Assembly (NCBI RefSeq): GCF_054482525.1
Contig: NZ_CM137006.1
Direction: 5' to 3' (one strand)
DNA length: 64,000 nucleotides
In this document: positions 1 to 64,000 of the stretch, piece after piece
How positions within the stretch are numbered: position 1 is the stretch's first letter
Layout: every line of letters begins with the position of its first letter
The notes under the pieces: generated by a model
Told to the model about the DNA's origin: nothing
The model's database searches: none
Seen by the model: only the letters and a program-made list of their open reading frames with translations
Translations under genes and position numbers: made by a program

Positions 1-751
1 CCAGCGCCACTAGTATCAACAGCATTTACTTTGAATGCAGGAACATGGACTTCCTGATCGCGGGTCATCCATAATGCGCCTTTTTCGCTCATGGTAACAA
101 TAATATTGTTCAGCCCTTTATCAACTAACGAACGTGCGGCCAAACGAATATGATCATAAGTATCAACCGACATACCGGTTAATATTTCCAGTTCTGTTTC
201 ATTCGGGATAAAGAAATCACATTTGCAGGCATAAGACATATCTAACTCACGCAATGCCGGAGCCGGATTTAATAACACTTCAATACCATTTTTCTTACCA
301 AACTCAATCGCGTGGTAAACTGTTTCCAGTTGAACTTCCAGTTGTAAAACGATCAATTTGCATTTTTTCAGATCTTCTGCAGCTCGATCGATATCTTCCG
401 GGGAAAGAAATTTATTCGCTCCCTTAATTATTAATATACTATTGCTCGAGTTGGCATTAACAAAGATCGGTGCAACACCACTGCTGGTACAGGGGACCTT
501 CTCAACATAAGTGATATTAATTCCCCATGATTCGAGATTACGAATAGTATTATCCGCAAAAATATCATCACCTACTTTAGTCAGCATCAGGACTTTTGAA
601 TTCAATTTAGCCGCCGCCACCGCTTGATTAGCACCTTTCCCACCACATCCGATTTTGAAGGCAGGTGCTTCCAGAGTTTCTCCTTCTTTAGGCATCTGAT
701 TAGTGTAAGTAATGAGATCCACCATATTGGAACCAATAACTGCAATGTCCA
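1..751 (-). CDS. PfkB-family carbohydrate kinase (ribokinase-like); C-terminal end lies beyond window start
   Basis: Minus-strand frame is open from the ATG at 751-749 to the window edge; my translation begins MDIAVIGSNMVDL... and has a PfkB/ribokinase-like sugar-kinase character. Not in the ORF track because it lacks a stop inside the window. Confidence 0.55.
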
Positions 752-1057
752 TTTCACTACCTCTTATAAACTTTCGCATAACAATGGTATTTAAATAACA
801 TTAGCATGTTACTTTTGCATCATTTGTGACTGAGATCGCGATTAGCACATCAACCCGATGTTTATTTAATAGACTTCCAGTCTCATCACTCAGGCCAACA
901 CGATCTAATCATAAGCAACCTAACAGGATTAATACCGAAAACTCAGCAGCCTATACCCTTTTCATTTCAAAGGGGCGGTCGTATAGTATGGTAATGAAAA
1001 CAATGTTTACTAACGCCAAAATGTTATTTTTATAACATTCTTACGGAGAGAGAGTTG

Positions 1058-1840
1058 ATGGAAACGAAGCAAAAAGAGCGTATCCGACGTTTGATGGAAC
1101 TGCTTAAGAAAACCGACAGAATCCATTTGAAAGACGCAGCGCGAATGCTGGAAGTTTCTGTAATGACTATTCGTCGCGATCTCCATCAGGAAGATGAACC
1201 TCTGCCACTGACCCTACTGGGTGGCTATATTGTAATGGTGAATAAACCCGCGCCATCCATGCCAGTAATCCATGACGTTCCAAAAAATCATCGTGATGAC
1301 TTACCTATTGCAATTCTGGCTGCCGGAATGGTTAATGAAAATGATCTGATCTTCTTTGATAATGGTCAGGAGATACCACTCGTTATAAGCATGATCCCGG
1401 ATGCAATCACCTTCACCGGTATCTGTTACTCACATCGCGTCTTTGTTGCGTTGAATGAAAAGCCTAATGTAACAGCAATACTTTGTGGTGGTACGTATCG
1501 TGCCAGAAGTGATGCTTTTTACGATGCCAGTAACTCTTCGCCATTAGACTCTCTCAATCCGCGAAAAATATTTATTTCCGCCAGCGGTGTGCATAATCAC
1601 TTTGGCGTCAGCTGGTTTAACCCTGAAGATCTTGCCACTAAGCGTAAAGCGATGAACCGTGGACTACGGAAAATTTTGCTCGCCCGCCACGCGTTGTTCG
1701 ATGAAGTGGCCTCTGCCAGCCTCGCACCGATCTCTGCATTTGACGTTCTGATTAGCGATCGTCCGTTACCGGCAGATTATGTTACGCACTGCCAGAATGG
1801 TTCTGTAAAGATCATTACACCTGATTCAGAAGACGAATGA
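1058..1840 (+). CDS. DeoR-family transcriptional regulator
   Basis: ORF 1055..1840; ATG at 1058 follows a GGAGAGAGAG Shine-Dalgarno-like stretch; N-terminal HTH typical of DeoR/GlpR regulators (LKDAARMLEVSVMTIRRDL) and a sugar-phosphate-binding-like C-terminal domain. Confidence 0.7.
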   Translation: METKQKERIRRLMELLKKTDRIHLKDAARMLEVSVMTIRRDLHQEDEPLPLTLLGGYIVMVNKPAPSMPVIHDVPKNHRDDLPIAILAAGMVNENDLIFFDNGQEIPLVISMIPDAITFTGICYSHRVFVALNEKPNVTAILCGGTYRARSDAFYDASNSSPLDSLNPRKIFISASGVHNHFGVSWFNPEDLATKRKAMNRGLRKILLARHALFDEVASASLAPISAFDVLISDRPLPADYVTHCQNGSVKIITPDSEDE

Positions 1841-2951
1841 CTTACTGAAAAAACACCACAATCTTGTTAAACATCGTCGGATTGGACTGATTACGTTGCA
1901 CTTTCACCACATATTCCAGCTTATCTATTTGGCTTATCACCTACTCCAGACGCTGGTCATCCTTGACCAGTAGCCAGATATGGCTTTTGTCGCAGTCCTG
2001 AATCGGCAGGCAGAGAATGTCTTCAACGTTAAGAGCGCGACGGGCAAAAGCCCACAAAGGTGAGTCATTACACCCGGATGGTAAACAGGCACTTCCTTGT
2101 TGTAGAAGCCGTTATATTGTCCATAATGTCTGGGTTTTTAATGCATACTGGGTAACAACCGGACGAATCTTCGAATATCACTGGCGCTGCCAGCCGGTTT
2201 GAATTCATCTCACAACCCTGCATAGAGCGAATCTCCTGCCTGCACGTCACTCCACTCCATGGTATCAACTTCACACTCTTTATCTGCGGCTAGTTTCAGC
2301 CACCAGATAAGCATCGACTATGAAAGATGAGCCATGACAACATAACGTTGGTAACGCTCTGACGCCTTAATGGAAGATGCCTGCCACCATAGGGAATGTA
2401 AACGACTGAAGTGTGGCCTTTAATGCCGTGAACGGCTCATGGTCTCCTGGCACGGTTGCCGCCCCAACCTGTAACAACATTCCACAGTACAATGTCTGTC
2501 AGAGTCAGAGCCTCCCATGCTTGTTGTAGTAACTCTACCAGTTACGAACATCCTTCCTCAAAATTGTTGTCATATCTCGCATGGAAGAAAAGATCCTGGC
2601 TAAGGAGCAACACACAACGTATTGCGGAACTTGCATATTTTTCCTGTAACTAGTGTATTACCACATATGGTAATAGCTACCTGTGTGGTTTCGCTGGATA
2701 GCAAGGGGATTTATTCGCAAGTAAAATGCCTGATAAAATACACGAATCTAGTAATCATCAATATTTACTCTGGTCGAATGACGCGTGAAGTGGACTGCCA
2801 GCAGACGCGGCCAGTGGTCCACCGCCTGCTGAACAAAACGCCAGATATCTCCCGGCTCTGAAAGTAACGCTTCGGTTATTTGCACGGAATACTACTCCTT
2901 CAGACTCTGTTAAGTTTTGTTTGTTAAACCGGTGCAGACCTGCAGGAAAGC

Positions 2952-4204
2952 ATGCCAGCACCGGCACTGTACGATATAAACATCCGGTACCGGGGATACG
3001 AATGGAATGACGAATACGCCAGAAAAGGGATAACAACCTTCCTCATAATGGTGAAATCATTCGCTATCGGTTACACGGTACGCGATGTCGCCAAAGGCAG
3101 CTGGATCGACGAATCCACGGTCACGCTACCGAAAGCGCCGCCGCTTAACACCCTGCCTCGGGCGACCAAAGTGCCGGAGCCGCAGCCGCCGCAGGAAGAT
3201 TACACCTTTGAAGGTTACCGCAACGCCGACGGCAGCGTGGGCACCAAAAACCTGTTGGGTATTACCACCAGCGTGCACTGCATGGCAGACGTTGAGGACT
3301 ACGTGGTTAAAATTATCGAACGCGACCTGCTGCCGAAATACCTGAGCATCGACGGCGTGGTCGACTTGAACCACCTCTACGGCTGTGGCGTAGCGATTAA
3401 TGTACCGGCCGCCGTGGTGCCAATTCGCACCATCCATAATATTGCGCTGAACCCAAACTTCGGTGGCGAAGTGATGGTGGTGGGCATGCAGTGCGGTGGC
3501 AGCGACGCGTTCTCCGGCGTTACCACTAACCCCGCGCTGTCGGCTACGACTCTGACCTGCTGGTGCGCTGCGGCGCAACGGTGATGTTCTCCGAAGTCAC
3601 TGAAGTACGCGACGCCATTCATCTGTTAACGCCACGCGCCATCAATGAAGAAGTGGGCAGGCGTCTGCTCGAAGAGATGGCCTGATACGATAACTATCCC
3701 GATATGGGCAAAACCGACCGCAGCGCCAACCCTTCGCCGGGCAACAAAAAGGGCGGCCTCGCCAACGTGGTAAAGAAAGCACTCGGCTCCATTGCTAAAT
3801 CGGGTAAAACCGCAATTGTTGAAGTGCTGTCGCCCGGTCAACACCCGACTAAACGCGGATTAATTTACGCCGCGACGCCAGCCAGCGATTTTGTCTGTGG
3901 CACGCAACAGGTGGCTTCGGGTATCACCGTGCAAGTGTTTACGACCGGCCGTGGTACGCCGTACGGCCTGATGGAGGTACCCGTCATTAAAATGGCGACC
4001 CGCACCGGGCTGGCGAACCACTGGTTTGATTTAATGGATATTAACGCAGGCACTATCGCTACCGGCGAAGAAACCATTGAAGAGGTGGGCTGGAAGTTGT
4101 TCCACTTTATTCTCGACGTCGCCAGCGGGAAGAAGAAAACCCTCTCGGATCAATGGGGATTGCATAACCAACTGGCAGTGTTTAACCCGGCACCGGTGGC
4201 CTGA
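2952..4204 (+). pseudogene. UxaA/GarD-family sugar-acid dehydratase (altronate/galactarate dehydratase-like), frameshifted and 5'-truncated
   Basis: Two ORF-track pieces (2952..3584, 3704..4204) and an intervening segment in a third frame together read as one dehydratase homolog; the second piece ends ...[25 protein letters not shown], typical of this family; N-terminal about 50 aa absent. Confidence 0.6.
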
Positions 4205-4231
4205 TATTCTCTTCATACATTAAGTTGTATT

Positions 4232-4259
4232 ATGCCCGATAACGCTTGTTTATCGGGCA
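4232..4259. terminator. hairpin between convergent genes (putative bidirectional terminator)
   Basis: Inverted repeat gcccgataa...ttatcgggc located between the 3' ends of the dehydratase pseudogene and the minus-strand DeoR regulator. Confidence 0.35.
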
Positions 4260-4266
4260 TAGTGAA

Positions 4267-5091
4267 TCACAGCGAAGACGCGAGCTCCCCGACCAGAATC
4301 ACTTCAACCCCAGCCTTTCGCAAGCCTTCCAGACTATCCGCAGGAATGCCTTCATCAACAATGATCATGTCGATACGTTGAGTATCAATGATCTTATGTA
4401 AACTGGAACGATTGAACTTACTGGAATCGGTGACCACGATGATCCGTTCCGCAACTTCGCACATCCGGCGGTTTAAACGGGCTTCATCTTCATTATGCGT
4501 GCTGACGCCGCGCTCCAGATCGATCGCATCTACACCAAGAAACAGCATATCGAAGTGGTAATTTTGCAGCGATTGCTCAGCCTGATCGCCGTAAAAAGAT
4601 TGCGACTGACGGCGCAAATGCCCGCCGGTCATCAGCAGCTCAACGCCTTCCGCTTCCAGCAACGCATTAGCCACGTTCATACCGTTGGTCATCGCAATTA
4701 CGTCAGTGTGCTTGCGCATCAGACGAGCAATCTCAAAAGTGGTGGTCCCGGAATCGAGGAGCACCCGATGACCTGGCTGAATCAACTCAACGGCAGCTTT
4801 CGCAACGCTGCGTTTCATCGCGGTGTTCAGTGCGCTTTTGTCTTCCACTGATGGCTCGACTGACGGCGTCGTGCTATCGCAGATCAACGCGCCACCATAG
4901 GCACGCACAGCGATCCCCTGCTTTTCCAGAAACGCCAGATCGTTGCGGATCGTCACAGTAGATACGCCATACAATGCCGACAGATCGTTAACCTGCACAC
5001 TCCCTTGCTGTCGCAGACGCTGAATGATCTGTTCTCGTCGCTCGCTGGTGCCTGTCACTCGCTTCTCACCTGAAGCGTCGGTATTACTCAT
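4267..5091 (-). CDS. DeoR-family transcriptional regulator
   Basis: 274-aa ORF; N-terminal HTH ([26 protein letters not shown]) and DeoR C-terminal effector domain; divergent from the downstream PTS operon. Confidence 0.7.
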
Positions 5092-5409
5092 AGTAAGTCC
5101 TTTCGTAAAACTTTCGTTTCATTTCGTTTTGCCTATTAACGCCTTTCTATTAAGCAAATGCAAGCCCACCTTGCCCATTGGCGCAAGCTACTCTCGTTTC
5201 ACTGACTTTCATTATGTTTCTTTTGTGAATCAGATCAGAAAACTATTATCTTTCGTTTTATTTTTATCTCACCATGACGCAGTATCAACTGAAACAAAAC
5301 GAAAGATTAATATCGCAGCAATCTGAACTGGAGAGGAAAGTGAAACATCTGACAGAAATGGTGAGGCAGCACAAAGCGGGCAAAACAAATGGAATTTATG
5401 CCGTTTGTT

Positions 5410-5678
5410 TTGCCCGCTTTGTGCTGCATGGGGCGAGCGATGTGCCGGATGAGTATGTTCGTCGCACCATTGGGCCAGGCGTCTGCAAAGTCAACGTTGC
5501 AACCGAGTTGAAGATCGCCTTCTCTGACGCTATCAAAGCTTGGTTTGCTGAAAATCAGCAGAGCAACGATCCGCGCTTTTACATGCGGGTTGGCATGGAC
5601 GCCATGAAAGAGGTGGTCAGAAGCAAAATCGCCGTCTGCGGCTCGGCAAATCGATTACGGCTACCGGCGGAGGCCTGA
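5410..5678 (+). pseudogene. class II tagatose/fructose-bisphosphate aldolase 3' remnant (GatY/KbaY-like)
   Basis: Only the C-terminal about 85 aa of ORF 5274..5678 ([16 protein letters not shown]...[12 protein letters not shown]...[17 protein letters not shown]...CGSANR) match class II aldolases; the N-terminal barrel is absent. Confidence 0.6.
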
Positions 5679-5791
5679 TCCAACAGCGTATTACCTCAAT
5701 ATTTCAAAATAATTATAAGTCCCACAAATATGAAGGCGCGTCCTTAAACCGGGTAGTGCCTTCCATTATCCTAAAATTCGAGGAGCCCTAT

Positions 5792-7363
5792 ATGACACAA
5801 AAAAAATCTTTTAAATCAAAATTATGGGAATTTTTACAAAGTCTGGGGAAAACCTTTATGTTCCCGGTTTCGCTTCTTGCCTTTATGGGATTGCTGCTGG
5901 GTATCGGTAGTTCAGTCACCAGCCCTTCCACCATTACTAGTTTTCCCTTTCTGGGCGGCGAATTTACCCAGTTGACCTTTGGCTTTATCGCTATGGTCGG
6001 TGGCTTTGCTTTTACCTATCTGCCGCTGATGTTTGCCATGGCGATCCCCATGGGGCTTGCCAAGCGCAACAAAGCGGTCGCTGCCTTTGCCGGGTTCGTT
6101 GGCTACATGCTGATGAACATGAGCATTAATTATTACCTGACGGCTACCCACCAGCTTGCCGACCCCGCCACCATGAAACAGGTAGGACAATCGATCGTGC
6201 TGGGCATTCAAACCCTGGAGATGGGGGTATTAGGTGGCATTGTGGTTGGGGTTATCACCTATTTTCTGCATGACCGTTTTCAGGACACGGTTCTGCATGA
6301 CGCCTTCGCCTTCTTTAGCGGCATTCGTTTCGTGCCGATTATTACCGCGCTCACCCTGTCGCTGGTGGGTCTGTTCATTCCCATGCTGTGGGAATACGTC
6401 GCGCTGGGCATCGCGGGCATTGGGCATATCATCCAGAGCACCAGCGTTTTCGGCCCCTTCCTCTACGGCGTAGGCGTGCTGCTGCTTAAACCTTTTGGTC
6501 TGCACCACATCCTGCTGGCGATGGTGCGTTTTACCCCAGCAGGCGGCATTGAAATGGTAAATGGCCATGAGGTCGCCGGGGCGCTGAATATCTTCTACGC
6601 CGAGCTCAAAGCCGGCCTGCCGTTTAGCCCGCACGTTACCGCGTTTCTGTCACAAGGGTTTATGCCGACCTTTATCTTCGGTTTACCCGCCGTGGCTTAC
6701 GCCATCTACCGCACCGCGCGTCCGGAAAATCGGCCGGTCATTAAGGGGTTGCTGCTTTCCGGCGTGCTGGTTTCCGTCGTCACCGGTATTTCAGAGCCGA
6801 TTGAGTTCCTGTTCCTGTTTATCGCCCCCGCGCTTTACGCCTTCCATATCGTCATGTCTGGCCTGGCGCTGATGGTAATGGCCCTGCTGGGAGTGACCAT
6901 CGGCAATACCGACGGCGGCATTCTGGATCTGCTGATTTTCGGCGTGATGCAGGGAATGTCGACCAAATGGTATCTGCTGTTCCCGGTTGGTATTGCCTGG
7001 TTTGCCATCTACTTCTTTGTCTTCCGCTGGTACATCCTCAAACACAACATCAAAACGCCGGGCCGCGAGGTGGATGTTCAGGGGGCACAGCAAGCCGTCG
7101 AGGCGAACACCCGCGCGCGCGGAAAATCAAAATACGATCACGAGCTTATCCTACGTGCGCTCGGAGGTAAAGAGAACATTGAGTCGCTTGATAACTGTAT
7201 TACCCGCTTGCGTCTGGTGGTGAAAGATATGGGCCTTATCGATCAGCAGGCGCTGAAAGCGGCAGGCGCGTTGTCAGTGGTGATGCTTGATGCGCATAGC
7301 GTGCAGGTGATCATCGGACCGCAGGTACAGAGCGTCAAAACCGGCATTGAAGCCTTAATTTAA
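5792..7363 (+). CDS. PTS EIICB component, glucose/maltose family (MalX-like paralog)
   Basis: ATG at 5792 preceded by GAGGAG; long membrane EIIC domain and C-terminal EIIB with the phosphorylatable Cys motif NCITRLR; colinear similarity to E. coli MalX as I recall it. Confidence 0.85.
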   Translation: MTQKKSFKSKLWEFLQSLGKTFMFPVSLLAFMGLLLGIGSSVTSPSTITSFPFLGGEFTQLTFGFIAMVGGFAFTYLPLMFAMAIPMGLAKRNKAVAAFAGFVGYMLMNMSINYYLTATHQLADPATMKQVGQSIVLGIQTLEMGVLGGIVVGVITYFLHDRFQDTVLHDAFAFFSGIRFVPIITALTLSLVGLFIPMLWEYVALGIAGIGHIIQSTSVFGPFLYGVGVLLLKPFGLHHILLAMVRFTPAGGIEMVNGHEVAGALNIFYAELKAGLPFSPHVTAFLSQGFMPTFIFGLPAVAYAIYRTARPENRPVIKGLLLSGVLVSVVTGISEPIEFLFLFIAPALYAFHIVMSGLALMVMALLGVTIGNTDGGILDLLIFGVMQGMSTKWYLLFPVGIAWFAIYFFVFRWYILKHNIKTPGREVDVQGAQQAVEANTRARGKSKYDHELILRALGGKENIESLDNCITRLRLVVKDMGLIDQQALKAAGALSVVMLDAHSVQVIIGPQVQSVKTGIEALI

Positions 7364-7374
7364 CAGGAGGAGTG

Positions 7375-8550
7375 ATGTTTGATTTCGACAAAATCATTGA
7401 GCGTCAAAGTGATAAGTGCCGTAAATGGGACCATACCTTTGTTTGCTCGCGTTTCGGTGACGTCCCGGAGTCCTTTATCCCCCTATGGATAGCCGATATG
7501 GATTTCACCTCACCACCTGCGGTGATTGACGGTTTCCGGCGCATCGTGGAGCACGGCACCTTTGGTTATACCTGGTGCTTTGACGAATTCTACGACGCGG
7601 TCATTGCCTTCCAGCGCAAACGTCATCAGGTTGAGGTGGAAAAGTCGTGGATCACGTTGACCTACGGCACCGTATCCACGCTGCACTACACGGTTCAGGC
7701 ATTCTGCAAACCGGGTGACAGCGTGATGATGAACACGCCGGTCTACGATCCTTTTGCGATGGCGGCACAGCGCCAGGGCGTGCAGGTACTGGCTAACCCG
7801 CTGCGCGTGGAGGAAAACCGCTATCAGCTTGATTTTAATCTGATAGAAGAACAGCTCAAAACCCACCGTCCAACGCTGTGGTTCTTCTGCTCGCCACATA
7901 ACCCGTCCGGCAGGATCTGGCGCGAGGAAGAAATACGCCAGGTGTCCGATCTCTGTCAACGCTACGGCACGATTCTGGTGGTCGATGAGGTTCACGCTGA
8001 ACACATTCTGGATGGCAAATTCGCCAGTTGTCTCACCTCTGGCTGTGCCGCCCAGGACAACCTGATCGTGCTCACATCGCCCAACAAAGCGTTCAATTTG
8101 GGCGGGCTGAAAACCTCCTACTCCATGATTCCAGACGACTCGCTGCGCCAGCGCTTCCGCCAGCAGCTCGAGAAGAACTCCATTACCTCGCCCAATTTGT
8201 TCGGGGTATGGGGAATCATTCTGGCCTATCAACACGGTCTGCCCTGGCTCGACGCGCTGAACGGTTATCTGCAAGGCAACGCCCGGTATCTGGCGGATGC
8301 CCTCCAGACCCACTTCCCGGCGTGGAAGATGATGAACCCGGAATCGTCGTATCTGGCGTGGATAGACGTAAGCGCGGATGAGCGTAGCGCAACGCAGCTA
8401 ACCCAACATTTCGCACGGCAGGCAGGCGTGGTCATAGAAGACGGCAGCCACTATGTACAAAACGGCGAAAACTACCTGCGGATTAATTTTGGCACCCAGC
8501 GCTACTGGCTGGAGCAGTCCATTAACCGAATGCTGAAAAATGACAAATAA
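7375..8550 (+). CDS. PLP-dependent C-S lyase / aminotransferase class I-II (MalY/PatB-like)
   Basis: MFDFDKIIERQ... N-terminus and overall similarity to MalY; immediately downstream of the PTS gene as in the malX-malY arrangement. Confidence 0.8.
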   Translation: MFDFDKIIERQSDKCRKWDHTFVCSRFGDVPESFIPLWIADMDFTSPPAVIDGFRRIVEHGTFGYTWCFDEFYDAVIAFQRKRHQVEVEKSWITLTYGTVSTLHYTVQAFCKPGDSVMMNTPVYDPFAMAAQRQGVQVLANPLRVEENRYQLDFNLIEEQLKTHRPTLWFFCSPHNPSGRIWREEEIRQVSDLCQRYGTILVVDEVHAEHILDGKFASCLTSGCAAQDNLIVLTSPNKAFNLGGLKTSYSMIPDDSLRQRFRQQLEKNSITSPNLFGVWGIILAYQHGLPWLDALNGYLQGNARYLADALQTHFPAWKMMNPESSYLAWIDVSADERSATQLTQHFARQAGVVIEDGSHYVQNGENYLRINFGTQRYWLEQSINRMLKNDK

Positions 8551-8563
8551 GGATCTTACCCCG

Positions 8564-10453
8564 ATGAAGAAAGTGCTCACTCTCTCACTGCTGGCTCTCT
8601 GCGTTTCTCATGGTGCAGCGGCAGCAAACTACGCGCTCAATAACGACAATATTGCCCTCTTGTTTGATGATACAAACTCAACGGTCGTGGTGAAGGACAA
8701 CAAGGCTAACCATCCGCTCACGCCGCAGGAGTTGTTCTTTCTGACGCTGCCGGATGAGAGTAAAATCCACACCGCGGATTTCAAAATCAAGCACGTCGAA
8801 AAGCAGGATAACGCGATTGTCATCGACTTTACGCACCCGGATTTTAACGTCACGGTGAAGCTGAACCTGGTGAAGGGAAAATACGCCAACATCGGCTACA
8901 CCATTGCCGCCGTGGGGCAGCCGCGCGACGTCGCTAAAATCACCTTCTTCCCGACCCAAAAACAGTCTCAGGCCCCTTACGTAGACGGCGCAATCAATAG
9001 CTCTCCGATCGTTGCGGACTCGTTCTTTATCCTGCCGGATAAACCGATCGTGAATACCTACGCCTATGAAGCCACCACCAATCTCAACGTAGAGCTGAAA
9101 ACGCCGATTCAGCCAGAGGCGCCGGTCAGCTTTACTACCTGGTTCGGCACTTTCCCGGAAACCAGCCAGCTGCGCCGCAGCGTGAACCAGTTTATTAATG
9201 ACGTACGTCCACGCCCATACAAGCCTTATCTGCACTACAACAGCTGGATGGATATCGGCTTTTTCACTCCCTACACTGAACAGGATGTGCTGGGGCGTAT
9301 GGACGAGTGGAACAAGGAGTTCATTACGGGCCGCGGCGTGGCGCTGGACGCCTTCCTGCTGGATGATGGCTGGGACGATCTGACCGGACGCTGGCTATTT
9401 GGCACGGCATTCAGAAACGGTTTTAGCAAAGTACGGGAGAAAGCCGACAGCCTGCACAGCTCCGTTGGGCTATGGCTTTCACCGTGGGGTGGCTACAACA
9501 AACCGCGCGACGTTCGCGTTTCGCATGCAAAAGAGTATGGGTTCGAAACCGTGGACGGCAAACTGGCGCTGTCGGGAGCGAACTACTTTAAAAACTTCAA
9601 TGAGCGGATCATCAAGCTTATCAAAAACGAGCACATCACCTCATTTAAACTCGACGGGATGGGTAACGCCAGTTCGCATATCAAAGGCAGCTCGTTCGCC
9701 TCAGATTTCGATGCATCAATCGCCCTGCTGCACAATATGCGCAGCGCAACCCCGAATCTGTTTATCAACCTGACCACCGGCACCGACGCCAGCCCGTCCT
9801 GGCTGTTCTACGCTGATTCTATCTGGCGTCAGGGAGATGACATTAACCTGTATGGTTCCGGTACGCCGGTGCAGCAGTGGATGACCTACCGCGATGCCGA
9901 GACGTACCGCTCCATTGTCCGTAAAGGCCCTCTGTTCCCGCTGAACTCGCTGATGTACCACGGGATAGTCAGCGCCGAGAATGCCTATTACGGGTTAGAG
10001 AAGGTGCAAACGGACAGCGACTTTGCCGATCAGGTCTGGAGCTACTTCGCGACCGGCACCCAGCTGCAGGAGCTGTATATTACCCCGTCCATGCTGAACA
10101 AGGTGAAGTGGGATACGCTGGCGAAGGCTGCAAAATGGTCGAAGGAAAATGCCAGCGTGCTGGTTGATACCCACTGGATTGGCGGCGACCCAACGGCGCT
10201 TGCCGTGTACGGCTGGGCATCCTGGAGCAAAGACAAAGCCATTCTCGGTTTGCGCAACCCATCGGATAAGCCACAGGCCTACTATCTGGATTTGGCTAAG
10301 GATTTCGAAATACCGACAGGAGACGTGGCGCAGTTTAGTCTGAAAGCGGTATACGGCAGCAATAAAACCGTGCCCGTTGAGTATAAAAACGCGACGGTGA
10401 TTACGTTGCAGCCGCTGGAAACGCTGGTGTTTGAGGCGGTGCCCGTTAACTAA
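8564..10453 (+). CDS. secreted glycoside hydrolase-like protein (alpha-galactosidase-like DDGW motif)
   Basis: Signal peptide MKKVLTLSLLALCVSHGAAAA; LLDDGWDD motif reminiscent of GH27/36-type hydrolases; start alternatively at 8540. Confidence 0.5.
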   Translation: MKKVLTLSLLALCVSHGAAAANYALNNDNIALLFDDTNSTVVVKDNKANHPLTPQELFFLTLPDESKIHTADFKIKHVEKQDNAIVIDFTHPDFNVTVKLNLVKGKYANIGYTIAAVGQPRDVAKITFFPTQKQSQAPYVDGAINSSPIVADSFFILPDKPIVNTYAYEATTNLNVELKTPIQPEAPVSFTTWFGTFPETSQLRRSVNQFINDVRPRPYKPYLHYNSWMDIGFFTPYTEQDVLGRMDEWNKEFITGRGVALDAFLLDDGWDDLTGRWLFGTAFRNGFSKVREKADSLHSSVGLWLSPWGGYNKPRDVRVSHAKEYGFETVDGKLALSGANYFKNFNERIIKLIKNEHITSFKLDGMGNASSHIKGSSFASDFDASIALLHNMRSATPNLFINLTTGTDASPSWLFYADSIWRQGDDINLYGSGTPVQQWMTYRDAETYRSIVRKGPLFPLNSLMYHGIVSAENAYYGLEKVQTDSDFADQVWSYFATGTQLQELYITPSMLNKVKWDTLAKAAKWSKENASVLVDTHWIGGDPTALAVYGWASWSKDKAILGLRNPSDKPQAYYLDLAKDFEIPTGDVAQFSLKAVYGSNKTVPVEYKNATVITLQPLETLVFEAVPVN

Positions 10454-10520
10454 ACGCTTGTCCCAATGAGCAGACCGGGTAAGGCGCAAGCGCCACCCGG
10501 CAAAACCGGCAGCAGGGGCT

Positions 10521-10830
10521 TATTCCCCCTGCTGTTCCAGCGCATACTTATACAACGCATTCTTCTTCACTCCGTGGATTTCTGCCGCCAACGCCGCCGC
10601 TTGCTTCAACGGCAGCTCAGCCTACAACAGCGCCAGCGTACGCAGCGCATCGGCGGGCAGTTCGTCATCCTGGGCTTTATGGCCTTCAATAATCAGCACC
10701 ATCTCGCCTTTGCGAGGGTTTTCATCTTCTTTGATCCACGCCAGCAGTTCGCCGACCGACGTGCCGTGGATGGTTCCCAGGCGGGTGTTCATCACATAAC
10801 GGTATAGGGCATCATTCAGCGGAGCCATTA
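10521..10830 (-). pseudogene. rsmI (yraL)-like 16S rRNA methyltransferase 3' remnant with in-frame amber codon
   Basis: Minus-strand translation gives ...[86 protein letters not shown]; matches the RsmI C-terminus with CAG to TAG at 10622-10624; the 5' two-thirds is missing. Confidence 0.6.
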
Positions 10831-10932
10831 ACAGGCAGCACGCGTCAACCCAGTTGGAGAGTAACGCCGTCATTGGGTTATTTCTTTCCATAAAAATACG
10901 CAAACATGCCCCATACCTCCTGTTCCAACAGC

Positions 10933-12369
10933 TCAACCTTTCTTAATCATTGCCGAAATTGCGCCACAGTCATGAAACTTATCAAAACCAGTGGTGCCTT
11001 TGATATATTCAGTAACCAGAGTACCAATAATCTTAACCGTTTCTTTGTTCGTTGTGATAAAGCCCAGTGGCATCGTTACAGGCAATATTTCGGGTTGAGA
11101 AATATGATAGATAACGGCAGATAACTCATCCTCAAGATGAAGGATCTCAACATTACCATCTAACAGCCCCTCAACTAGTCCTTTAGCGTACTCATGGAAT
11201 TGCCCAAGTTCATACTTCCACTGTCTGGCAACCCGAGCATCAGCTGCATCCCGGACAGGTACGTACAGCACCGGTTTATACAGCTGCTTATCCTTCGTAG
11301 CCGACTTGCTAAGAAAATTGCTCAGGCTTGAGATAAATCGAATGCTTTTTGACCAGTAGGGATCTGATGGTGCCACCCAGATGAACGGGCTACCTCCATA
11401 ATCAGTTTTATCTCTGATACGCTGATTGAGCGCTGGTGCCAGAGCTTTCTGCAGCTTTTCCCAGTTGTTTTTAGAATAAACCGGACCTAAAAAAGTCGTT
11501 CTGCCTGAGGACGAGTATTCTTCCAGTGCTTGCATATCTTTGATAAACAACGGATTAAGTCGATTCGTTTTAGAGTCAAACAGCTTAAGCGTAAGGTCAT
11601 CGTTAATGGATTGCATGGCCTTAAAAATACTCATGGTATTGTTATGCCGTGATAACCTGGCTATCTCAACAGCCATTAACTCATGAACACATTCCGAACT
11701 ATTTAACTGTTCATAGTCTTCACGCTCGACAGCCTTACCATCGCTATCCATTTTAAATTCCGTTGTTAAACGGAGTGGTATTTGCCGCAGCTTATTAACA
11801 GAATTAACGGTATAGATAGAAGGTTGTTCTTTTCCGACCTGAACCTGCAGGTGAGACAGGTAACCTTTATCCAGGATTTGATTAAACTGGTATTGAAAGT
11901 GCTTCTCAACCAGTTTCTCACTTTGAGAAATGTTGTTGTCATCAACCTTTAATGTTACCCCTCCCCTCCAGTGGTCCTGAAAAGCCTGGTTGCTGAAGCA
12001 ACTAAATGTGGCTAAATCAAAGGATAAGGTACAGCCACTGTCCTGAATAGTTGAAAGATGCGGTATCTCGCCAACCTCTGAAAAATAGCCATTTGATTTG
12101 TCTGTTAAGGCCAGTCTGCCGTCTGAGGAGAGCGTCAATTCGCCACGCTGCACAAGATCGGAAATCGCCTCCTCTGTCTCACGGTGGGTCAGGCCGAAAT
12201 AGGTTGCTATTTGTGCTTTGCTCATCGAAGCTACATGAACAAGTCTCAGCACAAACTCCCGGATAAATGGCAGCCCCTTCTGGGAAACATAGGAAAACTG
12301 AATGTTAAACCTCTGTGCTGGCAGCAGGAAGTCAACCTCATGATAGGTAACTTTGTTATCAGATATCAT
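10933..12369 (-). CDS. hypothetical protein (478 aa), translationally coupled to the upstream helicase-domain gene
   Basis: ATG at 12369-12367 overlaps the TGA (12368-12366) of the upstream gene (ATGA overlap); no domain recognised by me. Confidence 0.7.
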
Positions 12370-15300
12370 TTCTTTTTGCCTCCCTGCTGAGCAGAGAGGA
12401 ACCTGTATCCAGCTTCCTGACCTCGCTCAGCCATATAACTTACAACGTAGCCTAATGGCAATTCTTTATTGTTTCCCTTCCAGATATCGGCATTACCCAC
12501 AATCAACAGTCGATCCATTGCGCGTGACATCGCGACATTTATACGGTTTGGAACGCGTAAGAAACCTGGGCTATGCTGCTTATCCGAACGCGTCAGTGAC
12601 AGGATAATGATCCGATTTTCCTTTCCCTGATAACTGTCAACAGTGTCAATTTTAACAATGTCCTTAAATCCCTCGCTCCAGATTTCCTGATTGAATTTCT
12701 GACGGAGTAACCGCTTTTGTTCGGCATACATACATATCACGCCGATAGCGGCTTCATCTTTGCTAACAAGTTTTGAAAGCTTAGCGACAAATTCTTCATT
12801 CTCTGACACCTGTTTAAGAACAGAAATAATCTCGTCAGCTTCACATCGGTTGTAAATGCTTGTTCCGCGATCTTCAAGATGATGTGCTCGGTGGCCCTGA
12901 TTAGCAGTATCAAGCCAGGTTACAACGCTACGTAACGCTTCCGGAGCTTGCTGATAGACATCCGGAATTGCCCGTACTCCATTCAGAAGCTTCCCGTCAT
13001 AAAACGTCTTCGATACGAGATTACCAATCGGTGGAGCCATACGATACTGGGTCATCAAAGCTGCACTCGTCTGCGCACCATAAGCAGAGTTGAAGGCTCG
13101 GGCAAAGTCACTTCGTAATACCTCGTCAATTTCAGTGCGGGAGTTATTGATACCCAGCTTCCTCGCTAATGCCGCCTTGTGGGCATCTGAGTACAATGGA
13201 GGAAGCTGCATGTGGTCACCCACCAACAGGACACGCCGGGCTGACTGCATTGCAATGGCCAGCTCACTTGAAATCGAGCGCGCCGCCTCATCAATAATCA
13301 CCCAGTCATAGATATTCTCCTGAATGCCAATGTGCCCTTGTCCAATACCAACGCATGTGCCAGCCACTAACTGCCTGGAGCGCGAATAAAACTCGTCCAG
13401 GTTCACTCGCTCTCCCGACATAGCATCCTGCATATCACGGGATATTTTAGCTAATGCTTTTACTCGTCTTGCCTCATCAGGTCTGACACCATACTCTGTA
13501 CATAGCTTGGAAATCAGAATGTCTTTTGCTGCTGAGACCTTCACGCCATTGTCCAAGTTAATCCCATACTCCTGACTCAGCTTAGAGCGGATGGAAAAAT
13601 CGAGTTCGACTGCAATATCTTTCAGTTCATTGCTCTCATTTGAATCCGTTAAATTGTTAACCTGATAGAGCAATTTCTCAAGGTGATCGATTTGTCTGAA
13701 CAAATTGAGCTCTGCAAGAACAACACCCGAAATAAATCCCGGCTCAAGACCAATAGCTTCACTCAATGCTTCAACACGGTACTTAATTTCAGCATTGAAG
13801 AGTTCGCGCTTCTCTGTTGTGATTGCGTGTGAGTACACATCTTTTAAGCCAGGGGAAACGGCTCCCTCTCGGTTGCTGAACCTGACAACGTCCAACTCTG
13901 TACCAAGCCGGGAACAATGCTTTCTGATACGCTCGGCCGCTGTATTCACAGCCTCGTGTGACTGGCTGACCAGTAAAATGCGTTTGGTATTCTGTTTCTC
14001 GATCAGGTAGTGAACAAAGGCCGCGATGAACTCGGTTTTACCGGTCCCCGGTGGCCCCTGAAGCAGGGAGAGAGGGCCATTATTGACCAGTTTGTTAAAC
14101 GCCTTTCTTTGCTGTTCATTCAGACTGATCTTGTTTCCGTGCTGATCTTCACGGTCGTATCTGGCAAAATCGGTATCGCTGAGAGTGATACCATAATTTT
14201 GAGCCGCCTGTTTGCAGGATGGATCGAACAAGTCAATTAAGTCAGGCAGCACACTTTCTCGATCTAGGAGACGTTCCAGTGCGCGTTTACGTTTCTGATA
14301 AGATGCACGAGTCGGCCTTGTACGGAAGAAGACAATATCAGAATCCTTCAGCTTGAAGGCTGCTGAACTAACTTTGACAAGACGAATCTCTTTGAGCTCT
14401 GACTTCTTAAGTGACACTTCACCAATAAATCGCTCAACACCTTCCTGATCGACCTGTAAGGCTTCGACTTCATCACTACTTCTGAAAGCACCGAGTGGAT
14501 CAACATCAGCAGAGTAAGGGAGAAGAAGCTCTCCATGAGCATCTGCAACCGGGACCACTTCACCGCTGATTTCAATGTTTGGATAAGATTCTGTTTCAGT
14601 ATCCAGAATGGCGCGCCACAGTTTCACTGTTGGGATTTCCAGCACTTCTCTTAAAGAAGGTTCAAGCGTCTGCTTATCAAGCCTTGCAAAGGTATCTTTT
14701 AGCTGAAGCGTAAGTGGCTCTTGTACCTGAACATCTTCAGTTGCGGCAATCAACTCGATTGCCCGCGCAAAAGATTCTTCTTCATTAAGCAATACTGTCA
14801 ACGCCGACAGATCCTGCGGACTGCCGGGAATAATCTTGATGCCAGTATCAATTTCGAACTGGCTTTCATCAATATCTTGCTTACGAATTGTGACGCGAGC
14901 CCGTGGCCTGAAGCCATGAACCAGCGTCTTCTGATCTTTGTTGAACACCGCAGTAAAACTGCCACCAATCCCAGAGAAAGTCACATTTACTTCAGCTGGC
15001 GCTTTAGGATTTGACTTAACTTTGACATACAGATGCCCGTTATCAGGCAGAATAGAGATTATTTCATCGGCATTTCCTGCAGTAATCTCTATCAGGTCTT
15101 GTTCTGGCACCAGGTCATTACTATCTATCGCTTTTTTAAAGCGGCCTAAATCCTTAAACCCAAAAACCGGATCTTCCAGCTCTGCTCGGATAGCATTCGC
15201 GATTGTCGGATAAATGTCTGATTCCAGCCCCCATGACATGCCTAGCAACTCGCAGGACATCTTCATCACTGCATAGTTGTCACGTTCAAAAGAAGTACAA

Positions 15301-15682
15301 TTATCAATGTATTCAGGGCTGTAACTGTGATTTTTAGGTTCGTCACCGGACGGTGAAAAATCGGGGATATCGATGAGAAAAAGCAAACGGCTCTGTGTCT
15401 CAAATATCACATTGCCAGGGTGGATGTCCCCGTGAGAAACACCCAGACCATGTAAGTGCTCAACGGCGGCGACAAACTTACCAATGAGGTCGATTTTTTC
15501 ATCATCGGGGACCGCTATTTTATCCCAGGTTTCTCCCTGTACCTGATCCGTGACCATATATAGGCTTGATGATTTTGATGCGATACCGAATTCACGAATT
15601 TGAGGTAGATACGTTGTTTTAACTGAAGAAAGCCGCTCAACCTGCTTTAAAAACTTCAGAACCTGGAAATTAATTGACGGAT
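12366..15682 (-). CDS. 3' portion of IS629-split gene: protein-kinase-like C-lobe plus SF1 Upf1-like helicase
   Basis: ORF track 12366..15557 (1063 aa); the frame stays open upstream to the IS629 boundary at 15682 (my manual translation). Motifs HGDIHPGNVIF and IDIPDF (kinase-like), GPPGTGKT (Walker A), VIIDEAA (Walker B), DTVDSYQGKE and VAMSRAMDRLLIVG (SF1 helicase). Confidence 0.75.
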
Positions 15683-15736
15683 TGAACCGCCCCGGGAATC
15701 CTGGAGACTAAACTCCCTGAGAAAGAGGTAAACAGG

Positions 15737-16063
15737 ATGACTAAAAATACTCGTTTTTCCCCCGAAGTCCGTCAGAGGGCGATTCGTATGGTTCTGGAAA
15801 GTCAGGGCGAATATGACTCACAGTGGGCGGCAATTTGTTCCATTGCCCCAAAGATTGGCTGTACACCGGAGACTCTGCGTGTCTGGGTACGCCAGCATGA
15901 GCGGGATACCGGAGGCGGTGATGGCGGGCTCACCACCGCTGAACGTCAGCGTCTGAAAGAGCTGGAACGTGAAAATCGTGAACTGCGCCGCAGTAACGAT
16001 ATCCTTCGCCAGGCTTCCGCTTATTTTGCGAAGGCGGAGTTCGACCGCCTCTGGAAAAAATGA
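15737..16063 (+). CDS. IS629 transposase OrfA
   Basis: 108-aa [25 protein letters not shown]... with HTH and leucine-zipper-like C-terminus; IS3-family OrfA. Confidence 0.85.
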
Positions 16064-16950
16064 TGCCACTGCTGGATAAGCTGCGTGAGCAGTACGGGGT
16101 CGGACCGCTATGCAGCGAACTGCATATTGCCCCGTCAACGTATTACCACTGTCAGCAACAGCGACATCATCCGGATAAACGCAGTGCCCGTGCGCAGCGC
16201 GATGACTGGCTGAAGAAAGAGATACAGCGCGTATACGATGAAAATCATCAGGTGTACGGTGTGCGTAAAGTCTGGCGTCAGTTGTTACGGGAAGGTATCA
16301 GAGTGGCCAGATGCACTGTGGCACGTCTCATGGCGGTTATGGGACTTGCCGGTGTTCTCCGGGGTAAAAAGGTCCGTACGACCATCAGCCGGAAAGCCGT
16401 TGCCGCAGGCGACCGCGTAAACCGTCAGTTCGTGGCAGAACGACCTGACCAGCTGTGGGTGGCTGATTTTACTTACGTCAGCACATGGCGGGGCTTCGTC
16501 TATGTGGCGTTCATCATTGATGTGTTTGCCGGATACATCGTGGGGTGGCGGGTCTCATCGTCTATGGAAACGACATTCGTGCTGGATGCTCTGGAGCAGG
16601 CGTTATGGGCCCGTCAACCGTCCGGCACAGTCCATCACAGTGATAAAGGTTCTCAGTATGTATCGCTGGCCTACACACAGCGGCTTAAGGAAGCCGGATT
16701 ACTGGCATCAACAGGAAGTACTGGTGACTCGTATGACAACGCGATGGCGGAGAGCATCAATGGCCTTTACAAAGCGGAGGTAATACACCGTAAGAGCTGG
16801 AAAAACCGGACAGAAGTGGAGCTGGCCACACTCACGTGGGTGGACTGGTATAACAATCGACGATTGCTGGAAAGGCTGGGCCATATCCCACCGGCAGAAG
16901 CAGAAAAAGCTTATTATGCTTCCATCGGAAACGATGATCTGGCAGCCTGA
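16060..16950 (+). CDS. IS629 transposase OrfB (DDE integrase domain)
   Basis: 296-aa ORF overlapping orfA; DDE transposase core; normally expressed as an OrfAB fusion by frameshifting. Confidence 0.85.
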
Positions 16951-16992
16951 GTTCACAGATAAAACACTCTCCAGGAAACCCGGGGCGGTTCA

Positions 16993-18649
16993 GATCGTAT
17001 CCCTGTCCCCCAACATTCAGCCAAGCCTTCACGAGCCTTCCTTTCGAGATATAGACTTCTTTGTCGACTGTTTCGACCTGAAACTGAAAGCCATCGTCTT
17101 CCGGGTATTGACGAGCGTGATTGATAGCATGTCGGTAAGGGTCAAGCTCAGTATCATCAAATGTTGGAATATCCTTGCCAGCAGGTTCGGCTTGTTTCAG
17201 GGCATCAAAGAATTCTGTTGCAGAAGTGAATTTTGCGGCAACGGCATCCCGTAATACAGATGAATACCAGTGCTGGCTGTTTAGCATGTTGTCCTGTACT
17301 TTCTCCAGACTCTTTGGCGACATGCGCATACCGCTAAATAAGTGCCAGGCGACAAGGCCCAGAGTATGAACATCTTGCTGAAAAGGCGTAAGCTCGCCCT
17401 TATCAAGCATGTCTTTTACGTGGACTGCACCTACGGATAAAAGCTTACGGTAATCGCCAACCGTTCCGGCTGGCTGGTGGTAAGCCGAAATAAAGTTCGA
17501 AAGAGCAACTTCTTTTGAAGGTGAAATCCACAGACTGTGATCGGCGACATCCCTGTGCGCAATTTTCATCTCATGGAGATCACTAAACTTTGCAATGAGC
17601 AGTTTCACCACATTCAAGCGGTCCATATCAGAAAAGTTCTTACCATATTTTCCGATAAACTCATTAAACCGGACATGACCCGGCGGAACTTCGTAGACTT
17701 CGCTATACTCGGCCGTCACCTCGTCTTTCTGAAAACTCGTCAAAGACCTGAGACAGTGGTTATACAGGTCACGATTCTGGTGATTGATGTGCTGTAACAC
17801 TTCGCGCTCACGTGAAACAATCTGAGCTCGTCCTTCCGGGGTATTCGCTTTCGTTCCCGTTATATTTCTAAAATTCCATACTCTGAGTAGCGCTTCGCTG
17901 TTCGTTGATATCTCAGATTTTGCCAGATATTCTCGATACACCTTTTTAGGATGTTCGAAAATCATATCATTAGCTTCATAGCCATTAACTCTCAAGGCTT
18001 TTGGTGCCGTCTGAGGCCCTAGGAACAAATCATCGAAAAGATGGAAATCCTTGTTAAGAACCTTGGTAGCTGGGTGCGGTTTGAAATAGTTATTGAAGCT
18101 CCCGCGATCGGCAAACTTCAGGAAATCTTTTAACGAGATCGTATGGCGCCGTTGTTCCTCCGGCAGCGCGCTGAAATCTGCATTGCCGGTCATCACAACA
18201 AAAAAATGAACAATCGGGATATAGCCTTTGTTCGTAAAACGGTCTACCAGACGCTTGAGTTTTTTGTCCAGCATGAATTTTTTGCTACGAGTCACGCTTA
18301 CTGGCGAGCGCCCCATGTTCTTATCACCTTTAAACCAAGTATCTCCGCGTGCGGTTACAGGCTGATGGTTCCAGTCTTTCAGTTCAACAATGATCACGTT
18401 GCAGTGTGTTACAATAACTAAATCGAATTCCCCCTCTTTTTTTGCCTCAACAAATCGAAAACCTGCATAACCTTTCCAAGGGAACATTTCATTGCCGATA
18501 AAACCATAGCTTTTTAGCTGCTCACTAATTGAACCGCTACGGAAAGGCTTGTCAGGCTTAGATACGTTGACTGAAAAAGCAGCTTTTATTTTCTCGATAG
18601 CCAATACTTCCTGTTCTTGTAAGCCACCATCCCACATTTCTACTTCCAA
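16993..18649 (-). CDS. 5' portion of IS629-split gene: NERD nuclease-related domain plus protein-kinase-like domain
   Basis: TTG start at 18649 preceded by AAGGAG; NERD-like signature EFDLVIVTHCNVIIVELKDW; kinase-like HRD at KIAHRDVADHSLWI and DVHTLGLVAWHLFSG. The annotated ORF runs on into IS629 (to 16832), so its last about 50 codons are IS-derived. Confidence 0.75.
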
Positions 18650-19311
18650 CGGTGTTCTCCTTAAATTTCAGTAAAAATAAGGTCATTTATTCTGGTCAAT
18701 ATGGCAGGTTTCGATGTTTATAGTTCTGAATACTATGGTGTTTTACACGTTCATTCTGGTTATTATACGTAGAAAAGAATTTATCGGGCAACGCCGAGAT
18801 GACGCGGCCCCGTTAAACCGTGTAGTGGTAGATGATGAGATCAGATACAGGGATCAACTGACGGTGAGCGCAGTCCCCACATTTTATCCGGAGTTTACCG
18901 CTATTCCCGGCTGCCATTCGTTAGCACAGGCCCGCAAGTACCCTGATTTGCCGCTGGTTTTGCTTTCCCATCGAAGGGCCCATACATCATCACGCCCGCG
19001 AAACAGTCGACAAAATAACGCAACTTTCTCATCCGTGGATAATACGGAAACGCACTGCACAGGACTCTGCGGTTTACGTCACCATTCAATCCCATAAGCT
19101 TCAAGTTATGTTTGCCCTCAGTGCAGCTAATTCATCACTGTCAGATTTATGAACCATATTCGTTACCTGTATCCGATCCACTGAGGCACCACGGCAGAAA
19201 TTCGGGTCCCCTACACTGATGACAAAGCGCCCCGCCCTCTTCTGCCTATTAACTCAAGCACCTCCCAACAACTTACAGAAACTTAATTCTAATACCTAAT
19301 ACAACTGTAAT

Positions 19312-19875
19312 TCAGTTATGTCGTGGTCGGCCCCGGTTGCTTTTTTCGGGAAGCCTGCTACGGCCCAGAATAATACCGTGTTCTTTCTGATCCTGTTTAG
19401 CCAGGTAGCTAAGGGCGTAACGTAAACCGTCTACCGCAGACTTATCACTATAGTGAATCACGTGATCGATACGCACCGGGTATTTGTCTTTAGTACTGCA
19501 CAGGTGAAAATAACCCTCCCCTTCCGTGATCCGACTCCAGATATCTCCCAGTTGCCTGGATATCCGATAAAATTTCTTGTGACGTTGCCCATCCAAGTAG
19601 CCGATAAAATGAATATGAAGTCCCTTGTTTGACGTATATTCCATTACCCAGTAATATCCCGCCAGCATCGTTTGGGTTTCACTAAGTAAGCGGTGCATTT
19701 CAATACACATACTGTGCCTACAGGAATGACCAAAACTGGGCGTGTCTTTCCTGTAGGCAAAATCAATTCTGAAAGGTAACAGTTTAGAAAAACGTTGAAA
19801 CAGACCTTCCATGTGTTCATTCACGTCTTTCAGAATCATGAAGTCCATTTCGTAATTGGGATTAGCATTATACAT
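19312..19875 (-). CDS. island-associated protein (YfjJ-like / inovirus Gp2-type family, by recollection)
   Basis: 187-aa ORF; character of CP4-57-type island backbone proteins; family assignment from memory only. Confidence 0.45.
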   Translation of the reverse strand: MYNANPNYEMDFMILKDVNEHMEGLFQRFSKLLPFRIDFAYRKDTPSFGHSCRHSMCIEMHRLLSETQTMLAGYYWVMEYTSNKGLHIHFIGYLDGQRHKKFYRISRQLGDIWSRITEGEGYFHLCSTKDKYPVRIDHVIHYSDKSAVDGLRYALSYLAKQDQKEHGIILGRSRLPEKSNRGRPRHN

Positions 19876-20695
19876 TTTATAGTCCTTACTTTATAAAAGT
19901 TACAGGAAGGTGGAATTACATAAATACTGAGAGTACAGAAACGCCGTACCGCGGCATTAATAAACGAGGTAACCAGCAGCACAGACAACCTGATAAAACT
20001 GTTTCGTATTACCTCATTACTCCAAAGAGGTAATATTTCAGAGTACAGTAAGACTCACTTAAACTGAGGACCAGTACGAATTACAATGGTAAAAACACAC
20101 CTCATAGAATTGAGTTTAAGGAAGTACCATTCAATCACTTACAGGAAGTAATCTGACATTCACAAAAGCCAGTATCGGGTAGCCACAGGCAACACCGCTA
20201 TTAATACTTCTGTACCATTAAGTAAAAACAGCGACCCAGCTTAAGGCCTCTACAGATATTTAACTTCACCATAAAAATGATGGTATACAGACCATACCCC
20301 ACACACCATAAGAATATTATTTCATACAGGAAAGATTATATTTTTTCATACCTATAAACTGTAACAGAGCCATAACATACTCTAATAGTGTTCCGGTACG
20401 TAACCAGTGTTAAGTGCGTACAAGACAACATAACAGATCACATAACTTCCACTAATAATACTAATTAACCTAAATTATTTATTGAACACGAAAACAATGA
20501 AGGCCCCACCTCACCTCAGACTAAAGCCGACAATATCCTGAGCAACACTCTATCCAATAGTAAATAGTGGTTACACCAGTTATATTTACTGACTGACCTG
20601 TACCAGAGTTTTCTAATACAACGCTGACATGGTAAAGACATTAGTCTCCTCCGCAAGTAGCAGAGGAGACTATATGTACTCAACGATTAAGTCGT

Positions 20696-22147
20696 TCAGA
20701 GGTCAAAGTTAGGTGCGACACACAACGTTTTTCCCTCAATAACCGGTACAACTCTGTTTTGTTCATACAGTAAATCCAGTAACCAGTTGATTTTATCCTT
20801 TTTCCGGAAACGGTTCGGACCACGCTGTAAAATGTCATTTTTTTTCATACAGAGGATCCCCTTCTCAATACAATAGCTTTTTATCCAGTTGAAAAGTTCA
20901 AGCTCCTCTGGAATGAGTCGCACAGGTACGGTCAGGGCAGAGTTGTCAAAAGTTAACGGATTAGACAACCGCACATACTCATTACCGTACCATATTGCTA
21001 ATTCTCTCGCCATTTCTGCAGTGTAAGGGGAAATCTCCCCCTCTTCACCGCTCGAATGGTAAATAAGTCCTGCCAATCTTGCCATATACTCTGCATTTTT
21101 AGCAGCATATTCCCGGCAATGTCTTAAAGGCCCCAATCCCCCCAGCTTCGATTCCACATCATTGTAATAATCCGTCCAGATTCTGGCAGCCTGAGGAGAA
21201 AAGTGAAGGCAACGTCGTTCACCACTCATCGCCAGACTTTCATCAATAAGCTCATTGATCCTCTCTTCAAACAAATCCTGATACTGTGATGAATAATTAT
21301 CTCCGGTTATTATCCTTGTCCCCTGCGTTGATGTTGGTTGACACATCAAAAACCTTGCATGATGTCCTGACGTTTTCACAATTTCTTTTTTTCGCGTACA
21401 AAAACCTTTGTGGTAAACATCAGGCTGAATCATCACCGATATCGTCAGTCTTGGCTCCTTCAAATTAATTCCGGGAGATGATTTCCTGTCGATGAAAAGA
21501 GAACCTCCATCCCACAAAGTGTTAATAATTCCCAGTTTACTCATGGCCCGGCTGTCAAAAATTACCCCCCCTTCACTGGATACAAGAGCAAAAGAGCGAT
21601 TGCTATCGGAGTAATATTTTAACATTCCCTCTATCGTTGTCTCATTAAAAATTGTTCGACGTATCTGCGGCGGAACAGGAGGTTTATTCAGATGCGTTTC
21701 AAGCTCTGATTCTGTTGCCTTGTAATCTTTACCGGCACGAATCTCTTTATGAAATTTTGATTCCAGCGCTTTTTGTTTTTGCTCCCATATTTCCTTTTCT
21801 GTACTGTAATTCTCAACCAGTTTCGCGTATTCTTCCGCCAGGGCTTCATCCCTGAGATAAAATGCTTTCATAAACACTTTATCCACGGTCGTTTTCCTTT
21901 CACCGGAATCAGCCAGAATCAGAGAGTAAAGATTAACAGGCCCATGTAAATTTCCAGGTCTGCATACGTCAATCTGATTCTGACAGGCAATTGAGATCGC
22001 TGTTAATGCGGATGTTGCCACCATAGCCAAAGGTGCCTGTGTATTTTTTTGAGTTTCAATTATTGCATTTCTCACCAGCGGTGGTAGTGCATATATCGGA
22101 TAAGGATTTTCTGGTGCAAGTAAGCACATAAAAGCCTCTCTTTTCAT
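20696..22147 (-). CDS. DUF3987-type (YfjI-like) island protein
   Basis: 483-aa ORF; resembles the large P-loop-less YfjI/DUF3987 proteins found beside AlpA in P4/CP4-57-like islands. Confidence 0.55.
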   Translation of the reverse strand: MKREAFMCLLAPENPYPIYALPPLVRNAIIETQKNTQAPLAMVATSALTAISIACQNQIDVCRPGNLHGPVNLYSLILADSGERKTTVDKVFMKAFYLRDEALAEEYAKLVENYSTEKEIWEQKQKALESKFHKEIRAGKDYKATESELETHLNKPPVPPQIRRTIFNETTIEGMLKYYSDSNRSFALVSSEGGVIFDSRAMSKLGIINTLWDGGSLFIDRKSSPGINLKEPRLTISVMIQPDVYHKGFCTRKKEIVKTSGHHARFLMCQPTSTQGTRIITGDNYSSQYQDLFEERINELIDESLAMSGERRCLHFSPQAARIWTDYYNDVESKLGGLGPLRHCREYAAKNAEYMARLAGLIYHSSGEEGEISPYTAEMARELAIWYGNEYVRLSNPLTFDNSALTVPVRLIPEELELFNWIKSYCIEKGILCMKKNDILQRGPNRFRKKDKINWLLDLLYEQNRVVPVIEGKTLCVAPNFDL

Positions 22148-22347
22148 TAATGGGTTAGTAAAATAGCAGCAAATCCCGCTACAATAGCGAAAATAGCTGC
22201 TATTCAGACCTGATGCTCTGAGAAATACAGAGCATTTGTAGATCTGATGTTTAATAAACCGATAAGGTTAATTCAGTGAAGACTGTATTATTCACCACGA
22301 AATATCATTCATATTTCTCATTCTTAATACCTCCAGAAATTATTTCA

Positions 22348-22680
22348 CTAATACCTTTCCCCCGGTCTTTTCCCTTTCTCCAGAACCATAGTGTAAATAT
22401 TAACGGCCCCACGTAAATTTCCGGGACTGCATACGTCAACCTGATTCTGACAGGCAATTGACATCGCTGTTAATACTGACATTGCAACCAGAGTCAGAGG
22501 TACTTGTTTATTGTATTGAACTTTAATTATTGCATTCCCTATCATTGATGGTCATGCATATACTGAATACGGCATATCCGGTTTGATGTAAGGCATAAAT
22601 GCTTCCTTTTTCGTAATACGTTTCGGTTATAGCAGCAATTACCGCTACAATAGCGACAATAGCTGCTCTTTCAACAATGA
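22348..22680 (-). pseudogene. diverged tandem duplicate of the 5' end and promoter of the DUF3987 gene
   Basis: 22380-22670 aligns at roughly 80 percent identity with 21900-22200; the 65-aa ORF 22348..22545 repeats the N-terminus of the 483-aa protein (VPLTLVAMSVLTAMSIACQNQVDVCSPGNL versus APLAMVATSALTAISIACQNQIDVCRPGNL). Confidence 0.5.
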
Positions 22681-22771
22681 ATGCTGGAAATTCTGTTTAT
22701 CAATTAAACTTCTGGCTAAATTGTTCTTATGCTTCTTTTTCCTCCTGAGGTGATCACGTGATGACAAAAAC

Positions 22772-23080
22772 TTATCTGCTCATGGTCATATCTGAAGAAA
22801 GCGTATGTCTCACTTCGTCATTAACACCTTTGACTGCTGATCTGGCAGGTACAGTATGTAAAGTAAGCCATTCGTCAATAGCTGATGAACGCCAGCCCAC
22901 AGAACCACTACCAAGACGTACCGGCCTGGGGAAGGTTGCATCGTAGTATTTCGATAACGGATTCATTTTTTCGTAAATTGTCGAACGAGATATACCTAAC
23001 AATTGGCTCAGTTCAGGCATCCGTAAGATGCGTGAAGGAGTCCTGCAGTGTCCGGATTGATCTGGCATTTTATCCCCCAT
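22772..23080 (-). CDS. alpA: AlpA-family transcriptional regulator / excisionase-like
   Basis: ORF 22772..23152; the region RILRMPELSQLLGISRSTIYEKMNPLSKYYDATFPRPVRLGSGSVGWRSSAIDEWL matches the AlpA HTH family; start codon uncertain. Confidence 0.6.
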   Translation of the reverse strand: MGDKMPDQSGHCRTPSRILRMPELSQLLGISRSTIYEKMNPLSKYYDATFPRPVRLGSGSVGWRSSAIDEWLTLHTVPARSAVKGVNDEVRHTLSSDMTMSR

Positions 23081-23229
23081 AGTGTGGTGAACTGTCGTTA
23101 CAGTTTGTATTCCCCGGGTAAATTTGTCTGCGTAAAAAAATGGGTTGAGCAAAAAGACAATAAATAATTAAAAATCAATATGATAGAAAACGACAGCATT
23201 AGTGTTATTTTACTTTTCCCTTATCGCTG

Positions 23230-23990
23230 TCGATTCTCATTATCATTCATGGCAAAAAAACAGCAAAAGAGGCCCTGGTAATGACTCCTGTCAGTAGTAC
23301 ATGTGTTTTCGATAAATGAACCAATGGCTTTTCGTGAATTTCCAGGGAGCGTAAAAAGTAAATCGTTTTCCGGGCAGGTCGTTTGATGTGAGTACGAAGT
23401 GTCAGATTGTTGCGCTCAATGCGCCGGGTAAATATCTTGCCGACAAGATGCTTATCCTGTGGCATTTCTCTGGTATAACTGCTCCGGTTGTCTCTGGTTA
23501 TCATGCCTGCGGAGAATGGCTTCAGGAATTCCGGCAACTCACGGCATGTTTCATCAGTGCGAGGACCAAAAGTGTAAGCCAGCACACCGTCAGCTTTGGT
23601 CTTATACGCGTACCAGTGCCACTGCTGACGAGCTTTGTTTTCGACAAAACTCCATTGTTCATCAAGTTCACAGATAAGTGCCACATCGACACTGGCGGCT
23701 GGAGATATGGTTACTTTACGTGGTGAGCGTTTTTTAAAGTGAGAATGACGGTGTTGATATCCACCTTCAGCGTTCTGGAGCTATCGCGAACCCCGGCTCC
23801 GTTATGAACCATTTCAACAATTTGCTCTTTAATGCCTGGTTTTCGGGTTTCGTAGATGTAATTCAGTTGAAATACACGTTTGCAGGATTAGCACTGGAAA
23901 CGCTCATGATCTGAGGTGCTGTGATCATAACGGTACACTTTATAGGAATTACAGCGGGGAGAATATACTGTAACTGTTGCCATATGGTCT
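23230..23990 (-). mobile_element. IS1-family element remnant (InsB-like ORF and InsA-like frame with premature stop)
   Basis: ORF 23247..23684 resembles IS1 InsB (ELDEQWSFV..., FTRRIERNNLTLRTHIKR); an upstream minus-strand frame starting MATVTVYSPRCNSYKVYRYDH is InsA-like but stops early; boundaries approximate. Confidence 0.45.
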
Positions 23991-24179
23991 CCAGATACCA
24001 ATAGAATACAACATTAATCTATCGTCAGAAGGCATCACCGGGGCCTTCTGACATAATCTGTTAATACGTGTACTATTACCCTGTTCAGAAAACATTGATT
24101 CAAAAATGAAAACCAGTTAACAGAAAAGCAAAATGATATAATGTTAAAATTTTATATAGTGCAATAAAAGGAGAATGTT

Positions 24180-25997
24180 ATGTATAATTTTATCACTATA
24201 ATGTATGATGTCTTTTCATGTTTTGGTGTTCTGGCTAAAAACCAGAATAGCCGTGACATCCGAAATATTAAAAATTTTTCCTCACATCAACATTCACTGG
24301 GCGACATGTTTGATGAATTAATAAACATTATTGATAAAGAACAAGTATTGAGTAAAGAACAACGAAAAGTTATATTTAGGAGATATGAAGATCTCTATGT
24401 TAAGCTAATGCACTATTCTGTTTTTACAGACAAAACACATCAAATAATAAAACAAAAATATTTTAATGACATTGTACCAATGATTCTCGCACTCGACATC
24501 AGGAACACATATCGCCCGGATAATGAGATGGCATTTTACTATCATATTCATTCTTTTCTCACTCAGATACCGGATAATGAGGATGATATATATCATGCTG
24601 CAAGGACATATCTGCGAAATTACGTTAAGTTATGTTTATCCGGATACACGCCAGCGAATGCGCATTTCAAAGATATCTTTGATGGCGTATATGAATTCAT
24701 TCGTAATATTCGCAAAAACAGTACACCAGGAAAAACAAAACTTATCGCAACTATCAACACATGCAAAGAAACCTGTAAACATCTGCTTTATTTAAGTAAT
24801 GAAGACAAGGAAAAAATAATTTCTGACTTAGATAAAGTTCAGGTTGCATGTTATTATCTCACTATATTACTGGCTTTCGAAAGACGAACTTCATTAACAA
24901 GCACCCTGGCAACTTTATATAAAATGCTGATAAGCGAAAGAGAAGTTTCAGAATATGAATGCCAGTTATTATATTTAACCAACCCAATAGATGTAATGAA
25001 TATACTGAACAAATACATATATTACTTTCCTAATGAGAACTCACCATTTTATACACTGAAAATTGACAGTGCATTATCGTGGGATGCCATTGACGCAATA
25101 CGAGACTATAGTATTTCTGATATTTATCTTTATCCTGAACAAAAAACAATAAATTGTGTCGTTGAGATTGAAAACATTGTCTTTGGCGGTTACATTTATA
25201 CATTGAACAACGGCGTCACATTACAAAACATAGAAAACTCTTTAAAAGATTCTTCATGCCATTATGTCTTAAATGGCTATACAGAATTTGTTAACTGTTT
25301 GAGACAACTTACTTCAGGAAAGACTGAAAGTGTTCATCGCACCATCAATAAACTGAACTATGAGAAATTACCTTTTGGATTTATCATTGCCGCGTTTGCT
25401 ATACTAAAGATAGCATTTAAAATAAAATTCAGTAAAAATCATGTAAATATCCGAGCATTATTAAATGACATCAATTATTTTATGACTTATCAGGGCGAGT
25501 CCATTAACCTTATTTCACTGGATCACGAATACCCAGAGTCCTGTCTTCAAAATGACACAAACACATATTTATTAGGAAGAGTAATATTTCTGTATAACTC
25601 AATGATTTATAAGTTCATAAACTGTCAGGAACATGAAACCAATAACATTCACTCAGCTATGATAAATAACCTATTACAGGAAGTTGATATAGCCCTTGGT
25701 AAAATAAATGACATTATAGACAGCAGAAACATATCAACCCCCCATGAACTGGCAAATATTCTTACCCGCGAAAAAATACTTACAACACGGGAAAAAAAAG
25801 GAAACCTGATAAGCCTGTTTGATGGATTCACTTTATTCCATTGTGTTGGAATGATAACCTTTCTTATCCATTATCTCAGAACACCTGAAGAAAAAGTTGA
25901 AAATATATTTATGTTATATGGTGCAGATAAAAACAATAAACTACGCAGAAGACTGATTTATGACGCACTAGGAATAATTCAGTCTCAGCAGGAGTGA
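24180..25997 (+). CDS. hypothetical protein (605 aa), strongly AT-rich orphan gene
   Basis: ATG at 24180 preceded by AAAGGAG (24167-24173); no motif recognised; composition far more AT-rich than the backbone. Confidence 0.6.
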   Translation: MYNFITIMYDVFSCFGVLAKNQNSRDIRNIKNFSSHQHSLGDMFDELINIIDKEQVLSKEQRKVIFRRYEDLYVKLMHYSVFTDKTHQIIKQKYFNDIVPMILALDIRNTYRPDNEMAFYYHIHSFLTQIPDNEDDIYHAARTYLRNYVKLCLSGYTPANAHFKDIFDGVYEFIRNIRKNSTPGKTKLIATINTCKETCKHLLYLSNEDKEKIISDLDKVQVACYYLTILLAFERRTSLTSTLATLYKMLISEREVSEYECQLLYLTNPIDVMNILNKYIYYFPNENSPFYTLKIDSALSWDAIDAIRDYSISDIYLYPEQKTINCVVEIENIVFGGYIYTLNNGVTLQNIENSLKDSSCHYVLNGYTEFVNCLRQLTSGKTESVHRTINKLNYEKLPFGFIIAAFAILKIAFKIKFSKNHVNIRALLNDINYFMTYQGESINLISLDHEYPESCLQNDTNTYLLGRVIFLYNSMIYKFINCQEHETNNIHSAMINNLLQEVDIALGKINDIIDSRNISTPHELANILTREKILTTREKKGNLISLFDGFTLFHCVGMITFLIHYLRTPEEKVENIFMLYGADKNNKLRRRLIYDALGIIQSQQE

Positions 25998-26183
25998 AGA
26001 GTTAAACAGGCAAATTATTTTTTATAAAAAGGGGATTGTTAAGTAATCCCCTGTTAATCAAAATACGCTTTCCTGACGATCTGATAATTATCAGCTCAAT
26101 ACATTTGACATAAAAGCGGTTTCTTAATTACTACTGCTACGATCACATATCAAATCATGATCGTACAATATACATTTTCACTA

Positions 26184-27386
26184 TTATTTATTCACAATTT
26201 GAGACATCACATAATCCGCCCATGCCTGCATCATCGGTACACGCTGCTCCAGTAGATCAGTACGATGATATGCCGCCTCAACCTTATTTTTCAGCGTATG
26301 AGCGAGCGCCCTTTCCGCCAGATCCCGCGAATACCCCTGTTCGCTACACCAGTCCCTGAATGTTGAGCGAAAACCATGTGCCGTGGCAACTCGCCCCGGA
26401 ATGTCACTGACGGCTTTCTTTTTACGCAGAAAACTTGTCAACACCATATCGGAAAGGATCTGCTGCTTTCTGGGTGAAGGGAACACCAGTTCATCATGCA
26501 GGCCACGTATATTTTCCAGAATGTAAATAGCCTGCCGGGATAAAGGAACACGATGCTGTAGCCTAGCTTTCATTCTTTCTGCAGGTATAGTCCATACCCG
26601 CTTATGAAAATCAATTTCAGCCCAGCGCATTCCCCTGGCTTCGCCCGAGCGAGTTGCTGTAAGTATCACCATTAATAACAGTGCGCGGGTAACATTATAA
26701 GGTTCATCGGTATACACACTGGTCGCCACAAAAAGCGGTAACTGCCTCCAGGGCATTGCGGGTTGGTGTTCATCACGTCCTCTTGTCTGCTGAGGAAGCA
26801 AATGGTCAACCACATCAACAGGATTTGCTACACAAAAACCGTGCGCCCATCCCCACTGCATAACAACATGAATGCGCTGTTTAACCCGGCTTGCCGTTTC
26901 TGACAAGGTTAACCAGACTGGACGCAGTGTTTCTGCCACGTCCGCAGCCGTAATCGAATCCAGCGTTTTTGCTCCCAGTTGAGGAAACGCGTAATTCTCA
27001 AGCGTCGATAACCACTGCCTTACATGCTTTGGATTTTCCCATCCAGGAGACAGTTCTGCATGTACACGCCTGGCTGCATCGGCAAATGTTGGGATAGCGA
27101 CTTTCTCAGATTCAGCCTTTTTAATCTCCAGAGGATCATCACCTGCAGCAAGTTGCTCTCGCATTATCCGGGCAGTACGTGCAGCTTCAGCAATACTGAC
27201 CTCTGGGTAAGTTCCCAATCCAGCATTACGTCTTTTTTGTGTCACCGGACTTACATAACGAAAAACCCATTTCCCCCGCCCCTTTACTGAAGAAGGATGA
27301 AGGGTCAGTCCGGTAATTCCCCCATGGGGCAATGGTTTGTCATCAGGTTTGATATGTCTTGCTTTCGTATCCGTCAATACTGCCAT
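26184..27386 (-). CDS. int: tyrosine site-specific integrase (P4/CP4-57 IntA-like)
   Basis: 400-aa ORF with phage-integrase C-terminal catalytic region (...HGFRSTFRDW...LAHTL...AYHRTDL); N-terminus lies about 160 bp from the island-end direct repeats. Confidence 0.85.
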   Translation of the reverse strand: MAVLTDTKARHIKPDDKPLPHGGITGLTLHPSSVKGRGKWVFRYVSPVTQKRRNAGLGTYPEVSIAEAARTARIMREQLAAGDDPLEIKKAESEKVAIPTFADAARRVHAELSPGWENPKHVRQWLSTLENYAFPQLGAKTLDSITAADVAETLRPVWLTLSETASRVKQRIHVVMQWGWAHGFCVANPVDVVDHLLPQQTRGRDEHQPAMPWRQLPLFVATSVYTDEPYNVTRALLLMVILTATRSGEARGMRWAEIDFHKRVWTIPAERMKARLQHRVPLSRQAIYILENIRGLHDELVFPSPRKQQILSDMVLTSFLRKKKAVSDIPGRVATAHGFRSTFRDWCSEQGYSRDLAERALAHTLKNKVEAAYHRTDLLEQRVPMMQAWADYVMSQIVNK

Positions 27387-27546
27387 ACGCTAATTCCCGT
27401 CACTCTGGTATGCCATCCAGTATGCCATTAGTCTCTCGCTTCACTAAGAATACATTAGATAATATCGGACAACAAAAAGTGTAATACATTGTTTATAATG
27501 AAATTATATAACACCCCTGGATTAAGTCAGATTTATTTCAGGCGGT

Positions 27547-27606
27547 CCCCCTCACCGCCATATTCAAAGAAGAGCTCGTACGAAAGTGCGAGCTTTTTTT
27601 TCGCAT
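27547..27606 (+). repeat. direct repeat copy 1 containing a tRNA 3'-end-like motif (TCCCCCTCACCGCCA) and a terminator-like hairpin plus T-run
   Basis: Near-identical to 27724-27785 (one substitution and one indel); the ...CTCACCGCCA end resembles the acceptor/CCA end of tRNA-Ser. Confidence 0.5.
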
Positions 27607-27723
27607 ATTGCACTCCAGGGGGGATGAGAAGCCCCGACCGGGGTTCGACAACTGGCGCAGCCAGTTGGACAGACCACGAACGCAGTGAGTGGGCTGCCCG
27701 CAGGGCGAGCGAAGCGAGTCAAT

Positions 27724-27785
27724 CCCCCCCCTCACCGCCATATTCAAAGAAGAGCTCGTACGAAAGTACGAGTTTTTTTTCGCAT
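27724..27785 (+). repeat. direct repeat copy 2 containing a tRNA 3'-end-like motif (AATCCCCCCCCTCACCGCCA) and a terminator-like hairpin plus T-run
   Basis: See copy 1; this copy has a longer match to a tRNA-Ser T-arm/acceptor 3' strand, but no complementary 5' acceptor strand (GGTGAGG) exists upstream, so it is not an intact tRNA. Confidence 0.5.
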
Positions 27786-28083
27786 TTTATCTGCCTGTAC
27801 GGCAGTGAACGGTATAAAAATCGAGTTTTTCTTTCGGTTGGCTTTCTAAGCTGCCTGTACGGCAGTGAACTCAAATACTACACGTCTAGCCCGTTGTTAA
27901 TAAAGCAAAACCATCTCATTTTCCTGCTACCACCCTTTTTTATCCTTACCTTCCCGCAGCACTAATTATCAACAACTTACAATCATCATCAAAAAAAGGG
28001 TCTGAACCTCCTCCACCCCATAAATAAAAAGTCCGTAACCTCTTTCGAGATTACGGACTTCACCAACCTACCTAACAATTAGA

Positions 28084-30360
28084 TTAATGCGTTGCTTCCG
28101 CCTTGTGCTTTTGTGCACTCTGGAATCCGTAAGTCAGCTCATTTTTCTCTTTATCCAGCGCGACGGTGACCTGACCGCCGTCCACCAGCGAACCAAACAG
28201 CAGTTCGTTGGCGAGCGGTTTTTTCAGGTTGTCCTGGATGACACGCGCCATCGGACGTGCGCCCATTGCCCGGTCGTAACCTTTCTCGGCCAGCCAGTTA
28301 CGCGCTTCCTGGCTCACTTCCAGAGAAACACCTTTCTGATCCAACTGAACCTGCAACTCGACGATGAATTTATCCACTACCTGATGGATCACGTCGGTGG
28401 AGAGATGATCGAACCAGATAATGTTGTCGAGACGGTTACGAAACTCCGGCGTAAAGATCTTCTTGATCTCTTCCATCGCATCGGTGCTGTTGTCCTGGTG
28501 GATAAGACCAATCGATTTACGCTCAGTTTCTCGTACCCCAGCGTTGGTGGTCATCACCAATACCACGTTACGGAAGTCCGCTTTGCGTCCGTTGTTATCG
28601 GTCAGCGTACCGTTGTCCATCACCTGCAACAGAATATTGAACACGTCCGGGTGCGCTTTCTCGATTTCGTCCAGCAGCAGCACCGCATGTGGATGCTTGA
28701 TGACCGCATCAGTCAGCAAACCGCCCTGATCAAAACCAACGTATCCCGGAGGCGCACCAATCAGACGGCTGACGGTATGGCGTTCCATATACTCGGACAT
28801 ATCAAAGCGCAGAAGCTCAATGCCCAAAGCTTTCGAAAGCTGTACCGTCACCTCTGTTTTCCCGACCCCGGTAGGGCCTGCAAACAGGAACGAACCGACC
28901 GGTTTATGTTCGTGACCTAAACCTGCACGCGCCATCTTAATGGCTTCAGTCAGCGCCTCAATGGCTTTATCCTGACCGAAGACCAGCATTTTCAGGCGAT
29001 CGCCGAGGTTTTTCAGGGTATCGCGGTCACTCTGAGAAACACTCTTCTCTGGAATGCGTGCAATACGGGCCACCACGGACTCAATATCCGCCACATTAAC
29101 GGTTTTCTTGCGTTTGCTTACCGGCATCAGGCGTGCGCGAGCGCCCGCTTCGTCGATAACGTCAATGGCTTTATCCGGCAGATGACGATCGTTAATGTAT
29201 TTCACCGCCAGCTCTACCGCTGCACGCACCGCTTTTGCGGTATAACGCACGTCGTGGTGCGCTTCATACTTCGGTTTCAGGCCATTGATGATTTGAACAG
29301 TTTCTTCGATCGACGGTTCAGTAATATCAATTTTCTGGAAGCGACGCGCCAGAGCACGGTCTTTCTCGAAAATGTTGCTGAACTCCTGATAGGTTGTCGA
29401 ACCAATTACGCGAATTTTACCGCTGGAGAGCAGCGGTTTGATCAGGTTAGCCGCATCGACCTGGCCACCAGAGGCTGCACCCGCACCGATAATGGTGTGG
29501 ATCTCATCAATAAACAGGATGCTGTTAGTATCCTGCTCCAGCTGCTTGAGCAACGCTTTAAAACGTTTTTCAAAGTCGCCGCGATATTTAGTGCCCGCTA
29601 ACAGAGAACCGATATCGAGAGAGTAAATCGTACAGTCAGCCATCACTTCCGGCACATCGCCCTGAACAATTCGCCAGGCAAGACCTTCCGCAATCGCGGT
29701 TTTACCGACACCAGATTCCCCCACCAGCAGCGGGTTGTTTTTACGGCGACGGCAGAGAACCTGAATAGCACGCTCCAGCTCCTTCTCACGACCAATCAGT
29801 GGGTCGATTCCGCCCACACGCGCAAGCTGATTCAGGTTCGTCGTGAAATTCTCCATACGTTCCTCCCCACCAGCTTGTTCTTCGCTGTTTGGCTGGCTGC
29901 CAGGATCAGAAGACTGTGTCGGCTCGTCTTTACGCGTGCCATGAGAGATAAAGTTCACCACATCGAGACGGCTGACTTCATGTTTACGCAACAGATATGC
30001 CGCCTGCGACTCCTGTTCGCTAAAGATAGCGACCAGAACGTTTGCACCGGTAACCTCATTGCGACCGGAGGACTGGACATGGAAGACCGCACGTTGCAGT
30101 ACACGCTGAAAACTCAGCGTCGGCTGTGTGTCGCGCTCCTCTTCACTGGCAGGCAGAACGGGTGTGGTTTGTTCAATAAAGGCTTCCAGTTCCTGACGGA
30201 GCGCAACCAAATCCACAGAACACGCTTCCAGCGCCTCCCGGGCAGATGGGTTACTGAGCAGCGCCAGTAACAAGTGCTCGACGGTCATAAACTCATGACG
30301 GTGCTCGCGCGCTCTGGCGAAAGCCATATTTAAACTGAGTTCCAGTTCTTGATTGAGCAT
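28084..30360 (-). CDS. clpA: ATP-dependent Clp protease ATP-binding subunit ClpA
   Basis: ORF 28084..30375; protein begins [35 protein letters not shown]...; two AAA+ modules ([16 protein letters not shown]). Confidence 0.95.
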
Positions 30361-30390
30361 AGGCACCTCCCCCAATTTTTATGCCTGCAT

Positions 30391-30711
30391 TCAGGCTTTT
30401 TCTAGCGTACACAGCAATGGATGCTCATTCTCCCTCGCGTACTTGTTCACCATCGCCACTTTGGTTTCTGCAACCTCGGCGGTAAAGACTCCGCAAATGG
30501 CCTTCCCCTGGTAGTGAACAGCGAGCATCAATTGCGTTGCACGTTCTACATCATAAGAAAAGAATTTTTGTAACACGTCAATAACAAACTCCATCGGAGT
30601 GTAATCATCATTGACTAATATCACTTTATACATAGATGGCGGTTTTAGCGCGTCGCGAACTTTTTCTTCCGCCAGTTGATCAAAGTCCAGCCAGTCGTTC
30701 GTTTTACCCAT
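30391..30711 (-). CDS. clpS: ClpA adaptor protein ClpS
   Basis: 106-aa [50 protein letters not shown]...; immediately upstream of clpA. Confidence 0.95.
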
Positions 30712-30795
30712 TGTCAGTTATCATCTTCGGTTACGGTTATCGGCAGAACGCCCTGCCGCTGACAAGAGCTTATTTGCCTGACCAATCTACTCCAC

Positions 30796-30813
30796 ATGAT
30801 AGATAACTATCAT
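30796..30813 (+). repeat. putative attL core (ATGATAGATAACTATCAT), imperfect 18-bp direct repeat of 41786-41803
   Basis: 17/18 identity with the copy next to cspD; itself palindromic (ATGATAG/CTATCAT arms); lies at the left junction of the satellite-like element. Confidence 0.55.
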
Positions 30814-31497
30814 TTATATCATTTAGTTAATTAGTCTTTATTTTTCATTATGTTGCAAATAACAAGCCCGTCAAAAACAGTGATATTAACTACACCATTA
30901 ACTACACCGCTTCACGAACAATATCGAACAACCGCGAACAAAGATCAACACGCTTTAATCATTATCATTTTCCGGCTATCCGTCATGAAGCTGGTGGATG
31001 ATCTGCGTGGTGATTTCCACCATTCAGAGCAGGGGCGGTCATCATGACCATGCCATAACAAAAACCCCATATTCGTGGTTTTTCTGTGTCGGGGCTATTC
31101 TGCTGTTGCCGTGCTGGTGGATATTCTCCGGTATGCGGCTCCCCATATCGGCATCAGGCCCACCAGCGTGAAGCGTTTTTCATTTTTCGCGGGTATAAAA
31201 AATCGATGGGGCTGGCAGTCCTGAAGACGTCAGGGTACGGAGATTTGACCCGCCCCTCCCTGTGCATGAGCACAATAAGTAACCGAAGGCGGAATTCCGC
31301 CCTCGGTACTTACATATGAGAAACGATATTTCTTCCACCGATACCCTTTATTTGGGTATTGCGAGTAAGCCCCAAAATCTGGGTGTTACTCTTACTACCC
31401 AAACTACGGGTAGTTTCCGTAGTTTCATGGTCGAGTTGCAAATCTGCAACTCACCCACCAGCCAACGCAATTTTGCGTTATCGGGAATATCAGCAAG

Positions 31498-31785
31498 TTA
31501 CCGCCGCAGTCGTTCCGGCTTCTTCCACTGGTAAGTATTTTTCGCGCTCTCCCTCCGTTGTTGAGAACGGCGACGGTATGCCAGCAACTCAAGGACTCTG
31601 GTTCGTATGTTGCGCATATCCACGCCGTTAAGCTCAATACCATCACGGCGCATCACCTCAGCAACAACACGCGCGTAATTTTCAGCGGTGACTGTATCCG
31701 GCTGCGCGGCCTGTTCGTCAGCCAACTGGCTGATTCCACCAGCACAGCGGATTAATCGCAGTATTTCAGATTCGGTCATTATCAT
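31498..31785 (-). CDS. hypothetical protein (95 aa), packaging-module associated
   Basis: ORF whose start overlaps the small-terminase gene stop (4-bp overlap); function unknown. Confidence 0.45.
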   Translation of the reverse strand: MIMTESEILRLIRCAGGISQLADEQAAQPDTVTAENYARVVAEVMRRDGIELNGVDMRNIRTRVLELLAYRRRSQQRRESAKNTYQWKKPERLRR

Positions 31786-32270
31786 GCCTGTTTTGCGACC
31801 TCATTCACTACGTCATTTTTTACCATCCGGCTGATAATCTGATTACACAAATCGTCAATAATTGACTGCACTCTGTTTACTGCCATCGGTTTAAGCCCGG
31901 CATCACGTGCCAGAATATTGGGGAGTTTTGCCAGTTCCTCGCTTACGATTTCCCCCCATATAGCCATCTCTTTTCGCACATCATCGGCGGGTATGAGTTG
32001 CGCCGTTTCCTGTTCGAACTTGAGGCGTTCACGTTCGGACTGATACCAGGCCTTACGGTCATGTGGCTCCATTTCTTCCAGTGATGCCGGAACGGGAAGA
32101 TCAAGAAAACAGGTCAGAATGTCAGTCACCCGATAGAGTTTCAGCTTGTCATGCCCTCCGGCTGGCTGGATGTTTTTCAGCCTTGCCGCCGCAGTCTGAC
32201 GACATATTCCCGCTATCGCCGCCAGTTGATTAATGTTCAGCATCAGATTTTTCAGTTCTCGATCCATACC
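31782..32270 (-). CDS. phage terminase small subunit-like protein
   Basis: ORF 31782..32354; likely start at MDRELKNLMLNINQLAAIAGICRQTAAARLKN (HTH typical of TerS/Nu1-like proteins). Confidence 0.55.
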   Translation of the reverse strand, partial: GMDRELKNLMLNINQLAAIAGICRQTAAARLKNIQPAGGHDKLKLYRVTDILTCFLDLPVPASLEEMEPHDRKAWYQSERERLKFEQETAQLIPADDVRKEMAIWGEIVSEELAKLPNILARDAGLKPMAVNRVQSIIDDLCNQIISRMVKNDVVNEVAKQA

Positions 32271-32523
32271 CGCTCCAGAATGTTTTAAACATGCATCTTG
32301 CGAACAACTTTCAGAAGAGGTCAAAAAATGCGCTATATGTTGAGCATAAAACAAGCAAAATTAACATGCCAAAAATAAAAATACTTAAAATTCAATACAA
32401 TATGAAGATGATGATGACGAATGAAAATGCAAAAACTAGCCTTTTTCCGCGCCGCTCCCGCCCCGTGGCAGACCACTCCACCGGGAGGACCCGTAAAAAA
32501 GGCGGCTGTCGCCGCCCTTGTTG

Positions 32524-34437
32524 TCATGCTCCACTCGATTTCAGTAATCCGCGATAATCGAGGGCCGCGACACCTGCATCTATGCGCACTTTCCAGGCGA
32601 CACCATCAACAGTAAAGCCCACCTGCTCCTCAAGATATGGCGTATCCATACCATCAAGATAAGCGACTTCTATTGTGTCCATCCCCTTAGCTGCGGCTAC
32701 ATACCATTCCTTGCTATTGGCCTTATCAAGACGTGGCTCAACAATTACTTCTGCCATATCTTTCACCACGTTAATGATGCCGGGGTTCTGATTGATAGTG
32801 CTCTCATCACCAACCGGAAAGACTGATGACGATGACAGAATGGCGCGACGCGCGGCAGATTCCAGCGCGGCAGGGACCAGAACAAAAGCAGGGGTAATAT
32901 TCAGTGAGTCGCCGTTAGCATCCTCCTGGAGGCGCATCAGCTTACGGGCTTCATCAAGCCCCACCATGTCCATATCCTTCGCAATAAGATTTTTATGATC
33001 GGCATGGAATAACGCTTTACCATCCGTAAATTTGCCGTTGCTGGTTAACAGAAGATAAACCAGATTACCTACTGTTCTGGCGGCCGCACGCCCCATCGCC
33101 ATGGGGATTGTAGTTAACTGGGTCAGGTCATCGTTGATAATGGCCTGACGGGTAACAGAAAAAATATTACCGTATGTGGCCAGCGCAATAGGTACACCTT
33201 TATCGCTGGTGGTGATGTATTTATATTCCGCACCTTCCGGTACTTTATCCAGCTTTGAAAAACCATTCAGACCAACGCGCTTTGCTTCATGAAAGTTTGA
33301 AAGCGATCCGGTACGCGTCCATTTCTGGAACGTTTCGCCGCTGTCCTGCCAGCCTTTCAGCACTGATTTTTCAGCACCACCAGCCAGAATATGAGAAAAA
33401 TCGCTGCTGCTGTGTGTGAAAGCTGCATTAACGACCTGCGAGCGATTTAAAAAACTGCCAACACTGATACCACGATCAGTTAGTGATGCCTGGGCCATTT
33501 CAAAAAGGCTCATCATCGCGTAAGGATTTCCCCGCTCTGGGCGTTCATACCCAAGACGAGAATAAAGCCCCTGACGAATTGCATCGCCTGTTATGTTCCC
33601 GTTACCGGCATAAATATGAGTCGGGATATTTTTATTGGATGGCGTGGACTCGCGCCCCAGCTCGTTCAACAACTTTTCACGGGCCATCTCCGGTGTACAT
33701 GATGCATCCTCCAGGCACGCCATTTTGATCCCGTCGTAACGACTGCCGAACAGGCTAAACACTTCACTTATTCCGTTGATGCGCTTCTGTTCATTACCAG
33801 CAATATTGGCTGCTCCCTGTGGCGGGGTAATCATTCCTTTAATGGTTTCAGGCATGTGTGAAAAATCTCCTGTGCGTTTCGATTCAATTCGCGCCATTGC
33901 TGTGACAGATGGCAACAATTCATCAGCAAAACCGTGCTTAAGGCATTCTTTCCCGTCCATCCAGGTTTCATCTTCCAGCATGGCGGTAATTTCCTGTGCT
34001 GATTTGCCCGTTTTTCTGGCATAAGCAGGGACTAACACGGTTTCCACCTTATCCAGCAAATCAGCATAATCACGCATATCACCAGCATTTCCGCCAGAGA
34101 TACCCCACGGCTTATGTATCATCATCATGGCGTTTTCCGGCATCACAACACGATCGCCAGCCATTGCGACAACCGAAGCCATTGAAGCCGCAACACCATC
34201 GATATAAACCGTAATTTCTGCCGGATGATTCCGTAACAGGTTATAGATGGCGATGCCTTCAAACACGTCACCACCTGGCGAATGGATCCGCAGGTCGATA
34301 TGTGAGACATCGCCCAGGGCTTTCAGGTCTTCCGCAAACTGCTTCGCGGTAATACCGAAGCCGCCAATTTCTTCATAGATGGATATTTCTGCCGCTCCGC
34401 GAACACCCAGCGCCTTAATGGTGTACCAGTGATTCAT
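32524..34437 (-). CDS. fusion of ClpP-like prohead protease and HK97-type major capsid protein
   Basis: 637-aa ORF; N-terminal about 190 aa resemble ClpP/S14-type serine protease (HSPGGDVFEGIAIYN...MASVVAMAGDRVVMPENAMMMIHKPW); the remainder resembles HK97-fold major capsid proteins. Confidence 0.65.
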   Translation of the reverse strand: MNHWYTIKALGVRGAAEISIYEEIGGFGITAKQFAEDLKALGDVSHIDLRIHSPGGDVFEGIAIYNLLRNHPAEITVYIDGVAASMASVVAMAGDRVVMPENAMMMIHKPWGISGGNAGDMRDYADLLDKVETVLVPAYARKTGKSAQEITAMLEDETWMDGKECLKHGFADELLPSVTAMARIESKRTGDFSHMPETIKGMITPPQGAANIAGNEQKRINGISEVFSLFGSRYDGIKMACLEDASCTPEMAREKLLNELGRESTPSNKNIPTHIYAGNGNITGDAIRQGLYSRLGYERPERGNPYAMMSLFEMAQASLTDRGISVGSFLNRSQVVNAAFTHSSSDFSHILAGGAEKSVLKGWQDSGETFQKWTRTGSLSNFHEAKRVGLNGFSKLDKVPEGAEYKYITTSDKGVPIALATYGNIFSVTRQAIINDDLTQLTTIPMAMGRAAARTVGNLVYLLLTSNGKFTDGKALFHADHKNLIAKDMDMVGLDEARKLMRLQEDANGDSLNITPAFVLVPAALESAARRAILSSSSVFPVGDESTINQNPGIINVVKDMAEVIVEPRLDKANSKEWYVAAAKGMDTIEVAYLDGMDTPYLEEQVGFTVDGVAWKVRIDAGVAALDYRGLLKSSGA

Positions 34438-34643
34438 TGCTCCCCCCCAGATGCAAAACCATTCTTATCAAGCCACGCGTTAACCGCGTGTCTGACAATC
34501 TGCGCCGCACCTGGTAATGGTTGGTCAGGATGATGATTTATGTGGTCGATCCTGTACTGCTTAAGGCGCATAACGGTCTGCGCATCCAGATGAACGGAAC
34601 CACCTTTTACCTCGCCTGTGTTCAGGTCGTTAATACAATTCAC
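34434..34643 (-). CDS. hypothetical small protein (69 aa)
   Basis: Stop overlaps the capsid-fusion start by 4 bp (translational coupling). Confidence 0.4.
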   Translation of the reverse strand: MNCINDLNTGEVKGGSVHLDAQTVMRLKQYRIDHINHHPDQPLPGAAQIVRHAVNAWLDKNGFASGGEQ

Positions 34644-35066
34644 AGTAACTTCCTCTTACTGACTAAACTGCGCGCATTATTGATCGATAAAAGTGGTAGA
34701 TAAACATATTTCTATCATAAAAATAGATTAATCAGATTCAGACACAAAAAAGCCGGAGAGAATCCGGCATAAATATCCCGCCATCTGAACACGTTTTGCA
34801 CAGGCAACTCCATCTGGCAGGTGAAAAACAAATTTATTTATATATTTCAATTAATTGCAAACTGGTCTAATGACAGGGAGAAAAAAATATTGTACAGGTG
34901 AAAACAGAAATAACTTTTAATTATCAATAAATTACTACACATGCTGCCGCCGCCATGAAAATGCAAAAACCAGCCTTTTTCCGCGACGCTCCCGCCCCGT
35001 GGCAGGTCACTACACCGGGAGGACCCATAAAAAAGCCGGATTGCTCCGGCTTCTGTTACTCGTTGC

Positions 35067-35489
35067 TTAAAACGGTATGTTATCCCCGTACGGATCATCA
35101 TTTCCCGCCTGTTGTTTTGCTCTGCTCAGTGCATCAGTAGCCTGCCCCTGTTGGCCTTTTTTGCCGCCCGGTCGCGCCGTTCTCGCACTGATTACGCTGT
35201 CTGCGATAACCTGCCAGCCCTGCCGCGTCTCCCCGTTCTGTCCGGTCCACTGGCTCACCTGCATGTTACCCGCCACGCTCAGGAGTTCACCCTTGCGGTG
35301 CTTTGCCAGTGCTTCGGCCTGTCTGCCAAACGCCAGGACGGATAACCACATCGTCGCCGTTCCGTCATCTGCCTGGCTGCACGGAAGTGGGACCGCCATA
35401 CTCGCCATCGTCATTTGTGTACCCTTGCTGGTGGTCTTTAACTGCGGGTCAGCCACCAGCCGCCCGTAAGCCGCTATCTGTGCTGTCAT
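35067..35489 (-). CDS. ssb: single-stranded DNA-binding protein (SSB-like)
   Basis: 140-aa ORF with OB-fold-like N-terminus, Gly/Gln-rich linker and acidic tail ending DDPYGDNIPF (SSB C-terminal DDDIPF-type motif). Confidence 0.65.
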   Translation of the reverse strand: MTAQIAAYGRLVADPQLKTTSKGTQMTMASMAVPLPCSQADDGTATMWLSVLAFGRQAEALAKHRKGELLSVAGNMQVSQWTGQNGETRQGWQVIADSVISARTARPGGKKGQQGQATDALSRAKQQAGNDDPYGDNIPF

Positions 35490-35731
35490 GCTGTCTGCTC
35501 TCCGGTTTTAACGTTGATGGTTGTCACCTGTTCCGCTTCGGCAATCTCCCGTTCTGTCAGCGTGGCAAAGTTTGCAGCTGCCGTTGTCATGAATGAGCTA
35601 ATCAGTTCGGGATGTGCTTTCGCATATCCTTCCCCGGCGTTGCGGTCGATGATTTTTATCGACACCCTTAACCAGTGTTCCGTCAAATCAAGGGCGTGCG
35701 ATTGTGATTTTTTTGTGTGCTTCGCTGTCAT
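35486..35731 (-). CDS. hypothetical small protein (81 aa)
   Basis: ORF with a 4-bp overlap to ssb; sits between the iteron origin and ssb. Confidence 0.4.
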   Translation of the reverse strand: MTAKHTKKSQSHALDLTEHWLRVSIKIIDRNAGEGYAKAHPELISSFMTTAAANFATLTEREIAEAEQVTTINVKTGEQTA

Positions 35732-35782
35732 AGGCTTTATCTCACAGCAGTAAATTAAAATTTTTGCGTTTTAACCCTTCAC

Positions 35783-36005
35783 CTGTTCACCTTTTGATAT
35801 TTTATCTTTTAATTCATAATGTTAAGGGGTGAACAGTTTCACAAAAACTATTCACCAACTGTTCACCACTGTTCACCCTTGAAGCTCAATAAACAATCAA
35901 AAAGGTGAACAGTGAATAGTTTGGTGAACAGTTCATAAATAACTGTTCACCCTATAACATACTGATACAAAAGATATTTATGACAGGGTGAACAGTGGTG
36001 AACAG
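35783..36005. repeat. iteron cluster, putative replication origin (9 copies of GTGAACAG/CTGTTCAC)
   Basis: 8-mer copies at 35783, 35829, 35859, 35869, 35905, 35924, 35943, 35988, 35998 in both orientations within an AT-rich tract immediately downstream of the primase gene. Confidence 0.6.
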
Positions 36006-36018
36006 TTATTCCATAAGT

Positions 36019-37851
36019 TTAATTTTTGCTATCGTCATTAGTGACCGATACACATGATGGCATCCAGTCTTCTGATTCCTCCGTCAGTGTCACGTTTGAA
36101 CGCAAACCGTGCTTCGTTTTCCGTTTCATATACTCCCTGCCATATTCCGCCATTGCCCCCGGCATATCTTTACCGAAGCGCGTCAGTGTTACAGGTTTAC
36201 CAAACCCATGTGCCCTCATATAAGCCAGATAGGCATGATAGAGATACCTGCGTGGGCTGAATGGCACAATTTCAGCATTACCCACTAACAGGCCATCACA
36301 CATTACCGACGCCATGAGATAGCCGCAGAAGTCCACCAGCGAATCACCTTCACGCTTTATCGCGAGTGCTTCTTCTGATTTCTGCTGCTCATATAAAAGG
36401 CGTCTGGCTTCGTCCTGGTCAGCAAACCGTGTAAGCAGATGGCGAATCACTACCGCCAGCTCACCTTCTATTTTTTCCGCCAGCATTGGATCACGTTCGT
36501 TCTCCGGTACAACTTCCGAAAAATTGAATATCACCCGACGACGTGAGATCCCCCCGCTGCGGTCACTGAATGACATGGCGTTATTGTTAACCGCCAGCAC
36601 TACTGCCGGAATACGCGTTGAGTAGGGGGCTTTGTGTTTCGGGTCAATTGCCACCTTGTCACCGCCTGTAATAGCCTTAATCCCTGCCCCATCACCAGCG
36701 TAGCGGGTCATATCCGGCATGATAATCAGCGAAAAGCCAACCACTAACGCGCGTTCCCTTGCATCTTCCAGCGCCTTCATGCTTGCCGATACTGTGTTGG
36801 CCTTACCCGCCAGCATGGTGCAAATCTCCGCCATCACGCTTTTACCACTTCCCCCTGGACCTGTTACCTCAATGAATAACTGCCAGTCGTACCGGTTCGC
36901 CAGCACCATGAATAATGCAGCCAGTACGCGATCCGCCTTGCGGTCATTCTCAGCCACCGAACGGCGTAACCACTTCCAGAAATTCGGCGCATGTGTTGCC
37001 AGCGTTTCCCCCTCTGCTGGTGGGCTGAAAGGTAATTCACTGGCAATTAACAACCAGTCGTTTTTGTTATGCTCCCGAAAATTACCTGTTCTGGTATCAA
37101 ATACCCCGTTACTGAATCCAATCAGGTTACGGGCTGTATTCCCCATTACAGGCAAACTTAACTTCATGGTATCGACCGCCGATTTAATGGCGTTCTGCGA
37201 ATAGCTGATCTCCGCATCAATGAAAATCTGTGCCATAGCTCGCTGTAATTCTTTATCCTGTACTGGCTCCCATACAACGCCGTTGTAATGGTGAACAGTG
37301 TCAGAGTCAGCATGAATCGCCAGTTCACCGCCATAATGTGCCAGGAGAACTTCGCCGCGTTGACTTGCTCCCATCTGGTTAAGCGCCAGTGATGAAGCGT
37401 TATCGTCTTTTACCCGCTCTTTTTTCTTTACAGGCAGTTCAACTACCTTTTTCTTTTCCGCCAGCTCTGCCCGTTCACGTTCCAGATATTCGCGCCAGTT
37501 CTCCCGTTTCTGGCTGTGCATTCCTTCAGGGTAATAATCAGCATCCCTGACACCTGCCGCTGCCAGTTTCTGCCCGATGGTATTAACAAGCCCCGGACGC
37601 AATAACCCCGCCTGATAGAGACGCACGCGATAGCGTCCGTCCGGTACGATTTGCAGGTTGTCCAGTTCGGCAAGTTGTTGCTCTCCAAGCCAGACAGGTG
37701 GCACGTTATCGCCAGCCAGTCGCCCGTCCTGTTCCTGCCACTGATTCGCATGTGCCCACGCATCACTACCCGCAAAAATGATGACTTCCGTCATTTTGTC
37801 ACGCGGCTGGTGTTTTAAATTTGGCGCTTTTTTCATTTCTGCTCTCTCCAC
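36019..37851 (-). CDS. primase / replication initiator (Pri-Rep-like, P-loop NTPase)
   Basis: 610-aa ORF; P-loop GPGGSGKS; overall resemblance to P4 alpha / PICI Pri-Rep proteins (primase C-terminal plus D5-like NTPase). Confidence 0.7.
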   Translation of the reverse strand: MERAEMKKAPNLKHQPRDKMTEVIIFAGSDAWAHANQWQEQDGRLAGDNVPPVWLGEQQLAELDNLQIVPDGRYRVRLYQAGLLRPGLVNTIGQKLAAAGVRDADYYPEGMHSQKRENWREYLERERAELAEKKKVVELPVKKKERVKDDNASSLALNQMGASQRGEVLLAHYGGELAIHADSDTVHHYNGVVWEPVQDKELQRAMAQIFIDAEISYSQNAIKSAVDTMKLSLPVMGNTARNLIGFSNGVFDTRTGNFREHNKNDWLLIASELPFSPPAEGETLATHAPNFWKWLRRSVAENDRKADRVLAALFMVLANRYDWQLFIEVTGPGGSGKSVMAEICTMLAGKANTVSASMKALEDARERALVVGFSLIIMPDMTRYAGDGAGIKAITGGDKVAIDPKHKAPYSTRIPAVVLAVNNNAMSFSDRSGGISRRRVIFNFSEVVPENERDPMLAEKIEGELAVVIRHLLTRFADQDEARRLLYEQQKSEEALAIKREGDSLVDFCGYLMASVMCDGLLVGNAEIVPFSPRRYLYHAYLAYMRAHGFGKPVTLTRFGKDMPGAMAEYGREYMKRKTKHGLRSNVTLTEESEDWMPSCVSVTNDDSKN

Positions 37852-38132
37852 GCGGCAATCATGTTTTTCAGTTCCTGTAGTTTTTTATCAACATCCATAC
37901 ATGACACATGGTTATTTCTGGAAAGCGGGATTTCCCGCCTGAATCTGCTAATAAAGATCTCCACGTTCAGCGAACTATGAAATGAATAGCCATCACGAAT
38001 AAAATACACACGGTCAAACATCAGTTCTTTTACCGTTACTCTGTTACCGTTCTTATCCAGATAAATAGCGCCGGGGATAATTTTGGGGTGTGCATAACCG
38101 CTGGCAGTCAAGCCAGATAAATATGTTCTCAT
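37833..38132 (-). CDS. hypothetical protein (99 aa)
   Basis: ORF overlapping the primase start; unknown function. Confidence 0.4.
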   Translation of the reverse strand: MRTYLSGLTASGYAHPKIIPGAIYLDKNGNRVTVKELMFDRVYFIRDGYSFHSSLNVEIFISRFRREIPLSRNNHVSCMDVDKKLQELKNMIAAWREQK

Positions 38133-38138
38133 GATTAT

Positions 38139-38459
38139 TTATCCCCGATTTGAATCAGTATTCGCTTTCTTTATGGCATTTAATGCATCTGTGGCATTTT
38201 CAATGGTGCACCGTAACGAAATATCAAACTGCCCAAGCATTGCCAGTAACAAACCGATATTACCCATATCAATGCGCATAGCCTTTTCGTCATAGTCCTC
38301 ATTTTCTGACGCATGCCACATCAGGCTACCAATTGACGCAATACCCATTGATATATTGTCAGTAGCCCCATCCGCAGCGGAATAAACCTTTTTAGCAATA
38401 TCATGCTCACAGTTAAAATGCGGATTAATCAGGTACTGGTAATTTGACATATCAGGCAT
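38139..38459 (-). CDS. hypothetical protein (about 106 aa, [10 protein letters not shown]...)
   Basis: C-terminal part of ORF 38139..38894 from an internal ATG; the upstream part of that ORF is Pro/Arg-rich and looks like an off-frame artefact. Confidence 0.4.
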
Positions 38460-38991
38460 GGCACACCCCCTGGCGAATACGGGCGGCGAATACAGCAACA
38501 CAACCGGACGGGCAGCGGTTACGCGCTTCACGTTCCGTCCAGGCGGTGACGTGGATGATTTGATGGTCTGACGCGCCAAAGATGATAAAGCGCCAGAGAA
38601 AGGCGGTTTGAGAATGTACAAGGGTAGGGATAGTAGCCATGTTGGCAGCCTCCTTTGACAGTGAAGAATTTCCACCGCAGGAAACGCCAATTTCGCTGGC
38701 GGTGGACTGAACGGGGTTGGCGTAACCGGCGTCAAAGGGAACCGGCGCTTCCGAAGAAGCCCCCGCCCAGCCCACCATAACTTTGATGTGAGCGAATGCG
38801 GACGATAAAAAAGACGCTGGCGCGTCATATATCGCCTTTGACATTTCCAGGACGCCAATCCCGGCACCAGATTTTGCTGGTGCGGATAAATCATAGCCCT
38901 GGCTTGCAGTGGCGATCAACTGGTTTTTTACACCCGCTTTATTCAGGTTGTGCGAGTCCCGCCCTTGCGGGTGTGTGGTATGATTTCTCAT
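38452..38991 (-). CDS. hypothetical protein(s); contains an internal SD-preceded start (MATIPTLV... at 38640) that may define a separate 62-aa gene
   Basis: 3' part of ORF 38452..39741; AAGGAGG precedes the ATG at 38640; the N-terminal 250 codons of the 429-aa ORF overlap the operator region and plus-strand genes and are treated as spurious. Confidence 0.3.
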
Positions 38992-39088
38992 AGCGACCTC
39001 GATACTATCGTTATCGTTGGTGGTTAGAAGCCCCGTTACTGCTCCAACAGTGCGGGGTTTCGTCGTTTCTGCACCTTGCATCAACAAG

Positions 39089-39140
39089 GTGTTGAACACC
39101 AATGTAAACTCAGGTGTTGAACACGTCAAGTGTTGAACAC
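39089..39140. promoter_or_regulatory. three perfect 11-bp palindromic repeats GTGTTGAACAC (putative operator sites) in a divergent promoter region
   Basis: Copies at 39089-39099, 39114-39124, 39130-39140, between the minus-strand gene block and the plus-strand small gene at 39191. Confidence 0.55.
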
Positions 39141-39190
39141 TTGTTTTTTTTCCTGCATACTGCATTTGTTTTTTGTGAGGGGTACACAAC

Positions 39191-39370
39191 ATGGCGACAA
39201 AAGCAGTAAACGCAAAATCACAAACAGTTGCGGCAAGGGTTCCGCATGAAGTTATGAACAATGTTGAGGCGGTAAAAATGCCTGGTGAAAGTACAGGGCA
39301 ATTTGTAACAGCAGCATTAAAGCGAGAAGTTGAATACCGCCAGCGACGCAAGGCTAAAGAGCAAGAATAA
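39191..39370 (+). CDS. small basic protein (59 aa), putative DNA-binding regulator
   Basis: My translation [59 protein letters not shown]; GAGGGG before the ATG; below the ORF-track size cutoff. Confidence 0.45.
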
Positions 39371-39427
39371 TCACTATCAGCGCTGTGGTGTGAGGTACTC
39401 CGGCGCATTGCTTTACAGGTCGGCACT

Positions 39428-39637
39428 ATGAGCAAAAAATACCTATCCACTGAAGAGATTTTCGCAGAACAACGAAGATTGCTTTTACAGAGCATTGTTG
39501 CACGCCAGAAAGAAAAGGCACACGCTAAACAAATGCCACCAAATACAGAACCAGCGCCTACAAAATTTGCGCTTGATGAGTTTCTCAATAAACAGCCCCG
39601 GGTAATGAAAGCTAACAGGAACCGCCCACCAGGCTGA
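39428..39637 (+). CDS. hypothetical small protein (69 aa)
   Basis: ORF-track entry; weak ribosome-binding site; uncertain. Confidence 0.3.
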
Positions 39638-39751
39638 TCACATTGCCCACCAGCCAGCAAATCGCTATGATGGCTGGGCTTATGTTTAGTGTATTCCCAC
39701 TGGCGACCTCTGATCCGGGTCGCCTTTGTTTTATGTGTCATATGCCCCCCT

Positions 39752-39961
39752 TTACGCTGCCTTGCCTGAATTAATGCGATCCCGGCTTTTAACCCATTCC
39801 ATAACCTCGGACAGCAGCCAACCTACAGAACGACCGCCCAGATTACGGCGTGACGGGAAATTCCCTTTTTTCTCCAGTTCATAGCGTGTAGTGCGACACA
39901 CTCCAGTTAACTTACGACATTCATCCTCACGGATTACGCGATCTTCATTTATTTCACGCAT
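39752..39961 (-). CDS. alpA: AlpA-family transcriptional regulator / excisionase-like
   Basis: 69-aa [60 protein letters not shown]; AlpA-type HTH. Confidence 0.65.
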
Positions 39962-40380
39962 ACAAAAACCTACATAAAAAATTACGTATATAAACTTTTC
40001 TCTTAGCTGTAGATATATGAGATCGGATATTACTTAGATTCTTTTTTCACCTCTTAAATTAAAAACACAACCTTGCTAAAGGCTTTGTTCGCTAAGGTTC
40101 GTAGAAGCTCGTTAGTGTTTAAAATCGTGTCACGAGTTTTTAAGCGATGCAACAAAAAATGTCGTTATTTGGCATTACGCTTGAATTATCTCATTAAAAA
40201 CAAATAGATAAACCATCAAGTGTTGGAACAATCAAGAAACAGAGAATAAAAGTTCAGAAGAAGACATTCCAATTTTTTGATGGTTGACATATATAAAGCG
40301 AAGATATTTGCAGATATTTTCCGATATTCTACGATTTATTCACGGCTGTAATCTCTTAAAGAAAAAACAGCCGTAATTTG

Positions 40381-41619
40381 TCAAGAATTTTGGGTGTAAA
40401 TTCGCGGGGTCATAACAACGATTTTTTTATCATTGTTCTGGAGAAGCTCGAGACGGTCTACCCATAGATTAAGAGCATCACGTTTTGCATCAAGATAACG
40501 GGAGTGGTTATAGACTCGTTGCATCCCCGGCATCTGGTGGGCGGTAAGCTGCTCGACAATATGCGGATCCACGCCTAAATCGTTCAGCATGGTTGTAAAT
40601 GTGTGCCGGATATCGTGTAACGTCCAGGGGGCTTGATTAATTCGTCTGTGCGCTGTTCTTCCGTACTCTGCTACCGAAGATTGTCCTTTCAGTTCACCAA
40701 GCAATAAGCCTGTGTGTCTGTTCTGCTCCACCAGTTGCGTGACGAACGGCAAAATGCTTTCCGGTATTGGCCTGAATATGGCGACCTTCGTTTTGCTGTG
40801 CTCCTTCGGTACTGTCCAGAGCATTTCTTTAAAATCCCACTCCTGCACCTCAGAGCGCCTTAGCTCAGTGGTACGGCATCCAAAAACAATCAGGAGGCGA
40901 ATTAGGGCGCTGTAGTATGGCGGGAATATTTTGTCATCCAGGGCGCGGAGTAATTCCCCAAGCTCCTTATTTGTTAGTACGCGCTCGCTCACTTCTGCTT
41001 TTTTTCCCACATCACCGACAACCATATCATCAAGAACGTTGCTGATTGCGTATCGTCGTTTTCGGCAGTACTTAAGCGCCTGTTTGCATACCTGTAGCAA
41101 AAATCCGGCAGATACTGGGCTTCGCTTTGCCATCTGGTCAAAACATGCCAACCAGTGCCGTAGCTCGCATTTTTCCAACGGCAAAGCGCCAATCTGGCTG
41201 ATTATGTGTTTATTGATCCGGCTTTTCAGTGATTCGTAGTCAGTGCGCTTTTCCTTTGCATACGATTCAAGCCAGTAAGTGAGCGCTTCCTTAACTGTCA
41301 CGGGGGCTAACGCATCCTGTACAGCACGATTAAGCTCATAGCGCGGATTTTTCCCCTCAGCCAGCCAGGCGCGACACTGTGCTGCTTTTTCCCTGGCTGC
41401 TTTCAGGCTCAGATCGGGATAATTGCCCAGTCTCAGACGTTCCGGTGATACCTGCCTACCAGTTCCGGCCCTGTAAGTGAAATACCAGGTTAACAGGCCG
41501 CTGGTGGAATGTCTTACGCTAAGATTGCCACCGTCATTAAAAAAGGCGTTTTTTGTGGTTGGTGATCCGCTTAATTTTCGTAAAAGAGTGTCGCTAAGTC
41601 TATGAATTGCGCTGCTCAT
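40381..41619 (-). CDS. int: tyrosine site-specific integrase
   Basis: 412-aa ORF with phage-integrase catalytic region (...LHDIRHTFTTMLNDLGVDPHIVEQLTAHQMPGMQRVYNHSRYL); adjacent to the right att repeat. Confidence 0.85.
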   Translation of the reverse strand: MSSAIHRLSDTLLRKLSGSPTTKNAFFNDGGNLSVRHSTSGLLTWYFTYRAGTGRQVSPERLRLGNYPDLSLKAAREKAAQCRAWLAEGKNPRYELNRAVQDALAPVTVKEALTYWLESYAKEKRTDYESLKSRINKHIISQIGALPLEKCELRHWLACFDQMAKRSPVSAGFLLQVCKQALKYCRKRRYAISNVLDDMVVGDVGKKAEVSERVLTNKELGELLRALDDKIFPPYYSALIRLLIVFGCRTTELRRSEVQEWDFKEMLWTVPKEHSKTKVAIFRPIPESILPFVTQLVEQNRHTGLLLGELKGQSSVAEYGRTAHRRINQAPWTLHDIRHTFTTMLNDLGVDPHIVEQLTAHQMPGMQRVYNHSRYLDAKRDALNLWVDRLELLQNNDKKIVVMTPRIYTQNS

Positions 41620-41785
41620 GTTTCGCGTTTCCGGTCATCAAAATTAACTACACCATTGACTACACCGTGCATCGTACAAGGGCAAACCGTGACGAACAAG
41701 AGCGAACAAGGAAAACAAAATTTTCCTTTATAATCATAGCGATGAATGCACACAAAACACTACCACGAACACCCGCGAACACTAG

Positions 41786-41803
41786 ATGATAAATAACTAT
41801 CAT
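41786..41803 (+). repeat. putative attR core (ATGATAAATAACTATCAT)
   Basis: 17/18 identical to 30796-30813; lies between the integrase and cspD. Confidence 0.55.
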
Positions 41804-42023
41804 CTATCGTTGGCATCAGCGACATCTGTCACATTCCTGTCAATAGCGTTAACTGCTTCAAATTTTTGATTCATACCTGCCCCCTGGCCCCTGTCAAATG
41901 CTTGACGGCTCGCCCTAATTCTCTAAATTGTATTTCTAGAGTTGGCGAGGTTTTGAACAGCCCCCTCTCTGACCCCGGTTTATTCCATCTTACTTGTATA
42001 AGATTTGCGAAGGATGTCGAAGC

Positions 42024-42248
42024 ATGGAAAAGGGTACTGTTAAGTGGTTCAACAATGCCAAAGGGTTTGGTTTCATCTGCCCTGAAGGCGGCGGCGAAGA
42101 TATTTTCGCTCATTATTCCACCATTCAGATGGATGGTTACAGAACGCTAAAAGCTGGACAATCCGTTCAGTTTGATGTCCACCAGGGGCCAAAAGGCAAT
42201 CACGCCAGTGTTATTGTGCCCGTCGAAGTAGAAGCGGCAGTCGCATAG
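42024..42248 (+). CDS. cspD: stationary-phase cold-shock-family protein CspD
   Basis: MEKGTVKWFNNAKGFGFICPEGGGEDIFAHYSTIQMDGYRTLKAGQSVQFDV...; ORF 41994..42248 with an internal ATG at 42024. Confidence 0.9.
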   Translation: MEKGTVKWFNNAKGFGFICPEGGGEDIFAHYSTIQMDGYRTLKAGQSVQFDVHQGPKGNHASVIVPVEVEAAVA

Positions 42249-42280
42249 CTCTTCTGTCTCATTGTGTACATCCTAAAGGC

Positions 42281-42311
42281 AAAATGCCAGCCCGATCGGC
42301 TGGCATTTTTA
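42281..42311. terminator. bidirectional rho-independent terminator between convergent cspD and macB
   Basis: Stem gccagcc / ggctggc with loop cgatc, flanked by A-run and T-run. Confidence 0.6.
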
Positions 42312-42320
42312 TCTCAAAAA

Positions 42321-44267
42321 TTACTCTCGTGCCAGAGCATCTACTGGATCCAGTCGTGCCGCATTTCGTGCGGGTAACCAGCCAAATAAAATCCCGGTGA
42401 CCGTCGAGCAGAGAAACGCCAGCAGCAGCGCCAACGGTGAAAAACCAATCTCCCAGCCGGGTAAGAAAAGCTGCAAGGTGAAAGCAATTAACAGTGACAG
42501 TGTTATTCCCAACGCGCCACCGACCAGGCAAACCAGTACGGCTTCGATCAGAAACTGTTGCAAAACATCGCTTGCTCGCGCACCTACAGCCATGCGAATG
42601 CCAATTTCCCGCGTCCGCTCGGTCACTGACACCAGCATAATATTCATTACACCAATACCGCCCACCACCAGTGAAATCACCGCCACCAGCGTCAGAAACA
42701 GTTGTAAAGTACGTGTGGTCTTTTCAACGGTTTTCAAGACGCCGTCCATGTTCCAGGTAAAGAAATCCTTCTTACCGTGGCGCAGTAAAAGTAAACGCGT
42801 GAGTTGCTGTTCCGCCTCAGCGCTGTCAAATCCTTCTTTCACCCTGACAGTAATGGAGTTCAGCCACGACTGGCCCATAACTCGCCCGGACATCGTGCTG
42901 TAAGGTAGCCAGACACGCAGCACTTTACTGCTACCAAACATCGACTGTTTTTCTTCCGCCACACCAATGACTCTGGCGGGCATATTGCCGACCAGAATCA
43001 CCTCGCCAACCACATCTGCTTTATGGGGGAAAAGCTGGCGGCGAGTATTACTGTCGAGAACCACGACCTGCGCACGACCGTTCAGCTGCTCCTGATTAAA
43101 GGTGTTCCCTTCACTGAAGGTCATGCCATAGACATTAAAATAATCGCCGCTCACGCCATTGGCACTGGCAGCCACATCAACATTGTTATAACGCAGGCGC
43201 AGGTTTTGCGAGACGGCAGGTGTGGCTGAGGCGACCCACGGTTGTTTTTGGATGGCGATTAAGTCGTCGTACTTCAGCGCCTGCTGATATTGCGGATCGT
43301 CATCGCCAAAATCTTTCCCGGGATAGACATCAATAGTATTCGTACCAATAGAACGAATATCCGCCAGCACCATTTGTTTGGCGGCGTCGCCCACCACGAC
43401 AATGGAAACCACCGACGCAATACCGATAATAATCCCCAGCATGGTCAGTAAAGTACGCATTTTATTCGCTGCCAGCGCCCGCCATGCCATCGTCAGCGCC
43501 TCGTTAAAACCGCTGACAAACTGCCGCCAGCCAGAGGCCGTGTTGACAACAGGTTCCGTCCCGCCAGTAGCATTCACTTTTTCAACGGCGGGAGGATTGC
43601 GCACAATTTCGCCGTCGCGAATTTCGATCACCCGCTCGGCCTGAGCAGCGACCTGCGGATCGTGGGTAACGATAATCACCGTATGCCCGCGATCGCGCAG
43701 CTGATGCAGGATCGCCATCACCTCTTCGCCAGAATGGCTGTCCAGTGCGCCGGTCGGTTCATCGGCAAGAATTACCTGACCGCCGTTCATCAATGCCCGC
43801 GCGATGCTGACGCGCTGTTGCTGACCACCCGAAAGCTGTGCCGGATAATACTCTGTACGGTCTTCCAGCCCCAGTCGTTGCAGCAACTCCTGGGCGCGAA
43901 GCAGCCGCTGTTTCCGCTCAAGACCAGCATAGACGGCGGGTACTTCAACGTTCTGCTCGGCGGTTAAATGCGAAAGCAAATGGTAACGCTGGAAAATAAA
44001 GCCGAAATGCTCGCGGCGTAGTTGCGCCAGCGCATCGGCGTCCAGCGTGGCAACATCCTGACCGGCGACGCGATAGGTGCCGCTGGTGGCCTTATCCAGG
44101 CAGCCGAGAATATTCATCAGGGTCGATTTACCGGAACCCGAAGCGCCGACAATCGCCACCATCTCACCAGCATAAATATCGAGGGTGATGCCCTTCAGCA
44201 CCTCAACCTGCTCATCACCGGCAGGATAGCTGCGACGAATATCCTTTAATTCGAGCAAGGGCGTCAT
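42321..44267 (-). CDS. macB: macrolide export ABC transporter ATP-binding/permease MacB
   Basis: 648-aa ORF; N-terminal ABC ATPase ([29 protein letters not shown]) plus C-terminal FtsX-like permease. Confidence 0.9.
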
Positions 44268-45379
44268 TGTGCAGCTCCTGGTTTGGCCTCACCAATCACC
44301 ACTTCATCGCCCGCTTCCAGCCCTTTGACAATCTCAACATCGGTATCGTTACGTGCGCCAATCGTCACTTCACGCTCGCGTGTTTCACCATTACGCAACA
44401 ATTTGACTTTATAACGATTATCGCCAACCGGATCGCCTAACGCCGACAGAGGGATCGTCAGCACATTTTTCACATCGGTGAGCTGAATATGCACTTGCGC
44501 GGTCATATCCAGCCGCAGCAAACCATTGGGGTTGGGTACTTCAAAACGGGCGTAATAGAAAATAGCGTCGTTAACCTTTTCCGGCGTCGGTAGCACATCC
44601 TTGATTTGCCCCTCATAGCGCGTCAGTGGATCGCCAAGCACCGTAAACCAGGCTTTTTGCCCCGGCTTCAGGTGGATTACATCCGCTTCAGAAACCTGCG
44701 CTTTTACCAGCATGGTGCTCATATCTGCCAGCGTCAGAATGTTCGGTGCTTGTTGTGCGGCAATCACCGTCTGGCCTTGCAGAGTGGTTATTTGCGTGAC
44801 TTCCCCGGCCATCGGGGCAACGATGCGGGTGTAATCGAGATTGGTTTTAGCCGTATCGAGAGAGGCCTGATTGCGCTTGATTTGCGCGTCAATGGTGCCA
44901 ATTTGCGCCTGTTTCACAGCCATCTCCGTCGCGGCGGTATCGAGATCCTGCTGTGAAACCGCCTGCGTTTGTGCAAGACGTTGCTGACGGGAATACGTCA
45001 CCCGCGCCAGTTTCAGCTCCGCTTCCGCCTGCTGCCGCTGCGCGCGTAGCTCCATCAGAGTTGCTTCCACCTCCTTGATCTGGTTTTCAGCCTGTTCAGG
45101 ATCAATAACCCCTAAAAGCTGGTCTTTTTTTACTTTATCGCCAATCGCCACCGACAGCGTTTTCAACTGACCGCTGACCTGCGCGCCCACATCAACCTTA
45201 CGCAGCGCGTCCAGCTTTCCGGTCGCCAGCACGCTTTGCTGTAAATCACCGGGGCGCACAATCAGCGTCTGATAAGTCGGCACGGGTGCGTTAAGAATTC
45301 TCCATAACGTAATCAGCCCGGCGATGACTATCACCAGCGCAATAACGTAACGCTTCTTCACGGTTTTCCGCTTTTTCAT
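44264..45379 (-). CDS. macA: macrolide export membrane fusion protein MacA
   Basis: ORF 44264..45406; likely start [15 protein letters not shown]...; HlyD-family periplasmic adaptor; 4-bp overlap with macB. Confidence 0.9.
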
Positions 45380-45493
45380 AAATATTCTGAATACTCCATA
45401 TGCCAATCCGGGTCATTAACTTCAACGAAATATCAACAAAACCCTAAAATTTACGTTAGTAATCACACTATTGATGTTTGGTTAAGATACGCA

Positions 45494-46486
45494 ATGGTGA
45501 AATCGACGTCATGTATAACCATTGATTTCATGAATATGTCGCAGCTAACTGAACGGACCTTTACGCCATCTGAATCTCTCAGCAGCCTGTCACTTTTTCT
45601 TAGTCTGGCACGTGGACAGTGTCGGCCGGGTAAATTCTGGCATCGCCGTAGTTTTCGCCAGAAATTTTTGCTGCGCTCGTTGATTATGCCGCGTTTAAGC
45701 GTTGAGTGGATGAACGAACTTTCCCACTGGCCTAATCTCAATGTGTTGTTAACGCGCCAGCCGCGACTGCCTGTGCGTCTGCATCGCCCTTACCTTGCGG
45801 CGAATCTTAGCCGTAAGCAATTGCTGGAGGCGTTACGTTACCATTATGCGTTACTCCGCGGGTGTATGTCGGCGGAAGAATTCAGCTTATATTTGAATAC
45901 CCCCGGGCTGCAACTCGCGAAGCTGGAAGGCAAAAACGGCGAGCAGTTCACACTTGAGCTGACCATGATGATCTCAATGGATAAAGAAGGTGACAGCACA
46001 ATCCTGTTCCGCAACAGCGAAGGTATTCCTCTGGCAGAGATCACGTTTACCCTGTGTGAATATCAGGGGAAAAGAACAATGTTTATTGGCGGACTGCAAG
46101 GCGCAAAATGGGAAATTCCACATCAGGAAATCCAGAATGCGACGAAAGCCTGCCACGGGCTATTTCCCAAACGCCTTGTGATGGAAGCGGCCTGTCTGTT
46201 TGCCCAACGTTTGCAGGTAGAGCAGATTATTGCCGTCAGCAATGAAACGCATATTTACCGCAGCCTGCGTTATCGTGATAAAGAAGGCAAGATCCATGCC
46301 GATTACAACGCGTTCTGGGAGTCGGTTGGCGGCGTATGTGATGCTGAACGCCATTACCGCCTTCCGGCACAGATAGCACGAAAAGAGATTGCCGAAATCG
46401 CCAGTAAAAAACGGGCTGAATACCGTCGGCGCTATGAGATGCTCGACGCTATTCAGCCACAAATGGCCACGATGTTTCGCGGTTAA
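45494..46486 (+). CDS. ybjX: VirK/YbjX-family protein (DUF535)
   Basis: 330-aa ORF; recognised as YbjX by sequence recollection; start may be the downstream MNMSQL... ATG. Confidence 0.8.
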   Translation: MVKSTSCITIDFMNMSQLTERTFTPSESLSSLSLFLSLARGQCRPGKFWHRRSFRQKFLLRSLIMPRLSVEWMNELSHWPNLNVLLTRQPRLPVRLHRPYLAANLSRKQLLEALRYHYALLRGCMSAEEFSLYLNTPGLQLAKLEGKNGEQFTLELTMMISMDKEGDSTILFRNSEGIPLAEITFTLCEYQGKRTMFIGGLQGAKWEIPHQEIQNATKACHGLFPKRLVMEAACLFAQRLQVEQIIAVSNETHIYRSLRYRDKEGKIHADYNAFWESVGGVCDAERHYRLPAQIARKEIAEIASKKRAEYRRRYEMLDAIQPQMATMFRG

Positions 46487-48141
46487 TCCGCGCGACCGCG
46501 CGCCAGCCACAGCACGCGTGAGAACATTTTTTTCAGCAGCGTCGGTACGGAGTCCACACCACGACGTCCGGCCTCCATTGCCACTTCAATGGCAAGATCG
46601 GGTTTGGAAGAGCGATGGATCGCTTTCGAGATAATTTTGCGCAGATTCATCGGTACATTTTCCGGGATTTGCGCCACGCGGTGGAACACATCGGAAAATC
46701 CCTGGCGATACATAAAATGTTCCATATCCAGCGCCGGTAACGCCGTTAAATGTTCTCGTTCGGCTTCCCGATCATTATTCAACAGGCTGCGTACCGTAGC
46801 GGCATATTTCTTCCCTGCTTCATCGCCATCGACCAGTACATGCCATTCAATCCCCATTCGCCGGGCAAATTTAACCAGTGGCTTTAGCCCGGACTGGGCA
46901 AACTCAATGACCTTGATCCCTTCGGCATCAAAATGATGTCCGCACTGACGCGCCAGTTCATTGATAACCCAGGTTTCCGTTTCCCCTTCCACCAGCAGCC
47001 AACAACGGGCAAACAGCGATGACGGACGGTTAAAACGAATGTGAAAGGATATGCGTCGGCTATCTTCGGTACTCAAGCCACTCGGTCCCAGACGCCAGGC
47101 GGCAACGCGAGAGGACTCACGTACCAGTCGGCAAACATGCTCTACCGGCGTTAACGAAAGCAACTCTCCCGAGTTGGTAGTAGCGATGCGCTGCAATGGC
47201 AGAAGGTTCAACAGATGCCAGGCAACTGAAAGCATAATGGGGTGTAAACGGGTTTCTGGATCTTCAATCAGCAATAATGGACGGGCGTCTTTATCCAGTC
47301 GCAATGTGCCTTTTGCCTGCAACAAAGTAGCAAACAGGCCGAGCAAAATAACCCGATACGAGCGCCCACCAGGTCGGTCAATCATCCGGTTGATGATATC
47401 CAGATAGCGCCAGCTTCGTTGCTCATTGCTGGCTCGCCGCCGCATTAAACGATATCGCGCCTGTCCGGCCCCCTGCTCAGAGAAATAATGCTCAAGCAGC
47501 TGTACCATTGCGGAAAGTCCCTGACGAATCTGTCCATCAGAGAGATTTTGCGGATGTGAGGACAACTCACGGGCGAGGAAATCGAGCTGGCGCGCGGTGA
47601 CTTCCACATTAGGGACATTTGGCACCGTGCCGTTACGAATACGGCGCATAAAACGGGCATCACGCAAGCGCAGCACCGGCATTAAACGCACCAGATGGCG
47701 TGCCTGATCGTTAATATCCTCGACATCAATCGGATGTCCGTCTTTATCGAGAAAACTGCGCAGTGTCATCACGCTGCCGTCTTCCGCACTCTCCCCTTCC
47801 AGACGATAAAAAATACGGTGATAGCCATCGGTGCATGGCGTCCAGCACGCTTCCAGCGGCCGATAGCGGCGTACCCGATGTCGGCCTGGCAGCGATTCGC
47901 GGAAGGTCAAAATAATATGCAGATGATGTTCTCGCCCGTTGATATCTCCCGGCGGGAACCAGAAATCGTCGCGCTCAAAATGGTAGAGATCTGATTCTGG
48001 CGATAGCAGCAGGGTTAAGGCGTCCAGCAAGCTGGATTTACCCCACGCGTTCTCCCCAATCAGGACGTTGTTTTGTTCCAGCATCAACGACAAACGGTTG
48101 ATACCGCGAAAACCCACAATTTCAACGCGCTCAAGAATCAT
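46483..48141 (-). CDS. ybjD: OLD-family AAA ATPase / TOPRIM nuclease-like protein YbjD
   Basis: 552-aa ORF MILERVEIVGFRGINRLSLMLEQNNVLIGENAWGKSSLLDAL... (N-terminal ATPase, C-terminal TOPRIM-like). Confidence 0.85.
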   Translation of the reverse strand: MILERVEIVGFRGINRLSLMLEQNNVLIGENAWGKSSLLDALTLLLSPESDLYHFERDDFWFPPGDINGREHHLHIILTFRESLPGRHRVRRYRPLEACWTPCTDGYHRIFYRLEGESAEDGSVMTLRSFLDKDGHPIDVEDINDQARHLVRLMPVLRLRDARFMRRIRNGTVPNVPNVEVTARQLDFLARELSSHPQNLSDGQIRQGLSAMVQLLEHYFSEQGAGQARYRLMRRRASNEQRSWRYLDIINRMIDRPGGRSYRVILLGLFATLLQAKGTLRLDKDARPLLLIEDPETRLHPIMLSVAWHLLNLLPLQRIATTNSGELLSLTPVEHVCRLVRESSRVAAWRLGPSGLSTEDSRRISFHIRFNRPSSLFARCWLLVEGETETWVINELARQCGHHFDAEGIKVIEFAQSGLKPLVKFARRMGIEWHVLVDGDEAGKKYAATVRSLLNNDREAEREHLTALPALDMEHFMYRQGFSDVFHRVAQIPENVPMNLRKIISKAIHRSSKPDLAIEVAMEAGRRGVDSVPTLLKKMFSRVLWLARGRAD

Positions 48142-48566
48142 ATCCCCTCCAGAAATATGTGACTTATCCTTTACGCTGGCAGTATAACGGGAAAGGCCAT
48201 GCTAATACGTGATGACATCACATTTAAGCATGGCAAATGTCTGAAAAATGAGCGAATAATCGCGTTATACTCCCTCTTGCTGATAAGCCTGCAAAAACAA
48301 CAAAATCAAATAATTAGCATGATAAATTATTTTTTATTACGCCTAAAGGATTAAATCTTTTGCTTGCACTACACTGTCAATCAGACAAATGACTATATGG
48401 GGCAACCCGCTGTTGCCCTAAATCAAATTTACTGGATTTATTTATCTGGTGAATGACTCGCCTTCGTTTTTAAAATAGCCGCGCATTATTTCCGTCGTCA
48501 CTTTTTTACGACGACCCTATAAAACGACCATATTTTTCACAGGGTCAATTTTTAATTGAGGTGGAT

Positions 48567-49262
48567 ATGTTCAGAAAATTAGCAGCTGAATGTTTTGGTA
48601 CTTTCTGGCTTGTTTTTGGTGGCTGTGGTAGTGCCGTACTGGCCGCAGGCTTCCCGGAATTAGGCATTGGTTTTGCCGGCGTGGCGTTGGCGTTCGGTCT
48701 GACCGTTCTGACGATGGCCTTTGCTGTTGGTCACATTTCTGGTGGTCATTTTAACCCGGCGGTCACTATTGGTTTATGGGCTGGCGGACGTTTCCCGGCA
48801 AAAGAAGTCGTTGGCTACGTAATTGCCCAGGTTGTCGGCGGTATTGTTGCGGCGGCGCTGCTGTATTTAATTGCCAGTGGTAAAACGGGTTTTGACGCGG
48901 CAGCCAGCGGTTTTGCTTCTAACGGTTATGGCGAGCATTCGCCAGGCGGTTATTCCATGCTTTCCGCGCTGGTAGTTGAACTGGTATTGAGTGCAGGTTT
49001 CCTGCTGGTGATCCACGGCGCAACCGACAAATTCGCTCCTGCTGGTTTTGCGCCGATCGCTATTGGTCTGGCCTTAACCCTGATTCACTTAATCAGTATT
49101 CCGGTGACTAACACTTCTGTTAACCCGGCGCGCAGCACCGCGGTTGCTATCTTCCAGGGCGGCTGGGCATTAGAACAACTATGGTTCTTCTGGGTGGTGC
49201 CAATTGTCGGCGGCATTATCGGTGGTCTGATTTACCGGACTCTACTGGAAAAACGTAATTAA
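48567..49262 (+). CDS. aqpZ: aquaporin Z
   Basis: [27 protein letters not shown]...; two NPA motifs (HFNPAV, VNPARS). Confidence 0.95.
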
Positions 49263-49271
49263 TTAACGCAG

Positions 49272-49300
49272 AAGGCCTGGCGCAATGTCAGGCCTTTTTT
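49272..49300 (+). terminator. rho-independent terminator of aqpZ
   Basis: Stem ggcctg / caggcc with loop gcgcaatgt followed by TTTTTT. Confidence 0.65.
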
Positions 49301-49329
49301 AAATATATTGATTCATCTTCCTGTTGCGC

Positions 49330-49600
49330 TCCTTGATGTGTTAAGCCACATATAGTCACTGGCGCAGGGAGCGCGCAGGGGGCGGCCAATCGCCGCCGCC
49401 CCCTGCACCCCCGGGCTCTGGCGAACAAAATCGCCGCTGCGCGGTGCCCTCGACTTATCCCTTGCGGCTACCGGGTCGGGCGCGAGGTAACATCCCTGTA
49501 AAACGCGCCCTCAGCCCACATCCATGTGGGCTGCCCCGGCCTTCAGGGAACGCCTCGGCGATTTTGACGCCACCAACACCGGTGCGGTTTGTAATTAAAG
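49330..49600. repeat. GC-rich palindromic repeat cluster (REP/BIME-like) in the aqpZ-lysO intergenic region
   Basis: Imperfect palindromes such as gcccacatccatgtgggc and repeated gcgcaggg / ccctgcgc units; no coding potential. Confidence 0.45.
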
Positions 49601-49745
49601 CGCAAGAATATCTTTAAATGAAAATGAATACCCTACCGATCCTTATGCATAACATTTCCTTTTAATTGCAACTTTACTCGTCCTTCCGCTTTCAGTAGTG
49701 TGTCATCGCGCATTTCGACTTCATCTTTGCAAGGACTGGGTTTTC

Positions 49746-50645
49746 ATGTTTTCTGGGCTGTTAATCATTCTGGTTCCCCTGATTGTGGGTTACCTCATTC
49801 CGCTTCGCCAAAAAGCTGCATTAAAAGTTATTAATCAGCTCTTAAGCTGGATGGTTTACCTTATTCTCTTTTTTATGGGTATCAGTCTGGCGTTTCTCGA
49901 TAACCTCGCCAGTAACCTGTTGGCAATTCTGCATTATTCCGCCGTCAGCATTACCATTATTTTACTCTGCAATATTATTGCGTTGTTGTGGCTGGAGCGC
50001 GGTCTGCCGTGGCGCAACCACTACCAGCAAGAAAAACTCCCGTCGCGTATTGCGATGGCGCTGGAGTCGCTAAAACTGTGCGGCGTAGTAGTGATTGGTT
50101 TTGCCATTGGCCTGAGTGGACTGGCTTTCTTACAACATGCGACCGAAGCCAGTGAATACACCTTAATTCTGCTACTTTTCCTCGTCGGTATTCAGTTGCG
50201 CAATAATGGCATGACCTTAAAGCAGATTGTCCTTAATCGCCGGGGAATGATTGTCGCCGTGGTGGTGGTTGCCAGTTCATTAATTGGTGGTTTAATTAAC
50301 GCCTTTATTCTTGATCTTCCCATCAATACCGCGCTGGCAATGGCCTCTGGTTTCGGCTGGTATTCTCTTTCCGGTATTTTATTGACCGAATCTTTTGGTC
50401 CGGTAATCGGGAGCGCGGCATTTTTTAATGATCTGGCCCGTGAGCTGATTGCAATTATGTTGATCCCTGGGCTGATTCGCCGCAGCCGCTCTACCGCACT
50501 GGGCTTATGCGGTGCGACGTCGATGGATTTCACCCTGCCCGTTCTTCAACGTACTGGCGGGCTGGATATGGTCCCGGCGGCAATTGTTCACGGTTTTATT
50601 CTTAGCCTGTTAGTGCCGATCCTCATCGCCTTTTTCTCTGCGTAA
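49746..50645 (+). CDS. lysO: lysine exporter LysO (YbjE)
   Basis: ORF 49698..50645; start MFSGLLIILVPLIVGYLIPL...; polytopic membrane protein. Confidence 0.85.
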   Translation: MFSGLLIILVPLIVGYLIPLRQKAALKVINQLLSWMVYLILFFMGISLAFLDNLASNLLAILHYSAVSITIILLCNIIALLWLERGLPWRNHYQQEKLPSRIAMALESLKLCGVVVIGFAIGLSGLAFLQHATEASEYTLILLLFLVGIQLRNNGMTLKQIVLNRRGMIVAVVVVASSLIGGLINAFILDLPINTALAMASGFGWYSLSGILLTESFGPVIGSAAFFNDLARELIAIMLIPGLIRRSRSTALGLCGATSMDFTLPVLQRTGGLDMVPAAIVHGFILSLLVPILIAFFSA

Positions 50646-50788
50646 TACCTCTCTGGCGGTAGATCCCTGCCGCCAAAATTGCGCTAAATCAATCTCCCTT
50701 AAAGTTGCATGAAAAATCCCTTTTATCCCTGCGTTAAGCGTCTTAACCTTAAACATGTATATTAAATATAACTTTAAAAGGTGTGATC

Positions 50789-52441
50789 ATGTTTTGTGTG
50801 CAATGTGAACAAACTATCCGTACTCCGGCAGGAAACGGCTGCTCATACGCGCAGGGGATGTGTGGTAAAACGGCGGAAACCTCTGACCTTCAGGATTTAC
50901 TCATCGCGGCGCTGCAAGGGCTTTCGGCCTGGGCGGTAAAAGCGCGTGAATACGGCATCATCAACCACGATGTAGACAGCTTTGCGCCACGCGCATTTTT
51001 CTCAACCCTGACCAACGTTAACTTCGATTCTCCGCGTATTGTCGGCTACGCTCGTGAAGCAATTGCCCTGCGCGAGGCGCTGAAAGCACAATGCCTGGCT
51101 GTAGATGCCAACGCCCGCGTCGATAACCCGATGGCTGACCTGCAACTGGTGAGCGATGATCTCGGCGAGCTGCAACGTCAGGCAGCAGAATTTACCCCTA
51201 ACAAAGATAAAGCGGCGATTGGCGAAAACATTCTCGGCCTGCGTCTGCTGTGCCTGTATGGCCTGAAAGGTGCGGCGGCCTATATGGAACACGCACACGT
51301 TCTCGGTCAATACGACAACGATATTTACGCCCAGTACCATAAAATCATGGCGTGGCTGGGGACCTGGCCTGCCGATATGAACGCGCTTCTTGAGTGTTCA
51401 ATGGAAATCGGCCAGATGAACTTCAAAGTGATGAGCATTCTGGACGCAGGCGAAACCGGTAAATACGGTCACCCGACCCCAACCCAGGTCAACGTCAAAG
51501 CGACGGCAGGTAAATGCATTCTGATTTCCGGTCACGATCTCAAAGATCTCTACAACCTGCTGGAACAGACCGAAGGCACGGGCGTTAATGTCTACACCCA
51601 CGGTGAAATGCTGCCTGCGCATGGCTACCCGGAGCTGCGTAAATTCAAGCATCTGGTCGGTAACTACGGCAGCGGCTGGCAGAATCAGCAAGTGGAGTTC
51701 GCTCGTTTCCCTGGCCCCATCGTGATGACCTCGAACTGCATCATCGACCCAACCGTAGGCGCTTATGACGATCGTATCTGGACCCGCAGCATCGTTGGCT
51801 GGCCGGGTGTGCGTCATCTGGATGGCGAAGATTTCTCTGCGGTCATCGCCCAGGCGCAACAAATGGCGGGCTTCCCGTACAGCGAAATTCCGCACCTGAT
51901 CACCGTGGGCTTTGGTCGTCAAACGCTGCTTGGCGCAGCGGATACGCTGATTGATCTGGTAAGCCGTGAAAAACTGCGTCATATCTTCCTGCTTGGCGGC
52001 TGTGACGGCGCACGCGGCGAGCGTCACTACTTCACCGATTTCGCCACCAGCGTGCCGGATGACTGTCTGATCCTGACTCTCGCCTGTGGTAAATATCGCT
52101 TTAACAAACTCGAGTTTGGCGATATCGAAGGTCTGCCGCGTCTGGTAGATGCTGGTCAGTGTAACGATGCTTACTCAGCGATTATTCTGGCGGTAACGCT
52201 GGCAGAAAAACTGGGCTGCGGTGTCAACGATCTGCCGCTGTCGCTGGTGCTCTCGTGGTTTGAACAGAAAGCGATTGTCATTCTGCTGACACTGCTTTCT
52301 CTGGGTGTGAAAAATATCGTAACCGGCCCGACTGCACCTGGTTTCCTGACACCAGACCTGCTGGCGGTGCTGAACGAGAAATTCGGCCTGCGTTCTATCA
52401 CCACTGTTGAAGAAGACATGAAGCAACTGTTGAGCGCGTAA
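50789..52441 (+). CDS. hcp: hybrid-cluster protein (hydroxylamine reductase) Hcp
   Basis: [27 protein letters not shown]... N-terminal Cys cluster; 550 aa. Confidence 0.95.
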
Positions 52442-52452
52442 GGAGTTTGTCG

Positions 52453-53421
52453 ATGACGATGCCAACGAATCAATGCCCGTGGCGGATGCAGGTTCATCAC
52501 ATTACGCAAGAAACGCCGGATGTGTGGACGATTTCCCTGATTTGCCACGATTACTACCCATATCGCGCCGGGCAATATGCACTGGTCAGCGTGCGTAACT
52601 CAGCGGAAACGCTGCGTGCTTACACCATTTCCTCCACGCCAGGCGTGAGTGAATACATCACCCTGACTGTGCGGCGGATTGATGACGGTGTCGGCTCCCA
52701 GTGGCTGACGCGCGATGTAAAACGCGGTGATTATCTCTGGCTTTCGGACGCGATGGGGGAATTTACCTGCGACGATAAAGCAGAAGATAAATTCCTGTTG
52801 CTGGCGGCAGGCAGCGGCGTCACGCCGATTATGTCGATGCGTCGCTGGCTGGCGAAGAACCGTCCGCAGGCCGATGTGCAGGTGATCTACAACGTGCGTT
52901 CGCCGCAGGATGTTATTTTCGCCGATGAGTGGCGCAACTATCCGGTGACGCTGGTGGCAGAAAATAACGTTACCGAAGGCTTTATCGCTGGTCGTCTCAC
53001 TCGCGAACTGCTGGCAGGTGTCCCTGACTTAGCTTCACGTACCGTGATGACCTGCGGCCCGGCTCCGTATATGGATTGGGTAGAGCAGGAAGTGAAAACG
53101 CTCGGCGTGACGCGTTTCTTTAAAGAGAAATTCTTCACTCCAGTAGCGGAAGCGGCGACCAGCGGTCTGAAATTCACCAAACTGCAACCGGCACGAGAAT
53201 TTTACGCCCCGGTTGGCACCACGCTACTGGAGGCGCTGGAAAGCAATAACGTTCCGGTTGTCGCCGCCTGCCGTGCGGGTGTTTGCGGCTGCTGCAAGAC
53301 GAAAGTGATTTCCGGTGAATATACGGTGAGCAGCACAATGACGCTGACCGACGCCGAAATCGCTGAAGGTTACGTACTGGCCTGCTCCTGCCATCCACAG
53401 GGGGATTTGGTTCTCGCATAA
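52453..53421 (+). CDS. hcr: NADH oxidoreductase Hcr (FAD/NAD-binding plus 2Fe-2S ferredoxin domain)
   Basis: MTMPTNQCPWRMQVHH...; C-terminal CRAGVCGCCKTK 2Fe-2S motif; immediately downstream of hcp. Confidence 0.9.
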   Translation: MTMPTNQCPWRMQVHHITQETPDVWTISLICHDYYPYRAGQYALVSVRNSAETLRAYTISSTPGVSEYITLTVRRIDDGVGSQWLTRDVKRGDYLWLSDAMGEFTCDDKAEDKFLLLAAGSGVTPIMSMRRWLAKNRPQADVQVIYNVRSPQDVIFADEWRNYPVTLVAENNVTEGFIAGRLTRELLAGVPDLASRTVMTCGPAPYMDWVEQEVKTLGVTRFFKEKFFTPVAEAATSGLKFTKLQPAREFYAPVGTTLLEALESNNVPVVAACRAGVCGCCKTKVISGEYTVSSTMTLTDAEIAEGYVLACSCHPQGDLVLA

Positions 53422-53430
53422 TCGCCTTAT

Positions 53431-53461
53431 GCCCGATGATATTCCTTTCATCGGGCTATTT
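53431..53461 (+). terminator. putative terminator of the hcp-hcr operon
   Basis: Hairpin gcccgatga...tcatcgggc followed by a short T-rich tract. Confidence 0.45.
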
Positions 53462-53553
53462 AACCGTTAGTGCCTCCTTTTTCCCCCATCCCTTCCCCCT
53501 CCGTCAGATGAACTAAACTTGTTACCGTTATCACATTCAGGAGATGGAGAACC

Positions 53554-64000: not shown

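Follow-up and report, generated by a model that had tools for sequence, protein, structure and literature searches.

The alpA–yfjI–yfjJ gene set is one of the most frequent backbones among the genomic islands of enterobacteria, for example in CP4-57 of Escherichia coli K-12. Over-expression of AlpA in a related island type of E. coli leads to excision and to replication that requires the pri gene, and the AlpA of PICI activates its own operon (PMC6092414). In Pf4, an AlpA-family protein binds and activates both its own promoter and that of a replication initiator gene (PMC7379572). The papers on Pf4 XisF4 and PICI AlpA leave the binding sequences undefined (PMC7379572, PMC6092414). The P. aeruginosa AlpA antiterminator is described as folding like phage 21 Q, to which it has no sequence similarity (PMC9371919). 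From this described fold we assumed that it is unrelated to PF05930, and the antiterminator analogy was set aside.

We analysed a window of 64,000 nucleotides from contig NZ_CM137006.1 (assembly GCF_054482525.1), which carries an E. coli island with an integrase gene (int), an alpA-like gene, a yfjI fragment, an intact yfjI encoding a DUF3987 helicase-like protein, and a gene for a yfjJ-like Gp2/HUH protein. Roughly one in four complete E. coli genomes has the island, and its arrangement with two yfjI copies recurs in more than 1000 E. coli genomes, 99.9% identical in many of them. Its features are as follows.

19312–19875, minus strand: gene for a yfjJ/yagK-like protein with HUH-type motifs, named ‘inovirus Gp2 family’ in RefSeq
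20696–22129, minus strand: intact yfjI (PGAP start 22129; mechanical open reading frame start 22147)
21913–22204, minus strand: repeat copy A, comprising the palindrome, the leader and the start of intact yfjI (~72 codons, counted from ATG 22129)
22165–22201, minus strand: nested palindrome A, with the sequence AGCAGCTATTTTCGCTA-TTG-TAGCGGGATTTGCTGCT, ending 36 nt before the start codon of intact yfjI
22205–22347, minus strand: junction segment separating copies A and B; the proximal ~60 nt are a degraded alpA 3′ end of L003 type
22348–22596, minus strand: yfjI′ pseudogene fragment (ATG 22596, in-frame TGA 22554–22552)
22380–22670, minus strand: repeat copy B, comprising the palindrome, the leader and a decayed yfjI 5′ end, 77.6% identical to copy A
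22631–22667, minus strand: nested palindrome B, with the sequence AGCAGCTATTGTCGCTA-TTG-TAGCGGTAATTGCTGCT, ending 35 nt before ATG 22596 of the yfjI pseudogene fragment
22772–23068, minus strand: gene for an alpA-like regulator of 98 aa (PF05930, Pfam E 5e-19)
26184–27386, minus strand: island tyrosine integrase gene, from the RefSeq annotation of a 99.9% identical locus (L001)

The intact YfjI is a DUF3987 helicase-like protein (Pfam PF13148, E 3e-84; RefSeq ‘YfjI family protein’) that starts at ATG 22129 with the Shine–Dalgarno sequence GAGAGG. Fusions to primase domains are common among DUF3987 homologues, and a sequence search of the PDB with the DUF3987 profile returned no solved relative. 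The Gp2-like protein scores below the Pfam thresholds, with 21.4 bits for PF23343 (cut-off 27.8) and 16.3 for PF11726 (cut-off 25.8); K-12 YfjJ lies above the cut-off for both. In the alignment of the Gp2-like family, the R-D, E, H-x-H, W and Y..K positions are near-invariant. A sequence search of the PDB with the Gp2 profile gave no match, and the best fold matches of an AF2 model (pLDDT 77.7) were to the HUH origin-binding domains of parvovirus/AAV Rep, all of them weak (E 2e-3 or worse, TM ≤0.43). The AlpA-like protein shares 52% identity with K-12 AlpA.

The original prediction placed a nested palindrome ahead of each yfjI copy, and both are present, at coordinates that differ from it by 1–3 nt. 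The pattern AGCAGC-N6-CGCTA-N3-TAGCG-N6-GCTGCT matches exactly twice in the window and never in 100 shuffles, and no further half-sites occur within the window. Palindromes A and B are identical at 34 of 37 positions, compared with 70–78% identity in the rest of the repeat. Either strand of palindrome A folds into a hairpin (RNA z −5.1/−4.5; DNA −11.6/−11.5 kcal/mol), and palindrome B, a member of the same family, folds likewise.

On the minus strand, 22380–22670 repeats 21913–22204 over 290 local alignment columns at 77.6% identity. The alignment score of 151 compares with 10.3 ± 1.3 in 500 shuffles (z about 108), so the repeat, predicted at roughly 80%, is real and not a product of low-complexity chance. 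It consists of two direct-repeat blocks offset by a 1-nt indel, 21913–22115 against 22380–22582 (203 nt, 78%) and 22131–22204 against 22597–22670 (74 nt, 74%). The yfjI of copy B is a pseudogene: its fragment reaches a TGA at codon 15, and it differs from copy A at 29, 18 and 26 sites in the first, second and third codon positions. RefSeq annotates a residual 65-aa reading frame within it (22545–22348) as ‘DUF3987 domain-containing protein’.

The repeat had been described as a diverged tandem duplication of the DUF3987 gene 5′ end. Two diverged copies, each led by a palindrome, are indeed what is found, yet they are not a simple duplication in situ: for a recent event of that kind the copies are too different, at 22% divergence in an arrangement that is itself 99.9% identical across many genomes. 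The junction segment aligns to the alpA 3′ end of L105 and of the unduplicated island L106, and it holds an 8-bp hairpin of its own (22214–22236; −17.4 kcal/mol, z −5.2). B-type palindromes lie directly 3′ of alpA in L003, L004 and L105. Because an alpA 3′ remnant separates the copies, because an unduplicated relative of the island exists (L044/L106), and because A and B belong to different lineages, the B type occurring also in L003, sequence comparison indicates that the two copies are the fusion scar of two diverged alpA–palindrome–yfjI modules. After such a fusion, the yfjI of the upstream module would have decayed to the pseudogene and the alpA of the downstream module would have been lost. 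The fusion also accounts for the presence of two palindromes in the window, which is an exception: the scanned loci, K-12 CP4-57 among them, all have a single one.

Relatives of the palindrome were collected by DNA-pattern scans, since a single YfjI sequence used as a protein pattern against genome contigs gave nothing usable; viral contigs were scanned by alignment. The family consensus is GCTATT-N3-GCTA-loop-TAGC-N3-AATAGC. The GCTA boxes follow one another at a 9-bp period, two and sometimes three to an arm, and the arms are inverted around a centre of 3–4 nt. E. coli K-12 CP4-57 has a member, and others come from Yersinia, Klebsiella, Pseudomonas, Thiotrichales and Nitrosomonadales, Betaproteobacteria included, and from at least 120 metagenome contigs. 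Lack of conservation in homologous islands had been named as grounds for dismissing the palindrome; it is instead kept well beyond its flanks. The GCTA boxes and GCTATT ends persist from E. coli to Betaproteobacteria amid diverged surroundings, and in 23 distinct K-type sequences the palindrome is the best conserved intergenic block. The loop varies (CTAA, TTCG, TTTG, TTG and others).

The palindrome is always intergenic within the module, and its place among the alpA, DUF3987 and Gp2 genes is free. Its commonest position is upstream of alpA–DUF3987 (about 22 of 65 loci); in Enterobacterales it keeps a constant 47–49 nt from the yfjI ATG, and the Pseudomonas palindromes sit between divergent genes. 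Of the 21 full-size module loci, 20 hold a DUF3987 gene and 12 a Gp2-like gene within 3 kb of the palindrome, and 19 have alpA; L063 and L096 are loci with no Gp2-like gene nearby. Gp2-like genes occur without a palindrome in L100, L102, L103 and L115/116, and the motif occurs without alpA, DUF3987 or Gp2 in the retrieved sequence of L051, L060, L065, L079, L090 and ~55 metagenome loci. The palindrome subtype tracks the yfjI/yfjJ subtype and not that of AlpA. In the papers searched on alpA, yfjI, yfjJ, DUF3987 and the motif strings, no description of the palindrome was found. The family is a widespread and apparently undescribed DNA hairpin of the helicase, nickase-like and AlpA gene set of islands.

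Pairing itself appears to be under selection. With the GCTA and GCTATT boxes held fixed and the connectors left free, the connectors are fully complementary in 34 of 65 module-associated loci (1.6% expected by chance), in nine different paired versions. The flanks lengthen the stem with unrelated sequences, to arms of up to 25 bp. An independent, protein-anchored sample contains the double changes CC/GG to TT/AA and TTTCCG to TTCCTG, and compensatory variants are seen in L112/L113 and L119. Selected pairing of an inverted repeat is what a hairpin or cruciform origin would require, and our preferred reading, held tentatively, is that the palindrome is an origin-type cis-site which acts as a DNA hairpin or cruciform and serves the helicase and HUH Rep module of the island.

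This reading has to be weighed against a duplex operator. The palindrome had been proposed as an operator, possibly of the neighbouring AlpA-like regulator, and, more broadly, may be a dyad bound as duplex by AlpA, another island protein or a host factor, which activates or represses the adjacent replication-gene promoter; we regard such a site as rather unlikely. The Pf4 and PICI precedents speak for it, as do the commonest layout ahead of alpA–DUF3987, the divergent location in Pseudomonas, the presence of AlpA at nearly all full-size loci, and the fixed Enterobacterales spacing, which is too tight for a promoter to fit on the downstream side of the palindrome. With a T-rich −10-like hexamer 14 nt past the palindrome, the dyad centre would fall near −41. 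Against AlpA in particular, the same palindrome stands beside two AlpA subfamilies, the K-12/Pseudomonas type and the L003/L005 type, with recognition helices SRSTIYDW and SRSTAWKLE (the 98-aa protein of the window being a divergent member of the SRSTIYDW subfamily). L095 and L080 have the palindrome and no AlpA reading frame in 8–11 kb, and a palindrome without one is seen also in L060, L065, L051, L079 and L090; L126 has a K-12-type AlpA and no palindrome. There is a single site per island instead of one per regulated promoter. The AlpA operator originally predicted is therefore weakly supported. Against any regulator, the gene behind the palindrome varies (alpA, DUF3987 or Gp2), and the palindrome often follows DUF3987; the spacer is 3 or 4 nt, the K-type arm has a 1-nt deletion, and covarying connectors and flanks, which a duplex-binding protein would not contact, are unexpected. 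A sigma-70 promoter scan and manual search found no conserved −35/−10, and no promoter consensus is conserved. Comparison by reasoning with consensus sequences for LexA, Fis, boxA, ops and other host factors gave no convincing match. Were the palindrome a regulator site after all, it would define the missing DNA target of AlpA-controlled island induction.

The same symmetry could act in RNA or serve no dedicated purpose. An RNA hairpin in the intercistronic or 5′-untranslated part of the alpA–yfjI transcript, working as an attenuator, an RNase III or other processing site or an mRNA stabiliser, would suit the co-oriented genes, their short spacer and the strong stem covariation. In the window the RNA folds better in the sense than in the antisense orientation (−24.6 against −20.9 and −20.3 against −16.1 kcal/mol), owing to G·U pairs and a U·G to G·U swap between the copies, and of 37 distinct sequences, 23 have their stabler hairpin on the sense strand. 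A functional mRNA hairpin should tolerate G·U and avoid A·C, yet the strand-bias test was negative: in 47 co-directional loci the non-Watson–Crick cells are mostly transitions, with 19 G·T (G·U in RNA) against 15 A·C on the sense strand, or about 5 against 5 independent events. Since there is no sense-strand bias and both DNA strands fold equally, the element is better seen as DNA than as mRNA. The AUUUU after copy A speaks for an RNA element, but as a U-tract it is not conserved: the close relatives L004, L105 and L106 have ACTTTAC, and K-type and B copies have none. An intrinsic (Rho-independent) terminator was rejected, as ATTTTAC follows only copy A and the T-run is not conserved in relatives. 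The orientation of the loop to the genes also varies, divergent intergenic sites included, a generic stabiliser needs no conserved stem sequence, and no Rfam family matches, permissive E-values giving only sub-threshold chance matches to microRNA hairpin models. We consider an RNA function quite improbable. Improbable, too, is that the palindrome has no dedicated function, being a selfish or neutral element whose symmetry is maintained by arm-to-arm template switching and which acts mainly as a homology patch for module recombination. Template switching does yield perfect, extended palindromes, and module swaps break exactly at the palindrome edge, in that the palindrome stays the same while the alpA type upstream of it changes; between copies A and B of the window, similarity begins at the palindrome’s left edge. 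A neutral element would not be expected to keep its GCTA boxes and GCTATT ends across such phylogenetic distance, to be the best conserved intergenic block of the K-type sequences, to be tied to one gene module in single copy, or to be retained at 92% ahead of a dead gene fragment. Whatever its function, the palindrome marks the exact border of island-module exchange, which explains scars such as that in the window.

We thus return to the origin-type hairpin as the tentatively preferred reading. The module combines the AlpA regulator, the DUF3987 helicase YfjI and often a small HUH-type Rep/nickase-like YfjJ. In the mechanism envisaged, the module would be switched on, for example by AlpA; island replication proteins would recognise the conserved GCTA boxes, with the palindrome extruded or melted; the HUH protein may bind and nick the palindrome, and/or the helicase may load there; and replication of the excised island would begin at this point. 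The related island type with its AlpA-induced, pri-dependent replication, the primase fusions of DUF3987 homologues, and the HUH and Y..K motifs of the Gp2-like family, with its weak fold matches to Rep, speak for this reading. The inverted arrays of two to three GCTA boxes per arm at 9-bp period, with DUF3987 near, have the layout of an initiator-helicase site; AT content within 40 nt of the palindrome is only 5–10% above background. No conserved nick motif was found in or beside the hairpin, where only the GCTA/GCTATT boxes are conserved; the loop being variable, there is no conserved loop nick motif of the kind known from classical rolling-circle origins. The fixed spacing to yfjI in Enterobacterales, which would fit a promoter element too, counts against an origin, as does the possibility that template switching between the arms preserves perfect palindromes without selection. 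So do the presence of a Gp2-like gene within 3 kb at only 12 of the 21 full-size loci, the Gp2-like genes that lack a palindrome, the motifs accompanied by none of the three genes, and the weakness of the Gp2-like fold match. An IncP-type nic site (CATCCTG|C) noted just 5′ of K-type copies was rejected: Enterobacterales alone have it, and relative to the repeat it is on the wrong side. Plasmid and phage collections, searched for a Gp2-like protein as Rep, contained no small autonomous replicon with such a protein; the search returned large plasmids carrying the whole island, plus one unconfirmed 4.5-kb contig. As a single-copy, deeply conserved and structure-selected element, the palindrome names the DNA target expected for the proteins of the module and makes replication of the island after excision directly testable.

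Among known systems, the promoter sites of Pf4 XisF4 and of the PICI EcCICFT073 AlpA share with this locus an AlpA-family gene beside replication genes (PMC7379572, PMC6092414), whereas the palindrome here is single-copy, independent of the AlpA subtype and able to occur without AlpA. REP elements with their RAYTs, and the subterminal hairpins of IS200/IS605, are likewise conserved imperfect palindromes, there recognised as hairpins by single-tyrosine HUH enzymes, and the K-type palindrome, with its conserved one-base bulge, resembles REPs further; a genome, however, holds hundreds of scattered REPs, and the present palindrome is a single copy in one island module. At rolling-circle origins (Ff phage pII, pT181 IR-II) an inverted repeat extrudes from supercoiled DNA for an HUH-type initiator, and the neighbouring protein here bears the name ‘inovirus Gp2 family’. 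Between the M13 nick region cTTTAATAGTGGAc and cTATTAATAGCGGAa there is a short likeness, which may be chance and serves as a lead only. The loop here is, by contrast, short (3–4 nt) and variable, with no conserved nick site, and we know of no single-stranded DNA stage for these islands.

The AAV ITR Rep-binding element offers tetranucleotide boxes in a hairpin stem and the pairing of an HUH nuclease with a helicase (putative here), and the best, though weak, fold matches of the Gp2-like model include the AAV/parvovirus Rep origin-binding domains; in the islands, HUH protein and helicase are encoded by separate genes, and the palindrome is internal to a double-stranded island instead of at a genome end. 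SV40/polyomavirus site II and the papillomavirus E1-binding site are also palindromes of ~27–31 bp, with four short boxes in two inverted pairs around a small centre, and SV40-type origins adjoin the initiator-helicase gene in one copy per replicon. The boxes of SV40 site II are GAGGC at 6 bp, those here GCTA at 9-bp period and in bacterial islands, and the selected complementarity of connectors and flanks suggests hairpin extrusion, in which the element would depart from the SV40 type. A bolder and more doubtful proposal is that the GCTA palindrome is the origin of an unrecognised two-protein replicon, made of a DUF3987 helicase and a small HUH Rep whose relatives would be filamentous-phage pII and parvovirus Rep, and borne by islands with P4-type integrases across Proteobacteria, including the ‘cryptic’ CP4-57 of K-12 and an O157:H7 island. 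If so, these islands would replicate autonomously after AlpA-triggered excision, from a cruciform origin laid out like SV40 site II or the AAV Rep-binding element.

The repeat in the window comprises two matching blocks, 21913–22115 against 22380–22582 (203 nt, 78% identity) and 22131–22204 against 22597–22670 (74 nt, 74%), with a 1-nt indel between them. Local alignment of copy A (21913–22204) with copy B (22380–22670), both on the minus strand, gave 77.6% identity over 290 columns and a score of 151, against 10.3 ± 1.3 in 500 shuffles. The direct repeat of the original prediction is thus borne out, as is the nested palindrome it described in each copy, its coordinates being off by no more than 1–3 nt. 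The pattern AGCAGC-N6-CGCTA-N3-TAGCG-N6-GCTGCT has exactly two matches in the window, 22165–22201 (palindrome A) and 22631–22667 (palindrome B), and none in shuffled sequences. The palindromes are identical at 34 of 37 positions, above the surrounding 70–78%, and with DNA parameters fold equally on both strands. The annotated ATG (22129) of an intact yfjI, preceded by GAGAGG, lies 36 nt beyond the end of palindrome A; 35 nt separate palindrome B from ATG 22596 of a decayed yfjI copy, which reaches TGA at codon 15. The two copies differ at all three codon positions to a similar extent (29/18/26), as would be expected if one of them, B, is dead.

The window is E. coli DNA. Gene names were taken from the RefSeq annotation of a 99.9% identical locus (L001), supplemented by Pfam where stated:

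Integrase, minus strand, first in the RefSeq gene order
605-aa hypothetical protein, minus strand, after the integrase
23291–23983, IS1 remnant with a frameshifted transposase, between the 605-aa gene and the alpA-like gene
HTH/AlpA-family regulator (PF05930 by Pfam), minus strand, after the IS1 remnant
“DUF3987 domain-containing protein”, 65 aa, minus strand, after the AlpA-like regulator
“YfjI family protein” (PF13148 by Pfam), minus strand, after the 65-aa DUF3987 gene
“inovirus-type Gp2 protein”, minus strand, after yfjI

Several further features were noted. A second palindrome, GTGATCACGTGATGAC (22750–22765), which includes GATC and CACGTG, lies directly 3' of the alpA-like stop codon, about 85 nt ahead of palindrome B, with no counterpart at copy A. 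Just upstream of palindrome A, an 8-bp hairpin, ATGCTCTG-N7-CAGAGCAT (22214–22236; −17.4 kcal/mol, z −5.2), sits where alpA genes of the type found in L003, a thrW-island locus, have a 3'-end hairpin; the latter, followed by a T-run, looks like alpA's own terminator. No GCTA-box palindrome, as we call this hairpin family, lies near a second AlpA-family ORF (39782–39952, minus strand; 42% to the L003 type), which points to a further island or prophage module within the window. By the end of the integrase gene (27505–27870), Rfam gave two minus-strand CRISPR-DR4 (RF01317) matches 60 nt apart (27843–27870, 50.1 bits, above threshold; 27783–27810, 29.7 bits), a near-threshold RtT RNA match (27604–27740; 41.3 against 45 bits) and a weak MicC-like match. 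ARAGORN found no tRNA in the 64-kb window.

Of 5426 complete E. coli genomes, 1024 share the two-copy arrangement at ≥ 80% query coverage, O157:H7 among them; an 87% diverged variant (L004) has it too. An unduplicated relative (L044/L106) runs from another alpA type through one palindrome into a full window-type yfjI, and in the window the sequence immediately upstream of palindrome A aligns with the 3' end of that alpA type. The copy B lineage is seen separately in L003, directly after alpA, where an IS10-like element cuts the gene. Taken together, these observations indicate that the repeat is best read as a fusion scar joining two diverged alpA-palindrome-yfjI modules. The upstream module retained its alpA but not its yfjI, the downstream one its yfjI but not its alpA. 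A later exchange gave the window lineage an upstream alpA of a third type, the break lying at the left edge of palindrome B. Of the tandem duplication originally proposed, the two diverged yfjI 5' copies, each with its palindrome, stand, whereas the decayed alpA 3' end between them points to fusion.

The palindrome extends well beyond this island. K-12 CP4-57 carries a homologous hairpin, GCTATTTCCGCCATTAATAGCGGAATAGC, between alpA and yfjI, as do islands of Yersinia ruckeri and Klebsiella michiganensis, whose YfjI is only ~40% identical to that of the window. Scans by DNA pattern recovered it from nine viral contigs and from the genomes of ~30 species (many Enterobacterales, at least seven Pseudomonas, one Thiotrichales and one Nitrosomonadales). 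What looks like the ancestral form is a perfect dyad, (CT)GCTATTTCCGCTA-N3-4-TAGCGGAAATAGC(AG). In the 23 distinct enterobacterial sequences of the K-type, no other block between alpA and yfjI is as well conserved, and the distance to the yfjI ATG is always 47–49 nt. In a protein-anchored sample, 40 IMG/VR loci with DUF3987 chosen without regard to the motif, a motif search recovered it in 14, namely all loci with ≥ 40% identity, two of three with 39% and a single one with 31%; L114, the remaining 39% locus, has a decayed copy, and the more distant loci of the sample have none. No Rfam family matches it and no description was found in the literature searched, and as far as these sources go the element is undescribed.

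Two other repeats were encountered. An AT-rich variant (GCTATT-ATA-GCTA, 3-nt loop, TAGC-TAA-AATAGC, and similar) occurs in L148, L150, L157, L161, L183, L216 and ~25 other metagenome loci. Its connectors are imperfect and no ORF for AlpA, DUF3987 or a Gp2-like protein lies near, so that it may be coding sequence or an unrelated repeat that fits the search pattern. In Acidovorax (L099:1934–1972) a different inverted repeat with 18-bp arms, CTCATTGCGAATGATCTC-aaa-GAGATCAATTGGAATGAG, lies just upstream of the alpA-DUF3987-Gp2-like genes and, since this is the site of the GCTA-box palindrome in Pseudomonas, may be a functional analogue with another sequence.

A metagenome scan with the boxes alone fixed (GCTATT-NNN-GCTA-N3-4-TAGC-NNN-AATAGC) gave at least 120 loci, 65 of which have an AlpA, DUF3987 or Gp2-like ORF within 2.5 kb. 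In 34 of these 65 (chance, 1.6%) the 3-nt connectors, left free in the scan, show complete Watson-Crick complementarity, in nine versions (CAC/GTG, CCC/GGG, CCT/AGG, CGT/ACG, GCT/AGC, TCC/GGA, TCT/AGA, TGT/ACA and TTT/AAA). Flanks of unrelated sequence lengthen the stem in many loci, with arms up to 24–25 bp, and expose one more GCTA box, the third, which keeps to the 9-nt period and is also seen in the Pseudomonas locus L061. The protein-anchored sample holds independent double changes, CC/GG to TT/AA (L112/113) and TTTCCG to TTCCTG in both arms (L119). Pairing of the palindrome is under selection, and fixed boxes with freely covarying connectors are the signature of a protein-read hairpin. 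Unpaired cells (47 loci with co-directional neighbouring genes) are mostly transition intermediates, even between strands (G.T 19, A.C 15, transversions 6); the RNA hairpin is more stable on the sense strand in 23 of 37 sequences, or ~5 against 5 as independent lineages. This lack of strand bias argues for DNA, as a cruciform or on either strand, over mRNA.

The palindrome is present once per island and is always intergenic within the alpA/DUF3987/Gp2-like set, its place being otherwise free:

Before alpA-DUF3987, ~22 loci
Between alpA and DUF3987, 9 loci (the enterobacterial layout)
After DUF3987 and before Gp2, ~18 loci
In a divergent region, 5 loci
Between Gp2 and DUF3987, 3 loci

Of the 21 module-associated loci flanked by at least 2.5 kb on each side, 20 have DUF3987, 19 AlpA and 12 a Gp2-like gene. 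Palindrome subtype tracks the yfjI/yfjJ subtype, not that of AlpA; the same element is flanked by two AlpA subfamilies with different recognition helices, and in two Pseudomonas loci that carry it, 8–11 kb of sequence contain no AlpA ORF. In four Pseudomonas loci (L061, L063, L096, L069), the conserved leader of a zinc-ribbon/glycine-zipper gene lies 30–100 nt from the palindrome. This gene is the first of a DUF932-YqaJ cluster divergent from alpA-DUF3987, and its leader holds an inverted repeat, GCAATGACAT...ATGTCATTGC, overlapping the start codon, which may form a translational control hairpin.

Within the Gp2-like family (YfjJ/YagK), certain columns (R-D, E, H-x-H, W, Y..K) are near-invariant and probably correspond to the three motifs of HUH Rep nucleases. 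Hits of the window protein to PF23343 and PF11726 fall short of the curated cut-offs; K-12 YfjJ lies above both. Its AlphaFold model (pLDDT 77.7) has among its best matches the origin-binding nuclease domains of parvovirus NS1/AAV Rep, and Prim-Pol, all weak (E 2e-3 to 4e-2, TM 0.3–0.43). The sole phage-collection record with a YfjJ homologue (36% identity) is L145 (OR844780.1, “Escherichia phage ECO111 5-P”, 4468 bp), an unverified, low-coverage, unannotated contig that is most likely host island DNA and not a small phage. DUF3987 relatives frequently carry primase-domain fusions, and some sources label them primase/helicase. In K-12 CP4-57 (L002), yfjI is listed in a published table as a previously identified target of the AsnC-family YbaO/DecR (PMC6237786). 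AlpA-family proteins have experimental precedent as activators of replication functions. PICI AlpA turns on its own operon and on over-expression causes excision and pri-dependent replication (PMC6092414); in Pf4, XisF4 binds the promoter of its own gene as well as the one of the phage replication initiator (PMC7379572). An antiterminator of P. aeruginosa also named “AlpA”, reported with a phage 21 Q-like fold (PMC9371919), is taken to be unrelated to PF05930 and an invalid analogue.

Conservation, selected pairing, DNA-level symmetry, single copy, module linkage and the HUH motifs lead us to propose, tentatively, an origin-type cis site of the alpA/yfjI/yfjJ module. AlpA would switch the module on, and the palindrome would act as a cruciform or hairpin whose GCTA boxes are read by the island HUH protein and/or the helicase; we infer the identity of the binder, a possible nick and a replication start at the palindrome. 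Counting against this proposal, the variable loop holds no nick motif, many copies have no Gp2-like gene near, Gp2-like genes also occur without the palindrome, and some motif copies have none of the three module genes in the retrieved sequence. The Gp2-like fold match is weak, and no small replicon using a Gp2-like Rep was found in plasmid and phage collections.

A regulator site bound as duplex is rather unlikely. It would suit the fixed spacing to the start codon, the absence of room downstream for a promoter, a dyad centre possibly near −41 (from the K-type alignment) and the AlpA precedents, but it leaves unexplained the covariation of uncontacted positions, the single copy, the shifting position among genes and the independence from AlpA subtype. 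The AlpA operator originally suggested has partial support, in that it draws on the precedents and the spacing, and is weakened by the subtype independence, the single copy and the loci without an AlpA ORF. Module breakpoints at the palindrome edge would fit a neutral palindrome serving as a recombination patch, an improbable reading given that the deep conservation of the GCTA boxes would go unexplained. An mRNA hairpin, to which G.U pairs in the window copies and the U-run 3' of copy A might point, is quite improbable, as both the strand test across the family and a terminator test were negative. The origin-type site is our preferred, if tentative, reading.

The GCTA-box element cannot be filed under any of the known systems it resembles, and we rate it as a putative cis-acting palindrome of a replication or regulation module of a mobile element. 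Closest in layout are initiator-helicase origins (SV40 site II, the papillomavirus E1 site), the AAV Rep-binding element in its hairpin stem and rolling-circle origins with extruding inverted repeats. With REP/RAYT and IS200/IS605 it has an idea in common, namely that a single-tyrosine HUH enzyme recognises a hairpin of conserved sequence.

Follow-up and report, generated by a model that had tools for sequence, protein, structure and literature searches.

The window analysed here, a stretch of 64,000 nucleotides, carries two direct copies of a tRNA-Ser-like 3' end beside an integrase gene next to clpA, and the question that it raises is whether both copies are scars of integration. We are highly confident that three known elements lie side by side in the region, namely a serW island junction, an RtT unit, and a CRISPR relic. 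The junction is the well-known right-hand one of an E. coli genomic island integrated at serW, and all parts of the locus were previously known or annotated. The order at the junction is integrase, att core, terminator, RtT unit, terminator, CRISPR mini-array, and clpA (Table 1). What this analysis demonstrated is how the locus is built, which sequence forms the core, that island-free strains also carry the repeats, and that RtT structure is conserved. No complete E. coli genome was more than 98.6% identical over 27390-28090 plus the island.

Table 1. Features of the serW-clpA junction in the window
Feature	Position	Strand	Basis or remark
P4-family tyrosine integrase, 400 aa	26184-27386	-	ORF; Pfam domains; phrog_1 integrase; transcribed away from the att site
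Island-side arm, integrase start to att core	27387-27546		Present only in island-bearing genomes
Promoter-like site for int	27530..27503	-	Consensus match only
Inverted repeat GGCGGT-CCCCCTC-ACCGCC across the junction	27541-27559		Read from the sequence
attR core ("ser'W"), last 14 nt of tRNA-Ser(GGA), CCCCCTCACCGCCA	27547-27560	+
Native serW intrinsic terminator, proximal copy	27561-27602	+	Hairpin -21.4 kcal/mol, z = -6.0, then T8
RtT-type repeat unit, Ser subtype	27604-27740	+	Rfam RF00391, 41.3 bits, E = 1.8e-6
Distal serW terminator copy closing the RtT unit	27741-27782	+	Hairpin -18.2 kcal/mol, z = -5.9; terminator-like site 27747-27780
Orphan type I-F CRISPR mini-array (CRISPR4.1-2), between RtT unit and clpA	27783-27870	-	Rfam CRISPR-DR4
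CRISPR degenerate repeat	27783-27810
CRISPR spacer, 32 nt	27811-27842
CRISPR canonical repeat	27843-27870
clpA terminator hairpin	28028-28061	-
clpA	28084-30360	-	First chromosomal gene past the island; aligns with annotated clpA of ETEC1738 and other strains

The direct repeats and the island junction at serW

The repeat search returned the pair 27547-27600 and 27727-27780 (54 nt, 96% identity, 180 nt from start to start), and the match of the repeat family stretched to approximately 62 nt (27547-27609 and 27727-27788). Both copies of approximately 60 bp carried CCCCCTCACCGCCA and a strong terminator hairpin, and the 13-mer CCCCTCACCGCCA occurred exactly twice in the 64 kb, at 27548 and 27728. 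The hairpins and T-runs following the two copies both gave z values near -6 (Table 1), and 0 of 200 shuffles folded as well. The sequence-only reading, which had described two such repeats with a tRNA-Ser-end-like motif, a hairpin, and a T-run, placed 117 bp apart, was confirmed on these points; the gap runs from 27607 to 27723. It had also reported no intact tRNA, and ARAGORN likewise called no tRNA or tmRNA gene in the whole 64-kb window. The Rfam tRNA model gave zero matches within 27300-28100, even at E values up to 10; thus, neither program recognized a tRNA cloverleaf where it was applied in the window.

The translation of the integrase gene revealed the R...HxxR...Y residues and the architecture of a tyrosine recombinase, with an N-terminal arm-binding and a C-terminal catalytic domain (Pfam Arm-DNA-bind_3, 3e-15; Phage_int_M, 6e-24; Phage_integrase, 1.5e-19). 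Sequences with an identity of at least 99% to the integrase and att core occurred in 1042 complete E. coli genomes, O157:H7 and CFT073 among them, and matches covering at least 80% of the query were found in 1258 of the 5426 genomes. Over 1377 bp, the nucleotide identity of the integrase was 99.9% to the O157:H7 strains and 99.5% to CFT073. The earlier claim that the integrase marks the island end beside clpA was supported; the matches of other genomes start exactly at 27547.

The core sequence CCCCCTCACCGCCA is the reverse complement of TGGCGGTGAGGGGG, the published 14-bp direct repeat of OI-43, OI-48, and the SRL PAI, for which excision by site-specific recombination has been demonstrated (PMC3064760; PMC7545054); the OI-43/48 and SRL-PAI integrases are 99% identical (PMC3064760). 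These islands (OI-43 and OI-48 of O157:H7 EDL933, SpLE1 in Sakai, and the SRL PAI of Shigella flexneri) use the same target, serW or serX, their direct repeat is identical to the window core, and their integrase adjoins a cryptic ser'W on the clpA side, as in the window. The base preceding the core is T, compared with C in the tRNA. Because the alignments of other genomes start at 27547 and the core is the published repeat, copy 1 is the attR ("ser'W") of an island of the SRL-PAI/OI-43/OI-48/SpLE1 family.

The proximal terminator is found directly 3' of intact serW in island-free strains, and in the window it is displaced from its tRNA by the island. A consensus terminator scan missed this copy, the hairpin of which was clear on folding; the extended stem probably takes up the T-run, which leaves the tail rule of the scan unmet.

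In the proposed mechanism, a large island of this family would have integrated into the 3' end of serW, with the P4-family integrase recombining the 14-bp core common to island and tRNA. At the far end (attL), the tRNA would be kept intact and would gain a terminator brought by the island; the near end (attR, 27547) would retain the 14 nt with which serW originally ended, the native terminator, and all native downstream sequence. The inverted repeat across the junction looks like paired core-type recombinase binding sites around a 7-bp overlap, a role that we infer from its sequence. The predicted attP junction of the excised island circle is GGCGGT-CCCCCTC-ACCGCCA-GATTATAAG, and integrase-dependent excision of this copy is putative, by analogy with the related islands.

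The far island end and related islands

Among the genomes with the same junction, the closest was ETEC1738, which matched the window at 99.0% over 18825-30817. Its order is infA, intact tRNA-Ser, an island of approximately 91 kb, int, core, terminator, RtT, and clpA; serW thus adjoins infA approximately 91 kb away, the same core stands at both island ends, and an island-borne terminator lies 3' of serW at attL. The intact serW of the source genome probably lies beyond the window start, judging from relatives and chiefly from ETEC1738, and the sequence-only reading, which had suggested that it may lie there, is very probably right in this respect. The other island end in the source genome would consist of infA, an intact serW ending in CCCCCCCTCACCGCCA, and then island DNA.

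Left of 18825, the window departs from the ETEC1738 island. The earlier suggestion that the left part of the window is island DNA was supported: window 1-25000 is island DNA in other strains, and this cargo is also found at serX in strain AH62. The window carries DeoR-type regulators, a MalX-like PTS transporter, a MalY/PatB lyase, an annotated 'enterotoxin', and a large IS-split helicase/kinase gene, and thus differs from OI-43, the cargo of which is the ter/ure/iha set. The aspartate racemase and DcuA genes of the SRL PAI (PMC7545054) are present in the AH62 island copy further left, outside the part common to the window.

The second repeat and the RtT-type unit

The 117 bp between the copies, on which the sequence-only reading had not remarked, form an RtT-type element. 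The window copy matched the full length of RF00391 at a score marginally below the gathering score of 45 and carries an extra C in its C-run; the equivalent units in EF7-18-51, EC17CM6, and K-12 serX scored above the threshold (45.1-48.6 bits). A stretch 100% identical to the window unit is annotated 'RtT sRNA' in RM14723, and the unit was the top match, at 151.5 bits, to a Ser-type model that comprised units from 24 other loci and the window copy itself. The unit closes with 20 nt (27721-27740, AATCCCCCCCCTCACCGCCA) that duplicate the tRNA-Ser 3' end. Folded alone, the window unit showed no significance (z = -1.4). The GTACGAGTTTT terminator variant of the distal copy was also found at the clpA-proximal position in ETEC1738 and EC17CM6.

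Were both copies att scars, whether from two integrations in succession or from a tandem island that has since decayed, the 117 bp would be the remnant of an element, and two direct tRNA 3'-end copies around a short insert beside an integrase do have the geometry of att remnants. We regard this explanation as very improbable. The identical arrangement follows intact serW directly in strains without an island, and at least one RtT unit lies on the clpA side at serW in 1029 of the 5426 complete E. coli genomes (approximately 19%). An att duplication would not include the chromosomal terminator, into which the repeat reaches, 45 nt beyond the tRNA end. Between the copies lies a conserved structured unit that also occurs after tRNA-Tyr, and this insert had no match in 50,697 phage records. 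Moreover, the identity to the tRNA extends over 14 nt at copy 1, the true junction, compared with approximately 20 nt at copy 2, which fits different origins.

The island-free strains also settle what the sequence-only reading had made of the repeats. It had taken both copies for partial att copies, which holds for copy 1 but not for copy 2, and had suggested successive integrations or a tandem remnant, which fails because the island-free EF7-18-51, RM14723, and EC17CM6 carry the same tandem: a tRNA end with its terminator, followed by an RtT unit that itself closes in a tRNA end and terminator. The sequence-only reading had itself named the presence of the repeats in island-free genomes as a finding that would refute it. 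Copy 2 is the 3' end of an RtT-type unit plus a duplicated serW terminator, not an att scar.

That 27604-27740 could instead be a decayed serW duplicate, that is, a tRNA pseudogene, might be argued from its last 20 nt and from GGGGTTCGA, which matches the 5' half of the tRNA T-arm. This origin is likewise highly unlikely, as ARAGORN and the Rfam tRNA model call no tRNA, the acceptor 5' strand, D-arm, and anticodon arm are all absent, and the stretch matches both the RtT model and the locally built model R1 over its full length, showing conserved covarying helices of its own.

Under the preferred reading, in which copy 2 belongs to an RtT-type unit, one such unit would natively have followed serW in this lineage and supplied the second direct repeat. 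In this module of approximately 180 bp, a structured core of 117 bp is followed by 20 nt copied from the tRNA 3' end and by a terminator copy, and in the window it now appears to be cut off from the serW promoter by the island.

RtT units across strains and genera, and the neighboring CRISPR relic

Island-free serW was followed by no unit in D6 and Xuzhou21, by one in EF7-18-51 and RM14723, and by two in EC17CM6, and RtT units are annotated downstream of K-12 serX (three or four) and tyrT-tyrV (four). Copies of the 60-bp repeat would most plausibly allow units to be gained or lost, by replication slippage or by unequal homologous recombination between them. Across 120 loci of many genera, the RtT motif was located approximately 61-70 nt past tRNA-Tyr(GTA), tRNA-Ser(GGA), or tRNA-Ser(GCT), and most units of these loci ended in a copy of the last 19 nt of their own tRNA. 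The hosts were tRNA-Tyr(GTA) and tRNA-Ser(GGA) in Enterobacterales and tRNA-Ser(GCT) in Pseudoalteromonas and a Mariprofundus metagenome-assembled genome. Where the T-stem and 3' end differed between host tRNAs, the closing helix and first hairpin of the units differed correspondingly.

The window unit fits the pattern of this family, in which tandem units of approximately 180 bp stand directly 3' of a tRNA gene and end in a copy of roughly its last 19 nt: the spacing is 180, and the same unit follows intact serW in island-free strains. It resembles the RtT RNA of tyrT-tyrV, or rttR (RF00391), a tandem unit of the same length directly 3' of the tRNA gene that ends in the last 19-20 nt of that gene, and both have the same conserved core (TGAGAA..CGAC..GGTTCGA ... 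CCCG.AGGGCGAG ... GAGT.AATCC) and the same closing helix. The window unit is of the Ser subtype and ends in the tRNA-Ser 3' end, whereas the tyrT units end in that of tRNA-Tyr; the Ser units scored 41-49 bits with the Tyr-based Rfam model, compared with 133-138 bits for the tyrT units. A strong intrinsic terminator precedes each Ser unit but not the tyrT units, and the window unit, unlike these, is parted from its tRNA by an island.

We further analyzed the structure of the family. In 25 Ser-type units, 93.8% of cells were paired and 9 pairs had compensatory changes. With all types taken together (107 distinct units), compensatory changes were seen at 23 of 27 pairs and 89.5% of cells were paired, compared with 40-59% in slid controls, and 0 of 500 shuffles reached as high a value; this alignment was fitted to the model, which favors structure. 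When Tyr and Ser units were mixed in one plain MAFFT alignment, RNAalifold recovered almost no structure, and the covariation signal needed a Ser-only or model-guided alignment. The RtT units are a conserved structured element.

The tyrT RtT or rttR units are attributed to Bosl and Kersten 1991 by citing sources, which report a stable RNA processed from the tRNA transcript for tyrT only. In contrast to that RNA, a terminator and the island stand between the window unit and the serW promoter. Given the strong terminator before each unit, an RNA-level role of RtT at serW and serX is putative.

An idea of origin that is compatible with the main reading is that RtT units are ancient relics of miniature non-autonomous integrative elements, or still are such elements, which enter tRNA 3' ends carrying a replacement 3' end; this would explain why units end in the end of their own tRNA. 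In its favor, units are found behind three tRNA species and in each case carry the 3' end of that species, with which the 5' strand of the closing helix covaries; the number of units also differs between strains. Nevertheless, we consider the idea unlikely. No recombinase is linked to the units, their fixed distance after the tRNA in many genera suggests vertical inheritance, and the units covary as a folded RNA does, not as recombinase sites would. Tandem duplication is also a simpler account of the changes in number. The RtT unit had zero matches in the 50,697 phage records, and its plasmid matches, among those listed, were mostly records of 160 kb-4.9 Mb, several of them chromosome-sized; records that large do not clearly point to small mobile plasmids as a vehicle of spread.

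The units of serW and serX each hold the complete 14-bp integrase core and six more tRNA bases, and they could be mistaken for att sites or join in integrase-mediated deletions. A chimera of the RtT 3' part and the left end of the ETEC1738 island was found in 0 of 5426 genomes, which are not independent events, in a search that covers only islands with an ETEC1738-type left end; the best matches were all tRNA-Ser plus the island end. This lack of island-to-unit joins suggests that the integrase may read more of the tRNA than the 20 nt copied by the unit. It is conceivable, although less likely than not, that RtT-type units reach well beyond the tyrT operon as a widespread structured family associated with those tRNA genes whose product has a long variable arm.

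RtT units provide additional native copies of tRNA 3' ends at serW, serX, and tyrT, and they can mislead the calling of island boundaries from direct repeats. An annotation pipeline could place attR 180 bp outside its true position or report tandem integrations where there had been none. Integration at serW swaps the tRNA's own terminator for an island-borne one and shifts the RtT unit tens of kilobases from the serW promoter, and this separation is a natural test of whether RtT needs co-transcription with the tRNA. Beyond island annotation and RtT expression, the locus is ordinary.

Between the RtT unit and clpA, we also observed a two-repeat type I-F CRISPR array (27783-27870) that had gone unremarked in the sequence-only reading. 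Its repeats scored 50.1 bits (above threshold) and 29.7 bits (below) with CRISPR-DR4, with no cas genes on either side as far as clpA and the island. A CRISPR4.1-2 array between clpA and infA has been described in E. coli (PMC3903273); the known array has a 28-nt I-F repeat, one 32-nt spacer, clpA as its neighbor, and no cas genes, and the window array appears to be of this orphan form. The leader-distal repeat of the window array is degenerate, and nothing notable sets the array apart. The spacer is common to ETEC1738 and EC17CM6 and differs from those of EF7-18-51, D6, and Xuzhou21.

The first repeat and the island junction

The window carries an integrase-like ORF, two direct repeats, and clpA in this order (table). 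The repeat search aligned 27547-27600 with 27727-27780 (54 nt, 96% identity, spacing 180), and family D4 of this search lengthened the match to approximately 62 nt. Exactly two instances of the core CCCCTCACCGCCA are present in the window, each with a hairpin and a T-run behind it (-21.4 kcal/mol for copy 1 and -18.2 kcal/mol for copy 2, z approximately -6). ARAGORN found no tRNA across the 64-kb window, and an Rfam search around the repeat site gave no tRNA match. Repeat search, folding, ARAGORN, and Rfam thus confirmed the features noted in the sequence-only reading, namely two repeats with hairpins and T-runs beside an integrase and no intact tRNA.

Features of the clpA-proximal region and of the flanking DNA in the window
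Feature	Coordinates	Strand	Content
Helicase-like and kinase-like ORFs	12366-18649		1063 aa and 605 aa
IS3-family transposase gene	16060-16950		between these two ORFs
Integrase ORF	26184-27386	-	400 aa
Copy 1	27547-27609		direct repeat
14-bp match	27547-27560		reverse complement of TGGCGGTGAGGGGG
RtT unit	27604-27740		inter-copy stretch and tRNA-like end of copy 2
C-run	27724-27731		end of RtT unit
Copy 2	27727-27788		direct repeat
CRISPR4 mini-array	27783-27870		two type I-F repeats, one 32-nt spacer
Spacer	27811-27842		GGTATAAAAATCGAGTTTTTCTTTCGGTTGGC, read on the + strand
clpA		-	
Insertion	30796-41803		approximately 11 kb, between clpS and cspD
Tyrosine integrase	40381-41619	-	within the insertion

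In most of the 5426 complete E. coli genomes searched, the alignment started exactly at 27547, and the 157 bp to the left of this position were joined to this intergenic region in only 200. The direct repeat published for OI-43 and OI-48 of O157:H7 EDL933 and for the Shigella SRL PAI, where it flanks the islands, reads TGGCGGTGAGGGGG (PMC3064760; review, PMC7545054). Excision of OI-43 and OI-48 through recombination between these repeats has been demonstrated; the same study places an integrase beside a cryptic ser'W towards clpA and an intact serW towards infA (PMC3064760). The integrase ORF exhibited the domain set of P4-family integrases; together with the core, it reached 99% identity or more in 1042 genomes, among them O157:H7 strains (99.9%) and CFT073 (99.5%). 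The domains, the alignment boundary, and the published repeat support the earlier proposal that the integrase marks the island end next to clpA, and copy 1 is the island junction.

Strain ETEC1738, which matches window 18825-30817 at 99.0%, has the order infA, intact tRNA-Ser, an island of approximately 91 kb, integrase, core, terminator, RtT, and clpA. At its left junction the tRNA end ...CCCCCCCTCACCGCCA is followed immediately by an island-borne terminator hairpin; integration thus keeps serW intact and swaps its terminator. Except for one IS, window 1-25000 is colinear with the serX island of strain AH62, which continues leftward beyond the matching part for at least another 20 kb. This colinearity bears out the view that everything in the left part of the window belongs to an island, and with the ETEC1738 order it indicates that, as had been guessed, an intact serW very probably lies beyond the window start.

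The second repeat as part of a native RtT unit

The sequence-only reading had taken both repeats for att-type partial tRNA copies left by successive integrations or a tandem remnant. This interpretation stands for the junction at copy 1 and for the tRNA outside the window, but not for copy 2. The inter-copy stretch and the tRNA-like end of copy 2 gave a full-model match to Rfam RtT (RF00391; 41.3 bits, E = 1.8e-6), slightly below the gathering score of 45; a run of 8 C at the unit end, compared with 6-7 in other strains, probably accounts for this narrow miss. NCBI annotates the orthologous stretch as 'RtT sRNA' in many genomes. Among island-free strains, intact serW is directly followed by one unit in EF7-18-51 and RM14723, two in EC17CM6, and none in D6 and Xuzhou21. 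The same tandem thus occurs as such without the island, an outcome that the sequence-only reading had itself named as refuting it, and copy 2 is no att scar. A query requiring a unit adjoining the clpA side was at least 80% covered in 1029 of the 5426 genomes.

The repeated module consists of a terminator, a 117-bp core, and 20 nt of the tRNA 3' end; because it includes the terminator, the repeat reaches well beyond the tRNA end. Copy 1 has only 14 nt in common with the tRNA and copy 2 approximately 20. Four units occur at tyrT-tyrV, and K-12 serX has three annotated units versus four by covariance model. The additional full unit lies at 2687-2818 of the serX locus of K-12 RV308 (L007; 143.4 bits). 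In practice, the RtT units native to serW, serX, and tyrT pass for att duplications.

The full 14-bp core is present in every RtT unit, which makes a role as secondary attachment site possible. A chimeric query fusing an RtT end with the left end of the ETEC1738 island was used; this junction was found in no genome searched, and the best matches all joined the island end to a true tRNA. The evidence from this query is weak, since the genomes do not represent independent integrations and the left end differs among islands.

Structure and distribution of RtT units

Across 25 Ser-type units, a five-helix structure was 93.8% paired with 9 compensatory pairs. The covariance model built from them had the window copy as its best match (151.5 bits) and sole match in the window, and also recovered Tyr and Ser(GCT) units. 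In the resulting alignment of 107 distinct sequences, which was fitted to the model and therefore leans towards the structure, 23 of 27 pairs changed on both sides, 89.5% of cells were paired versus 40-59% in slid controls, and no shuffle reached the observed values. No match to the RtT unit was found in phage records. According to the literature, rtT RNA is a processing product of the tyrT transcript and may be linked to the stringent response. A strong terminator precedes the RtT unit at serW, and the island separates the window unit from the serW promoter; the window copy is therefore probably silent.

A motif common to Tyr and Ser units (TGAGAA N4 CGAC N3 GGTTCGA), scanned in one genome per species, occurred at no fewer than 120 loci. 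Among the matches listed, it lay approximately 61-70 nt after a tRNA, or further downstream by at least one unit of approximately 170-185 bp. The hosts in these matches were Tyr(GTA) in 72 cases, Ser(GGA) in 74, and Ser(GCT) in 9, the last from Pseudoalteromonas and one Mariprofundus metagenome-assembled genome (L046); the remaining 31 include chance matches and incomplete loci. Only these three tRNAs, all with a long variable arm, served as hosts among the matches listed (L011-L130), which covered many Enterobacterales besides the two genera above. In most of the listed units, the end is a near-perfect copy of the host tRNA's last 19 nt. The first hairpin and TTCGA copy the host T-stem and half of the T-loop. 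In the closing helix, the 5' strand tracks the host: GGGGAAGG with 3' strand CCTTCCCC for Tyr(GTA), GGGGGG with CCCCCC for Ser(GGA), and, for Ser(GCT), GAGAAGG with CCTTCTC in Pseudoalteromonas and AGAGAGGG with CCCTCTCT in Mariprofundus. This wide distribution and the covariation with the host tRNA are the only part possibly worth a separate look.

CRISPR relic, island cargo, and neighboring insertion

The mini-array is CRISPR4.1-2, an orphan array already known from the clpA-infA region (PMC3903273). Its spacer is common to the window, ETEC1738, and EC17CM6; EF7-18-51, D6, and Xuzhou21 each carry another CRISPR4 spacer. The locus combines elements that are already known: the island junction is well described, the CRISPR relic is described, and the RtT unit is annotated.

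DeoR-type regulators, a MalX-like PTS transporter, a MalY/PatB lyase, and an annotated 'enterotoxin' are carried at serX in AH62 and at serW in the window. Left of 18825, the window is unlike the urease-carrying island of ETEC1738. The pattern across the three fits a common integrase module with mosaic cargo. The helicase-like and kinase-like ORFs correspond to a single 1652-aa 'AAA domain' gene in AH62, indicating that the window copy was interrupted by an IS. The insertion relative to ETEC1738 has an 18-bp direct repeat at either end (ATGATAGATAACTATCAT and ATGATAAATAACTATCAT); it also encodes an Icd-like protein, a P4-family primase, SSB, and a ClpP-like prohead protease/major capsid fusion protein, and resembles a capsid-encoding phage satellite.

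Follow-up and report, generated by a model that had tools for sequence, protein, structure and literature searches.

Between cspD and clpS, the window analyzed here (the whole 64-kb stretch of E. coli DNA) carries a block of phage-like genes arranged in four zones in the order known from phage-inducible chromosomal islands (PICIs), i.e., Integration, Bro/immunity, Replication, and Late, with all core genes on the minus strand (Table 1). The integrase and the AlpA-family regulator lie together at one end and face inward, as in Gram-negative PICIs. A 69-aa hypothetical protein nearby was considered as a leftover gpW-like head–tail adaptor and rejected, as it showed no similarity to cdtI gp03. 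In the immunity zone, C4 and isrK-family RNAs correspond to the P4 CI/seqA-type immunity RNAs of Gram-negative PICIs (PMC10111431). A RefSeq “ash family” pseudogene overlaps these two well-scoring RNA genes and is probably no protein gene. Iterons were found immediately 3′ of the primase-replicase gene, in agreement with the placement of PICI origins 3′ of pri (PMC6092414), and this region is a probable replication origin. Family matches and annotation yielded no portal, large terminase, tail, or lysis gene in 30796–41803, and family searches with the left-arm ORFs gave no match. A PADLOC scan of ten island proteins for defense cargo returned nothing meaningful, and a neighboring I-F CRISPR locus, considered for self-targeting, has only one spacer, with no match among the sequences compared. 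Promoter and terminator scans gave no more sites than shuffled sequence did; individual sites of these types are therefore to be read as leads only.

Table 1 Features of the element and its junctions, in window coordinates. A dot marks features without strand.
Feature	Position	Strand	Details
attL core	30796..30813	.	chromosomal type, G at position 7; similarity reaches 30817
Left arm	30814..31497	.	684 bp, no supported gene
Promoter-like site	30874 to 30847	-	left arm, outward-facing, towards clpS
Arm-type repeat, left copy	30885..30908	.	ATTAACTACACCATTAACTACACC; in left arm
Strong hairpin	31282..31307		left arm
Small conserved late-zone gene	31498..31785	-	phrog_1561; RefSeq start 31779
Small-terminase (TerS) homologue	31782..32267	-	DUF1441, phrog_141, 161 aa; lacks the acidic C-terminal tail of phage proteins
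cos1	32268..32500	-	cosQ-/cosN-/cosB-like segments directly upstream of terS; predicted cohesive end GGGCGGGAGCGG, 32463 to 32452
ClpP-like prohead protease/scaffold/major capsid fusion	32524..34437	-	637 aa; NCBIfam NF045540, 904 bits vs cutoff 475
Small gene	34434..34643	-	phrog_4934; its end overlaps capsid gene start
cos2	34790..35026	-	predicted cohesive end GGGCGGGAGCGT, 34997 to 34986
Single-stranded DNA-binding protein (ssb)	35067..35489	-	family match
Small conserved gene	35486..35731	-	phrog_1231
Probable replication origin	35803..36020	.	eight GGTGAACAGT iterons, both orientations
Primase-replicase (pri-rep)	36019..37851	-	D5_N + DUF5906 helicase + Pox_D5; RefSeq start 37836
DUF4222 protein	37833..38132	-	99 aa; distant RgdR-family relative, PGA in place of RgdR's RGD
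Hypothetical protein	38139..38459	-	phrog_15327
Icd-like cell-division inhibitor homologue	38452..38640	-	
C4 antisense RNA	38695..38782	-	P1 c4/P4 CI type immunity RNA; Rfam 82 bits, gathering score 45
isrK-family RNA and terminator	38807..38883	-	relative of P4 seqA; Rfam 75 bits, gathering score 50
Promoter-like site	38919 to 38890	-	just upstream of isrK-family RNA
YlcI/YnfO family small protein	39191..39370	+	phrog_949; strand opposite to core genes
Hypothetical 69-aa protein	39428..39637	+	RefSeq annotation, no family match
AlpA-family regulator/excisionase	39752..39961	-	PF05930 Phage_AlpA, 3.5e-16
Tyrosine integrase	40381..41619	-	Pfam Phage_integrase + Arm-DNA-bind_3
Arm-type repeat, right copy	41643..41666	.	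ATTAACTACACCATTGACTACACC
attR core	41786..41803	.	element-type A at position 7; overlaps yljB stop codon (41800-41802)
yljB	41800..41874	-	24 codons; stop codon overlapped by att core

Attachment site and distribution

The block is flanked by two 18-bp direct repeats (ATGATAGATAACTATCAT on the left and ATGATAAATAACTATCAT on the right) where none would be expected by chance, and repeat similarity stretches to 22 bp with two mismatches. When aligned to K-12 DH5alpha, the left flank enters the core and the right flank leaves it, i.e., the repeats are at the junctions, and alignments to empty-site E. coli genomes stop at window position 41786. The span from flank to flank is 12,001 bp in the window vs 1,011 bp in a typical E. 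coli genome, which gives an insert of 10,990 bp. Comparison with island-free genomes therefore confirms both the empty site and the att core, and bears out the original prediction of an 11-kb element between 18-bp repeats. Based on the differences between attB (ATGATAGATAACTATCATCTAT), attL (ending TTAT), and attR (A at position 7), strand exchange can be placed inside ATAACTATCAT. The attP deduced from the sequence is ATGATAAATAACTATCATTTAT, and the junctions indicate that the integrase recombined this attP with the chromosomal site at the yljB stop codon.

Since the core overlaps this stop codon, the element sits at the 3′ end of yljB rather than in bare promoter DNA, 85 bp before the start codon of clpS; the earlier placement between cspD and clpS holds and is refined in this respect. 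The integration site is not undescribed, as had been supposed. The cspD-clpS interval is given as the att site of the PICIs EcCIIHE3034 and EcCI18098, with core ATGATAGTTAT (Fillol-Salom et al. 2018, PMC6092414, Table S1), and the crossover segment derived here is this same published core read on the opposite strand. A literature search on yljB or clpS promoter use found nothing usable, and text matches to “cspD” in satellite papers referred to the chemiluminescent reagent CSPD. The suggestion that the insertion may alter cspD and clpS regulation is a matter of geometry only: the cspD promoter-like site (41902–41929) and 5′ leader remain attached to cspD, and the 85 bp are the native sequence left upstream of clpS.

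Among 5426 complete E. coli genomes, 5424 matched the flanks but only 50 contained at least 80% of the block, and most have the site empty. The same integrase adjoins yljB-cspD in 364 of the 5426 (about 7%). The late module was found in 186 genomes and at several loci; other att sites, e.g., rcnR-thiM, carry these modules too, in varied genomic backgrounds from many hosts.

Packaging genes and proposed life cycle

The island DUF1441 protein is 65–71% identical to phage DUF1441 TerS and had no PDB sequence match to RppC or lambda Nu1, nor detectable sequence similarity to any solved structure. We considered whether it might be an Rpp protein (RppA/B/C are 144–153 aa, with a winged-helix domain mimicking lambda TerS); a comparison by sequence lent this reading no support and instead matched the protein to phage DUF1441 TerS. 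In the capsid fusion, the ClpP Ser and His are kept and dN/dS is about 0.08, indicating purifying selection. The two cos sites resemble different phages: cos1 is similar to the mEp460, phi458, and 569R4 group (cos1 and terS together are 74–81% identical to the mEp460 group), and cos2 shares 92.4% identity with the cosQ-cosN-cosB region of phage cdtI across 237 nt. The cdtI record begins with GGGCGGGAGCGT and finishes with CCACG, and cos2 similarity spans that junction. By homology, the two cos sites would be packaging signals, and the TerS homologue a packaging protein, matched to a helper.

For the steps from induction to packaging, we draw on the Rpp work and on EcCICFT073, a relative studied by experiment. 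A lambdoid helper would turn on alpA; the island would excise, replicate from its own origin, and make concatemers, which the helper large terminase would cut at the island cos sites, and packed heads would use the portal, head-completion proteins, and tail of the helper. Likely helpers would be cos phages with a DUF1441 TerS–TerL–portal–protease/capsid fusion module, such as mEp460, phi458, cdtI, and some Stx phages; no resident helper prophage was located in the 64-kb window. A cdtI-type terminase would read cos2 directly, and the reading of cos1 would go through the TerS homologue of the island, which, given its missing acidic C-terminal tail, may need to pair with helper TerS in the manner of Rpp proteins. 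The capsid fusion might build or remodel heads or interfere with helper head assembly, and this step is the least certain.

A bolder reading, which we hold tentatively and regard as rather doubtful, is that the late zone, of a type shared with the PICI EcCI224, defines a “half capsid-forming” PICI between classical PICIs and capsid-forming PICIs (cf-PICIs). Such an element would make its own self-processing protease-scaffold-capsid shell and take portal, large terminase, head-completion proteins, and tail from the helper. Its two cos sites, with different cosB specificity, would hedge two helper groups, cos2 working directly with a cdtI-type terminase and cos1 via the tail-less TerS homologue, Rpp-like, with mEp460-type helpers.

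Class assignment and alternative readings

Evaluated against the definition of Gram-negative PICIs (Fillol-Salom 2018) and the four-zone layout of PMC10111431, the block is very probably an integrated Gram-negative E. coli PICI, a mosaic of EcCIIHE3034 and EcCI224 types that would be mobilized by a helper as proposed above. Its 10,990 bp fall within PICI size (about 8–15 kb), it has att repeats at a PICI-used site, and it encodes its own primase-replicase with a repeat-rich region directly 3′. Packaging functions comprise the TerS homologue and two cos-like sites, as judged from homology to cdtI and mEp460, and the virion gene set is incomplete, with no lysis or tail genes. The gene content agrees with the original prediction (genes for integrase, AlpA, primase, SSB, capsid/protease, and small terminase, without portal, large terminase, or tail), and the helper-dependent PICI-type satellite it proposed is supported.

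Alternatively, the block could be what is left of a prophage or island in decay that has lost its mobility and become fixed in its lineage, with the phage-like genes as leftovers. We consider this improbable. It would fit the “ash family” pseudogene call by RefSeq, the fact that no helper has been identified for the window element, and the low transfer of both published islands at cspD-clpS, as marked EcCIIHE3034 and EcCI18098 transferred from native strains only at very low frequency (Fillol-Salom 2018, PMC6092414). Given such very low transfer, a suitable helper may be missing for some members. Conversely, all core genes are intact and the capsid fusion is strongly constrained, the pseudogene probably is no protein gene in the first place, and both the recurrence of the modules at other att sites and the predominance of the empty site argue against immobility. 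In addition, the database record of a sibling with 96.7% identity is a circle of 10,790 bp with its junction exactly at attP. An artefact of assembly could account for this record, and such closure at attP is the only indirect hint of helper-dependent induction, packaging, and transfer.

A P4-like satellite with a P2-type helper appears very improbable. Although the P4-type integrase fold, AlpA/Vis-like regulator, D5-type primase-helicase, and CI/C4-type immunity RNA are all reminiscent of P4, no sid, psu, delta, or epsilon homologue was found among PHROG, NCBIfam, and RefSeq names, both cos sites and the late genes find their counterparts in lambdoid cos phages, and a published comparison sets E. 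coli PICIs apart from P4. The element also lacks a P2/P4 cohesive end: with this pattern as query, the single match had 3 mismatches and lay at 51071, outside the island. Least probable of all is a cf-PICI that would build and load heads of its own and depend on the helper for tails alone, since large terminase, portal, head–tail adaptor/connector, and HNH are all absent, even though protease, scaffold, and major capsid protein are encoded in one gene and a small terminase is present as well.

As a Gram-negative PICI, the element is an ordinary example of a published family. It matters little as a discovery: the 2018 reference set already contained the family, att site, and late module, and the site is occupied in about 7% of complete E. 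coli genomes. Its value lies rather in illustrating how modules are shuffled among such islands, with the integration zone from one E. coli PICI type and the replication and late zones from another. New details are the integration at the yljB stop codon, the cos sites resembling different phage groups, and the attP-closed sibling circle; the first of these, the apparent match of the two cos sites to different helper groups, and the TerS homologue without acidic tail are testable. For the question of what capsid genes do in PICIs, the strongly constrained protease-capsid fusion offers a reasonable test case.

Comparison with known satellites

EcCIIHE3034 and EcCI18098 share att site, core, gene order, and orientation with the window element, at 10.5–10.8 kb compared to 10.99 kb here. 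The integrase/alpA zone of EcCIIHE3034 is 97% identical, and its left end is 98% identical over window positions 30296–31167. However, its primase allele is diverged from that of the window, and its late zone comprises a capsid gene of the lambda-E type, a gene for decoration, another “terminase small subunit” (with no significant similarity to the island TerS homologue), and a lambda-type cosN (GGGCGGCGACCT), where the window has a protease/capsid fusion, DUF1441 TerS, and GGGCGGGAGCG(G/T) cos sites. In its replication and late zones the window element is of the type of EcCI224, an E. coli PICI at frmR(rcnR)-thiM (PMC6092414, Table S1): its late zone is 95.1% identical over 31127–35126, including the protease/capsid fusion, DUF1441, two small genes, and both cos copies, and its replication zone is 99.0% identical over 35710–38493. 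In turn, EcCI224 has another integrase (about 70% nucleotide identity), alpA allele, and att site, an extra DUF6387 gene, and no annotated SSB gene. Taken together, an EcCIIHE3034-type integration zone joined to EcCI224-type replication and late zones makes the window element a mosaic of published types.

The experimentally characterized EcCICFT073 resembles the window element in having an int-alpA-pri layout transcribed in one direction, with the origin 3′ of pri, as well as two cos sites (documented as functional in EcCICFT073) and a capsid-protein homologue, and its helpers are lambdoid cos phages. It uses an Rpp protein (RppA) and a lambda/phi80-type cosN, whereas the window element has a near-full-length DUF1441 TerS homologue and a capsid gene that includes the protease. 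The capsid genes of EcCICFT073 are dispensable for transfer and lambda interference, so that any role of the capsid fusion here is only putative. SaPIbov5, from a different phylum, is similar in combining a satellite-encoded major-capsid homologue (Ccm) with helper-type cos sites; there, Ccm makes small heads for the cos-packaged island.

The insertion site and its surroundings

Two 18-bp direct repeats, of which none is expected by chance, bound the island between cspD and clpS. Alignment with the K-12 DH5alpha locus established both as true junctions, i.e., the clpS-side flank enters the left repeat and the cspD-side flank exits the right one. The original prediction of an ~11-kb element bounded by these repeats had its coordinates right. 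The flanks were matched in 5424 of 5426 complete E. coli genomes and ≥80% of the block in only 50. Since the usual genome spans 1,011 bp across the locus and the window 12,001 bp, the insert measures 10,990 bp. A further search put the break in empty-site alignments at query position 887, equivalent to window position 41786, where the right repeat begins, confirming the empty site and att core in island-free E. coli.

The att similarity covers 22 bp in full. The attB sequence is ATGATAGATAACTATCATCTAT. Position 7 is still the chromosomal G in attL, whose last four bases are TTAT; in attR it is A, and the last four bases are CTAT. These differences place strand exchange inside ATAACTATCAT. The core shares bases with the stop codon (41800-41802) of yljB, a gene of 24 codons, which puts the island at the 3′ end of yljB and 85 bp upstream of the clpS start codon. 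The chromosomal core (30796-30813 of the window and 997-1014 of comparison sequence L002) is a near-perfect palindrome at that stop codon, ATGATAG-ATAA-CTATCAT, and may be an inverted pair of integrase core-binding sites or a native regulatory site. In addition, an arm-type repeat, (T/A)ATTAACTACACCATT(A/G)ACTACACCG, occurs near both island ends. At 25 of 26 bases it is the reverse complement of the “att site core” listed for EcCIDI14 in the 2018 Table S1 (PMC6092414), an entry that may denote an integrase arm site, not the crossover core.

As to a conjectured effect on cspD and clpS regulation, the insertion separates yljB from clpS by 11 kb; the cspD leader and a promoter-like site stay on the cspD side. 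A sigma-70-like site at the left end (10/12, TTGACG-16-CATAAT) faces clpS, 136 bp upstream of its start codon. From its sequence, this candidate promoter could replace the upstream promoter input to clpS lost by the insertion, with promoter-like site counts no higher than in shuffled sequence. Elsewhere in the window, between tRNA-Ser and clpA, a type I-F CRISPR-Cas locus (18912-27871) shows signs of decay, with a frameshift in cas6f, a stop codon within csy2, and only two repeats and one 32-nt spacer left (27783-27870). The RefSeq “CRISPR” feature at 27424-27871 is mostly a ~180-bp duplicated segment instead.

Gene content and predicted packaging sites

The island holds a complete PICI (phage-inducible chromosomal island) core, the supported core genes all on the minus strand, and the proposed classification as a PICI-type phage satellite was right. 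Annotation and family searches of the island found no portal, large terminase, head-tail connector, tail, holin, or endolysin gene, bearing out the claimed absence of the portal, large terminase, and tail genes; no recognisable defence cargo was found in the island.

Features of the island and its borders, from the cspD side to the clpS side
Feature	Position	Strand	Remark
cspD promoter-like site	41902-41929		
Right 18-bp repeat (attR core)	41786-41803		cspD side
Arm-type repeat, right copy	41642-41667		
Tyrosine integrase	40381-41619	-	arm-binding domain
AlpA-family regulator	39752-39961	-	
Two small genes	between alpA and isrK RNA	opposite to core genes	one YlcI/YnfO
Promoter-like site, then isrK-family RNA	RNA 38807-38883	-	above Rfam gathering score
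C4 antisense RNA	38695-38782	-	above Rfam gathering score
Icd-like gene, then small gene	after C4 RNA	-	small gene without assigned role
DUF4222 protein, 99 aa	37833-38132	-	distant RgdR-family relative
Primase-replicase		-	domains D5_N, DUF5906, Pox_D5
Eight GGTGAACAGT iterons	just 3′ of primase-replicase		
Small gene and SSB	after iterons, before late zone	-	
94-nt direct repeat, copy at cos2	34955-35048		predicted 12-nt end 34997-34986
94-nt direct repeat, copy at cos1	32421-32514		predicted 12-nt end 32463-32452
Arm-type repeat, left copy	30884-30909		
Candidate promoter facing clpS	30847-30874	-	
Left 18-bp repeat (attL core)	30796-30813		clpS side

The DUF4222 protein is 33% identical to the RgdR-family copy of the published island EcCIIHE3034. 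In place of the RGD motif of the LEE-activating RgdR it carries PGA, and it may not share that activity. A single 429-codon open frame (38452-39741, minus strand) opens just after alpA, spans both the isrK and C4 RNAs, and reaches into the Icd-like gene, recalling the P4 eta/CI arrangement (PMC10111431). The RefSeq “ash family” pseudogene (38671-39192) is part of this frame; RNA is the likelier product of that segment, whose upstream portion lies antisense to the YlcI/YnfO gene. Public annotation at 34434-34703 looks like a strand mis-call: the RefSeq plus-strand ORF (34530-34703) is without family support, and a minus-strand ORF (34434-34643), overlapping the capsid gene start, matches phrog_4934 (E 5e-30).

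The capsid gene encodes a 637-aa protein scoring 904 bits against NCBIfam NF045540, “ClpP-like prohead protease/major capsid protein fusion” (cutoff 475). It aligns collinearly with mEp460 gp05 (57% identity), with the serine and histidine motifs of ClpP retained and 29 linker residues missing; its best phage relatives (55–57% identity) are mEp460, mEp043, mEp213, cdtI-like, and several Stx phages. The dN/dS of ~0.08 across four satellite copies indicates that the fusion is maintained. The 161-aa DUF1441 protein is 65–71% identical to the small terminase (TerS) of the mEp460/PhiR40 group.

The two copies of the 94-nt direct repeat, 88% identical, are predicted to mark two cos sites. One, cos2 (35026 to 34790), is 92.4% identical to phage cdtI across the junction between that record's end (...CTGCCACG) and start (GGGCGGGAGCGT...), spanning the cosB region and 24 nt of cdtI terS. 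The other, cos1, lies directly upstream of the island terS and is 74–81% identical to its counterpart in mEp460, phi458, and vB_EcoS-569R4. Phages of the cdtI and mEp460 kinds are the probable helpers. The published island EcCICFT073 has two experimentally shown functional cos sites, and its multimers were reported to be packaged into full-size heads. Such packaging of island multimers would fit the genome sizes, with four island genomes at 43,960 bp versus 44.5 kb for mEp460 and 47.0 kb for cdtI; small heads are possible instead.

Distribution, possible excision, and proposed life cycle

Across genomes, the late module was found in 186, at several loci, and the integrase adjoined yljB-cspD in 364 of the 5426 complete E. 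coli genomes (6.7%). Near-identical islands were present in strains of human, poultry, pig, sheep, dog, and river-water origin. In GCF_037543765.1, a sibling island (96.7% identity) was deposited as a circular 10,790-bp “plasmid” (L013, NZ_CP148328.1) closing exactly at attP, TATAA-ATGATAGTTATTTATCAT-CTAGTG. A second, 42.4-kb “plasmid” (L014, NZ_CP148327.1) is made up of chromosomal genes that run from the tail region of a P2-like prophage as far as cspD, beside which it stops exactly at the att core. This suggests that the sequenced culture was a mixture of excised and integrated forms; an assembly artefact or mis-labelled contigs are possible. Marked islands at cspD-clpS have shown low-frequency transfer only, from native strains (PMC6092414).

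Sibling islands also carry genes absent from the window copy. In L013 (8473-9173), the capsid gene and terS are separated by a “tail assembly protein” and a tail-protein fragment, which may represent a Tai-type (tail-assembly-interference) defence; in comparison sequence L007 (7665-8378) a HEPN-domain gene replaces SSB.

Judged by sequence, the island integrated site-specifically at yljB, its PICI core is complete, its cos sites are of helper type, and its late genes are constrained. By analogy with studied relatives, a lambdoid helper would activate alpA, and the island would excise, replicate from its own origin, and be cut at cos by the helper large terminase, with cos2 probably read directly by a cdtI-type terminase and cos1 probably via the island TerS homologue. 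Because this homologue lacks the acidic C-terminal tail of mEp460 and cdtI TerS, it may have to pair with helper TerS, much like Rpp. The capsid fusion may build heads, resize heads, or disturb helper assembly; its role is the weakest step of the mechanism, since the EcCICFT073 capsid genes are dispensable.

Relationship to published PICIs

The integration site had been thought undescribed, which was wrong: Table S1 of Fillol-Salom et al. 2018 (PMC6092414) gives “cspD-clpS” as the att gene of EcCIIHE3034 and EcCI18098, with the core ATGATAGTTAT, the reverse complement of the exchange segment derived here. EcCIIHE3034 has the same gene order as the window element, with 97% identity at the int/alpA end and 98% at the left end, but its primase allele has diverged and its late zone differs, with a lambda-E-type capsid gene, a decoration gene, and another packaging protein. 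EcCI224, a reference PICI in the same table located at rcnR(frmR)-thiM, shares the ClpP-protease/capsid fusion, the DUF1441 gene, and a small late-zone gene, with 95.1% identity across 31127-35126 and 99.0% across the replication zone (35710-38493); the late zone is an already published type. Two published types are therefore joined as a mosaic in the window element, with an EcCIIHE3034-like integration end and EcCI224-like late and replication zones.

Strain Ecol_224 (NZ_CP018948.1) holds a pair of related islands that share this late module (1961620-1972242 and 3324576-3334973). One is the published EcCI224 at rcnR-thiM; the other matches the window element at its integrase end and is thus presumably at cspD-clpS.

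Overall, the window element is real, with boundaries and general classification correct. Its layout is the Integration/Bro/Replication/Late scheme of Gram-negative PICIs, for which C4 and isrK matches have been reported as related to the immunity RNAs CI and seqA of P4 (PMC10111431). Its site and all its modules are already described, to which the predicted dual-specificity cos sites and the tail-less TerS homologue make modest, testable additions.

What the first reader, a model, noticed from the sequence alone, without database searches (positions are those of the whole stretch)
32524..34437. Single-polypeptide ClpP-like protease / HK97-like major capsid fusion in a satellite lacking portal and large terminase
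The element encodes its own capsid protein fused to a prohead protease and a small terminase, but none of the other morphogenesis genes. This suggests capsid remodelling or size redirection of a helper phage, or a reduced capsid-forming satellite.
Basis: partly seen in the sequence, partly recalled or inferred. Interest (0 to 1): 0.45.

Follow-up and report, generated by a model that had tools for sequence, protein, structure and literature searches.

The report
Phage satellite's fused protease-capsid gene
This is the capsid gene of a small phage-parasitising island (a PICI) in E. coli; its fused protease-scaffold-capsid layout is the normal one in the helper-phage lineage the island exploits, and both the protein family and such islands are already described, although what the island's own capsid protein does has never been tested.

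Summary
ORF 32524-34437 (-) is an intact 637-aa protein with three parts: a ClpP-like protease, a helical scaffold-like linker, and an HK97-fold capsid domain. It is not a frameshift artefact. It passes the curated NCBIfam model NF045540, and about 140 of the 150 best-scoring 50%-identity cluster representatives have the fused length.

The gene sits in a 10.76-kb Gram-negative PICI between clpS and cspD. The island carries int, alpA, primase with iterons, SSB, a conserved 69-aa ORF, the fusion, two lambda-like cos sites and a TerS homologue. It has no portal, TerL, connector or tail genes.

The fusion, the TerS homologue and cos all derive from mEp460/cdtI/Stx-type lambdoid phages. Near-identical satellites lie inside the TerL gene of mEp460-like prophages, which identifies the helper lineage.

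Across 79 satellites from several genera, the copies share these features:
- They are intact and form one clade, sister to the helper copies.
- They are 54-62% identical to their own helper's copy.
- They keep the catalytic Ser and His.
- They show strong purifying selection.

All of this fits published PICI definitions, in which capsid and terS genes are core components. Capsid remodelling remains a hypothesis.

Interest is low to moderate, and the kind is already known.

The parts
30885..30941 (.). Right-end attachment repeat (attR side, next to clpS). The conserved core is ATTAACTACACCATT(A/G)ACTACACCG.
   Evidence: Direct repeat family D2, 72% identity over 57 nt, spacing 10,758 bp. It lies between clpS (30391-30711) and the last satellite ORF.
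31498..31785 (-). 95-aa ORF (phrog_1561, function unknown). Its start overlaps the stop of the TerS homologue.
   Evidence: phrog_1561 E 1e-52. Present at 74-100% identity in most E. coli relatives of the satellite. No similarity to TerL or to any PDB chain.
31782..32267 (-). Satellite small-terminase homologue (DUF1441). This is the 161-aa RefSeq start; a 190-aa TTG-initiated ORF extends to 32354.
   Evidence: Pfam DUF1441 E 2e-35. phrog_141 'terminase small subunit' E 2e-57. 65% identical to mEp460 TerS over residues 5-150, with divergent C-terminal tails. The best phage hits are the same phages that carry the fusion.
32421..32514 (-). cos-B: a terminator hairpin (GGCGGCGACAGCCGCC followed by T6) and then a lambda-like cosQ/cosN. 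The predicted 12-nt cohesive end GGGCGGGAGCGG is at 32463-32452.
   Evidence: 94-nt repeat D1; sequence. Aligns to the lambda cos junction taken from NC_001416. 94% identical over 86 nt to the region upstream of mEp460 terS, and collinear with it into the gene. A cos of this type lies within about 35-60 nt of the fusion stop in 51 of 79 satellites.
32524..34437 (-). ClpP-like protease / scaffold-like linker / HK97-fold major capsid polyprotein, 637 aa. The protease is about residues 1-180 (nt 34437-33898). The helical linker is about residues 181-334 (nt 33897-33436). The capsid domain is about residues 335-637 (nt 33435-32527).
   Evidence: families; structure; Ser85 and His108 invariant; purifying selection.
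34434..34643 (-). 69-aa ORF whose stop overlaps the fusion start by 4 nt (GTG start). From its sequence pattern I predict a small ribbon-helix-helix-type protein.
   Evidence: phrog_4934 E 5e-30. A homologue (36-100% identity) was detected by tblastn in every locus searched except L068, where the fusion starts at the contig edge. It lies directly upstream of 79 satellite copies of the fusion and of none of the 14 helper copies. Independent gene calls place it upstream of the fusion in Dickeya and Serratia. The conserved core is visible in the alignment. No similarity to gpW-like adaptor, portal or any PDB chain. The fold assignment is inference only.
34752..34768 (-). Intrinsic-terminator-like hairpin between cos-A and the 69-aa ORF.
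   Evidence: GCCGGATTCTCTCCGGC followed by T6; sequence.
34955..35048 (-). cos-A: a second cos copy in the same orientation, 2,534 bp upstream of cos-B, so the two flank the 69-aa ORF plus fusion. The predicted cohesive end GGGCGGGAGCGT is at 34997-34986.
   Evidence: Repeat D1, 88% identical to cos-B; sequence; aligned to lambda cos. The 232 nt beginning at cos-A match, at about 90-95% identity, the regions at the start of DUF1441 genes in sampled E. coli genomes, and about 1,500 records have best matches in that identity band. The upstream copy occurs only in a subgroup of E. coli satellites (18 of 79 loci).
35067..35489 (-). Single-stranded-DNA-binding protein.
   Evidence: Pfam SSB E 7e-16; phrog_44.
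35486..35731 (-). 81-aa ORF (phrog_1231, function unknown).
   Evidence: conserved in E. coli relatives.
35828..36016 (.). Iteron cluster (GGTGAACAGT-containing repeats) directly downstream of the primase gene. This is the probable replication origin.
   Evidence: Repeat families D3, D7 and D8. PICI origins lie immediately 3' of the replication gene (PMC6092414).
36019..37851 (-). Primase/helicase (D5_N, DUF5906 and Pox_D5 domains).
   Evidence: phrog_864 'DNA primase' E 6e-192.
37833..38132 (-). DUF4222 protein.
39752..39961 (-). AlpA-family regulator/excisionase.
   Evidence: Pfam Phage_AlpA E 3e-16.
40381..41619 (-). Tyrosine integrase.
   Evidence: Pfam Phage_integrase and Arm-DNA-bind_3.
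41643..41699 (.). Left-end attachment repeat (attL side, next to yljB/cspD).
   Evidence: Repeat D2. The RefSeq annotation of an identical element places yljB and cspD just outside it.

Best explanation
WHAT IT IS (high confidence). The ORF is the 'capsid morphogenesis' core gene of a canonical Gram-negative phage-inducible chromosomal island (PICI). The island is 10.76 kb and is integrated between clpS and cspD of E. coli.

The gene encodes a complete shell-building polyprotein in one chain. It has a ClpP-like maturation protease, a helical scaffold-like segment and an HK97-fold major capsid domain. This is exactly the layout used by the heads of mEp460/cdtI/Stx-type lambdoid phages.

The satellite's packaging module comes from that same phage lineage, which is therefore the predicted helper. 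The module reads: cos, 69-aa ORF, fusion, cos, TerS homologue.

The protease is present because, in this head type, the capsid protein only exists as the fused precursor.

HOW IT MOST LIKELY WORKS (inferred, moderate confidence). The steps would be:
1. A helper phage induces the island, which excises and replicates from its own primase and iteron origin.
2. The island expresses the 69-aa protein and the polyprotein.
3. The polyprotein assembles into procapsid shells nucleated on the helper's portal, either alone or mixed with helper subunits.
4. The Ser85/His108 protease removes itself and the scaffold segment, as in HK97-like maturation.
5. The satellite TerS homologue, working with helper TerL, recognises the satellite cos site directly downstream of the capsid gene and packages satellite DNA.
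6. The helper supplies portal, TerL, connectors, decoration protein and tail.

Whether the resulting shells are helper-sized or small is open. Four genome copies total 43.0 kb, which is 97% of the mEp460 genome. One copy would fill about 86% of a T=3 shell.
For: IDENTITY
- Family and fold results.
- All five PICI core components are present and nothing else structural: int, alpA, primase, capsid gene and terS (definition in PMC10085698).

HELPER LINEAGE
- The fusion is 56% identical over its full length to mEp460, mEp043, mEp213 and Stx-phage proteins.
- TerS is 65-71% identical to the TerS of the same phages.
- cos-B through terS is collinear with mEp460.
- Loci L024, L021, L014 and L010 carry the same satellite body (primase, SSB, 69-aa ORF, fusion, TerS, 95-aa ORF at 97-100%). 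There it is inserted at residue ~326-333 of the TerL gene of a prophage whose TerL, W, portal, decoration and tail genes are 98-100% mEp460.

THE GENE IS FUNCTIONAL IN SATELLITES
- All 79 satellite copies are intact.
- Ser85, His108 and Glu157 are invariant in 66 distinct copies.
- Non-synonymous divergence is 0.11-0.21 while synonymous sites are saturated. dN/dS is about 0.03-0.07 against the Dickeya and Serratia satellites.
- Satellite copies form one clade, sister to the helper copies.
- A satellite copy is only 54-62% identical to the copy in the prophage it is embedded in. Satellites from different genera are 79-84% identical in the capsid domain.

SATELLITES CARRY SHELL GENES MATCHED TO A HEAD TYPE
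- Strain B1.H1.39 has, at the same att site, a PICI with the same backbone. Its late module is instead a lambda-E-type capsid protein plus its decoration protein.

PRECEDENT
- PMC6092414 cites SaPIbov5 Ccm as a satellite-encoded capsid-protein homologue that generates small capsids.
- cf-PICIs build their own capsids (abstract of 10.1101/2022.09.08.507074).
Against: - No experiment bears on this capsid type.
- In the best-studied relative, EcCICFT073, deleting the lambda-E-type capsid gene or the decoration gene did not relieve interference with lambda. All packaged DNA was phage-sized (PMC6092414). PICI capsid genes are reported as not required for transfer (PMC10111431).
- The cf-PICI abstract states that in all other analysed satellites the small capsids are made of phage proteins.
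- Nothing here shows that the polyprotein can use a helper portal. A protein 54-62% identical to the helper's may not co-assemble with it.
- Purifying selection and monophyly show function, not which function.
- The IMG/VR sample was chosen by similarity to the query, so it is enriched for satellite copies by construction.
Confidence: 0.5

Rival explanations
1. Interference by co-assembly (Ccm-like). The satellite polyprotein mixes with, or competes against, the helper's capsid protein. This forces small or aberrant shells that exclude the 44-kb helper genome. Its main role would then be to damage the helper and favour the satellite, not to provide an independent shell.
For: [quoted passage not shown]
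- SaPIbov5 Ccm and PmCI172 are precedents (PMC6092414).
- Satellite copies consistently lack a 26-30-aa linker that helper copies have.
- 31 near-fixed satellite-versus-helper differences cluster at residues 282-391, which cover the C-terminal scaffold helices, the N-arm and the start of the E-loop.
- One 10.76-kb genome would fill about 86% of a T=3 shell scaled from mEp460.
Against: - EcCICFT073 makes no small capsids, and its capsid gene is not the interference determinant.
- Identity to the helper copy is low (54-62%). Two satellite alleles that are only about 65% identical to each other both occur in prophages with 99%-identical mEp460-type head genes. That argues against a tight requirement to co-assemble with helper subunits.
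- Four genome copies fit a helper-sized head almost exactly (97%), so small capsids are not needed.
Confidence: 0.2
2. Dispensable or legacy cargo. The capsid gene was captured from helper late operons. It persists as a spare copy that complements a helper capsid gene interrupted by helper-embedded relatives, or as homology for recombination with helpers. In a chromosomal PICI like this one it would have no role of its own.
For: - In L038, L043, L048, L058 and L072 the satellite sits at codon ~105-110 of the helper's own fusion gene and carries an intact copy. [quoted passage not shown]
- Capsid genes of PICIs were reported as not required for transfer.
- The late module is exchangeable between otherwise identical PICIs.
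- In this element the module is bracketed by two cos repeats that could serve as recombination sites.
Against: - The closest helper-embedded relatives of this element interrupt TerL, not the capsid gene.
- Chromosomal copies are intact, with invariant catalytic residues.
- The satellite clade is old, distinct from helper copies, and under strong purifying selection across genera. An unused legacy gene would not look like this.
- A backup copy would be expected to resemble the helper gene it replaces, not to be 54-62% identical to it.
Confidence: 0.2
3. Reduced capsid-forming PICI, or a decayed prophage remnant. On this view the element once encoded a full head module and is losing it.
For: It carries two head-module genes (capsid polyprotein and TerS) of phage origin. 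PICI and cf-PICI share integrase, regulator and primase modules (PMC10085698).
Against: - No TerL, portal, adaptor or connector gene, and no fragment of any, lies in the element or the window.
- The same compact layout recurs in 79 loci from several genera.
- Capsid and TerS phylogenies separate PICI from cf-PICI almost perfectly (PMC10085698).
Confidence: 0.05
4. Sequencing or annotation artefact. On this view a frameshift joined a separate protease gene to a separate capsid gene.
For: None was found. In HK97-like phages the protease and capsid genes are adjacent, so the idea was worth testing.
Against: - A curated full-length family model is passed.
- A full-length PHROG profile matches.
- The identical protein occurs on 365 contigs.
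- About 140 of the 150 best-scoring cluster representatives have the fused length.
- The architecture is published for phage MD8.
Confidence: 0.01

Closest known systems
Gram-negative PICIs of Enterobacteriaceae (prototype EcCICFT073; Fillol-Salom et al. 2018, 2019)
   Same: - About 10-kb island with unidirectional int, alpA and primase genes, with the origin downstream of the primase.
- A capsid gene in the late region.
- Lambda-like cosQ/cosN and two cos sites.
- No lysis, tail, portal or TerL genes.
Sources.
   Different: - EcCICFT073 carries a lambda-E-type capsid gene plus a decoration gene. It redirects packaging with Rpp and has no TerS.
- This element carries the fused ClpP-scaffold-capsid type and a genuine TerS homologue.
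- None of its small ORFs matches any PDB sequence, which should include the Rpp structures if the 2019 study deposited them.
Helper-embedded PICIs (Eco567.11capE and relatives; PMC10111431)
   Same: - Near-identical satellite bodies (97-100%) occur inside the TerL gene of mEp460-like prophages.
- More distant relatives occur at codon ~105-110 of the helper's ClpP-capsid gene, the published C:CLP_protease:110 site.
- All carry the 69-aa ORF plus fusion module.
Source.
   Different: The window's element is chromosomal, between clpS and cspD. Its integrase is only 23% or about 40% identical to the integrases of the embedded relatives.
NCBIfam NF045540 'ClpP-like prohead protease/major capsid protein fusion protein' in lambdoid phages (mEp460, mEp043, mEp213, cdtI-like, Stx phages), and the single-gene protease-scaffold-capsid protein gp5 of Pseudomonas phage MD8
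   Same: The same three-part architecture over the full length. The model score is 904 bits against a cut-off of 475. Identity to the phage proteins is 56%.
   Different: - Satellite copies form their own clade.
- They lack a 26-30-aa linker present in helper copies.
- They are preceded by a 69-aa ORF rather than by a portal gene.
- They are followed by cos rather than by a decoration gene.
Sources.
SaPIbov5 Ccm (a satellite-encoded capsid-protein homologue that produces small capsids)
   Same: A satellite carries a diverged homologue of its helper's capsid protein and has a cos-based packaging system (PMC6092414).
   Different: Ccm's effect on capsid size was shown experimentally; here nothing has been tested. 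This protein also retains the protease and scaffold parts. I did not test sequence relatedness to Ccm.
Capsid-forming PICIs (cf-PICI, e.g. EcCIEDL933)
   Same: A satellite-encoded HK97-fold capsid protein, protease and TerS.
   Different: cf-PICIs also encode TerL and the head-tail adaptor and connector (the components the paper uses to tell them from PICIs), and take only tails from the helper. All of these genes are absent here.

Membership tests
PICI (SatelliteFinder / Fillol-Salom definition) | Integrase | tested here: met
   40381-41619 (-), Phage_integrase plus Arm-DNA-bind_3.
PICI (SatelliteFinder / Fillol-Salom definition) | Regulator of the AlpA/MerR/Stl type | tested here: met
   39752-39961 (-), Phage_AlpA E 3e-16.
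PICI (SatelliteFinder / Fillol-Salom definition) | Primase-replicase module followed by an origin | tested here: met
   D5_N, DUF5906 and Pox_D5 protein at 36019-37851. Iterons at 35828-36016 lie directly downstream. Origin activity was not tested.
PICI (SatelliteFinder / Fillol-Salom definition) | Capsid-morphogenesis gene | tested here: met
   The fusion ORF itself.
PICI (SatelliteFinder / Fillol-Salom definition) | Small-terminase homologue and/or helper cos site | tested here: met
   DUF1441/phrog_141 protein, 65% identical to mEp460 TerS. Two lambda-like cos sites.
PICI (SatelliteFinder / Fillol-Salom definition) | No other phage structural or lysis genes; size about 10-20 kb; own att site | tested here: met
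   10,758 bp between the att repeats. No TerL, portal, adaptor, decoration or tail homologue.
PICI (SatelliteFinder / Fillol-Salom definition) | Induction, packaging and high-frequency transfer by a helper phage | not testable with these tools
   The helper is only inferred, from shared cos, TerS and capsid lineage and from helper-embedded relatives.
Capsid-forming PICI (cf-PICI) | Large terminase plus head-tail adaptor and connector, the components that distinguish cf-PICI from PICI | tested here: not met
   tblastn with mEp460 TerL, portal and W-like adaptor found no hit in the window. The element has no unassigned space for them.
NCBIfam NF045540 (scaf_prot_MCP1) | Whole-protein score above the curated cut-off | tested here: met
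   903.9 bits against 475.
HK97-fold major capsid proteins | HK97 fold in the C-terminal domain | tested here: met
   Model of residues 285-637 has pLDDT 90. All top 50 Foldseek PDB matches are HK97-fold shells, probability 1.00, TM 0.5-0.67 relative to the target. Pfam Phage_capsid_4 and Mu-like_gpT also match.
ClpP-related (S14-type) head maturation proteases | ClpP fold with catalytic Ser and His | tested here: met
   - NF045542 'head maturation protease, ClpP-related' scored 228 bits against a cut-off of 120.
- Foldseek TM is about 0.8 to ClpP structures.
- Ser85 and His108 are invariant in 66 satellite copies.
- By my reading of the alignment, the position of ClpP's catalytic Asp is occupied by an invariant Glu157.
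- Catalytic activity was not tested.
P4-like satellites | Sid, Psu and Delta capsid-hijacking genes | tested here: not met
   None appears among the annotated genes of the identical element or in the Pfam and PHROG results for its ORFs. Only an ash-family pseudogene and an Icd-like gene recall P4.
Helper-embedded PICI | Integration inside a late gene of the helper prophage | tested here: not met
   This copy lies between the chromosomal genes clpS and yljB/cspD. Relatives L024, L021, L014 and L010 do meet the criterion.
Capsid size redirection by a satellite capsid homologue (Ccm-like) | Production of satellite-sized capsids that depends on the gene | not testable with these tools
   There are only indirect observations: the linker deletion, the clustered substitutions and the fill arithmetic.

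The most novel reading that the evidence does not exclude
Satellites of this clade are a 'shell-only' intermediate between classical PICIs and capsid-forming PICIs. A single polyprotein gene, together with the coupled 69-aa protein, would let them build their own capsid shell on a stolen helper portal. That shell is possibly small (T=3/T=4) and immunologically or mechanically distinct from the helper's. Packaging would use their own TerS and cos. This would be the first case of a satellite that supplies the shell but not the portal, terminase motor or connectors.
Probability: 0.3. Interest if true: 0.65.

Novelty: already known. Interest (0 to 1): 0.28.

Why it matters
As a feature it is ordinary. 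A capsid gene and a terS gene are listed as core components of Proteobacterial PICIs. The fused protease-capsid family is curated by NCBI, and PICIs carrying a CLP_protease-type capsid gene have been reported.

The remaining value lies in an acknowledged gap. Nobody has shown what PICI-encoded capsid proteins do, and the only knock-out, in EcCICFT073, had no phenotype.

The comparative results here argue that the gene is functional in satellites:
- The satellite copies form one clade.
- They are under strong purifying selection and keep the catalytic residues.
- They are always coupled to a small ORF and usually followed by cos.
- They are only 54-62% identical to the copy in the helper they sit in.

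The results also name a concrete helper type (mEp460-like) with which to test it. That makes a clean experiment possible, but it does not change how satellites are understood.

Tried and rejected
1. Frameshift or annotation artefact: rejected.

2. Rpp-type packaging redirection: the TerS homologue, the 95-aa ORF and the 69-aa ORF gave no PDB sequence match. There is therefore no evidence for an Rpp homologue, although I could not confirm which Rpp entries the PDB copy holds.

3. 69-aa ORF as a gpW-like adaptor or a portal remnant: BLASTP against the mEp460 portal and a profile-profile comparison with the W-like adaptor were both negative.

4. 95-aa ORF as a TerL fragment: negative.

5. Sequence search of the capsid half against PDB: only marginal Mu-GpT-type hits (E 0.0025-0.04), so the fold had to be tested by structure prediction.

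6. Foldseek with the full-length model was swamped by ClpP entries. I therefore built a second model of residues 285-637.

7. The phage D3 capsid paper was checked as a possible published fusion and does not mention one.

8. dN/dS: synonymous sites are saturated between genera. Only the low non-synonymous divergence and approximate ratios can be quoted.

9. cf-PICI and P4-like assignments were considered and rejected on gene content.

10. Literature searches for an experimental study of a PICI-encoded ClpP-capsid fusion, or of small capsids in E. coli PICIs, found none.

11. The capsid-size arithmetic (4 copies = 97% of mEp460; 1 copy = 86% of a scaled T=3, 56% of T=4) cannot discriminate between models.
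Full report
OBSERVATION.
- Pfam finds a ClpP protease domain at residues 38-175 (E 1e-34) and a Phage_capsid_4 domain at 335-634 (E 3e-54).
- PHROGs matches a 668-position 'head maturation protease' profile end to end (E 8e-284).
- NCBIfam's curated model NF045540, 'ClpP-like prohead protease/major capsid protein fusion protein', scores 903.9 bits against a cut-off of 475.
- RefSeq annotates the identical protein under that name (WP_063085899). The exact sequence occurs on 365 contigs.

STRUCTURE.
- A full-length AlphaFold2 model built on 81 diverse homologues has mean pLDDT 87.7.
- Its N-terminal half superposes on solved ClpP structures with TM about 0.8 relative to the target.
- Those hits hid everything else, so I modelled residues 285-637 separately (pLDDT 90, pTM 0.85).
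- All 50 best PDB matches of that model are HK97-fold shell proteins: encapsulins and the SaPI1/80alpha, T5, D3, JBD30, LME-1 and XM1 capsids (E 1e-9 to 1e-7, probability 1.00).
- Between the two folded parts lie several helices at 187-321 with two low-confidence breaks. This is where a scaffolding (delta-like) domain would be expected.
- Ser85 and His108, the ClpP catalytic pair, are nearly invariant across the family. They are strictly invariant in satellites.
- By my reading of the HMMER alignment, ClpP's catalytic Asp aligns with Glu157, which is also invariant.

NOT AN ARTEFACT. An exhaustive HMMER search of 1.8 billion cluster representatives returned 7,351 clusters at E<=1e-30. About 140 of the 150 best-scoring representatives are 600-800 aa, the fused length, and the rest are shorter partial matches. 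The same protease-scaffold-capsid single gene has been described for Pseudomonas phage MD8 gp5 (PMC8508860). In the phage database, full-length homologues at about 56% identity are the head genes of mEp460, mEp043, mEp213, CP-1639 and many Stx phages. In mEp460 the gene order is terS, terL, W-like adaptor, portal, fusion, decoration, then tail genes.

THE ELEMENT. The host is E. coli. The ORF lies in an island bounded by a direct repeat (30885-30941 and 41643-41699, spacing 10,758 bp), between clpS and yljB/cspD. All of the island's assigned genes read on the minus strand:
- integrase
- AlpA
- an ash pseudogene and an Icd-like gene (RefSeq annotation)
- DUF4222
- a D5-type primase followed by GGTGAACAGT iterons, the likely origin
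- an 81-aa ORF
- SSB
- a 69-aa ORF
- the fusion
- a DUF1441 protein
- a 95-aa ORF

tblastn with mEp460 TerL, adaptor, portal, decoration and major tail proteins finds nothing in the whole window. The element therefore has the five core components that define a PICI: integrase, regulator, primase-replicase, capsid morphogenesis and small terminase. It has none of the components that define a capsid-forming PICI (PMC10085698).

PACKAGING MODULE AND HELPER.
- The DUF1441 protein is a TerS homologue. It matches phrog_141 and is 65% identical to mEp460 TerS over residues 5-150, with a different C-terminal tail.
- Directly after the fusion's stop codon comes a terminator hairpin. It is followed by a sequence that aligns with the lambda cos junction taken from NC_001416.
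- The window reads TTTACGGGTCC-TCCCGGTG...CCACG|GGGCGGGAGCGG|CGCGG. Lambda reads TTTACGGGTCCTTTCCGGTG...TTACG|GGGCGGCGACCT|CGCGG.
- This cos-B and the sequence on to terS are collinear with mEp460 (94% over 86 nt).
- A second copy, cos-A, is 88% identical over 94 nt and lies 2,534 bp upstream in the same orientation. The two therefore bracket the 69-aa ORF and the fusion.
- Two cos sites were also found in EcCICFT073, and why some PICIs have two is an open question in that literature (PMC6739421).
- Across 79 related satellites, a cos within about 35-60 nt of the fusion's stop is common (51 loci). The upstream copy is confined to an E. coli subgroup (18 loci).

RELATIVES. An IMG/VR scan returned 79 loci. 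I mapped them with reference proteins.
- An orf69 homologue was detected in every locus except one, where the fusion starts at the contig edge. In 79 satellite copies it lies directly upstream of the fusion. It is never upstream of a helper copy.
- Loci L024, L021, L014 and L010 are decisive for the helper. The same satellite body (primase, SSB, 69-aa ORF, fusion, TerS homologue and 95-aa ORF, each 97-100% identical) is inserted at residue ~326-333 of the TerL gene of a prophage. That prophage's TerL, adaptor, portal, decoration and tail genes are 98-100% mEp460, and it has its own fusion gene.
- In L038, L043, L048, L058 and L072, from other hosts, the satellite sits at codon ~105-110 of the helper's fusion gene.
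- Both arrangements are the 'helper-embedded PICIs' of PMC10111431. That paper also notes PICIs carrying a CLP_protease gene.
- Gene calls in Dickeya and Serratia genomes show the same layout (int, alpA, primase, small ORF, fusion) in islands next to fis.

IS THE GENE USED?
- All 79 satellite copies are uninterrupted.
- Against the Dickeya and Serratia satellites, non-synonymous divergence is 0.11-0.21 while synonymous sites are saturated. Where it can be computed, dN/dS is about 0.03-0.07, lowest in the capsid domain.
- A neighbour-joining tree puts all satellite copies in one clade, sister to the helper copies.
- A satellite copy is 54-62% identical to the copy in the very prophage it is embedded in. 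Satellites from different genera share 79-84% in the capsid domain.
- Satellite copies lack a 26-30-residue linker that all helper copies have.
- The 31 near-fixed satellite-versus-helper differences cluster at residues 282-391, which cover the end of the scaffold-like helices, the N-arm and the start of the E-loop.
- One caveat applies. The sample was drawn by similarity to the query, so the size of the satellite clade is not informative. Only its separation from co-resident helper copies is.

MODULARITY. Strain B1.H1.39 has a PICI at the same clpS/cspD site with the same backbone. Its late module is instead a lambda-E-type capsid gene, a decoration gene, an HTH gene and a different TerS. This is the EcCICFT073-like module. 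The capsid-packaging module is therefore an exchangeable cassette matched to a head type. In complete E. coli genomes, 183 of 5,426 carry the cos / 69-aa ORF / fusion / cos cassette at 80% coverage or more.

INTERPRETATION. What the gene is can be stated with confidence. It is the capsid-morphogenesis core gene of a canonical Gram-negative PICI, inherited from the mEp460/cdtI/Stx head lineage. In that lineage protease, scaffold and capsid protein are one polypeptide, and that is the simplest reason a satellite carries a protease.

How it works is inference. I favour the view that the polyprotein supplies shell subunits for the particles that carry the satellite. These would assemble on helper portals and mature by the polyprotein's own protease, with packaging directed by the satellite TerS homologue and cos together with helper TerL. 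Three observations support this:
- All three shell-building functions are conserved.
- The gene is an old, selected satellite lineage rather than a recent copy of the helper's gene.
- The alternative lambda-type cassette carries a capsid protein together with its cognate decoration protein.

The main rivals are a Ccm-like interference or size-redirection role and a dispensable backup-copy role. Against my preferred reading stand the EcCICFT073 results. [quoted passage not shown] PICI capsid genes are also reported as not required for transfer (PMC10111431).

Size arithmetic does not decide the matter. Four genome copies equal 43.0 kb, or 97% of mEp460. One copy would fill about 86% of a T=3 shell, or 56% of a T=4 shell, scaled from mEp460.

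NOVELTY. The protein family is curated. PICI capsid and terS genes are part of the published PICI definition. CLP_protease-bearing PICIs and the helper-embedded relatives are published. The feature is therefore already known. What is not known is the function of PICI-borne capsid proteins. The comparative evidence here, and the identification of an mEp460-type helper, make that question testable.

Noticed in passing
window 34955-35048 and 32421-32514: Two lambda-like cos sites in direct orientation bracket the 69-aa ORF plus capsid gene. Their cohesive-end 12-mers differ by one base, and their downstream (cosB-side) flanks differ. One flank is mEp460-like. The other resembles the region upstream of DUF1441 genes in many E. 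coli prophages. This may widen the helper range or mark the cassette's recombination boundaries.
   Followed up: partly
window 34434-34643 (-) versus 34530-34703 (+): RefSeq annotates a short plus-strand hypothetical gene here. It does not annotate the minus-strand 69-aa ORF, which is conserved at protein level in all related satellites and matches phrog_4934. The RefSeq call is probably on the wrong strand.
   Followed up: partly
L009 32477-41894 (E. coli B1.H1.39, same clpS/cspD site): A PICI with the same integrase, primase and SSB backbone carries a lambda-E-type capsid gene, a decoration gene, an HTH gene and a different TerS in place of the fusion cassette. The late module has been swapped wholesale.
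   Followed up: partly
L039 (IMG/VR contig 2534681659_000014): A satellite-type fusion gene (96% identical to the window's) appears only from residue 105 onward. A second, complete satellite fusion (about 78%) lies upstream. This looks like a satellite inserted into another satellite's capsid gene, as reported for PICIs invaded at C:CLP_protease:110.
   Followed up: no
L002 12156-14987 (Dickeya): The Dickeya satellite carries a 943-aa tape-measure-type gene (TMP_2, Tape_meas_lam_C) directly after the fusion, in place of a TerS homologue.
   Followed up: no
L079-L088 (IMG/VR): A second satellite allele of the fusion (625 aa) is only about 62-65% identical to the window's. It occurs on a similar backbone. 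In L086 and L088 it is embedded in the same mEp460-type TerL gene. Two very different satellite capsid alleles therefore share one helper type.
   Followed up: partly
window 35828-36016: An iteron cluster (GGTGAACAGT core, at least five copies) lies between the primase gene and the next ORF. It is the probable satellite replication origin.
   Followed up: no
window 39085-39140: Three closely spaced copies of TCA(A/G)GTGTTGAACAC lie in the region between the regulatory genes. They look like operator sites.
   Followed up: no
window 30789-30817 and 41779-41807: A 29-nt partly palindromic motif (GATAGATAACTATCAT-like) occurs just outside both att repeats, but out of register with them (spacing 10,990 versus 10,758). 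It is unexplained.
   Followed up: no
window about 10900-27400: A second, unrelated island lies on the other side of clpA. It contains:
- a P4-type integrase (26184-27386)
- a 605-aa hypothetical gene in 32% GC DNA (24180-25997)
- IS1 remnants
- YfjI, DUF3987 and inovirus-Gp2-type genes
- a large frameshifted AAA gene and a 'TOTE conflict system' primase fragment
These names come from the annotation of a 99.4%-identical genome.
   Followed up: no
window 27489-27965: This is repetitive sequence, annotated as two RtT sRNA copies in the matching genome. ARAGORN finds no tRNA gene anywhere in the window. In strain EC13 a tRNA-Ser gene lies on the far side of clpA, separated from it by a type I-F CRISPR-Cas locus.
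   Followed up: no
window 8540-10453 (+): This is another ORF of exactly 637 aa. It corresponds by position to a gene annotated 'enterotoxin' downstream of malX and a malY-like gene in the matching genome. The equal length is a coincidence and it is unrelated to the capsid fusion: the fusion query found only one place in the window.
   Followed up: partly

Follow-up and report, generated by a model that had tools for sequence, protein, structure and literature searches.

In the satellite P4, the alpha protein reportedly binds the type 1 repeats and replication is said to require two regions, ori and crr, in cis, with crr acting as a cis-acting helper and not as the initiation site. A different arrangement is found in the iteron plasmids (pSC101, R6K, RK2, F), which carry 17-22-bp direct repeats and DnaA boxes and whose Rep recruits the host DnaB. 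P4 alpha itself unites primase and SF3 helicase parts with a winged-helix domain at the C-terminus that binds DNA (PMC2777425). For the phage-inducible satellites (PICIs) of E. coli, the kind of origin was published in 2018: it lies immediately 3' of pri-rep and consists of two iteron sets around A+T-rich DNA (Fillol-Salom et al. 2018, PMC6092414). The pri-rep gene and ori of EcCICFT073 keep a temperature-sensitive plasmid at the restrictive temperature, an ability that is lost if either is deleted (PMC6092414). The same study lists four Pri-Rep alleles (CFT073, RM13514, O42 and ED1a; Fig. S10), among which the plasmid replication test was made with the CFT073 allele (GGTAGACAG) only, so that this is the only variant experimentally shown to replicate, and it terms the relation between Pri-Rep and alpha distant. 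In SaPI origins, the iterons come right after rep and flank an A+T-rich centre, the two flanks being oppositely oriented; a winged helix recognises them, and the helicase is self-loading (PMC9371898).

The repeat array described here lies inside an 11.0-kb island in the clpS-cspD interval of an E. coli chromosome (Table 1), and it very probably serves a phage satellite of the PICI type as the origin of its vegetative replication. The window, i.e. the whole 64-kb stretch of DNA that was analysed, carries the gene annotation of E. coli APEC E16002, which is 100% identical to it over the tested 3.6 kb. Both the att core ATGATAGTTAT and the cspD-clpS site are those of the PICIs EcCIIHE3034 and EcCI18098 (Table S1 of PMC6092414), and because of this match the island is, judged by its sequence, a Gram-negative PICI. 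Further features of this family are the integrase and alpA genes and a unidirectional operon. The main genes of the island are all on the minus strand, where they follow each other in the order integrase, AlpA, Icd-like/ash-like region, DUF4222, Pri-Rep gene, array, 81-aa ORF, SSB, ClpP-protease/major-capsid fusion and DUF1441. The genes sid, delta and psu, which P4 possesses, are absent from the island annotation and from the Pfam matches.

Table 1. Positions in the window of the island features and of the parts of the iteron array.
Feature	Position	Strand	Remark
att core ATGATAGTTAT, 11 bp, clpS side	30803..30813		island boundary repeat
Island-encoded single-stranded DNA-binding protein (SSB)	35067..35489	-	annotation, Pfam, NCBIfam
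81-aa hypothetical gene directly after the probable origin	35486..35731	-	position filled in other PICIs too
Iteron array (probable origin)	35783..36005		9 exact and 2 degenerate GGTGAACAG sites
Distal module	35783..35836		sites 1 + 1: CTGTTCACC, 36-nt spacer (35792-35827), GGTGAACAG; spacer core 84-88% A+T
Central cluster	35848..35931		3 sites (-), 26-nt spacer of ~70% A+T, 3 sites (+)
Gene-proximal module	35943..36005		sites 1 + 2: CTGTTCACC, 35-nt spacer (35952-35986, up to 80% A+T), GGTGAACAGTGGTGAACAG
Pri-Rep ("DNA primase family protein") gene	36019..37836	-	605 aa annotated; ORF extends to 37851
Predicted origin-binding winged-helix domain	36058..36348	-	aa 502-598 of the 610-aa ORF; PDB 1KA8 match, E = 1.8e-24
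PICI-specific N-terminal domain	37441..37836	-	Toprim-like predicted fold, no catalytic acidic residues
AlpA-family regulator	39752..39961	-	annotation and Pfam
Tyrosine integrase	40381..41619	-	annotation and Pfam
att core ATGATAGTTAT, 11 bp, cspD side	41793..41803		island boundary repeat

The packaging module of the island is formed by a ClpP-like protease fused to the major capsid protein (32524-34437, minus strand) and by a DUF1441 protein (31782-32354, minus strand). At this att site EcCIIHE3034 encodes its capsid protein separately, along with a decoration protein and a small terminase, which makes the present island a mosaic variant. In the early region, Rfam detects C4 antisense RNA (82 bits) and isrK (75 bits) above the gathering score at 38695-38896 on the minus strand, and a c4-a1b1 target match falls just under the threshold in the same interval. 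Taken with the adjoining Icd-like and ash-like ORFs, these matches make the early region resemble the antisense-RNA immunity region of P4 and P1. The divergent region between the YlcI/YnfO ORF (39192-39371, plus strand) and the leftward early genes contains three direct copies of the near-palindrome GTGTTGAACAC (39089-39141), and two copies are present at the equivalent place in EcCIIHE3034 (L011, 3400-3451); they may be the binding site of a regulator, possibly AlpA. A CRISPR repeat array is annotated just past clpA in the APEC genome (L001, 144-471; approximately 27543-27870 in the window).

The sequence-only reading had described nine copies of GTGAACAG/CTGTTCAC in both orientations within about 220 bp of AT-rich DNA, directly downstream of a Pri-Rep-like gene, and an exact count bears this out. 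On both strands of the window GTGAACAG is found 11 times, compared to a mean of 1.72 and a maximum of 6 in dinucleotide-preserving shuffles of the window, and nine of these copies fall inside the array, where the chance expectation is ~0.006 per 223 bp. Five are on the plus strand (35829, 35905, 35924, 35988 and 35998) and four on the minus strand (35783, 35859, 35869 and 35943). Read in a common orientation, all nine exact copies contain GGTGAACAG and eight of them GGTGAACAGT; two more copies, GTGAATAG, have one mismatch (35848, minus strand, and 35912, plus strand). The A+T content is 66.6% in the intergenic region (35732-36018) and 72.5% in its part outside the iterons, compared to 51.8% in the whole window. 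Since the Pri-Rep gene is on the minus strand with its stop codon at 36019, and the first iteron lies 13 bp past it, "directly downstream" was correct as well.

The array is built of three units, each consisting of one or more CTGTTCACC sites, a spacer and one or more GGTGAACAG sites, so that the GGTG ends always point toward the spacer. Neighbouring sites on the same strand are spaced 10-11 bp apart. The central cluster forms the centre of a large imperfect dyad (I1 arms 35803-35858 and 35921-35976), and the entire array is a large imperfect palindrome with a predicted single-stranded DNA fold of -49.6 kcal/mol (z = -8). A scan of the array revealed no DnaA box, no GATC site and no perfect IHF site, and no RNA family of Rfam is found in it. 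Could the repeats instead have nothing to do with replication and act as operators for the transcription of ssb and the 81-aa gene? The genes on either side of the array have the same orientation and no terminator is predicted between them, and for this reason initiator binding could modulate read-through. However, no sigma-70-like promoter is predicted in the array region, and arrays of this kind are kept in vB_KppS-Ant and Pmp7, where a different or a convergent gene comes next; transcriptional control alone is thus a very unlikely role. The identical motif in the annotated P4 replication regions also argues against it. A secondary regulatory effect of the array could exist beside its probable function as an origin.

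The product of the adjacent gene has the composition expected of a cognate initiator. According to Pfam, Pri-Rep contains a D5_N domain, an SF3 helicase core (DUF5906) and a C-terminal Pox_D5 winged helix, and its residues 150-600 are 51% identical to residues 320-771 of P4 alpha. The winged helix matches the solved origin-binding domain of P4 alpha (PDB-code: 1KA8). The N-terminal part is different: residues 1-150 have no match in Pfam or NCBIfam, whereas P4 alpha matches both the zinc-ribbon and the Toprim families. The best predicted-fold matches of this domain are DnaG-type primases, but an hhalign comparison with P4 alpha was not significant, and therefore we do not claim homology to the P4 Toprim domain and speak of a resemblance in fold only. 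The neighbour had been called a "primase gene", a name that the protein does not justify, as no primase catalytic domain was detected by Pfam, NCBIfam, fold or residues. From its sequence, Pri-Rep is best described as a helicase-initiator, and the annotation "DNA primase" may be a misnomer because the acidic catalytic residues and the zinc ribbon are missing. In general, the relatives of this protein carry one of three N-terminal domains on a shared helicase-binding module, i.e. zinc ribbon plus Toprim, the PICI domain, or a third domain. The third, an unrelated domain of ~120 aa with the motif ALFSCLYLWVNG, occurs in homologues from Pectobacterium, Serratia and Yersinia (L018, L020, L023 and L029). 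Its presence on the same helicase and binding module indicates that the N-terminus is an exchangeable part.

The comparison of the array with P4 shows that the two share the iteron itself. In the P4 GenBank record TGTTCACC is annotated as "ori type 1 repeat", six times in ori (9310-9413) and ten times in crr (4291-4590), and the core of the window iteron is the same 8-mer. A blastn alignment of the array with the annotated P4 origin has 78.7% identity (E = 4e-6). A module of TGTTCACC, a 34-nt A+T spacer and GGTGAACAG is present once in P4 ori and twice in crr. Of the spacers of the array, the gene-proximal one is similar to the spacer of P4 ori (z = 4.2) and the distal one to those of crr (z = 4.5 and 3.9). 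These likenesses suggest that the array unites an ori-like (proximal) and a crr-like (distal) module of P4, and they are suggestive only, as the sequences are short.

On the other hand, the two replicons are not organized in the same way. In P4, ori and crr are distinct regions separated by 4.5 kb, a terminator stands between the alpha gene and crr, and the alpha protein possesses the zinc ribbon and the Toprim primase domain; the island has a single cluster, and its Pri-Rep lacks both domains. What agrees with a P4-type replicon is the type 1 iteron, the SF3 helicase and the C-terminal origin-binding domain of the P4-alpha type. The sequence-only reading had compared the organisation to that of PICI and P4 origins. 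The PICI layout is present, but the comparison to P4 holds for crr and not for ori, because the region that directly follows the alpha gene is crr according to the GenBank annotation. Having the position of crr right after an alpha-homologue gene, and a distal spacer that resembles the crr spacers, the array could be a crr-like cis-acting replication enhancer only, with the true initiation site elsewhere in the island. We regard this as unlikely, since there is no second iteron cluster elsewhere in the island at up to one mismatch and since the homologous segment of EcCICFT073 together with pri-rep is enough for plasmid replication (PMC6092414). The resemblance of the proximal module to P4 ori itself also speaks for an origin.

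Among described PICIs, the position and layout of the array recur closely. In EcCICFT073 the array begins a few bp past the pri-rep stop codon, its sites are collinear with those of the window in order and orientation, its spacers are A+T-rich, and a small ORF and ssb follow it. The arrays of EcCIIHE3034 and EcCIATCC25922 are collinear as well, and all three read GGTAGACAG/GGTAGATAG. There are differences as well: the iteron core of EcCICFT073 is GGTAGACAG and that of the window GGTGAACAG, the wing of its initiator is TRKVKGVTQTN compared to KRKTKHGLRSN, and its C-terminal binding domain is divergent. Overall, the Pri-Rep proteins of EcCICFT073 and EcCIIHE3034 are 48-49% identical to that of the window, with ~70% identity in the N-terminal domain and the greatest difference in the C-terminal domain. 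The distal spacer of EcCICFT073 is, in addition, G+C-rich. A further relative is EcCIRM13514. Its Pri-Rep, which is the protein accession of our locus L004, is 87% identical to the window protein, and nine GGTGAACA iterons follow the gene; on these two grounds we assign the window allele to the catalogued EcCIRM13514 group. The two islands differ in the att site (yicC-dinD in EcCIRM13514), in accessory and packaging genes and in the origin sequence, which is ~78-80% identical to the window.

More remote systems share the principle. SaPIs have 6-12 short iterons directly after rep, with the same logic (PMC9371898), and PDB entry 7OLA (annotated "DNA primase") matches the helicase core of Pri-Rep (E = 2.7e-10). 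However, the iterons of SaPIs are unrelated and 5-6 nt long, their host is Gram-positive, and no similarity was detected beyond the helicase core. The iteron plasmids resemble the locus in having repeated initiator sites beside A+T-rich DNA; they differ in that the window sites are 9-10 bp long and in both orientations, with no long direct repeats and no DnaA box, and the initiator is itself a helicase. EcCI042, EcCI11368.1 and EcCI11128 were considered as relatives of the origin and set aside, as they have a different initiator (a RepA-family helicase) and other iterons. These PICIs and phage Scapp have iteron arrays of their own just after the replication gene (L093, 6301-6501; L094, 5725-5924; L097, 6620-6820; L010, 3911-4408), with the motifs AAAGTGGGGA, AAAGTGAGG and AAAAGTGCA.

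The 287-bp region is present in 686 of 5426 complete E. coli genomes (~12%). Its apparent occurrence at two places per genome probably arises because the array, being a palindrome, also aligns to its own opposite strand, and we do not take it as a sign that P4 is co-resident. In an alignment of four E. coli versions, which extends down to ~77% identity, 91% of the columns in the iterons and 62% of those in the spacers are invariant (Fisher p = 8e-8). Strain 07_3636 has one CTGTTCACC unit more than its closest relative (L005, ~3124-3150), which indicates that the iteron copy number changes by insertion of units.

A scan with one genome per species yielded 80 loci from Enterobacterales, Gilliamella and Oceanisphaera. 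With few exceptions, the 450 bp past the gene are dominated by a repeated 8-mer. In all, about 90 relatives were compared, and the gene is consistently followed by an iteron array. There are about nine iteron classes (GGTGAACA, GGTGGAGA, CGGACAGT, GTGGACAG, GGTAGACA, GGTAGATA, GGTATACA, GTGTTCAT and GTGTATAG), and the class tracks the segment after the EYGxxY motif of the binding domain, which corresponds to the wing in the winged-helix model. In the GGTGAACA class, P4 included, the wing reads K[RK]xTKxG-[ILVM]R[ST]N. The other classes have replacements or insertions of 1-5 residues in it, with the Oceanisphaera locus (GTGTATAG) as a partial exception. The iteron class cannot be predicted from how similar the binding domains are overall, nor does any one column of the domain set the GGTGAACA class apart from all others; the signal resides in the whole wing segment. 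Such co-variation is the pattern expected if the repeats are binding sites of the winged-helix domain. A lack of conservation in related elements, which the sequence-only reading had named as a point that would count against an origin, is thus not what is seen: the iterons are conserved and change together with the DNA-binding domain of the initiator. The same result bears on the possibility that the repeats are a packaging (cos/pac) or recombination site, for which repeat-rich, A+T-rich DNA is typical too. We consider this highly improbable, given that the att cores are at the island ends, the motif is an iteron of the P4 initiator type and co-varies with the replication protein, and the capsid/terminase module differs among islands that share the origin.

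The assignment as the replication origin of a satellite, which had been put forward as probable, is thus supported by the position directly 3' of pri-rep, by the layout of iteron sets around A+T-rich DNA and by the cognate initiator, all as in Gram-negative PICI origins. By analogy to P4 alpha, to the plasmid test of EcCICFT073 Pri-Rep and to SaPI Rep, we infer the following sequence of binding, melting and self-loading. After induction, the C-terminal winged helix of Pri-Rep, a predicted SF3 helicase-initiator of the D5/P4-alpha type, would bind the 9-10-bp GGTGAACAG(T) sites. As these are arranged in inverted sets with their GGTG ends toward A+T-rich spacers of 26-36 nt, binding would be expected to melt a spacer, on either side of which Pri-Rep would then self-load as a hexameric 3'-5' helicase. 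Host polymerase and primase would finish initiation with the help of the island SSB; a dependence on host priming is suggested because Pri-Rep has no recognisable primase active site.

What does this locus add to the published picture? The kind of origin has been described and the allele group is catalogued. In the literature searched, we did not find reports of the iteron identity and close binding-domain similarity with P4, of the apparent ori-like plus crr-like make-up of a single array, or of the missing primase site of the PICI Pri-Rep. We tentatively propose that this PICI allele shares the DNA specificity of P4 alpha, that its array joins P4-ori-like and P4-crr-like modules, and that the "primase" is a helicase-initiator whose Toprim-like domain is dead and which relies on host DnaG; we hold this combined proposal to be possible rather than probable. 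The shared specificity is argued from the identical iteron and the conserved wing motif. If the proposal is true, a P4-like satellite and this PICI residing in one cell could each fire, titrate or block the origin of the other, and cross-talk between P4 and PICI replicons may be a modest open angle for further work. The paired iteron and wing sequences provide a compact natural table that could guide specificity-swap experiments.

For E. coli, the analysis assigns a probable function to a conspicuous non-coding repeat block that is carried by about one in eight complete genomes, and the array marks the replicon of a mobile element, by which genes are carried from one strain to another. For the satellites, the link to P4 suggests that a replication module is common to two families that have been treated as independent.

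Follow-up and report, generated by a model that had tools for sequence, protein, structure and literature searches.

Short genes of no evident function between the replication gene of a mobile element and its regulatory region raise the question of whether they are passengers or part of the element's own programme. The stretch at 37833-38991 of the window (the whole 64,000 nt of DNA that was analysed) is a case in point: the original prediction saw three or four short minus-strand ORFs there and read them as possible accessory cargo. We find that the stretch is the front of a satellite's early/replication operon, a predicted P4-type antisense-RNA switch followed by three coupled small genes, and that this is an ordinary layout for phage satellites. 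Cargo is not a fitting description of a region that consists of a regulated leader and the first genes of the early/replication operon, follows the gene order of P4 and is one third RNA genes. The locus as a whole is likely to be an immunity-controlled front end of the early operon, built like the left operon of P4.

A PICI-type satellite at cspD

The window is E. coli chromosome that carries a PICI-type phage satellite between clpS and cspD. A 15-bp direct repeat at 30885 and 41643 gives the island a length of ~10.8 kb, and its genes include int, AlpA, primase, SSB, a ClpP-capsid fusion and DUF1441 (Pfam search and PGAP annotation). Gram-negative PICI-type elements are recognised by int, AlpA and primase genes in the same direction, a size of ~10-15 kb, flanking direct repeats and few late genes; the island agrees in gene content, direction, size, repeats and the small number of late genes, and judged from these features it is a Gram-negative PICI-type satellite. 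Assignment to the P4-like class was rejected: psu, sid and delta are absent among the island ORFs and the PGAP annotation, the primase has 605 aa compared with 777 aa in P4 alpha, and the ClpP-capsid fusion and DUF1441 are PICI-like. The features of the early region are collected in Table 1.

Table 1. Features of the satellite's early region, by position in the window
Feature	Position	Strand	Evidence or remark
D5_N/DUF5906/Pox_D5 primase-helicase	36019..37836	-	Pfam, NCBIfam, PGAP; last gene of coupled chain
99-aa DUF4222 / RgdR-family ORF	37833..38132	-	Pfam DUF4222, 61.1 bits (cut-off 27)
orf106, 106-aa helical-hairpin protein	38139..38459	-	PHROG 15327, E=1e-71
62-aa Icd-like / P4 Kil-like ORF	38452..38640	-	NCBIfam NF033153, 59.2 bits (cut-off 25)
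Nested 'Ash-Icd' 179-aa ORF	38452..38991	-	SD GAGG, ATG 38991; PHROG 29966
429-codon ORF, P4 Eta analogue	38452..39741	-	SD AGGGGGG; from 10 nt after AlpA stop to icd stop
GTCAAAGGAGG, downstream variable target fused to Shine-Dalgarno	38649..38659	-	exact 8-nt complement of C4 loop
TTGGCGT, downstream a2-like target of C4 element ACGCCAA	38684..38690	-	complementarity test
C4 / P4-CI-type antisense RNA	38695..38782	-	Rfam RF01695, 82 bits (gathering 45)
isrK / P4 seqA-type leader RNA	38807..38883	-	Rfam RF01394, 75.1 bits (gathering 50)
Promoter-like site TTGATC-18-TATGAT	38890..38919	-	ends 6 nt before isrK 5' end
Three operator-like repeats (GTGTTGAACAC core)	39085..39140	.	bracket promoter-like site
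YlcI/YnfO-family gene, candidate repressor	39191..39370	+	NF041551, 59.7 bits; divergent from operon
69-aa ORF downstream of ylcI-like gene	39428..39637	+	PGAP hypothetical protein
AlpA-family gene	39752..39961	-	Pfam PF05930, 59.5 bits

Three small genes coupled to the primase gene

Three of the minus-strand ORFs stand (62, 106 and 99 aa), and their family matches (Table 1), together with homologues in conserved synteny, place them beyond chance. The fourth, of 179 aa, overlies the isrK and C4 RNAs. The overlapping starts and stops of the original prediction are there: the icd-like ORF and orf106 overlap by 8 nt (ATGCCTGA), with the orf106 ATG within the end of icd; orf106 and the DUF4222 ORF are separated by a gap of 6 nt; and the primase start at 37836 overlaps the stop of the DUF4222 ORF as ATGA (4 nt). 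The gene overlaps are kept in relatives, and judged from the junctions the three ORFs are translationally coupled to the primase gene. The start at 38640 likewise has the ribosome-binding site proposed for it (AAGGAGG at 38655-38649, 8 nt before the ATG), and no structural protein appears among the homologues found. The description "unknown function" holds for the middle ORF and fails for the first (Icd/Kil) and the third (DUF4222/RgdR).

The ORF next to the primase gene is predicted to encode a member of the RgdR family, a small regulator or adaptor of Tudor/SH3-like type. RgdR itself (ECs_1581, from CP-933C / Sp7 of E. coli O157:H7) is encoded by a prophage and has been shown to change the expression of LEE and motility genes of the host (Flockhart et al. 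2012, PMC3378721). Both are DUF4222 proteins of 99 aa, 31% identical over their full length, and in each case the gene belongs to a small integrated element and overlaps the primase gene that follows it by 4 nt; the window host is of strain type APEC O1:K1:H7, and the Sakai element that carries RgdR has no isrK/C4 core by pattern search. The RGD tripeptide at residues 20-22 is important for LEE activation by RgdR (PMC3378721). This tripeptide is lacking in the window protein, which has P-G-A where ECs_1581 has RGD in the alignment and is therefore not predicted to be a LEE activator, but it is still a member of the family. DUF4222 lies directly before the replicase gene in 9/9 PICI-type loci examined (the window included), whatever the type of replicase, and this constancy suggests that effects on the host are a side activity.

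Such a position could also mean that the DUF4222 protein, orf106 or both are replication accessories (for example an origin-binding factor, a helicase loader or a primase partner). Both genes are directly before the replicase gene and translationally coupled to it, and RgdR shows non-specific DNA binding in EMSA (PMC3378721). We consider this unlikely, however, since the replicases that follow DUF4222 are of four unrelated types (primase, DUF927, RepA-like helicase and DUF5906) and since P4-like loci have a short DUF4222 ORF on the upstream side of the RNA cassette, well away from the primase gene.

The middle protein, orf106, has no match in Pfam (as a family), NCBIfam, PADLOC, PDB sequences or Foldseek-PDB, and its AF2 model is a generic helical hairpin with a pLDDT of only 64. 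An exhaustive HMMER search yielded 18 proteins, of which a handful are distant; a word-indexed protein search found near-identical E. coli proteins only; and a scan of genome contigs gave 106 pattern matches with 0 confirmed by tblastn. The family is narrow. Identity with P4 epsilon was rejected at the level of sequence (no BLASTP alignment, hhalign probability 0.1%). By position, orf106 holds the slot of epsilon, the helper derepressor of P4: both are the first gene after the kil-type gene, and both start 8 nt before its stop. A survey of 100 C4 cassettes shows this slot to be hypervariable (24 unrelated protein clusters) and coupled to icd, with overlaps of 4 nt in 46 cassettes and 8 nt in 12 between the icd stop and the ORF that follows. 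Our best guess, from position only, is that orf106 may be an early effector aimed at helper or host.

The same variability could be taken as a sign that these ORFs are morons, independent accessory genes that serve helper interference or host takeover and have no part in the regulation of the element, all the more as close relatives have a 75-aa ORF or three small ORFs in place of orf106 and the RgdR family influences virulence and motility genes of the host. Yet independent cargo seems quite unlikely for ORFs that have no promoter or terminator of their own and are chained by overlaps to icd and primase. The fixed place of DUF4222 in all nine loci also argues against it, as do the distant homologues of orf106 (25-43% identity), which lie between an icd-like ORF and a replicase gene in other satellites and fit a core early function better. 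The original suggestion that this position often holds helper-interference or host-takeover genes in satellites has some backing (the Icd/Kil family, the RgdR family and a coupled, hypervariable epsilon slot), but the region is not loose cargo. Of the long off-frame ORFs of which the original prediction warned, one of 251 aa (38894-38139) extends the orf106 frame upstream and is absent in relatives L003, L006 and L007; another, of 429 aa, is in frame with icd and conserved.

The first gene of the chain and P4 Kil match the same NCBIfam model, NF033153 (76.1 bits for Kil); BLASTP of the pair gives no alignment, and their relationship is drawn solely from this common HMM. NCBIfam names the family "host cell division inhibitor", and by its family the Icd/Kil-like peptide probably inhibits host division. 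The ORF and C4 could then be mainly a toxin/antisense-antitoxin module (for addiction or abortive infection) and not a developmental switch: the family name fits a toxin, as does a predicted role of icd translation as direct target of a cis-encoded antisense RNA, and P4 Kil has been described as functioning in cell killing (PMC10111431). We think this very unlikely. Control of icd is at the same time control of replication, as the replication genes follow it in the coupled chain, and relatives keep icd without C4, a state not to be expected of a toxin that depends on its antitoxin.

A probable antisense-RNA switch ahead of icd

The stretch 38640-38991 is not an independent small gene; two curated structured RNAs are located there. 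The 179-aa ORF reads through both. It matches PHROG 29966 with 277.9 bits over positions 6-186 of 188, its Pfam Phage_ASH match (nt ~38892-38611) coincides with isrK/C4, and the ATG homologous to 38991 starts a 67-aa Icd-like gene in relatives without the RNA cassette. The PGAP annotation, which gives an "ash family protein" pseudogene at 38671-39192 and lists no RNA, is misleading, and a better reading of this stretch is as the RNA immunity determinant of the satellite.

The upstream RNA, isrK, contains TTGGCGT (38858-38852) and GTCAAAGG (38842-38835) and ends, in keeping with its family, in a terminator-like hairpin (38826-38813) followed by a T-run. The c4-a1b1 model scores 43.8 bits on this region, slightly below its cut-off of 46.7, and does likewise in P4. 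The promoter-like site before isrK aligns with TTGCCT ... TATAGT in P4, a position which we take to be PLE. The second RNA, C4, matches its covariance model at full length (model positions 1-87/87); the family structure is an outer stem around two hairpins, and the predicted MFE fold has -47.5 kcal/mol.

C4 has two single-stranded, exposed elements, ACGCCAA (38723-38717) and the loop CCUUUGAC (specificity loop UUCCCUUUGACG at 38741-38730), and each has exact complements on both sides. ACGCCAA is matched by TTGGCGT within isrK and again downstream at 38690-38684, and the loop part CCTTTGAC is matched by GTCAAAGG within isrK and at 38659-38652. This last site, b2/seqC-like, is fused with the AAGGAGG in GTCAAAGGAGG, 8 nt before the icd ATG, which places the target over the ribosome-binding site as in the C4 family. 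A fusion of target and Shine-Dalgarno sequence at about +43 nt occurs in roughly 80% of 109 cassettes.

Scanning the operon with RNAduplex for partners of the C4 loop was unspecific (GC-rich decoys scored equal to the true sites) and was replaced by a test of cognate against non-cognate complementarity in 109 unique cassettes with 54 distinct loops. Loop complements of at least 8 nt occur in 80% of cognate flanks, upstream and downstream alike, compared with <1% of non-cognate pairs. For the second element, complements of at least 7 nt occur in 96-98% of cognate flanks compared with 1-4% of non-cognate pairs (on the downstream side, 98% of cassettes and 1%). When the window, SfV, PPyecE, L004, L005 and P4 are aligned, three variable segments change together and hairpin 1 shows compensatory changes; the window target GUCAAAGG differs from those of all cassettes compared, P4 and SfV included.

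Neither isrK nor C4 is present in close relatives that occupy the same cspD site, yet these retain YlcI, icd, orf106 or another small ORF, DUF4222 and the replicase, so the RNA layer is dispensable for the family. A cassette that is a ~320-nt in-frame insertion relative to these elements and shows 75-87% identity with cassettes from SfV and Stx-phage early regions could be an inert recombination remnant of a phage immunity region, with only the YlcI-like repressor and AlpA of importance, but this is highly improbable given that both covariance matches are full length and far above their cut-offs, that both C4 elements retain exact complements at both targets (quick decay would be expected without selection) and that the promoter-like site before isrK is kept.

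A long frame between AlpA and icd, and a divergent candidate repressor

The 429-codon ORF runs antisense to two small plus-strand genes. Its frame is open in 8 loci, one of them distant, and starts 10 nt after the AlpA stop in 6/8. The upstream part has 0 in-frame stops compared with 11-23 in the other frames, and the probability that the non-genic parts would be open after shuffling is about 2e-3 to below 1e-4. Synonymous reshuffling of the antisense genes leaves the long ORF open by chance in 5-36% per locus, which is not significant alone. The case for the ORF is built on its non-genic parts, its fixed start after AlpA and its recurrence in divergent loci. The loci that carry it are not fully independent. 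Some frame is open across the cassette in 96/109 instances (88%) compared with 145/365 neighbouring antisense control windows (40%), and with so many control windows open this is only moderate evidence.

Of the two plus-strand genes, the 69-aa ORF has no family match in Pfam, NCBIfam or PHROG and is followed by a terminator-like hairpin (39702-39724). The other encodes the YlcI-like protein. A promoter-like site, TTGACG-17-TACATT at 39129-39101 (minus strand), is flanked by the GTGTTGAACAC repeats, and the repeat sequence co-varies with the variant of the YlcI-like protein among relatives; this suggests that the protein is probably the repressor of the operator-flanked promoter.

Comparison with P4, P1/P7 and Gifsy-1

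The left operon of P4 runs PLE, seqA, CI RNA, seqC, kil/eta, epsilon, orf151, orf106, alpha. P4 and the window share the order AlpA/vis, seqA, CI, seqC, kil, coupled small gene, primase; Rfam gives the same isrK and C4 pair in the same order, and in both an internal promoter abuts the isrK/seqA RNA, the C4/CI RNA follows and the primase gene is last. The target is fused to the Shine-Dalgarno sequence of kil in P4 (ttCACAGGAGG...ATG) as it is to that of icd in the window, and Eta starts at the vis stop as the long ORF starts near the AlpA stop. There are also differences. The specificity loop is CCUUUGAC in the window and CCUGUGAA in P4, the post-icd genes are unrelated to P4 epsilon, orf151 and P4 orf106, the long ORF has 429 codons compared with 199 and crosses two inserted plus-strand genes in antisense, and the operator-flanked promoter and YlcI-like gene are extra.

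The C4 of the window belongs to the same Rfam family as the antisense RNA of P1/P7 immI (c4, icd, ant). Recognition by P1 c4 is bipartite (a'/b' against a1/b1 and a2/b2), as in the window, and P1/P7 likewise have a downstream target that overlaps the icd ribosome-binding site and, directly after icd, a gene coupled to it. Where P1/P7 have an Ant-type antirepressor downstream, the window has orf106, DUF4222 and primase instead.

The isrK-orf45-anrP locus of Gifsy-1 (Salmonella) has an RNA of the same isrK family with its own terminator, a processed stable RNA downstream (PMC4825925), as predicted for C4 in the window, and a short upstream ORF coupled to the next gene, as in the window. Gifsy-1 is a prophage and not a satellite, and no primase operon follows its isrK locus. 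Its IsrK, called a structural homologue of P4 seqA by the authors, activates translation of an antirepressor-like protein in trans and does not repress it (Hershko-Shalev et al. 2016, PMC4825925), which makes the role of the isrK part in the window ambiguous; Hfq binding and trans activity of the family have been shown only for Salmonella IsrK (PMC4825925).

Among Gram-negative PICIs, Rfam C4 and isrK matches were reported in several elements by Mageeney et al. 2023, who also summarised the P4 mechanism (PMC10111431). The island follows the zone order given in this 'Bro zone' paper: integration, Bro/immunity, replication, late (PMC10111431). DUF4222, YlcI and cspD are not mentioned there, and the present analysis alone is the source for the nested starts, the long ORF with its antisense overlap and the co-variation of the operators.

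Proposed control of the early operon

If repression, RNase P processing and Rho polarity are transferred from P4 and P1, the most likely role of the RNAs is an immunity that would block icd translation and thereby silence orf106, the RgdR-like gene and primase. In the integrated state, C4 would be cut out of the leader transcript and pair with its targets, occluding the icd ribosome-binding site, and the lost translation together with polarity would shut off the genes that follow. The same analogy predicts C4 processing and repression of downstream genes both in cis and in trans. Escape could come from transcripts that begin further upstream, either at the operator-flanked promoter, where the divergent YlcI-like protein would probably act as repressor, or at the AlpA promoter. 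On these transcripts ribosomes would read through isrK, C4 and the target sites, using the nested in-frame starts ATG 38991 (179 aa) and ATG 39741 (429 aa). Translation of P4 Eta works in the same read-through manner.

Implications

The analysis leaves the general picture of satellite biology unchanged. The RgdR family, known only as a virulence-gene regulator of O157:H7, is here a constant component before the replicase of PICI-type satellites. The YlcI-like protein is a candidate repressor in elements usually described as AlpA-controlled, and orf106 emerges as a candidate early effector for experiments. The variable loop and its two targets are predicted to set which related elements cross-repress.

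We also suggest, tentatively, a bolder reading that is possible though doubtful: the 330-500-codon ORF would matter through its translation and not its product, and orf106 would act on the helper phage as a new counterpart of epsilon to which it is unrelated in sequence. If this is true, the frame between the AlpA stop and the icd stop has been maintained open in this satellite lineage, running antisense through divergent YlcI-like repressor genes with the two strands sharing third codon positions, and its translation would tie the replication operon to AlpA expression and overcome protein- and RNA-based immunity alike.

An antisense-RNA locus of the P4 type

The minus-strand stretch between the primase gene and the regulatory region of the island is of a known kind: P4/P1-type antisense-RNA immunity placed before a coupled early operon in a PICI-type satellite. 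The original prediction had described it as three or four short, overlapping ORFs, possibly accessory cargo. Three of these are present as described (an Icd-like ORF, here icd, followed by orf106 and a DUF4222 ORF), as is the start at ATG 38640, which has AAGGAGG 8 nt ahead of it. The Icd-like ORF reaches 59.2 bits with NF033153 (named “host cell division inhibitor Icd-like”; cut-off 25) and the DUF4222 ORF 61.1 bits with Pfam DUF4222 (cut-off 27), and orf106 has an end-to-end match in PHROG 15327 (E=1e-71); given these family matches, all three are real genes. The fourth ORF exists as a frame from ATG 38991 to the icd stop and has a full-length match in PHROG 29966, but 38640-38991 is different in kind, since it holds two RNAs recognized by Rfam: isrK (P4 seqA-like RNA) and C4 (P4 CI/P1 c4-like antisense RNA). 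Pfam “Ash” also matches this frame, at nt ~38892-38611, the stretch of both RNAs, where PGAP lists an “ash family protein” pseudogene and no RNA. The original observation thus holds in part, and a cargo interpretation is partly supported at best.

Features of the locus and the island (window coordinates; SD, Shine-Dalgarno sequence)
Feature	Coordinates	Strand	Remarks
Direct repeat ATTAACTACACCATT	30885-30899, 41643-41657		15 bp; bounds island
Integrase	41619-40381	-	
AlpA	39961-39752	-	
Long ORF	39741-38452	-	429 aa; SD AGGGGGG; ATG 10 nt past AlpA stop
69-aa ORF	39428-39637	+	
YlcI/YnfO-family gene	39191-39370	+	59.7 bits vs NF041551
Three GTGTTGAACAC-core repeats	39085-39140		flank TTGACG-17-TACATT
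Promoter-like TTGACG-17-TACATT	39129-39101	-	between ylcI and ATG 38991
179-aa frame	38991-38452	-	SD GAGG
Promoter-like TTGATC-18-TATGAT	38919-38890	-	ends 6 nt before isrK
isrK RNA	38883-38807	-	75.1 bits (gathering 50), full-length
TTGGCGT in isrK	38858-38852	-	complement of ACGCCAA
GTCAAAGG in isrK	38842-38835	-	complement of loop element
C4 antisense RNA	38782-38695	-	82 bits (gathering 45), full-length
C4 hairpin loop UUCCCUUUGACG	38741-38730	-	12 nt
ACGCCAA in C4	38723-38717	-	single-stranded, 3' of loop
TTGGCGT downstream of C4	38690-38684	-	complement of ACGCCAA
GTCAAAGG downstream of C4	38659-38652	-	complement of loop element
AAGGAGG	38655-38649	-	SD of icd
Icd-like ORF (icd)	38640-38452	-	62 aa; SD is C4 target; 8-nt overlap ATGCCTGA with next
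orf106	38459-38139	-	106 aa; 6-nt gap to next
DUF4222 ORF	38132-37833	-	99 aa; ATGA overlap with primase ATG
D5_N/DUF5906/Pox_D5 primase	37836-36019	-	
Small ORF, SSB, second small ORF		-	after primase gene
ClpP-protease/major-capsid fusion, DUF1441 protein, 95-aa ORF		-	after the preceding group

Two elements of C4, the loop element CCUUUGAC and the single-stranded ACGCCAA, are each matched by exact complements at two sites, and the downstream complement of the loop continues into the SD of icd. To compare this arrangement with chance, IMG/VR was scanned with a pattern in which the C4 stems alone are fixed, which yielded 109 unique cassettes carrying 54 different loops. A loop complement of at least 8 nt occurs in 80% of the cassettes' own upstream flanks and 80% of their own downstream flanks, compared with <1% when the loop comes from a non-cognate cassette; the downstream target lies about 40-45 nt past C4 and continues into GGAG...ATG. 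For the second element, cognate flanks contain complements of at least 7 nt in 96% of cases upstream and 98% downstream, non-cognate pairs in 4% and 1%, respectively. In a six-way alignment of the window with SfV, P4, two E. coli satellites and PPyecE, a Stx-related phage, the three variable segments co-vary, the remaining sequence being 75-87% identical, and differences in hairpin 1 are compensatory pairs. On these sequence comparisons, the window cassette is a regular, intact member with a specificity of its own. Two further inverted pairs involve the icd coding sequence: a 26-nt pair, 77% complementary, with the C4 3' half (38703-38728 and 38516-38541), and a perfect 10-nt pair with an arm of the isrK terminator (38818-38827 and 38569-38578). 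They could form alternative structures resembling those described for Gifsy-1 isrK-orf45.

The P4 sequence, read directly for comparison, shares both Rfam matches and their order. In P4 the kil SD is fused to the downstream target (ttCACAGGAGGctgccatcATG), just as the icd SD is in the window, and the epsilon start lies 8 nt ahead of the kil stop, the same overlap as between orf106 and icd. P4 Eta, 199 codons long, starts where the vis/AlpA-like gene stops and continues across seqA, CI and kil. Each of these features is found in the window in unchanged order. The promoter-like sequence ahead of isrK aligns with TTGCCT ... TATAGT of P4, which we take to be the position of PLE. P4 Kil also matches the Icd-like model of the window ORF, at 76.1 bits; pairwise BLASTP found no similarity between the two proteins, and it is membership of this family that points to an Icd/Kil-like assignment.

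In P4, the transcript from the internal promoter is terminated early through CI, which is itself processed out of that transcript, and Kil is translated upon occasional read-through. Eta translation requires an upstream late promoter, is coupled to the alpA homologue and prevents termination (PMC10111431). By analogy, this mechanism would also operate in the window. Matches to C4 and isrK in Gram-negative PICIs have already been published (PMC10111431).

A long frame through the RNA cassette

Three in-frame starts (ATG 38640, 38991 and 39741) share the icd stop, and the longest ORF, of 429 codons, is antisense to the two plus-strand genes. Of eight related E. coli loci, seven keep the frame open from AlpA to the icd stop, L005 alone being broken; so does a distant metagenomic relative whose orf106 is 43% identical, and stop-to-stop lengths are 328-498 codons. 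Upstream of ATG 38991, none of the eight loci has a stop in the long frame, whereas each other frame contains 11-23; in six of the loci the first in-frame ATG lies 10 nt past the AlpA stop. When the non-genic parts are shuffled, the frame stays open in about 0.2% to <0.01% of trials, and by these measures the ORF is no mere by-product of GC content. Two points temper this: when codons are reshuffled synonymously, keeping the proteins of the antisense genes fixed, the frame stays open in 5-36% of trials, and several of the loci share ancestry. Among the 109 cassettes, 96 have some frame open through isrK, C4 and the SD (median 200 codons), compared with 145 of 365 control windows. Substitution patterns cannot separate the long ORF from the antisense reading, since its third codon positions are common to both strands.

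We read the long ORF, by analogy, as a putative counterpart of Eta, extended because a ylcI-like cassette lies between AlpA and the RNA cassette. As a computationally predicted feature, a conserved long ORF overlapping antisense genes goes beyond the literature we found. One public gene call of 324 aa (P0020) fuses the AlpA-proximal long ORF, the Icd-like part and orf106; a frameshift or assembly error at the ATGCCTGA overlap is the probable cause.

The genes after icd

Searches for a curated family, PDB relative, defence-system match or fold match for orf106 returned none, and its model is a helical hairpin (pLDDT 64). An exhaustive HMMER search places it in a small protein family, ~100 aa in length, whose members share the conserved motif S-x-I-G-S-L-M. 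All members with readable context are in satellites, between an Icd-like ORF and a replicase gene: closer relatives overlap the icd stop by 8 nt, and more distant ones are separated from it by a small ORF or a ~170-nt gap. This family, too, is predicted computationally and is new relative to the literature we found. In sequence, orf106 is unrelated to P4 epsilon. Of 100 cassettes, 46 show a 4-nt overlap between the icd stop and the ORF that follows, and 12 an 8-nt overlap, yet the ORFs in this position belong to 24 unrelated clusters (relatives of P4 epsilon make up one cluster of 8).

The DUF4222 protein has the same length as RgdR (ECs_1581) of O157:H7 Sakai, at 31% identity, and both genes overlap a primase gene by 4 nt. 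RgdR is an activator of LEE1 and a repressor of motility, and its DNA binding is non-specific (PMC3378721); where it has RGD, the window protein has PGA. The AF2 model (pLDDT 77, about 87 in the core) shows a small beta-barrel and a helix at the C-terminus. In nine of nine PICI-type loci, the window counted, a DUF4222 ORF comes before the replicase gene, whether the replicase is a primase, DUF927, RepA-like helicase or DUF5906 type; P4-like loci have a shorter form upstream of the RNA cassette. This constant placement of an RgdR-family protein, seen computationally, is likewise absent from the literature we found. In L095 (1-6706), a locus with an 816-aa P4-type (alpha-like) primase, overlapping ORFs are chained without a break from AlpA to the primase gene; within this chain a short DUF4222 ORF precedes the C4 cassette, and an ORF of the orf106 family follows the cassette.

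The island and its surroundings

The window is E. coli chromosome (37700-39800 is 100% identical to APEC O1:K1:H7 strain E16002), and the island, of about 10.8 kb, sits between clpS and cspD; the direct repeat that bounds it is probably the att core. It has no psu, sid or delta. It keeps the zone order of Gram-negative PICIs: integration, Bro/immunity, replication, late (Mageeney et al., PMC10111431).

Elsewhere in the window, a minimal type I-F CRISPR array (two GTTCACTGCCGTACAGGCAG repeats, one spacer) lies between cas1f and clpA at 27783-27870; only one repeat exceeds the Rfam gathering score. Two near-identical 54-nt repeats, 180 nt apart, adjoin it (27547-27780). An ALIL pseudoknot (Rfam, 120 bits) at 16018-16134 (+), the frameshift element of IS3-family insertion sequences, marks a probable element of that family. 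GC fraction falls to about 0.32-0.33 in 24001-26000 and 60001-62000 (background 0.45-0.55); these stretches are likely horizontally acquired.

A candidate repressor layer and a modular RNA layer

The YlcI-like gene and the 69-aa ORF form a plus-strand pair between AlpA and the locus. Where the YlcI-like protein differs in relatives, the repeats at the same positions differ too: GTGTT(C/T)AACAC in the window type (three copies), GTGCGATTCA in the related locus L007 (three), GTGGCTGACA in L009 (three) and GTGTGTATCA in L010 (two). Such co-variation is what would be expected of a repressor and its operators, and the YlcI-like protein is thus a good candidate repressor of the TTGACG-17-TACATT promoter; a PICI-type element would then have a protein repressor, a computational result that goes further than published work we located. 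Five relatives at the cspD site (L003, L006-L009) keep this layer and lack isrK and C4. In these cassette-free loci the ATG homologous to 38991 opens a 67-aa Icd-like gene, into which about 320 nt are inserted in frame in the window: the promoter, isrK, C4, the SD and the icd N-terminus. This makes the RNA layer a modular addition, dispensable for the family.
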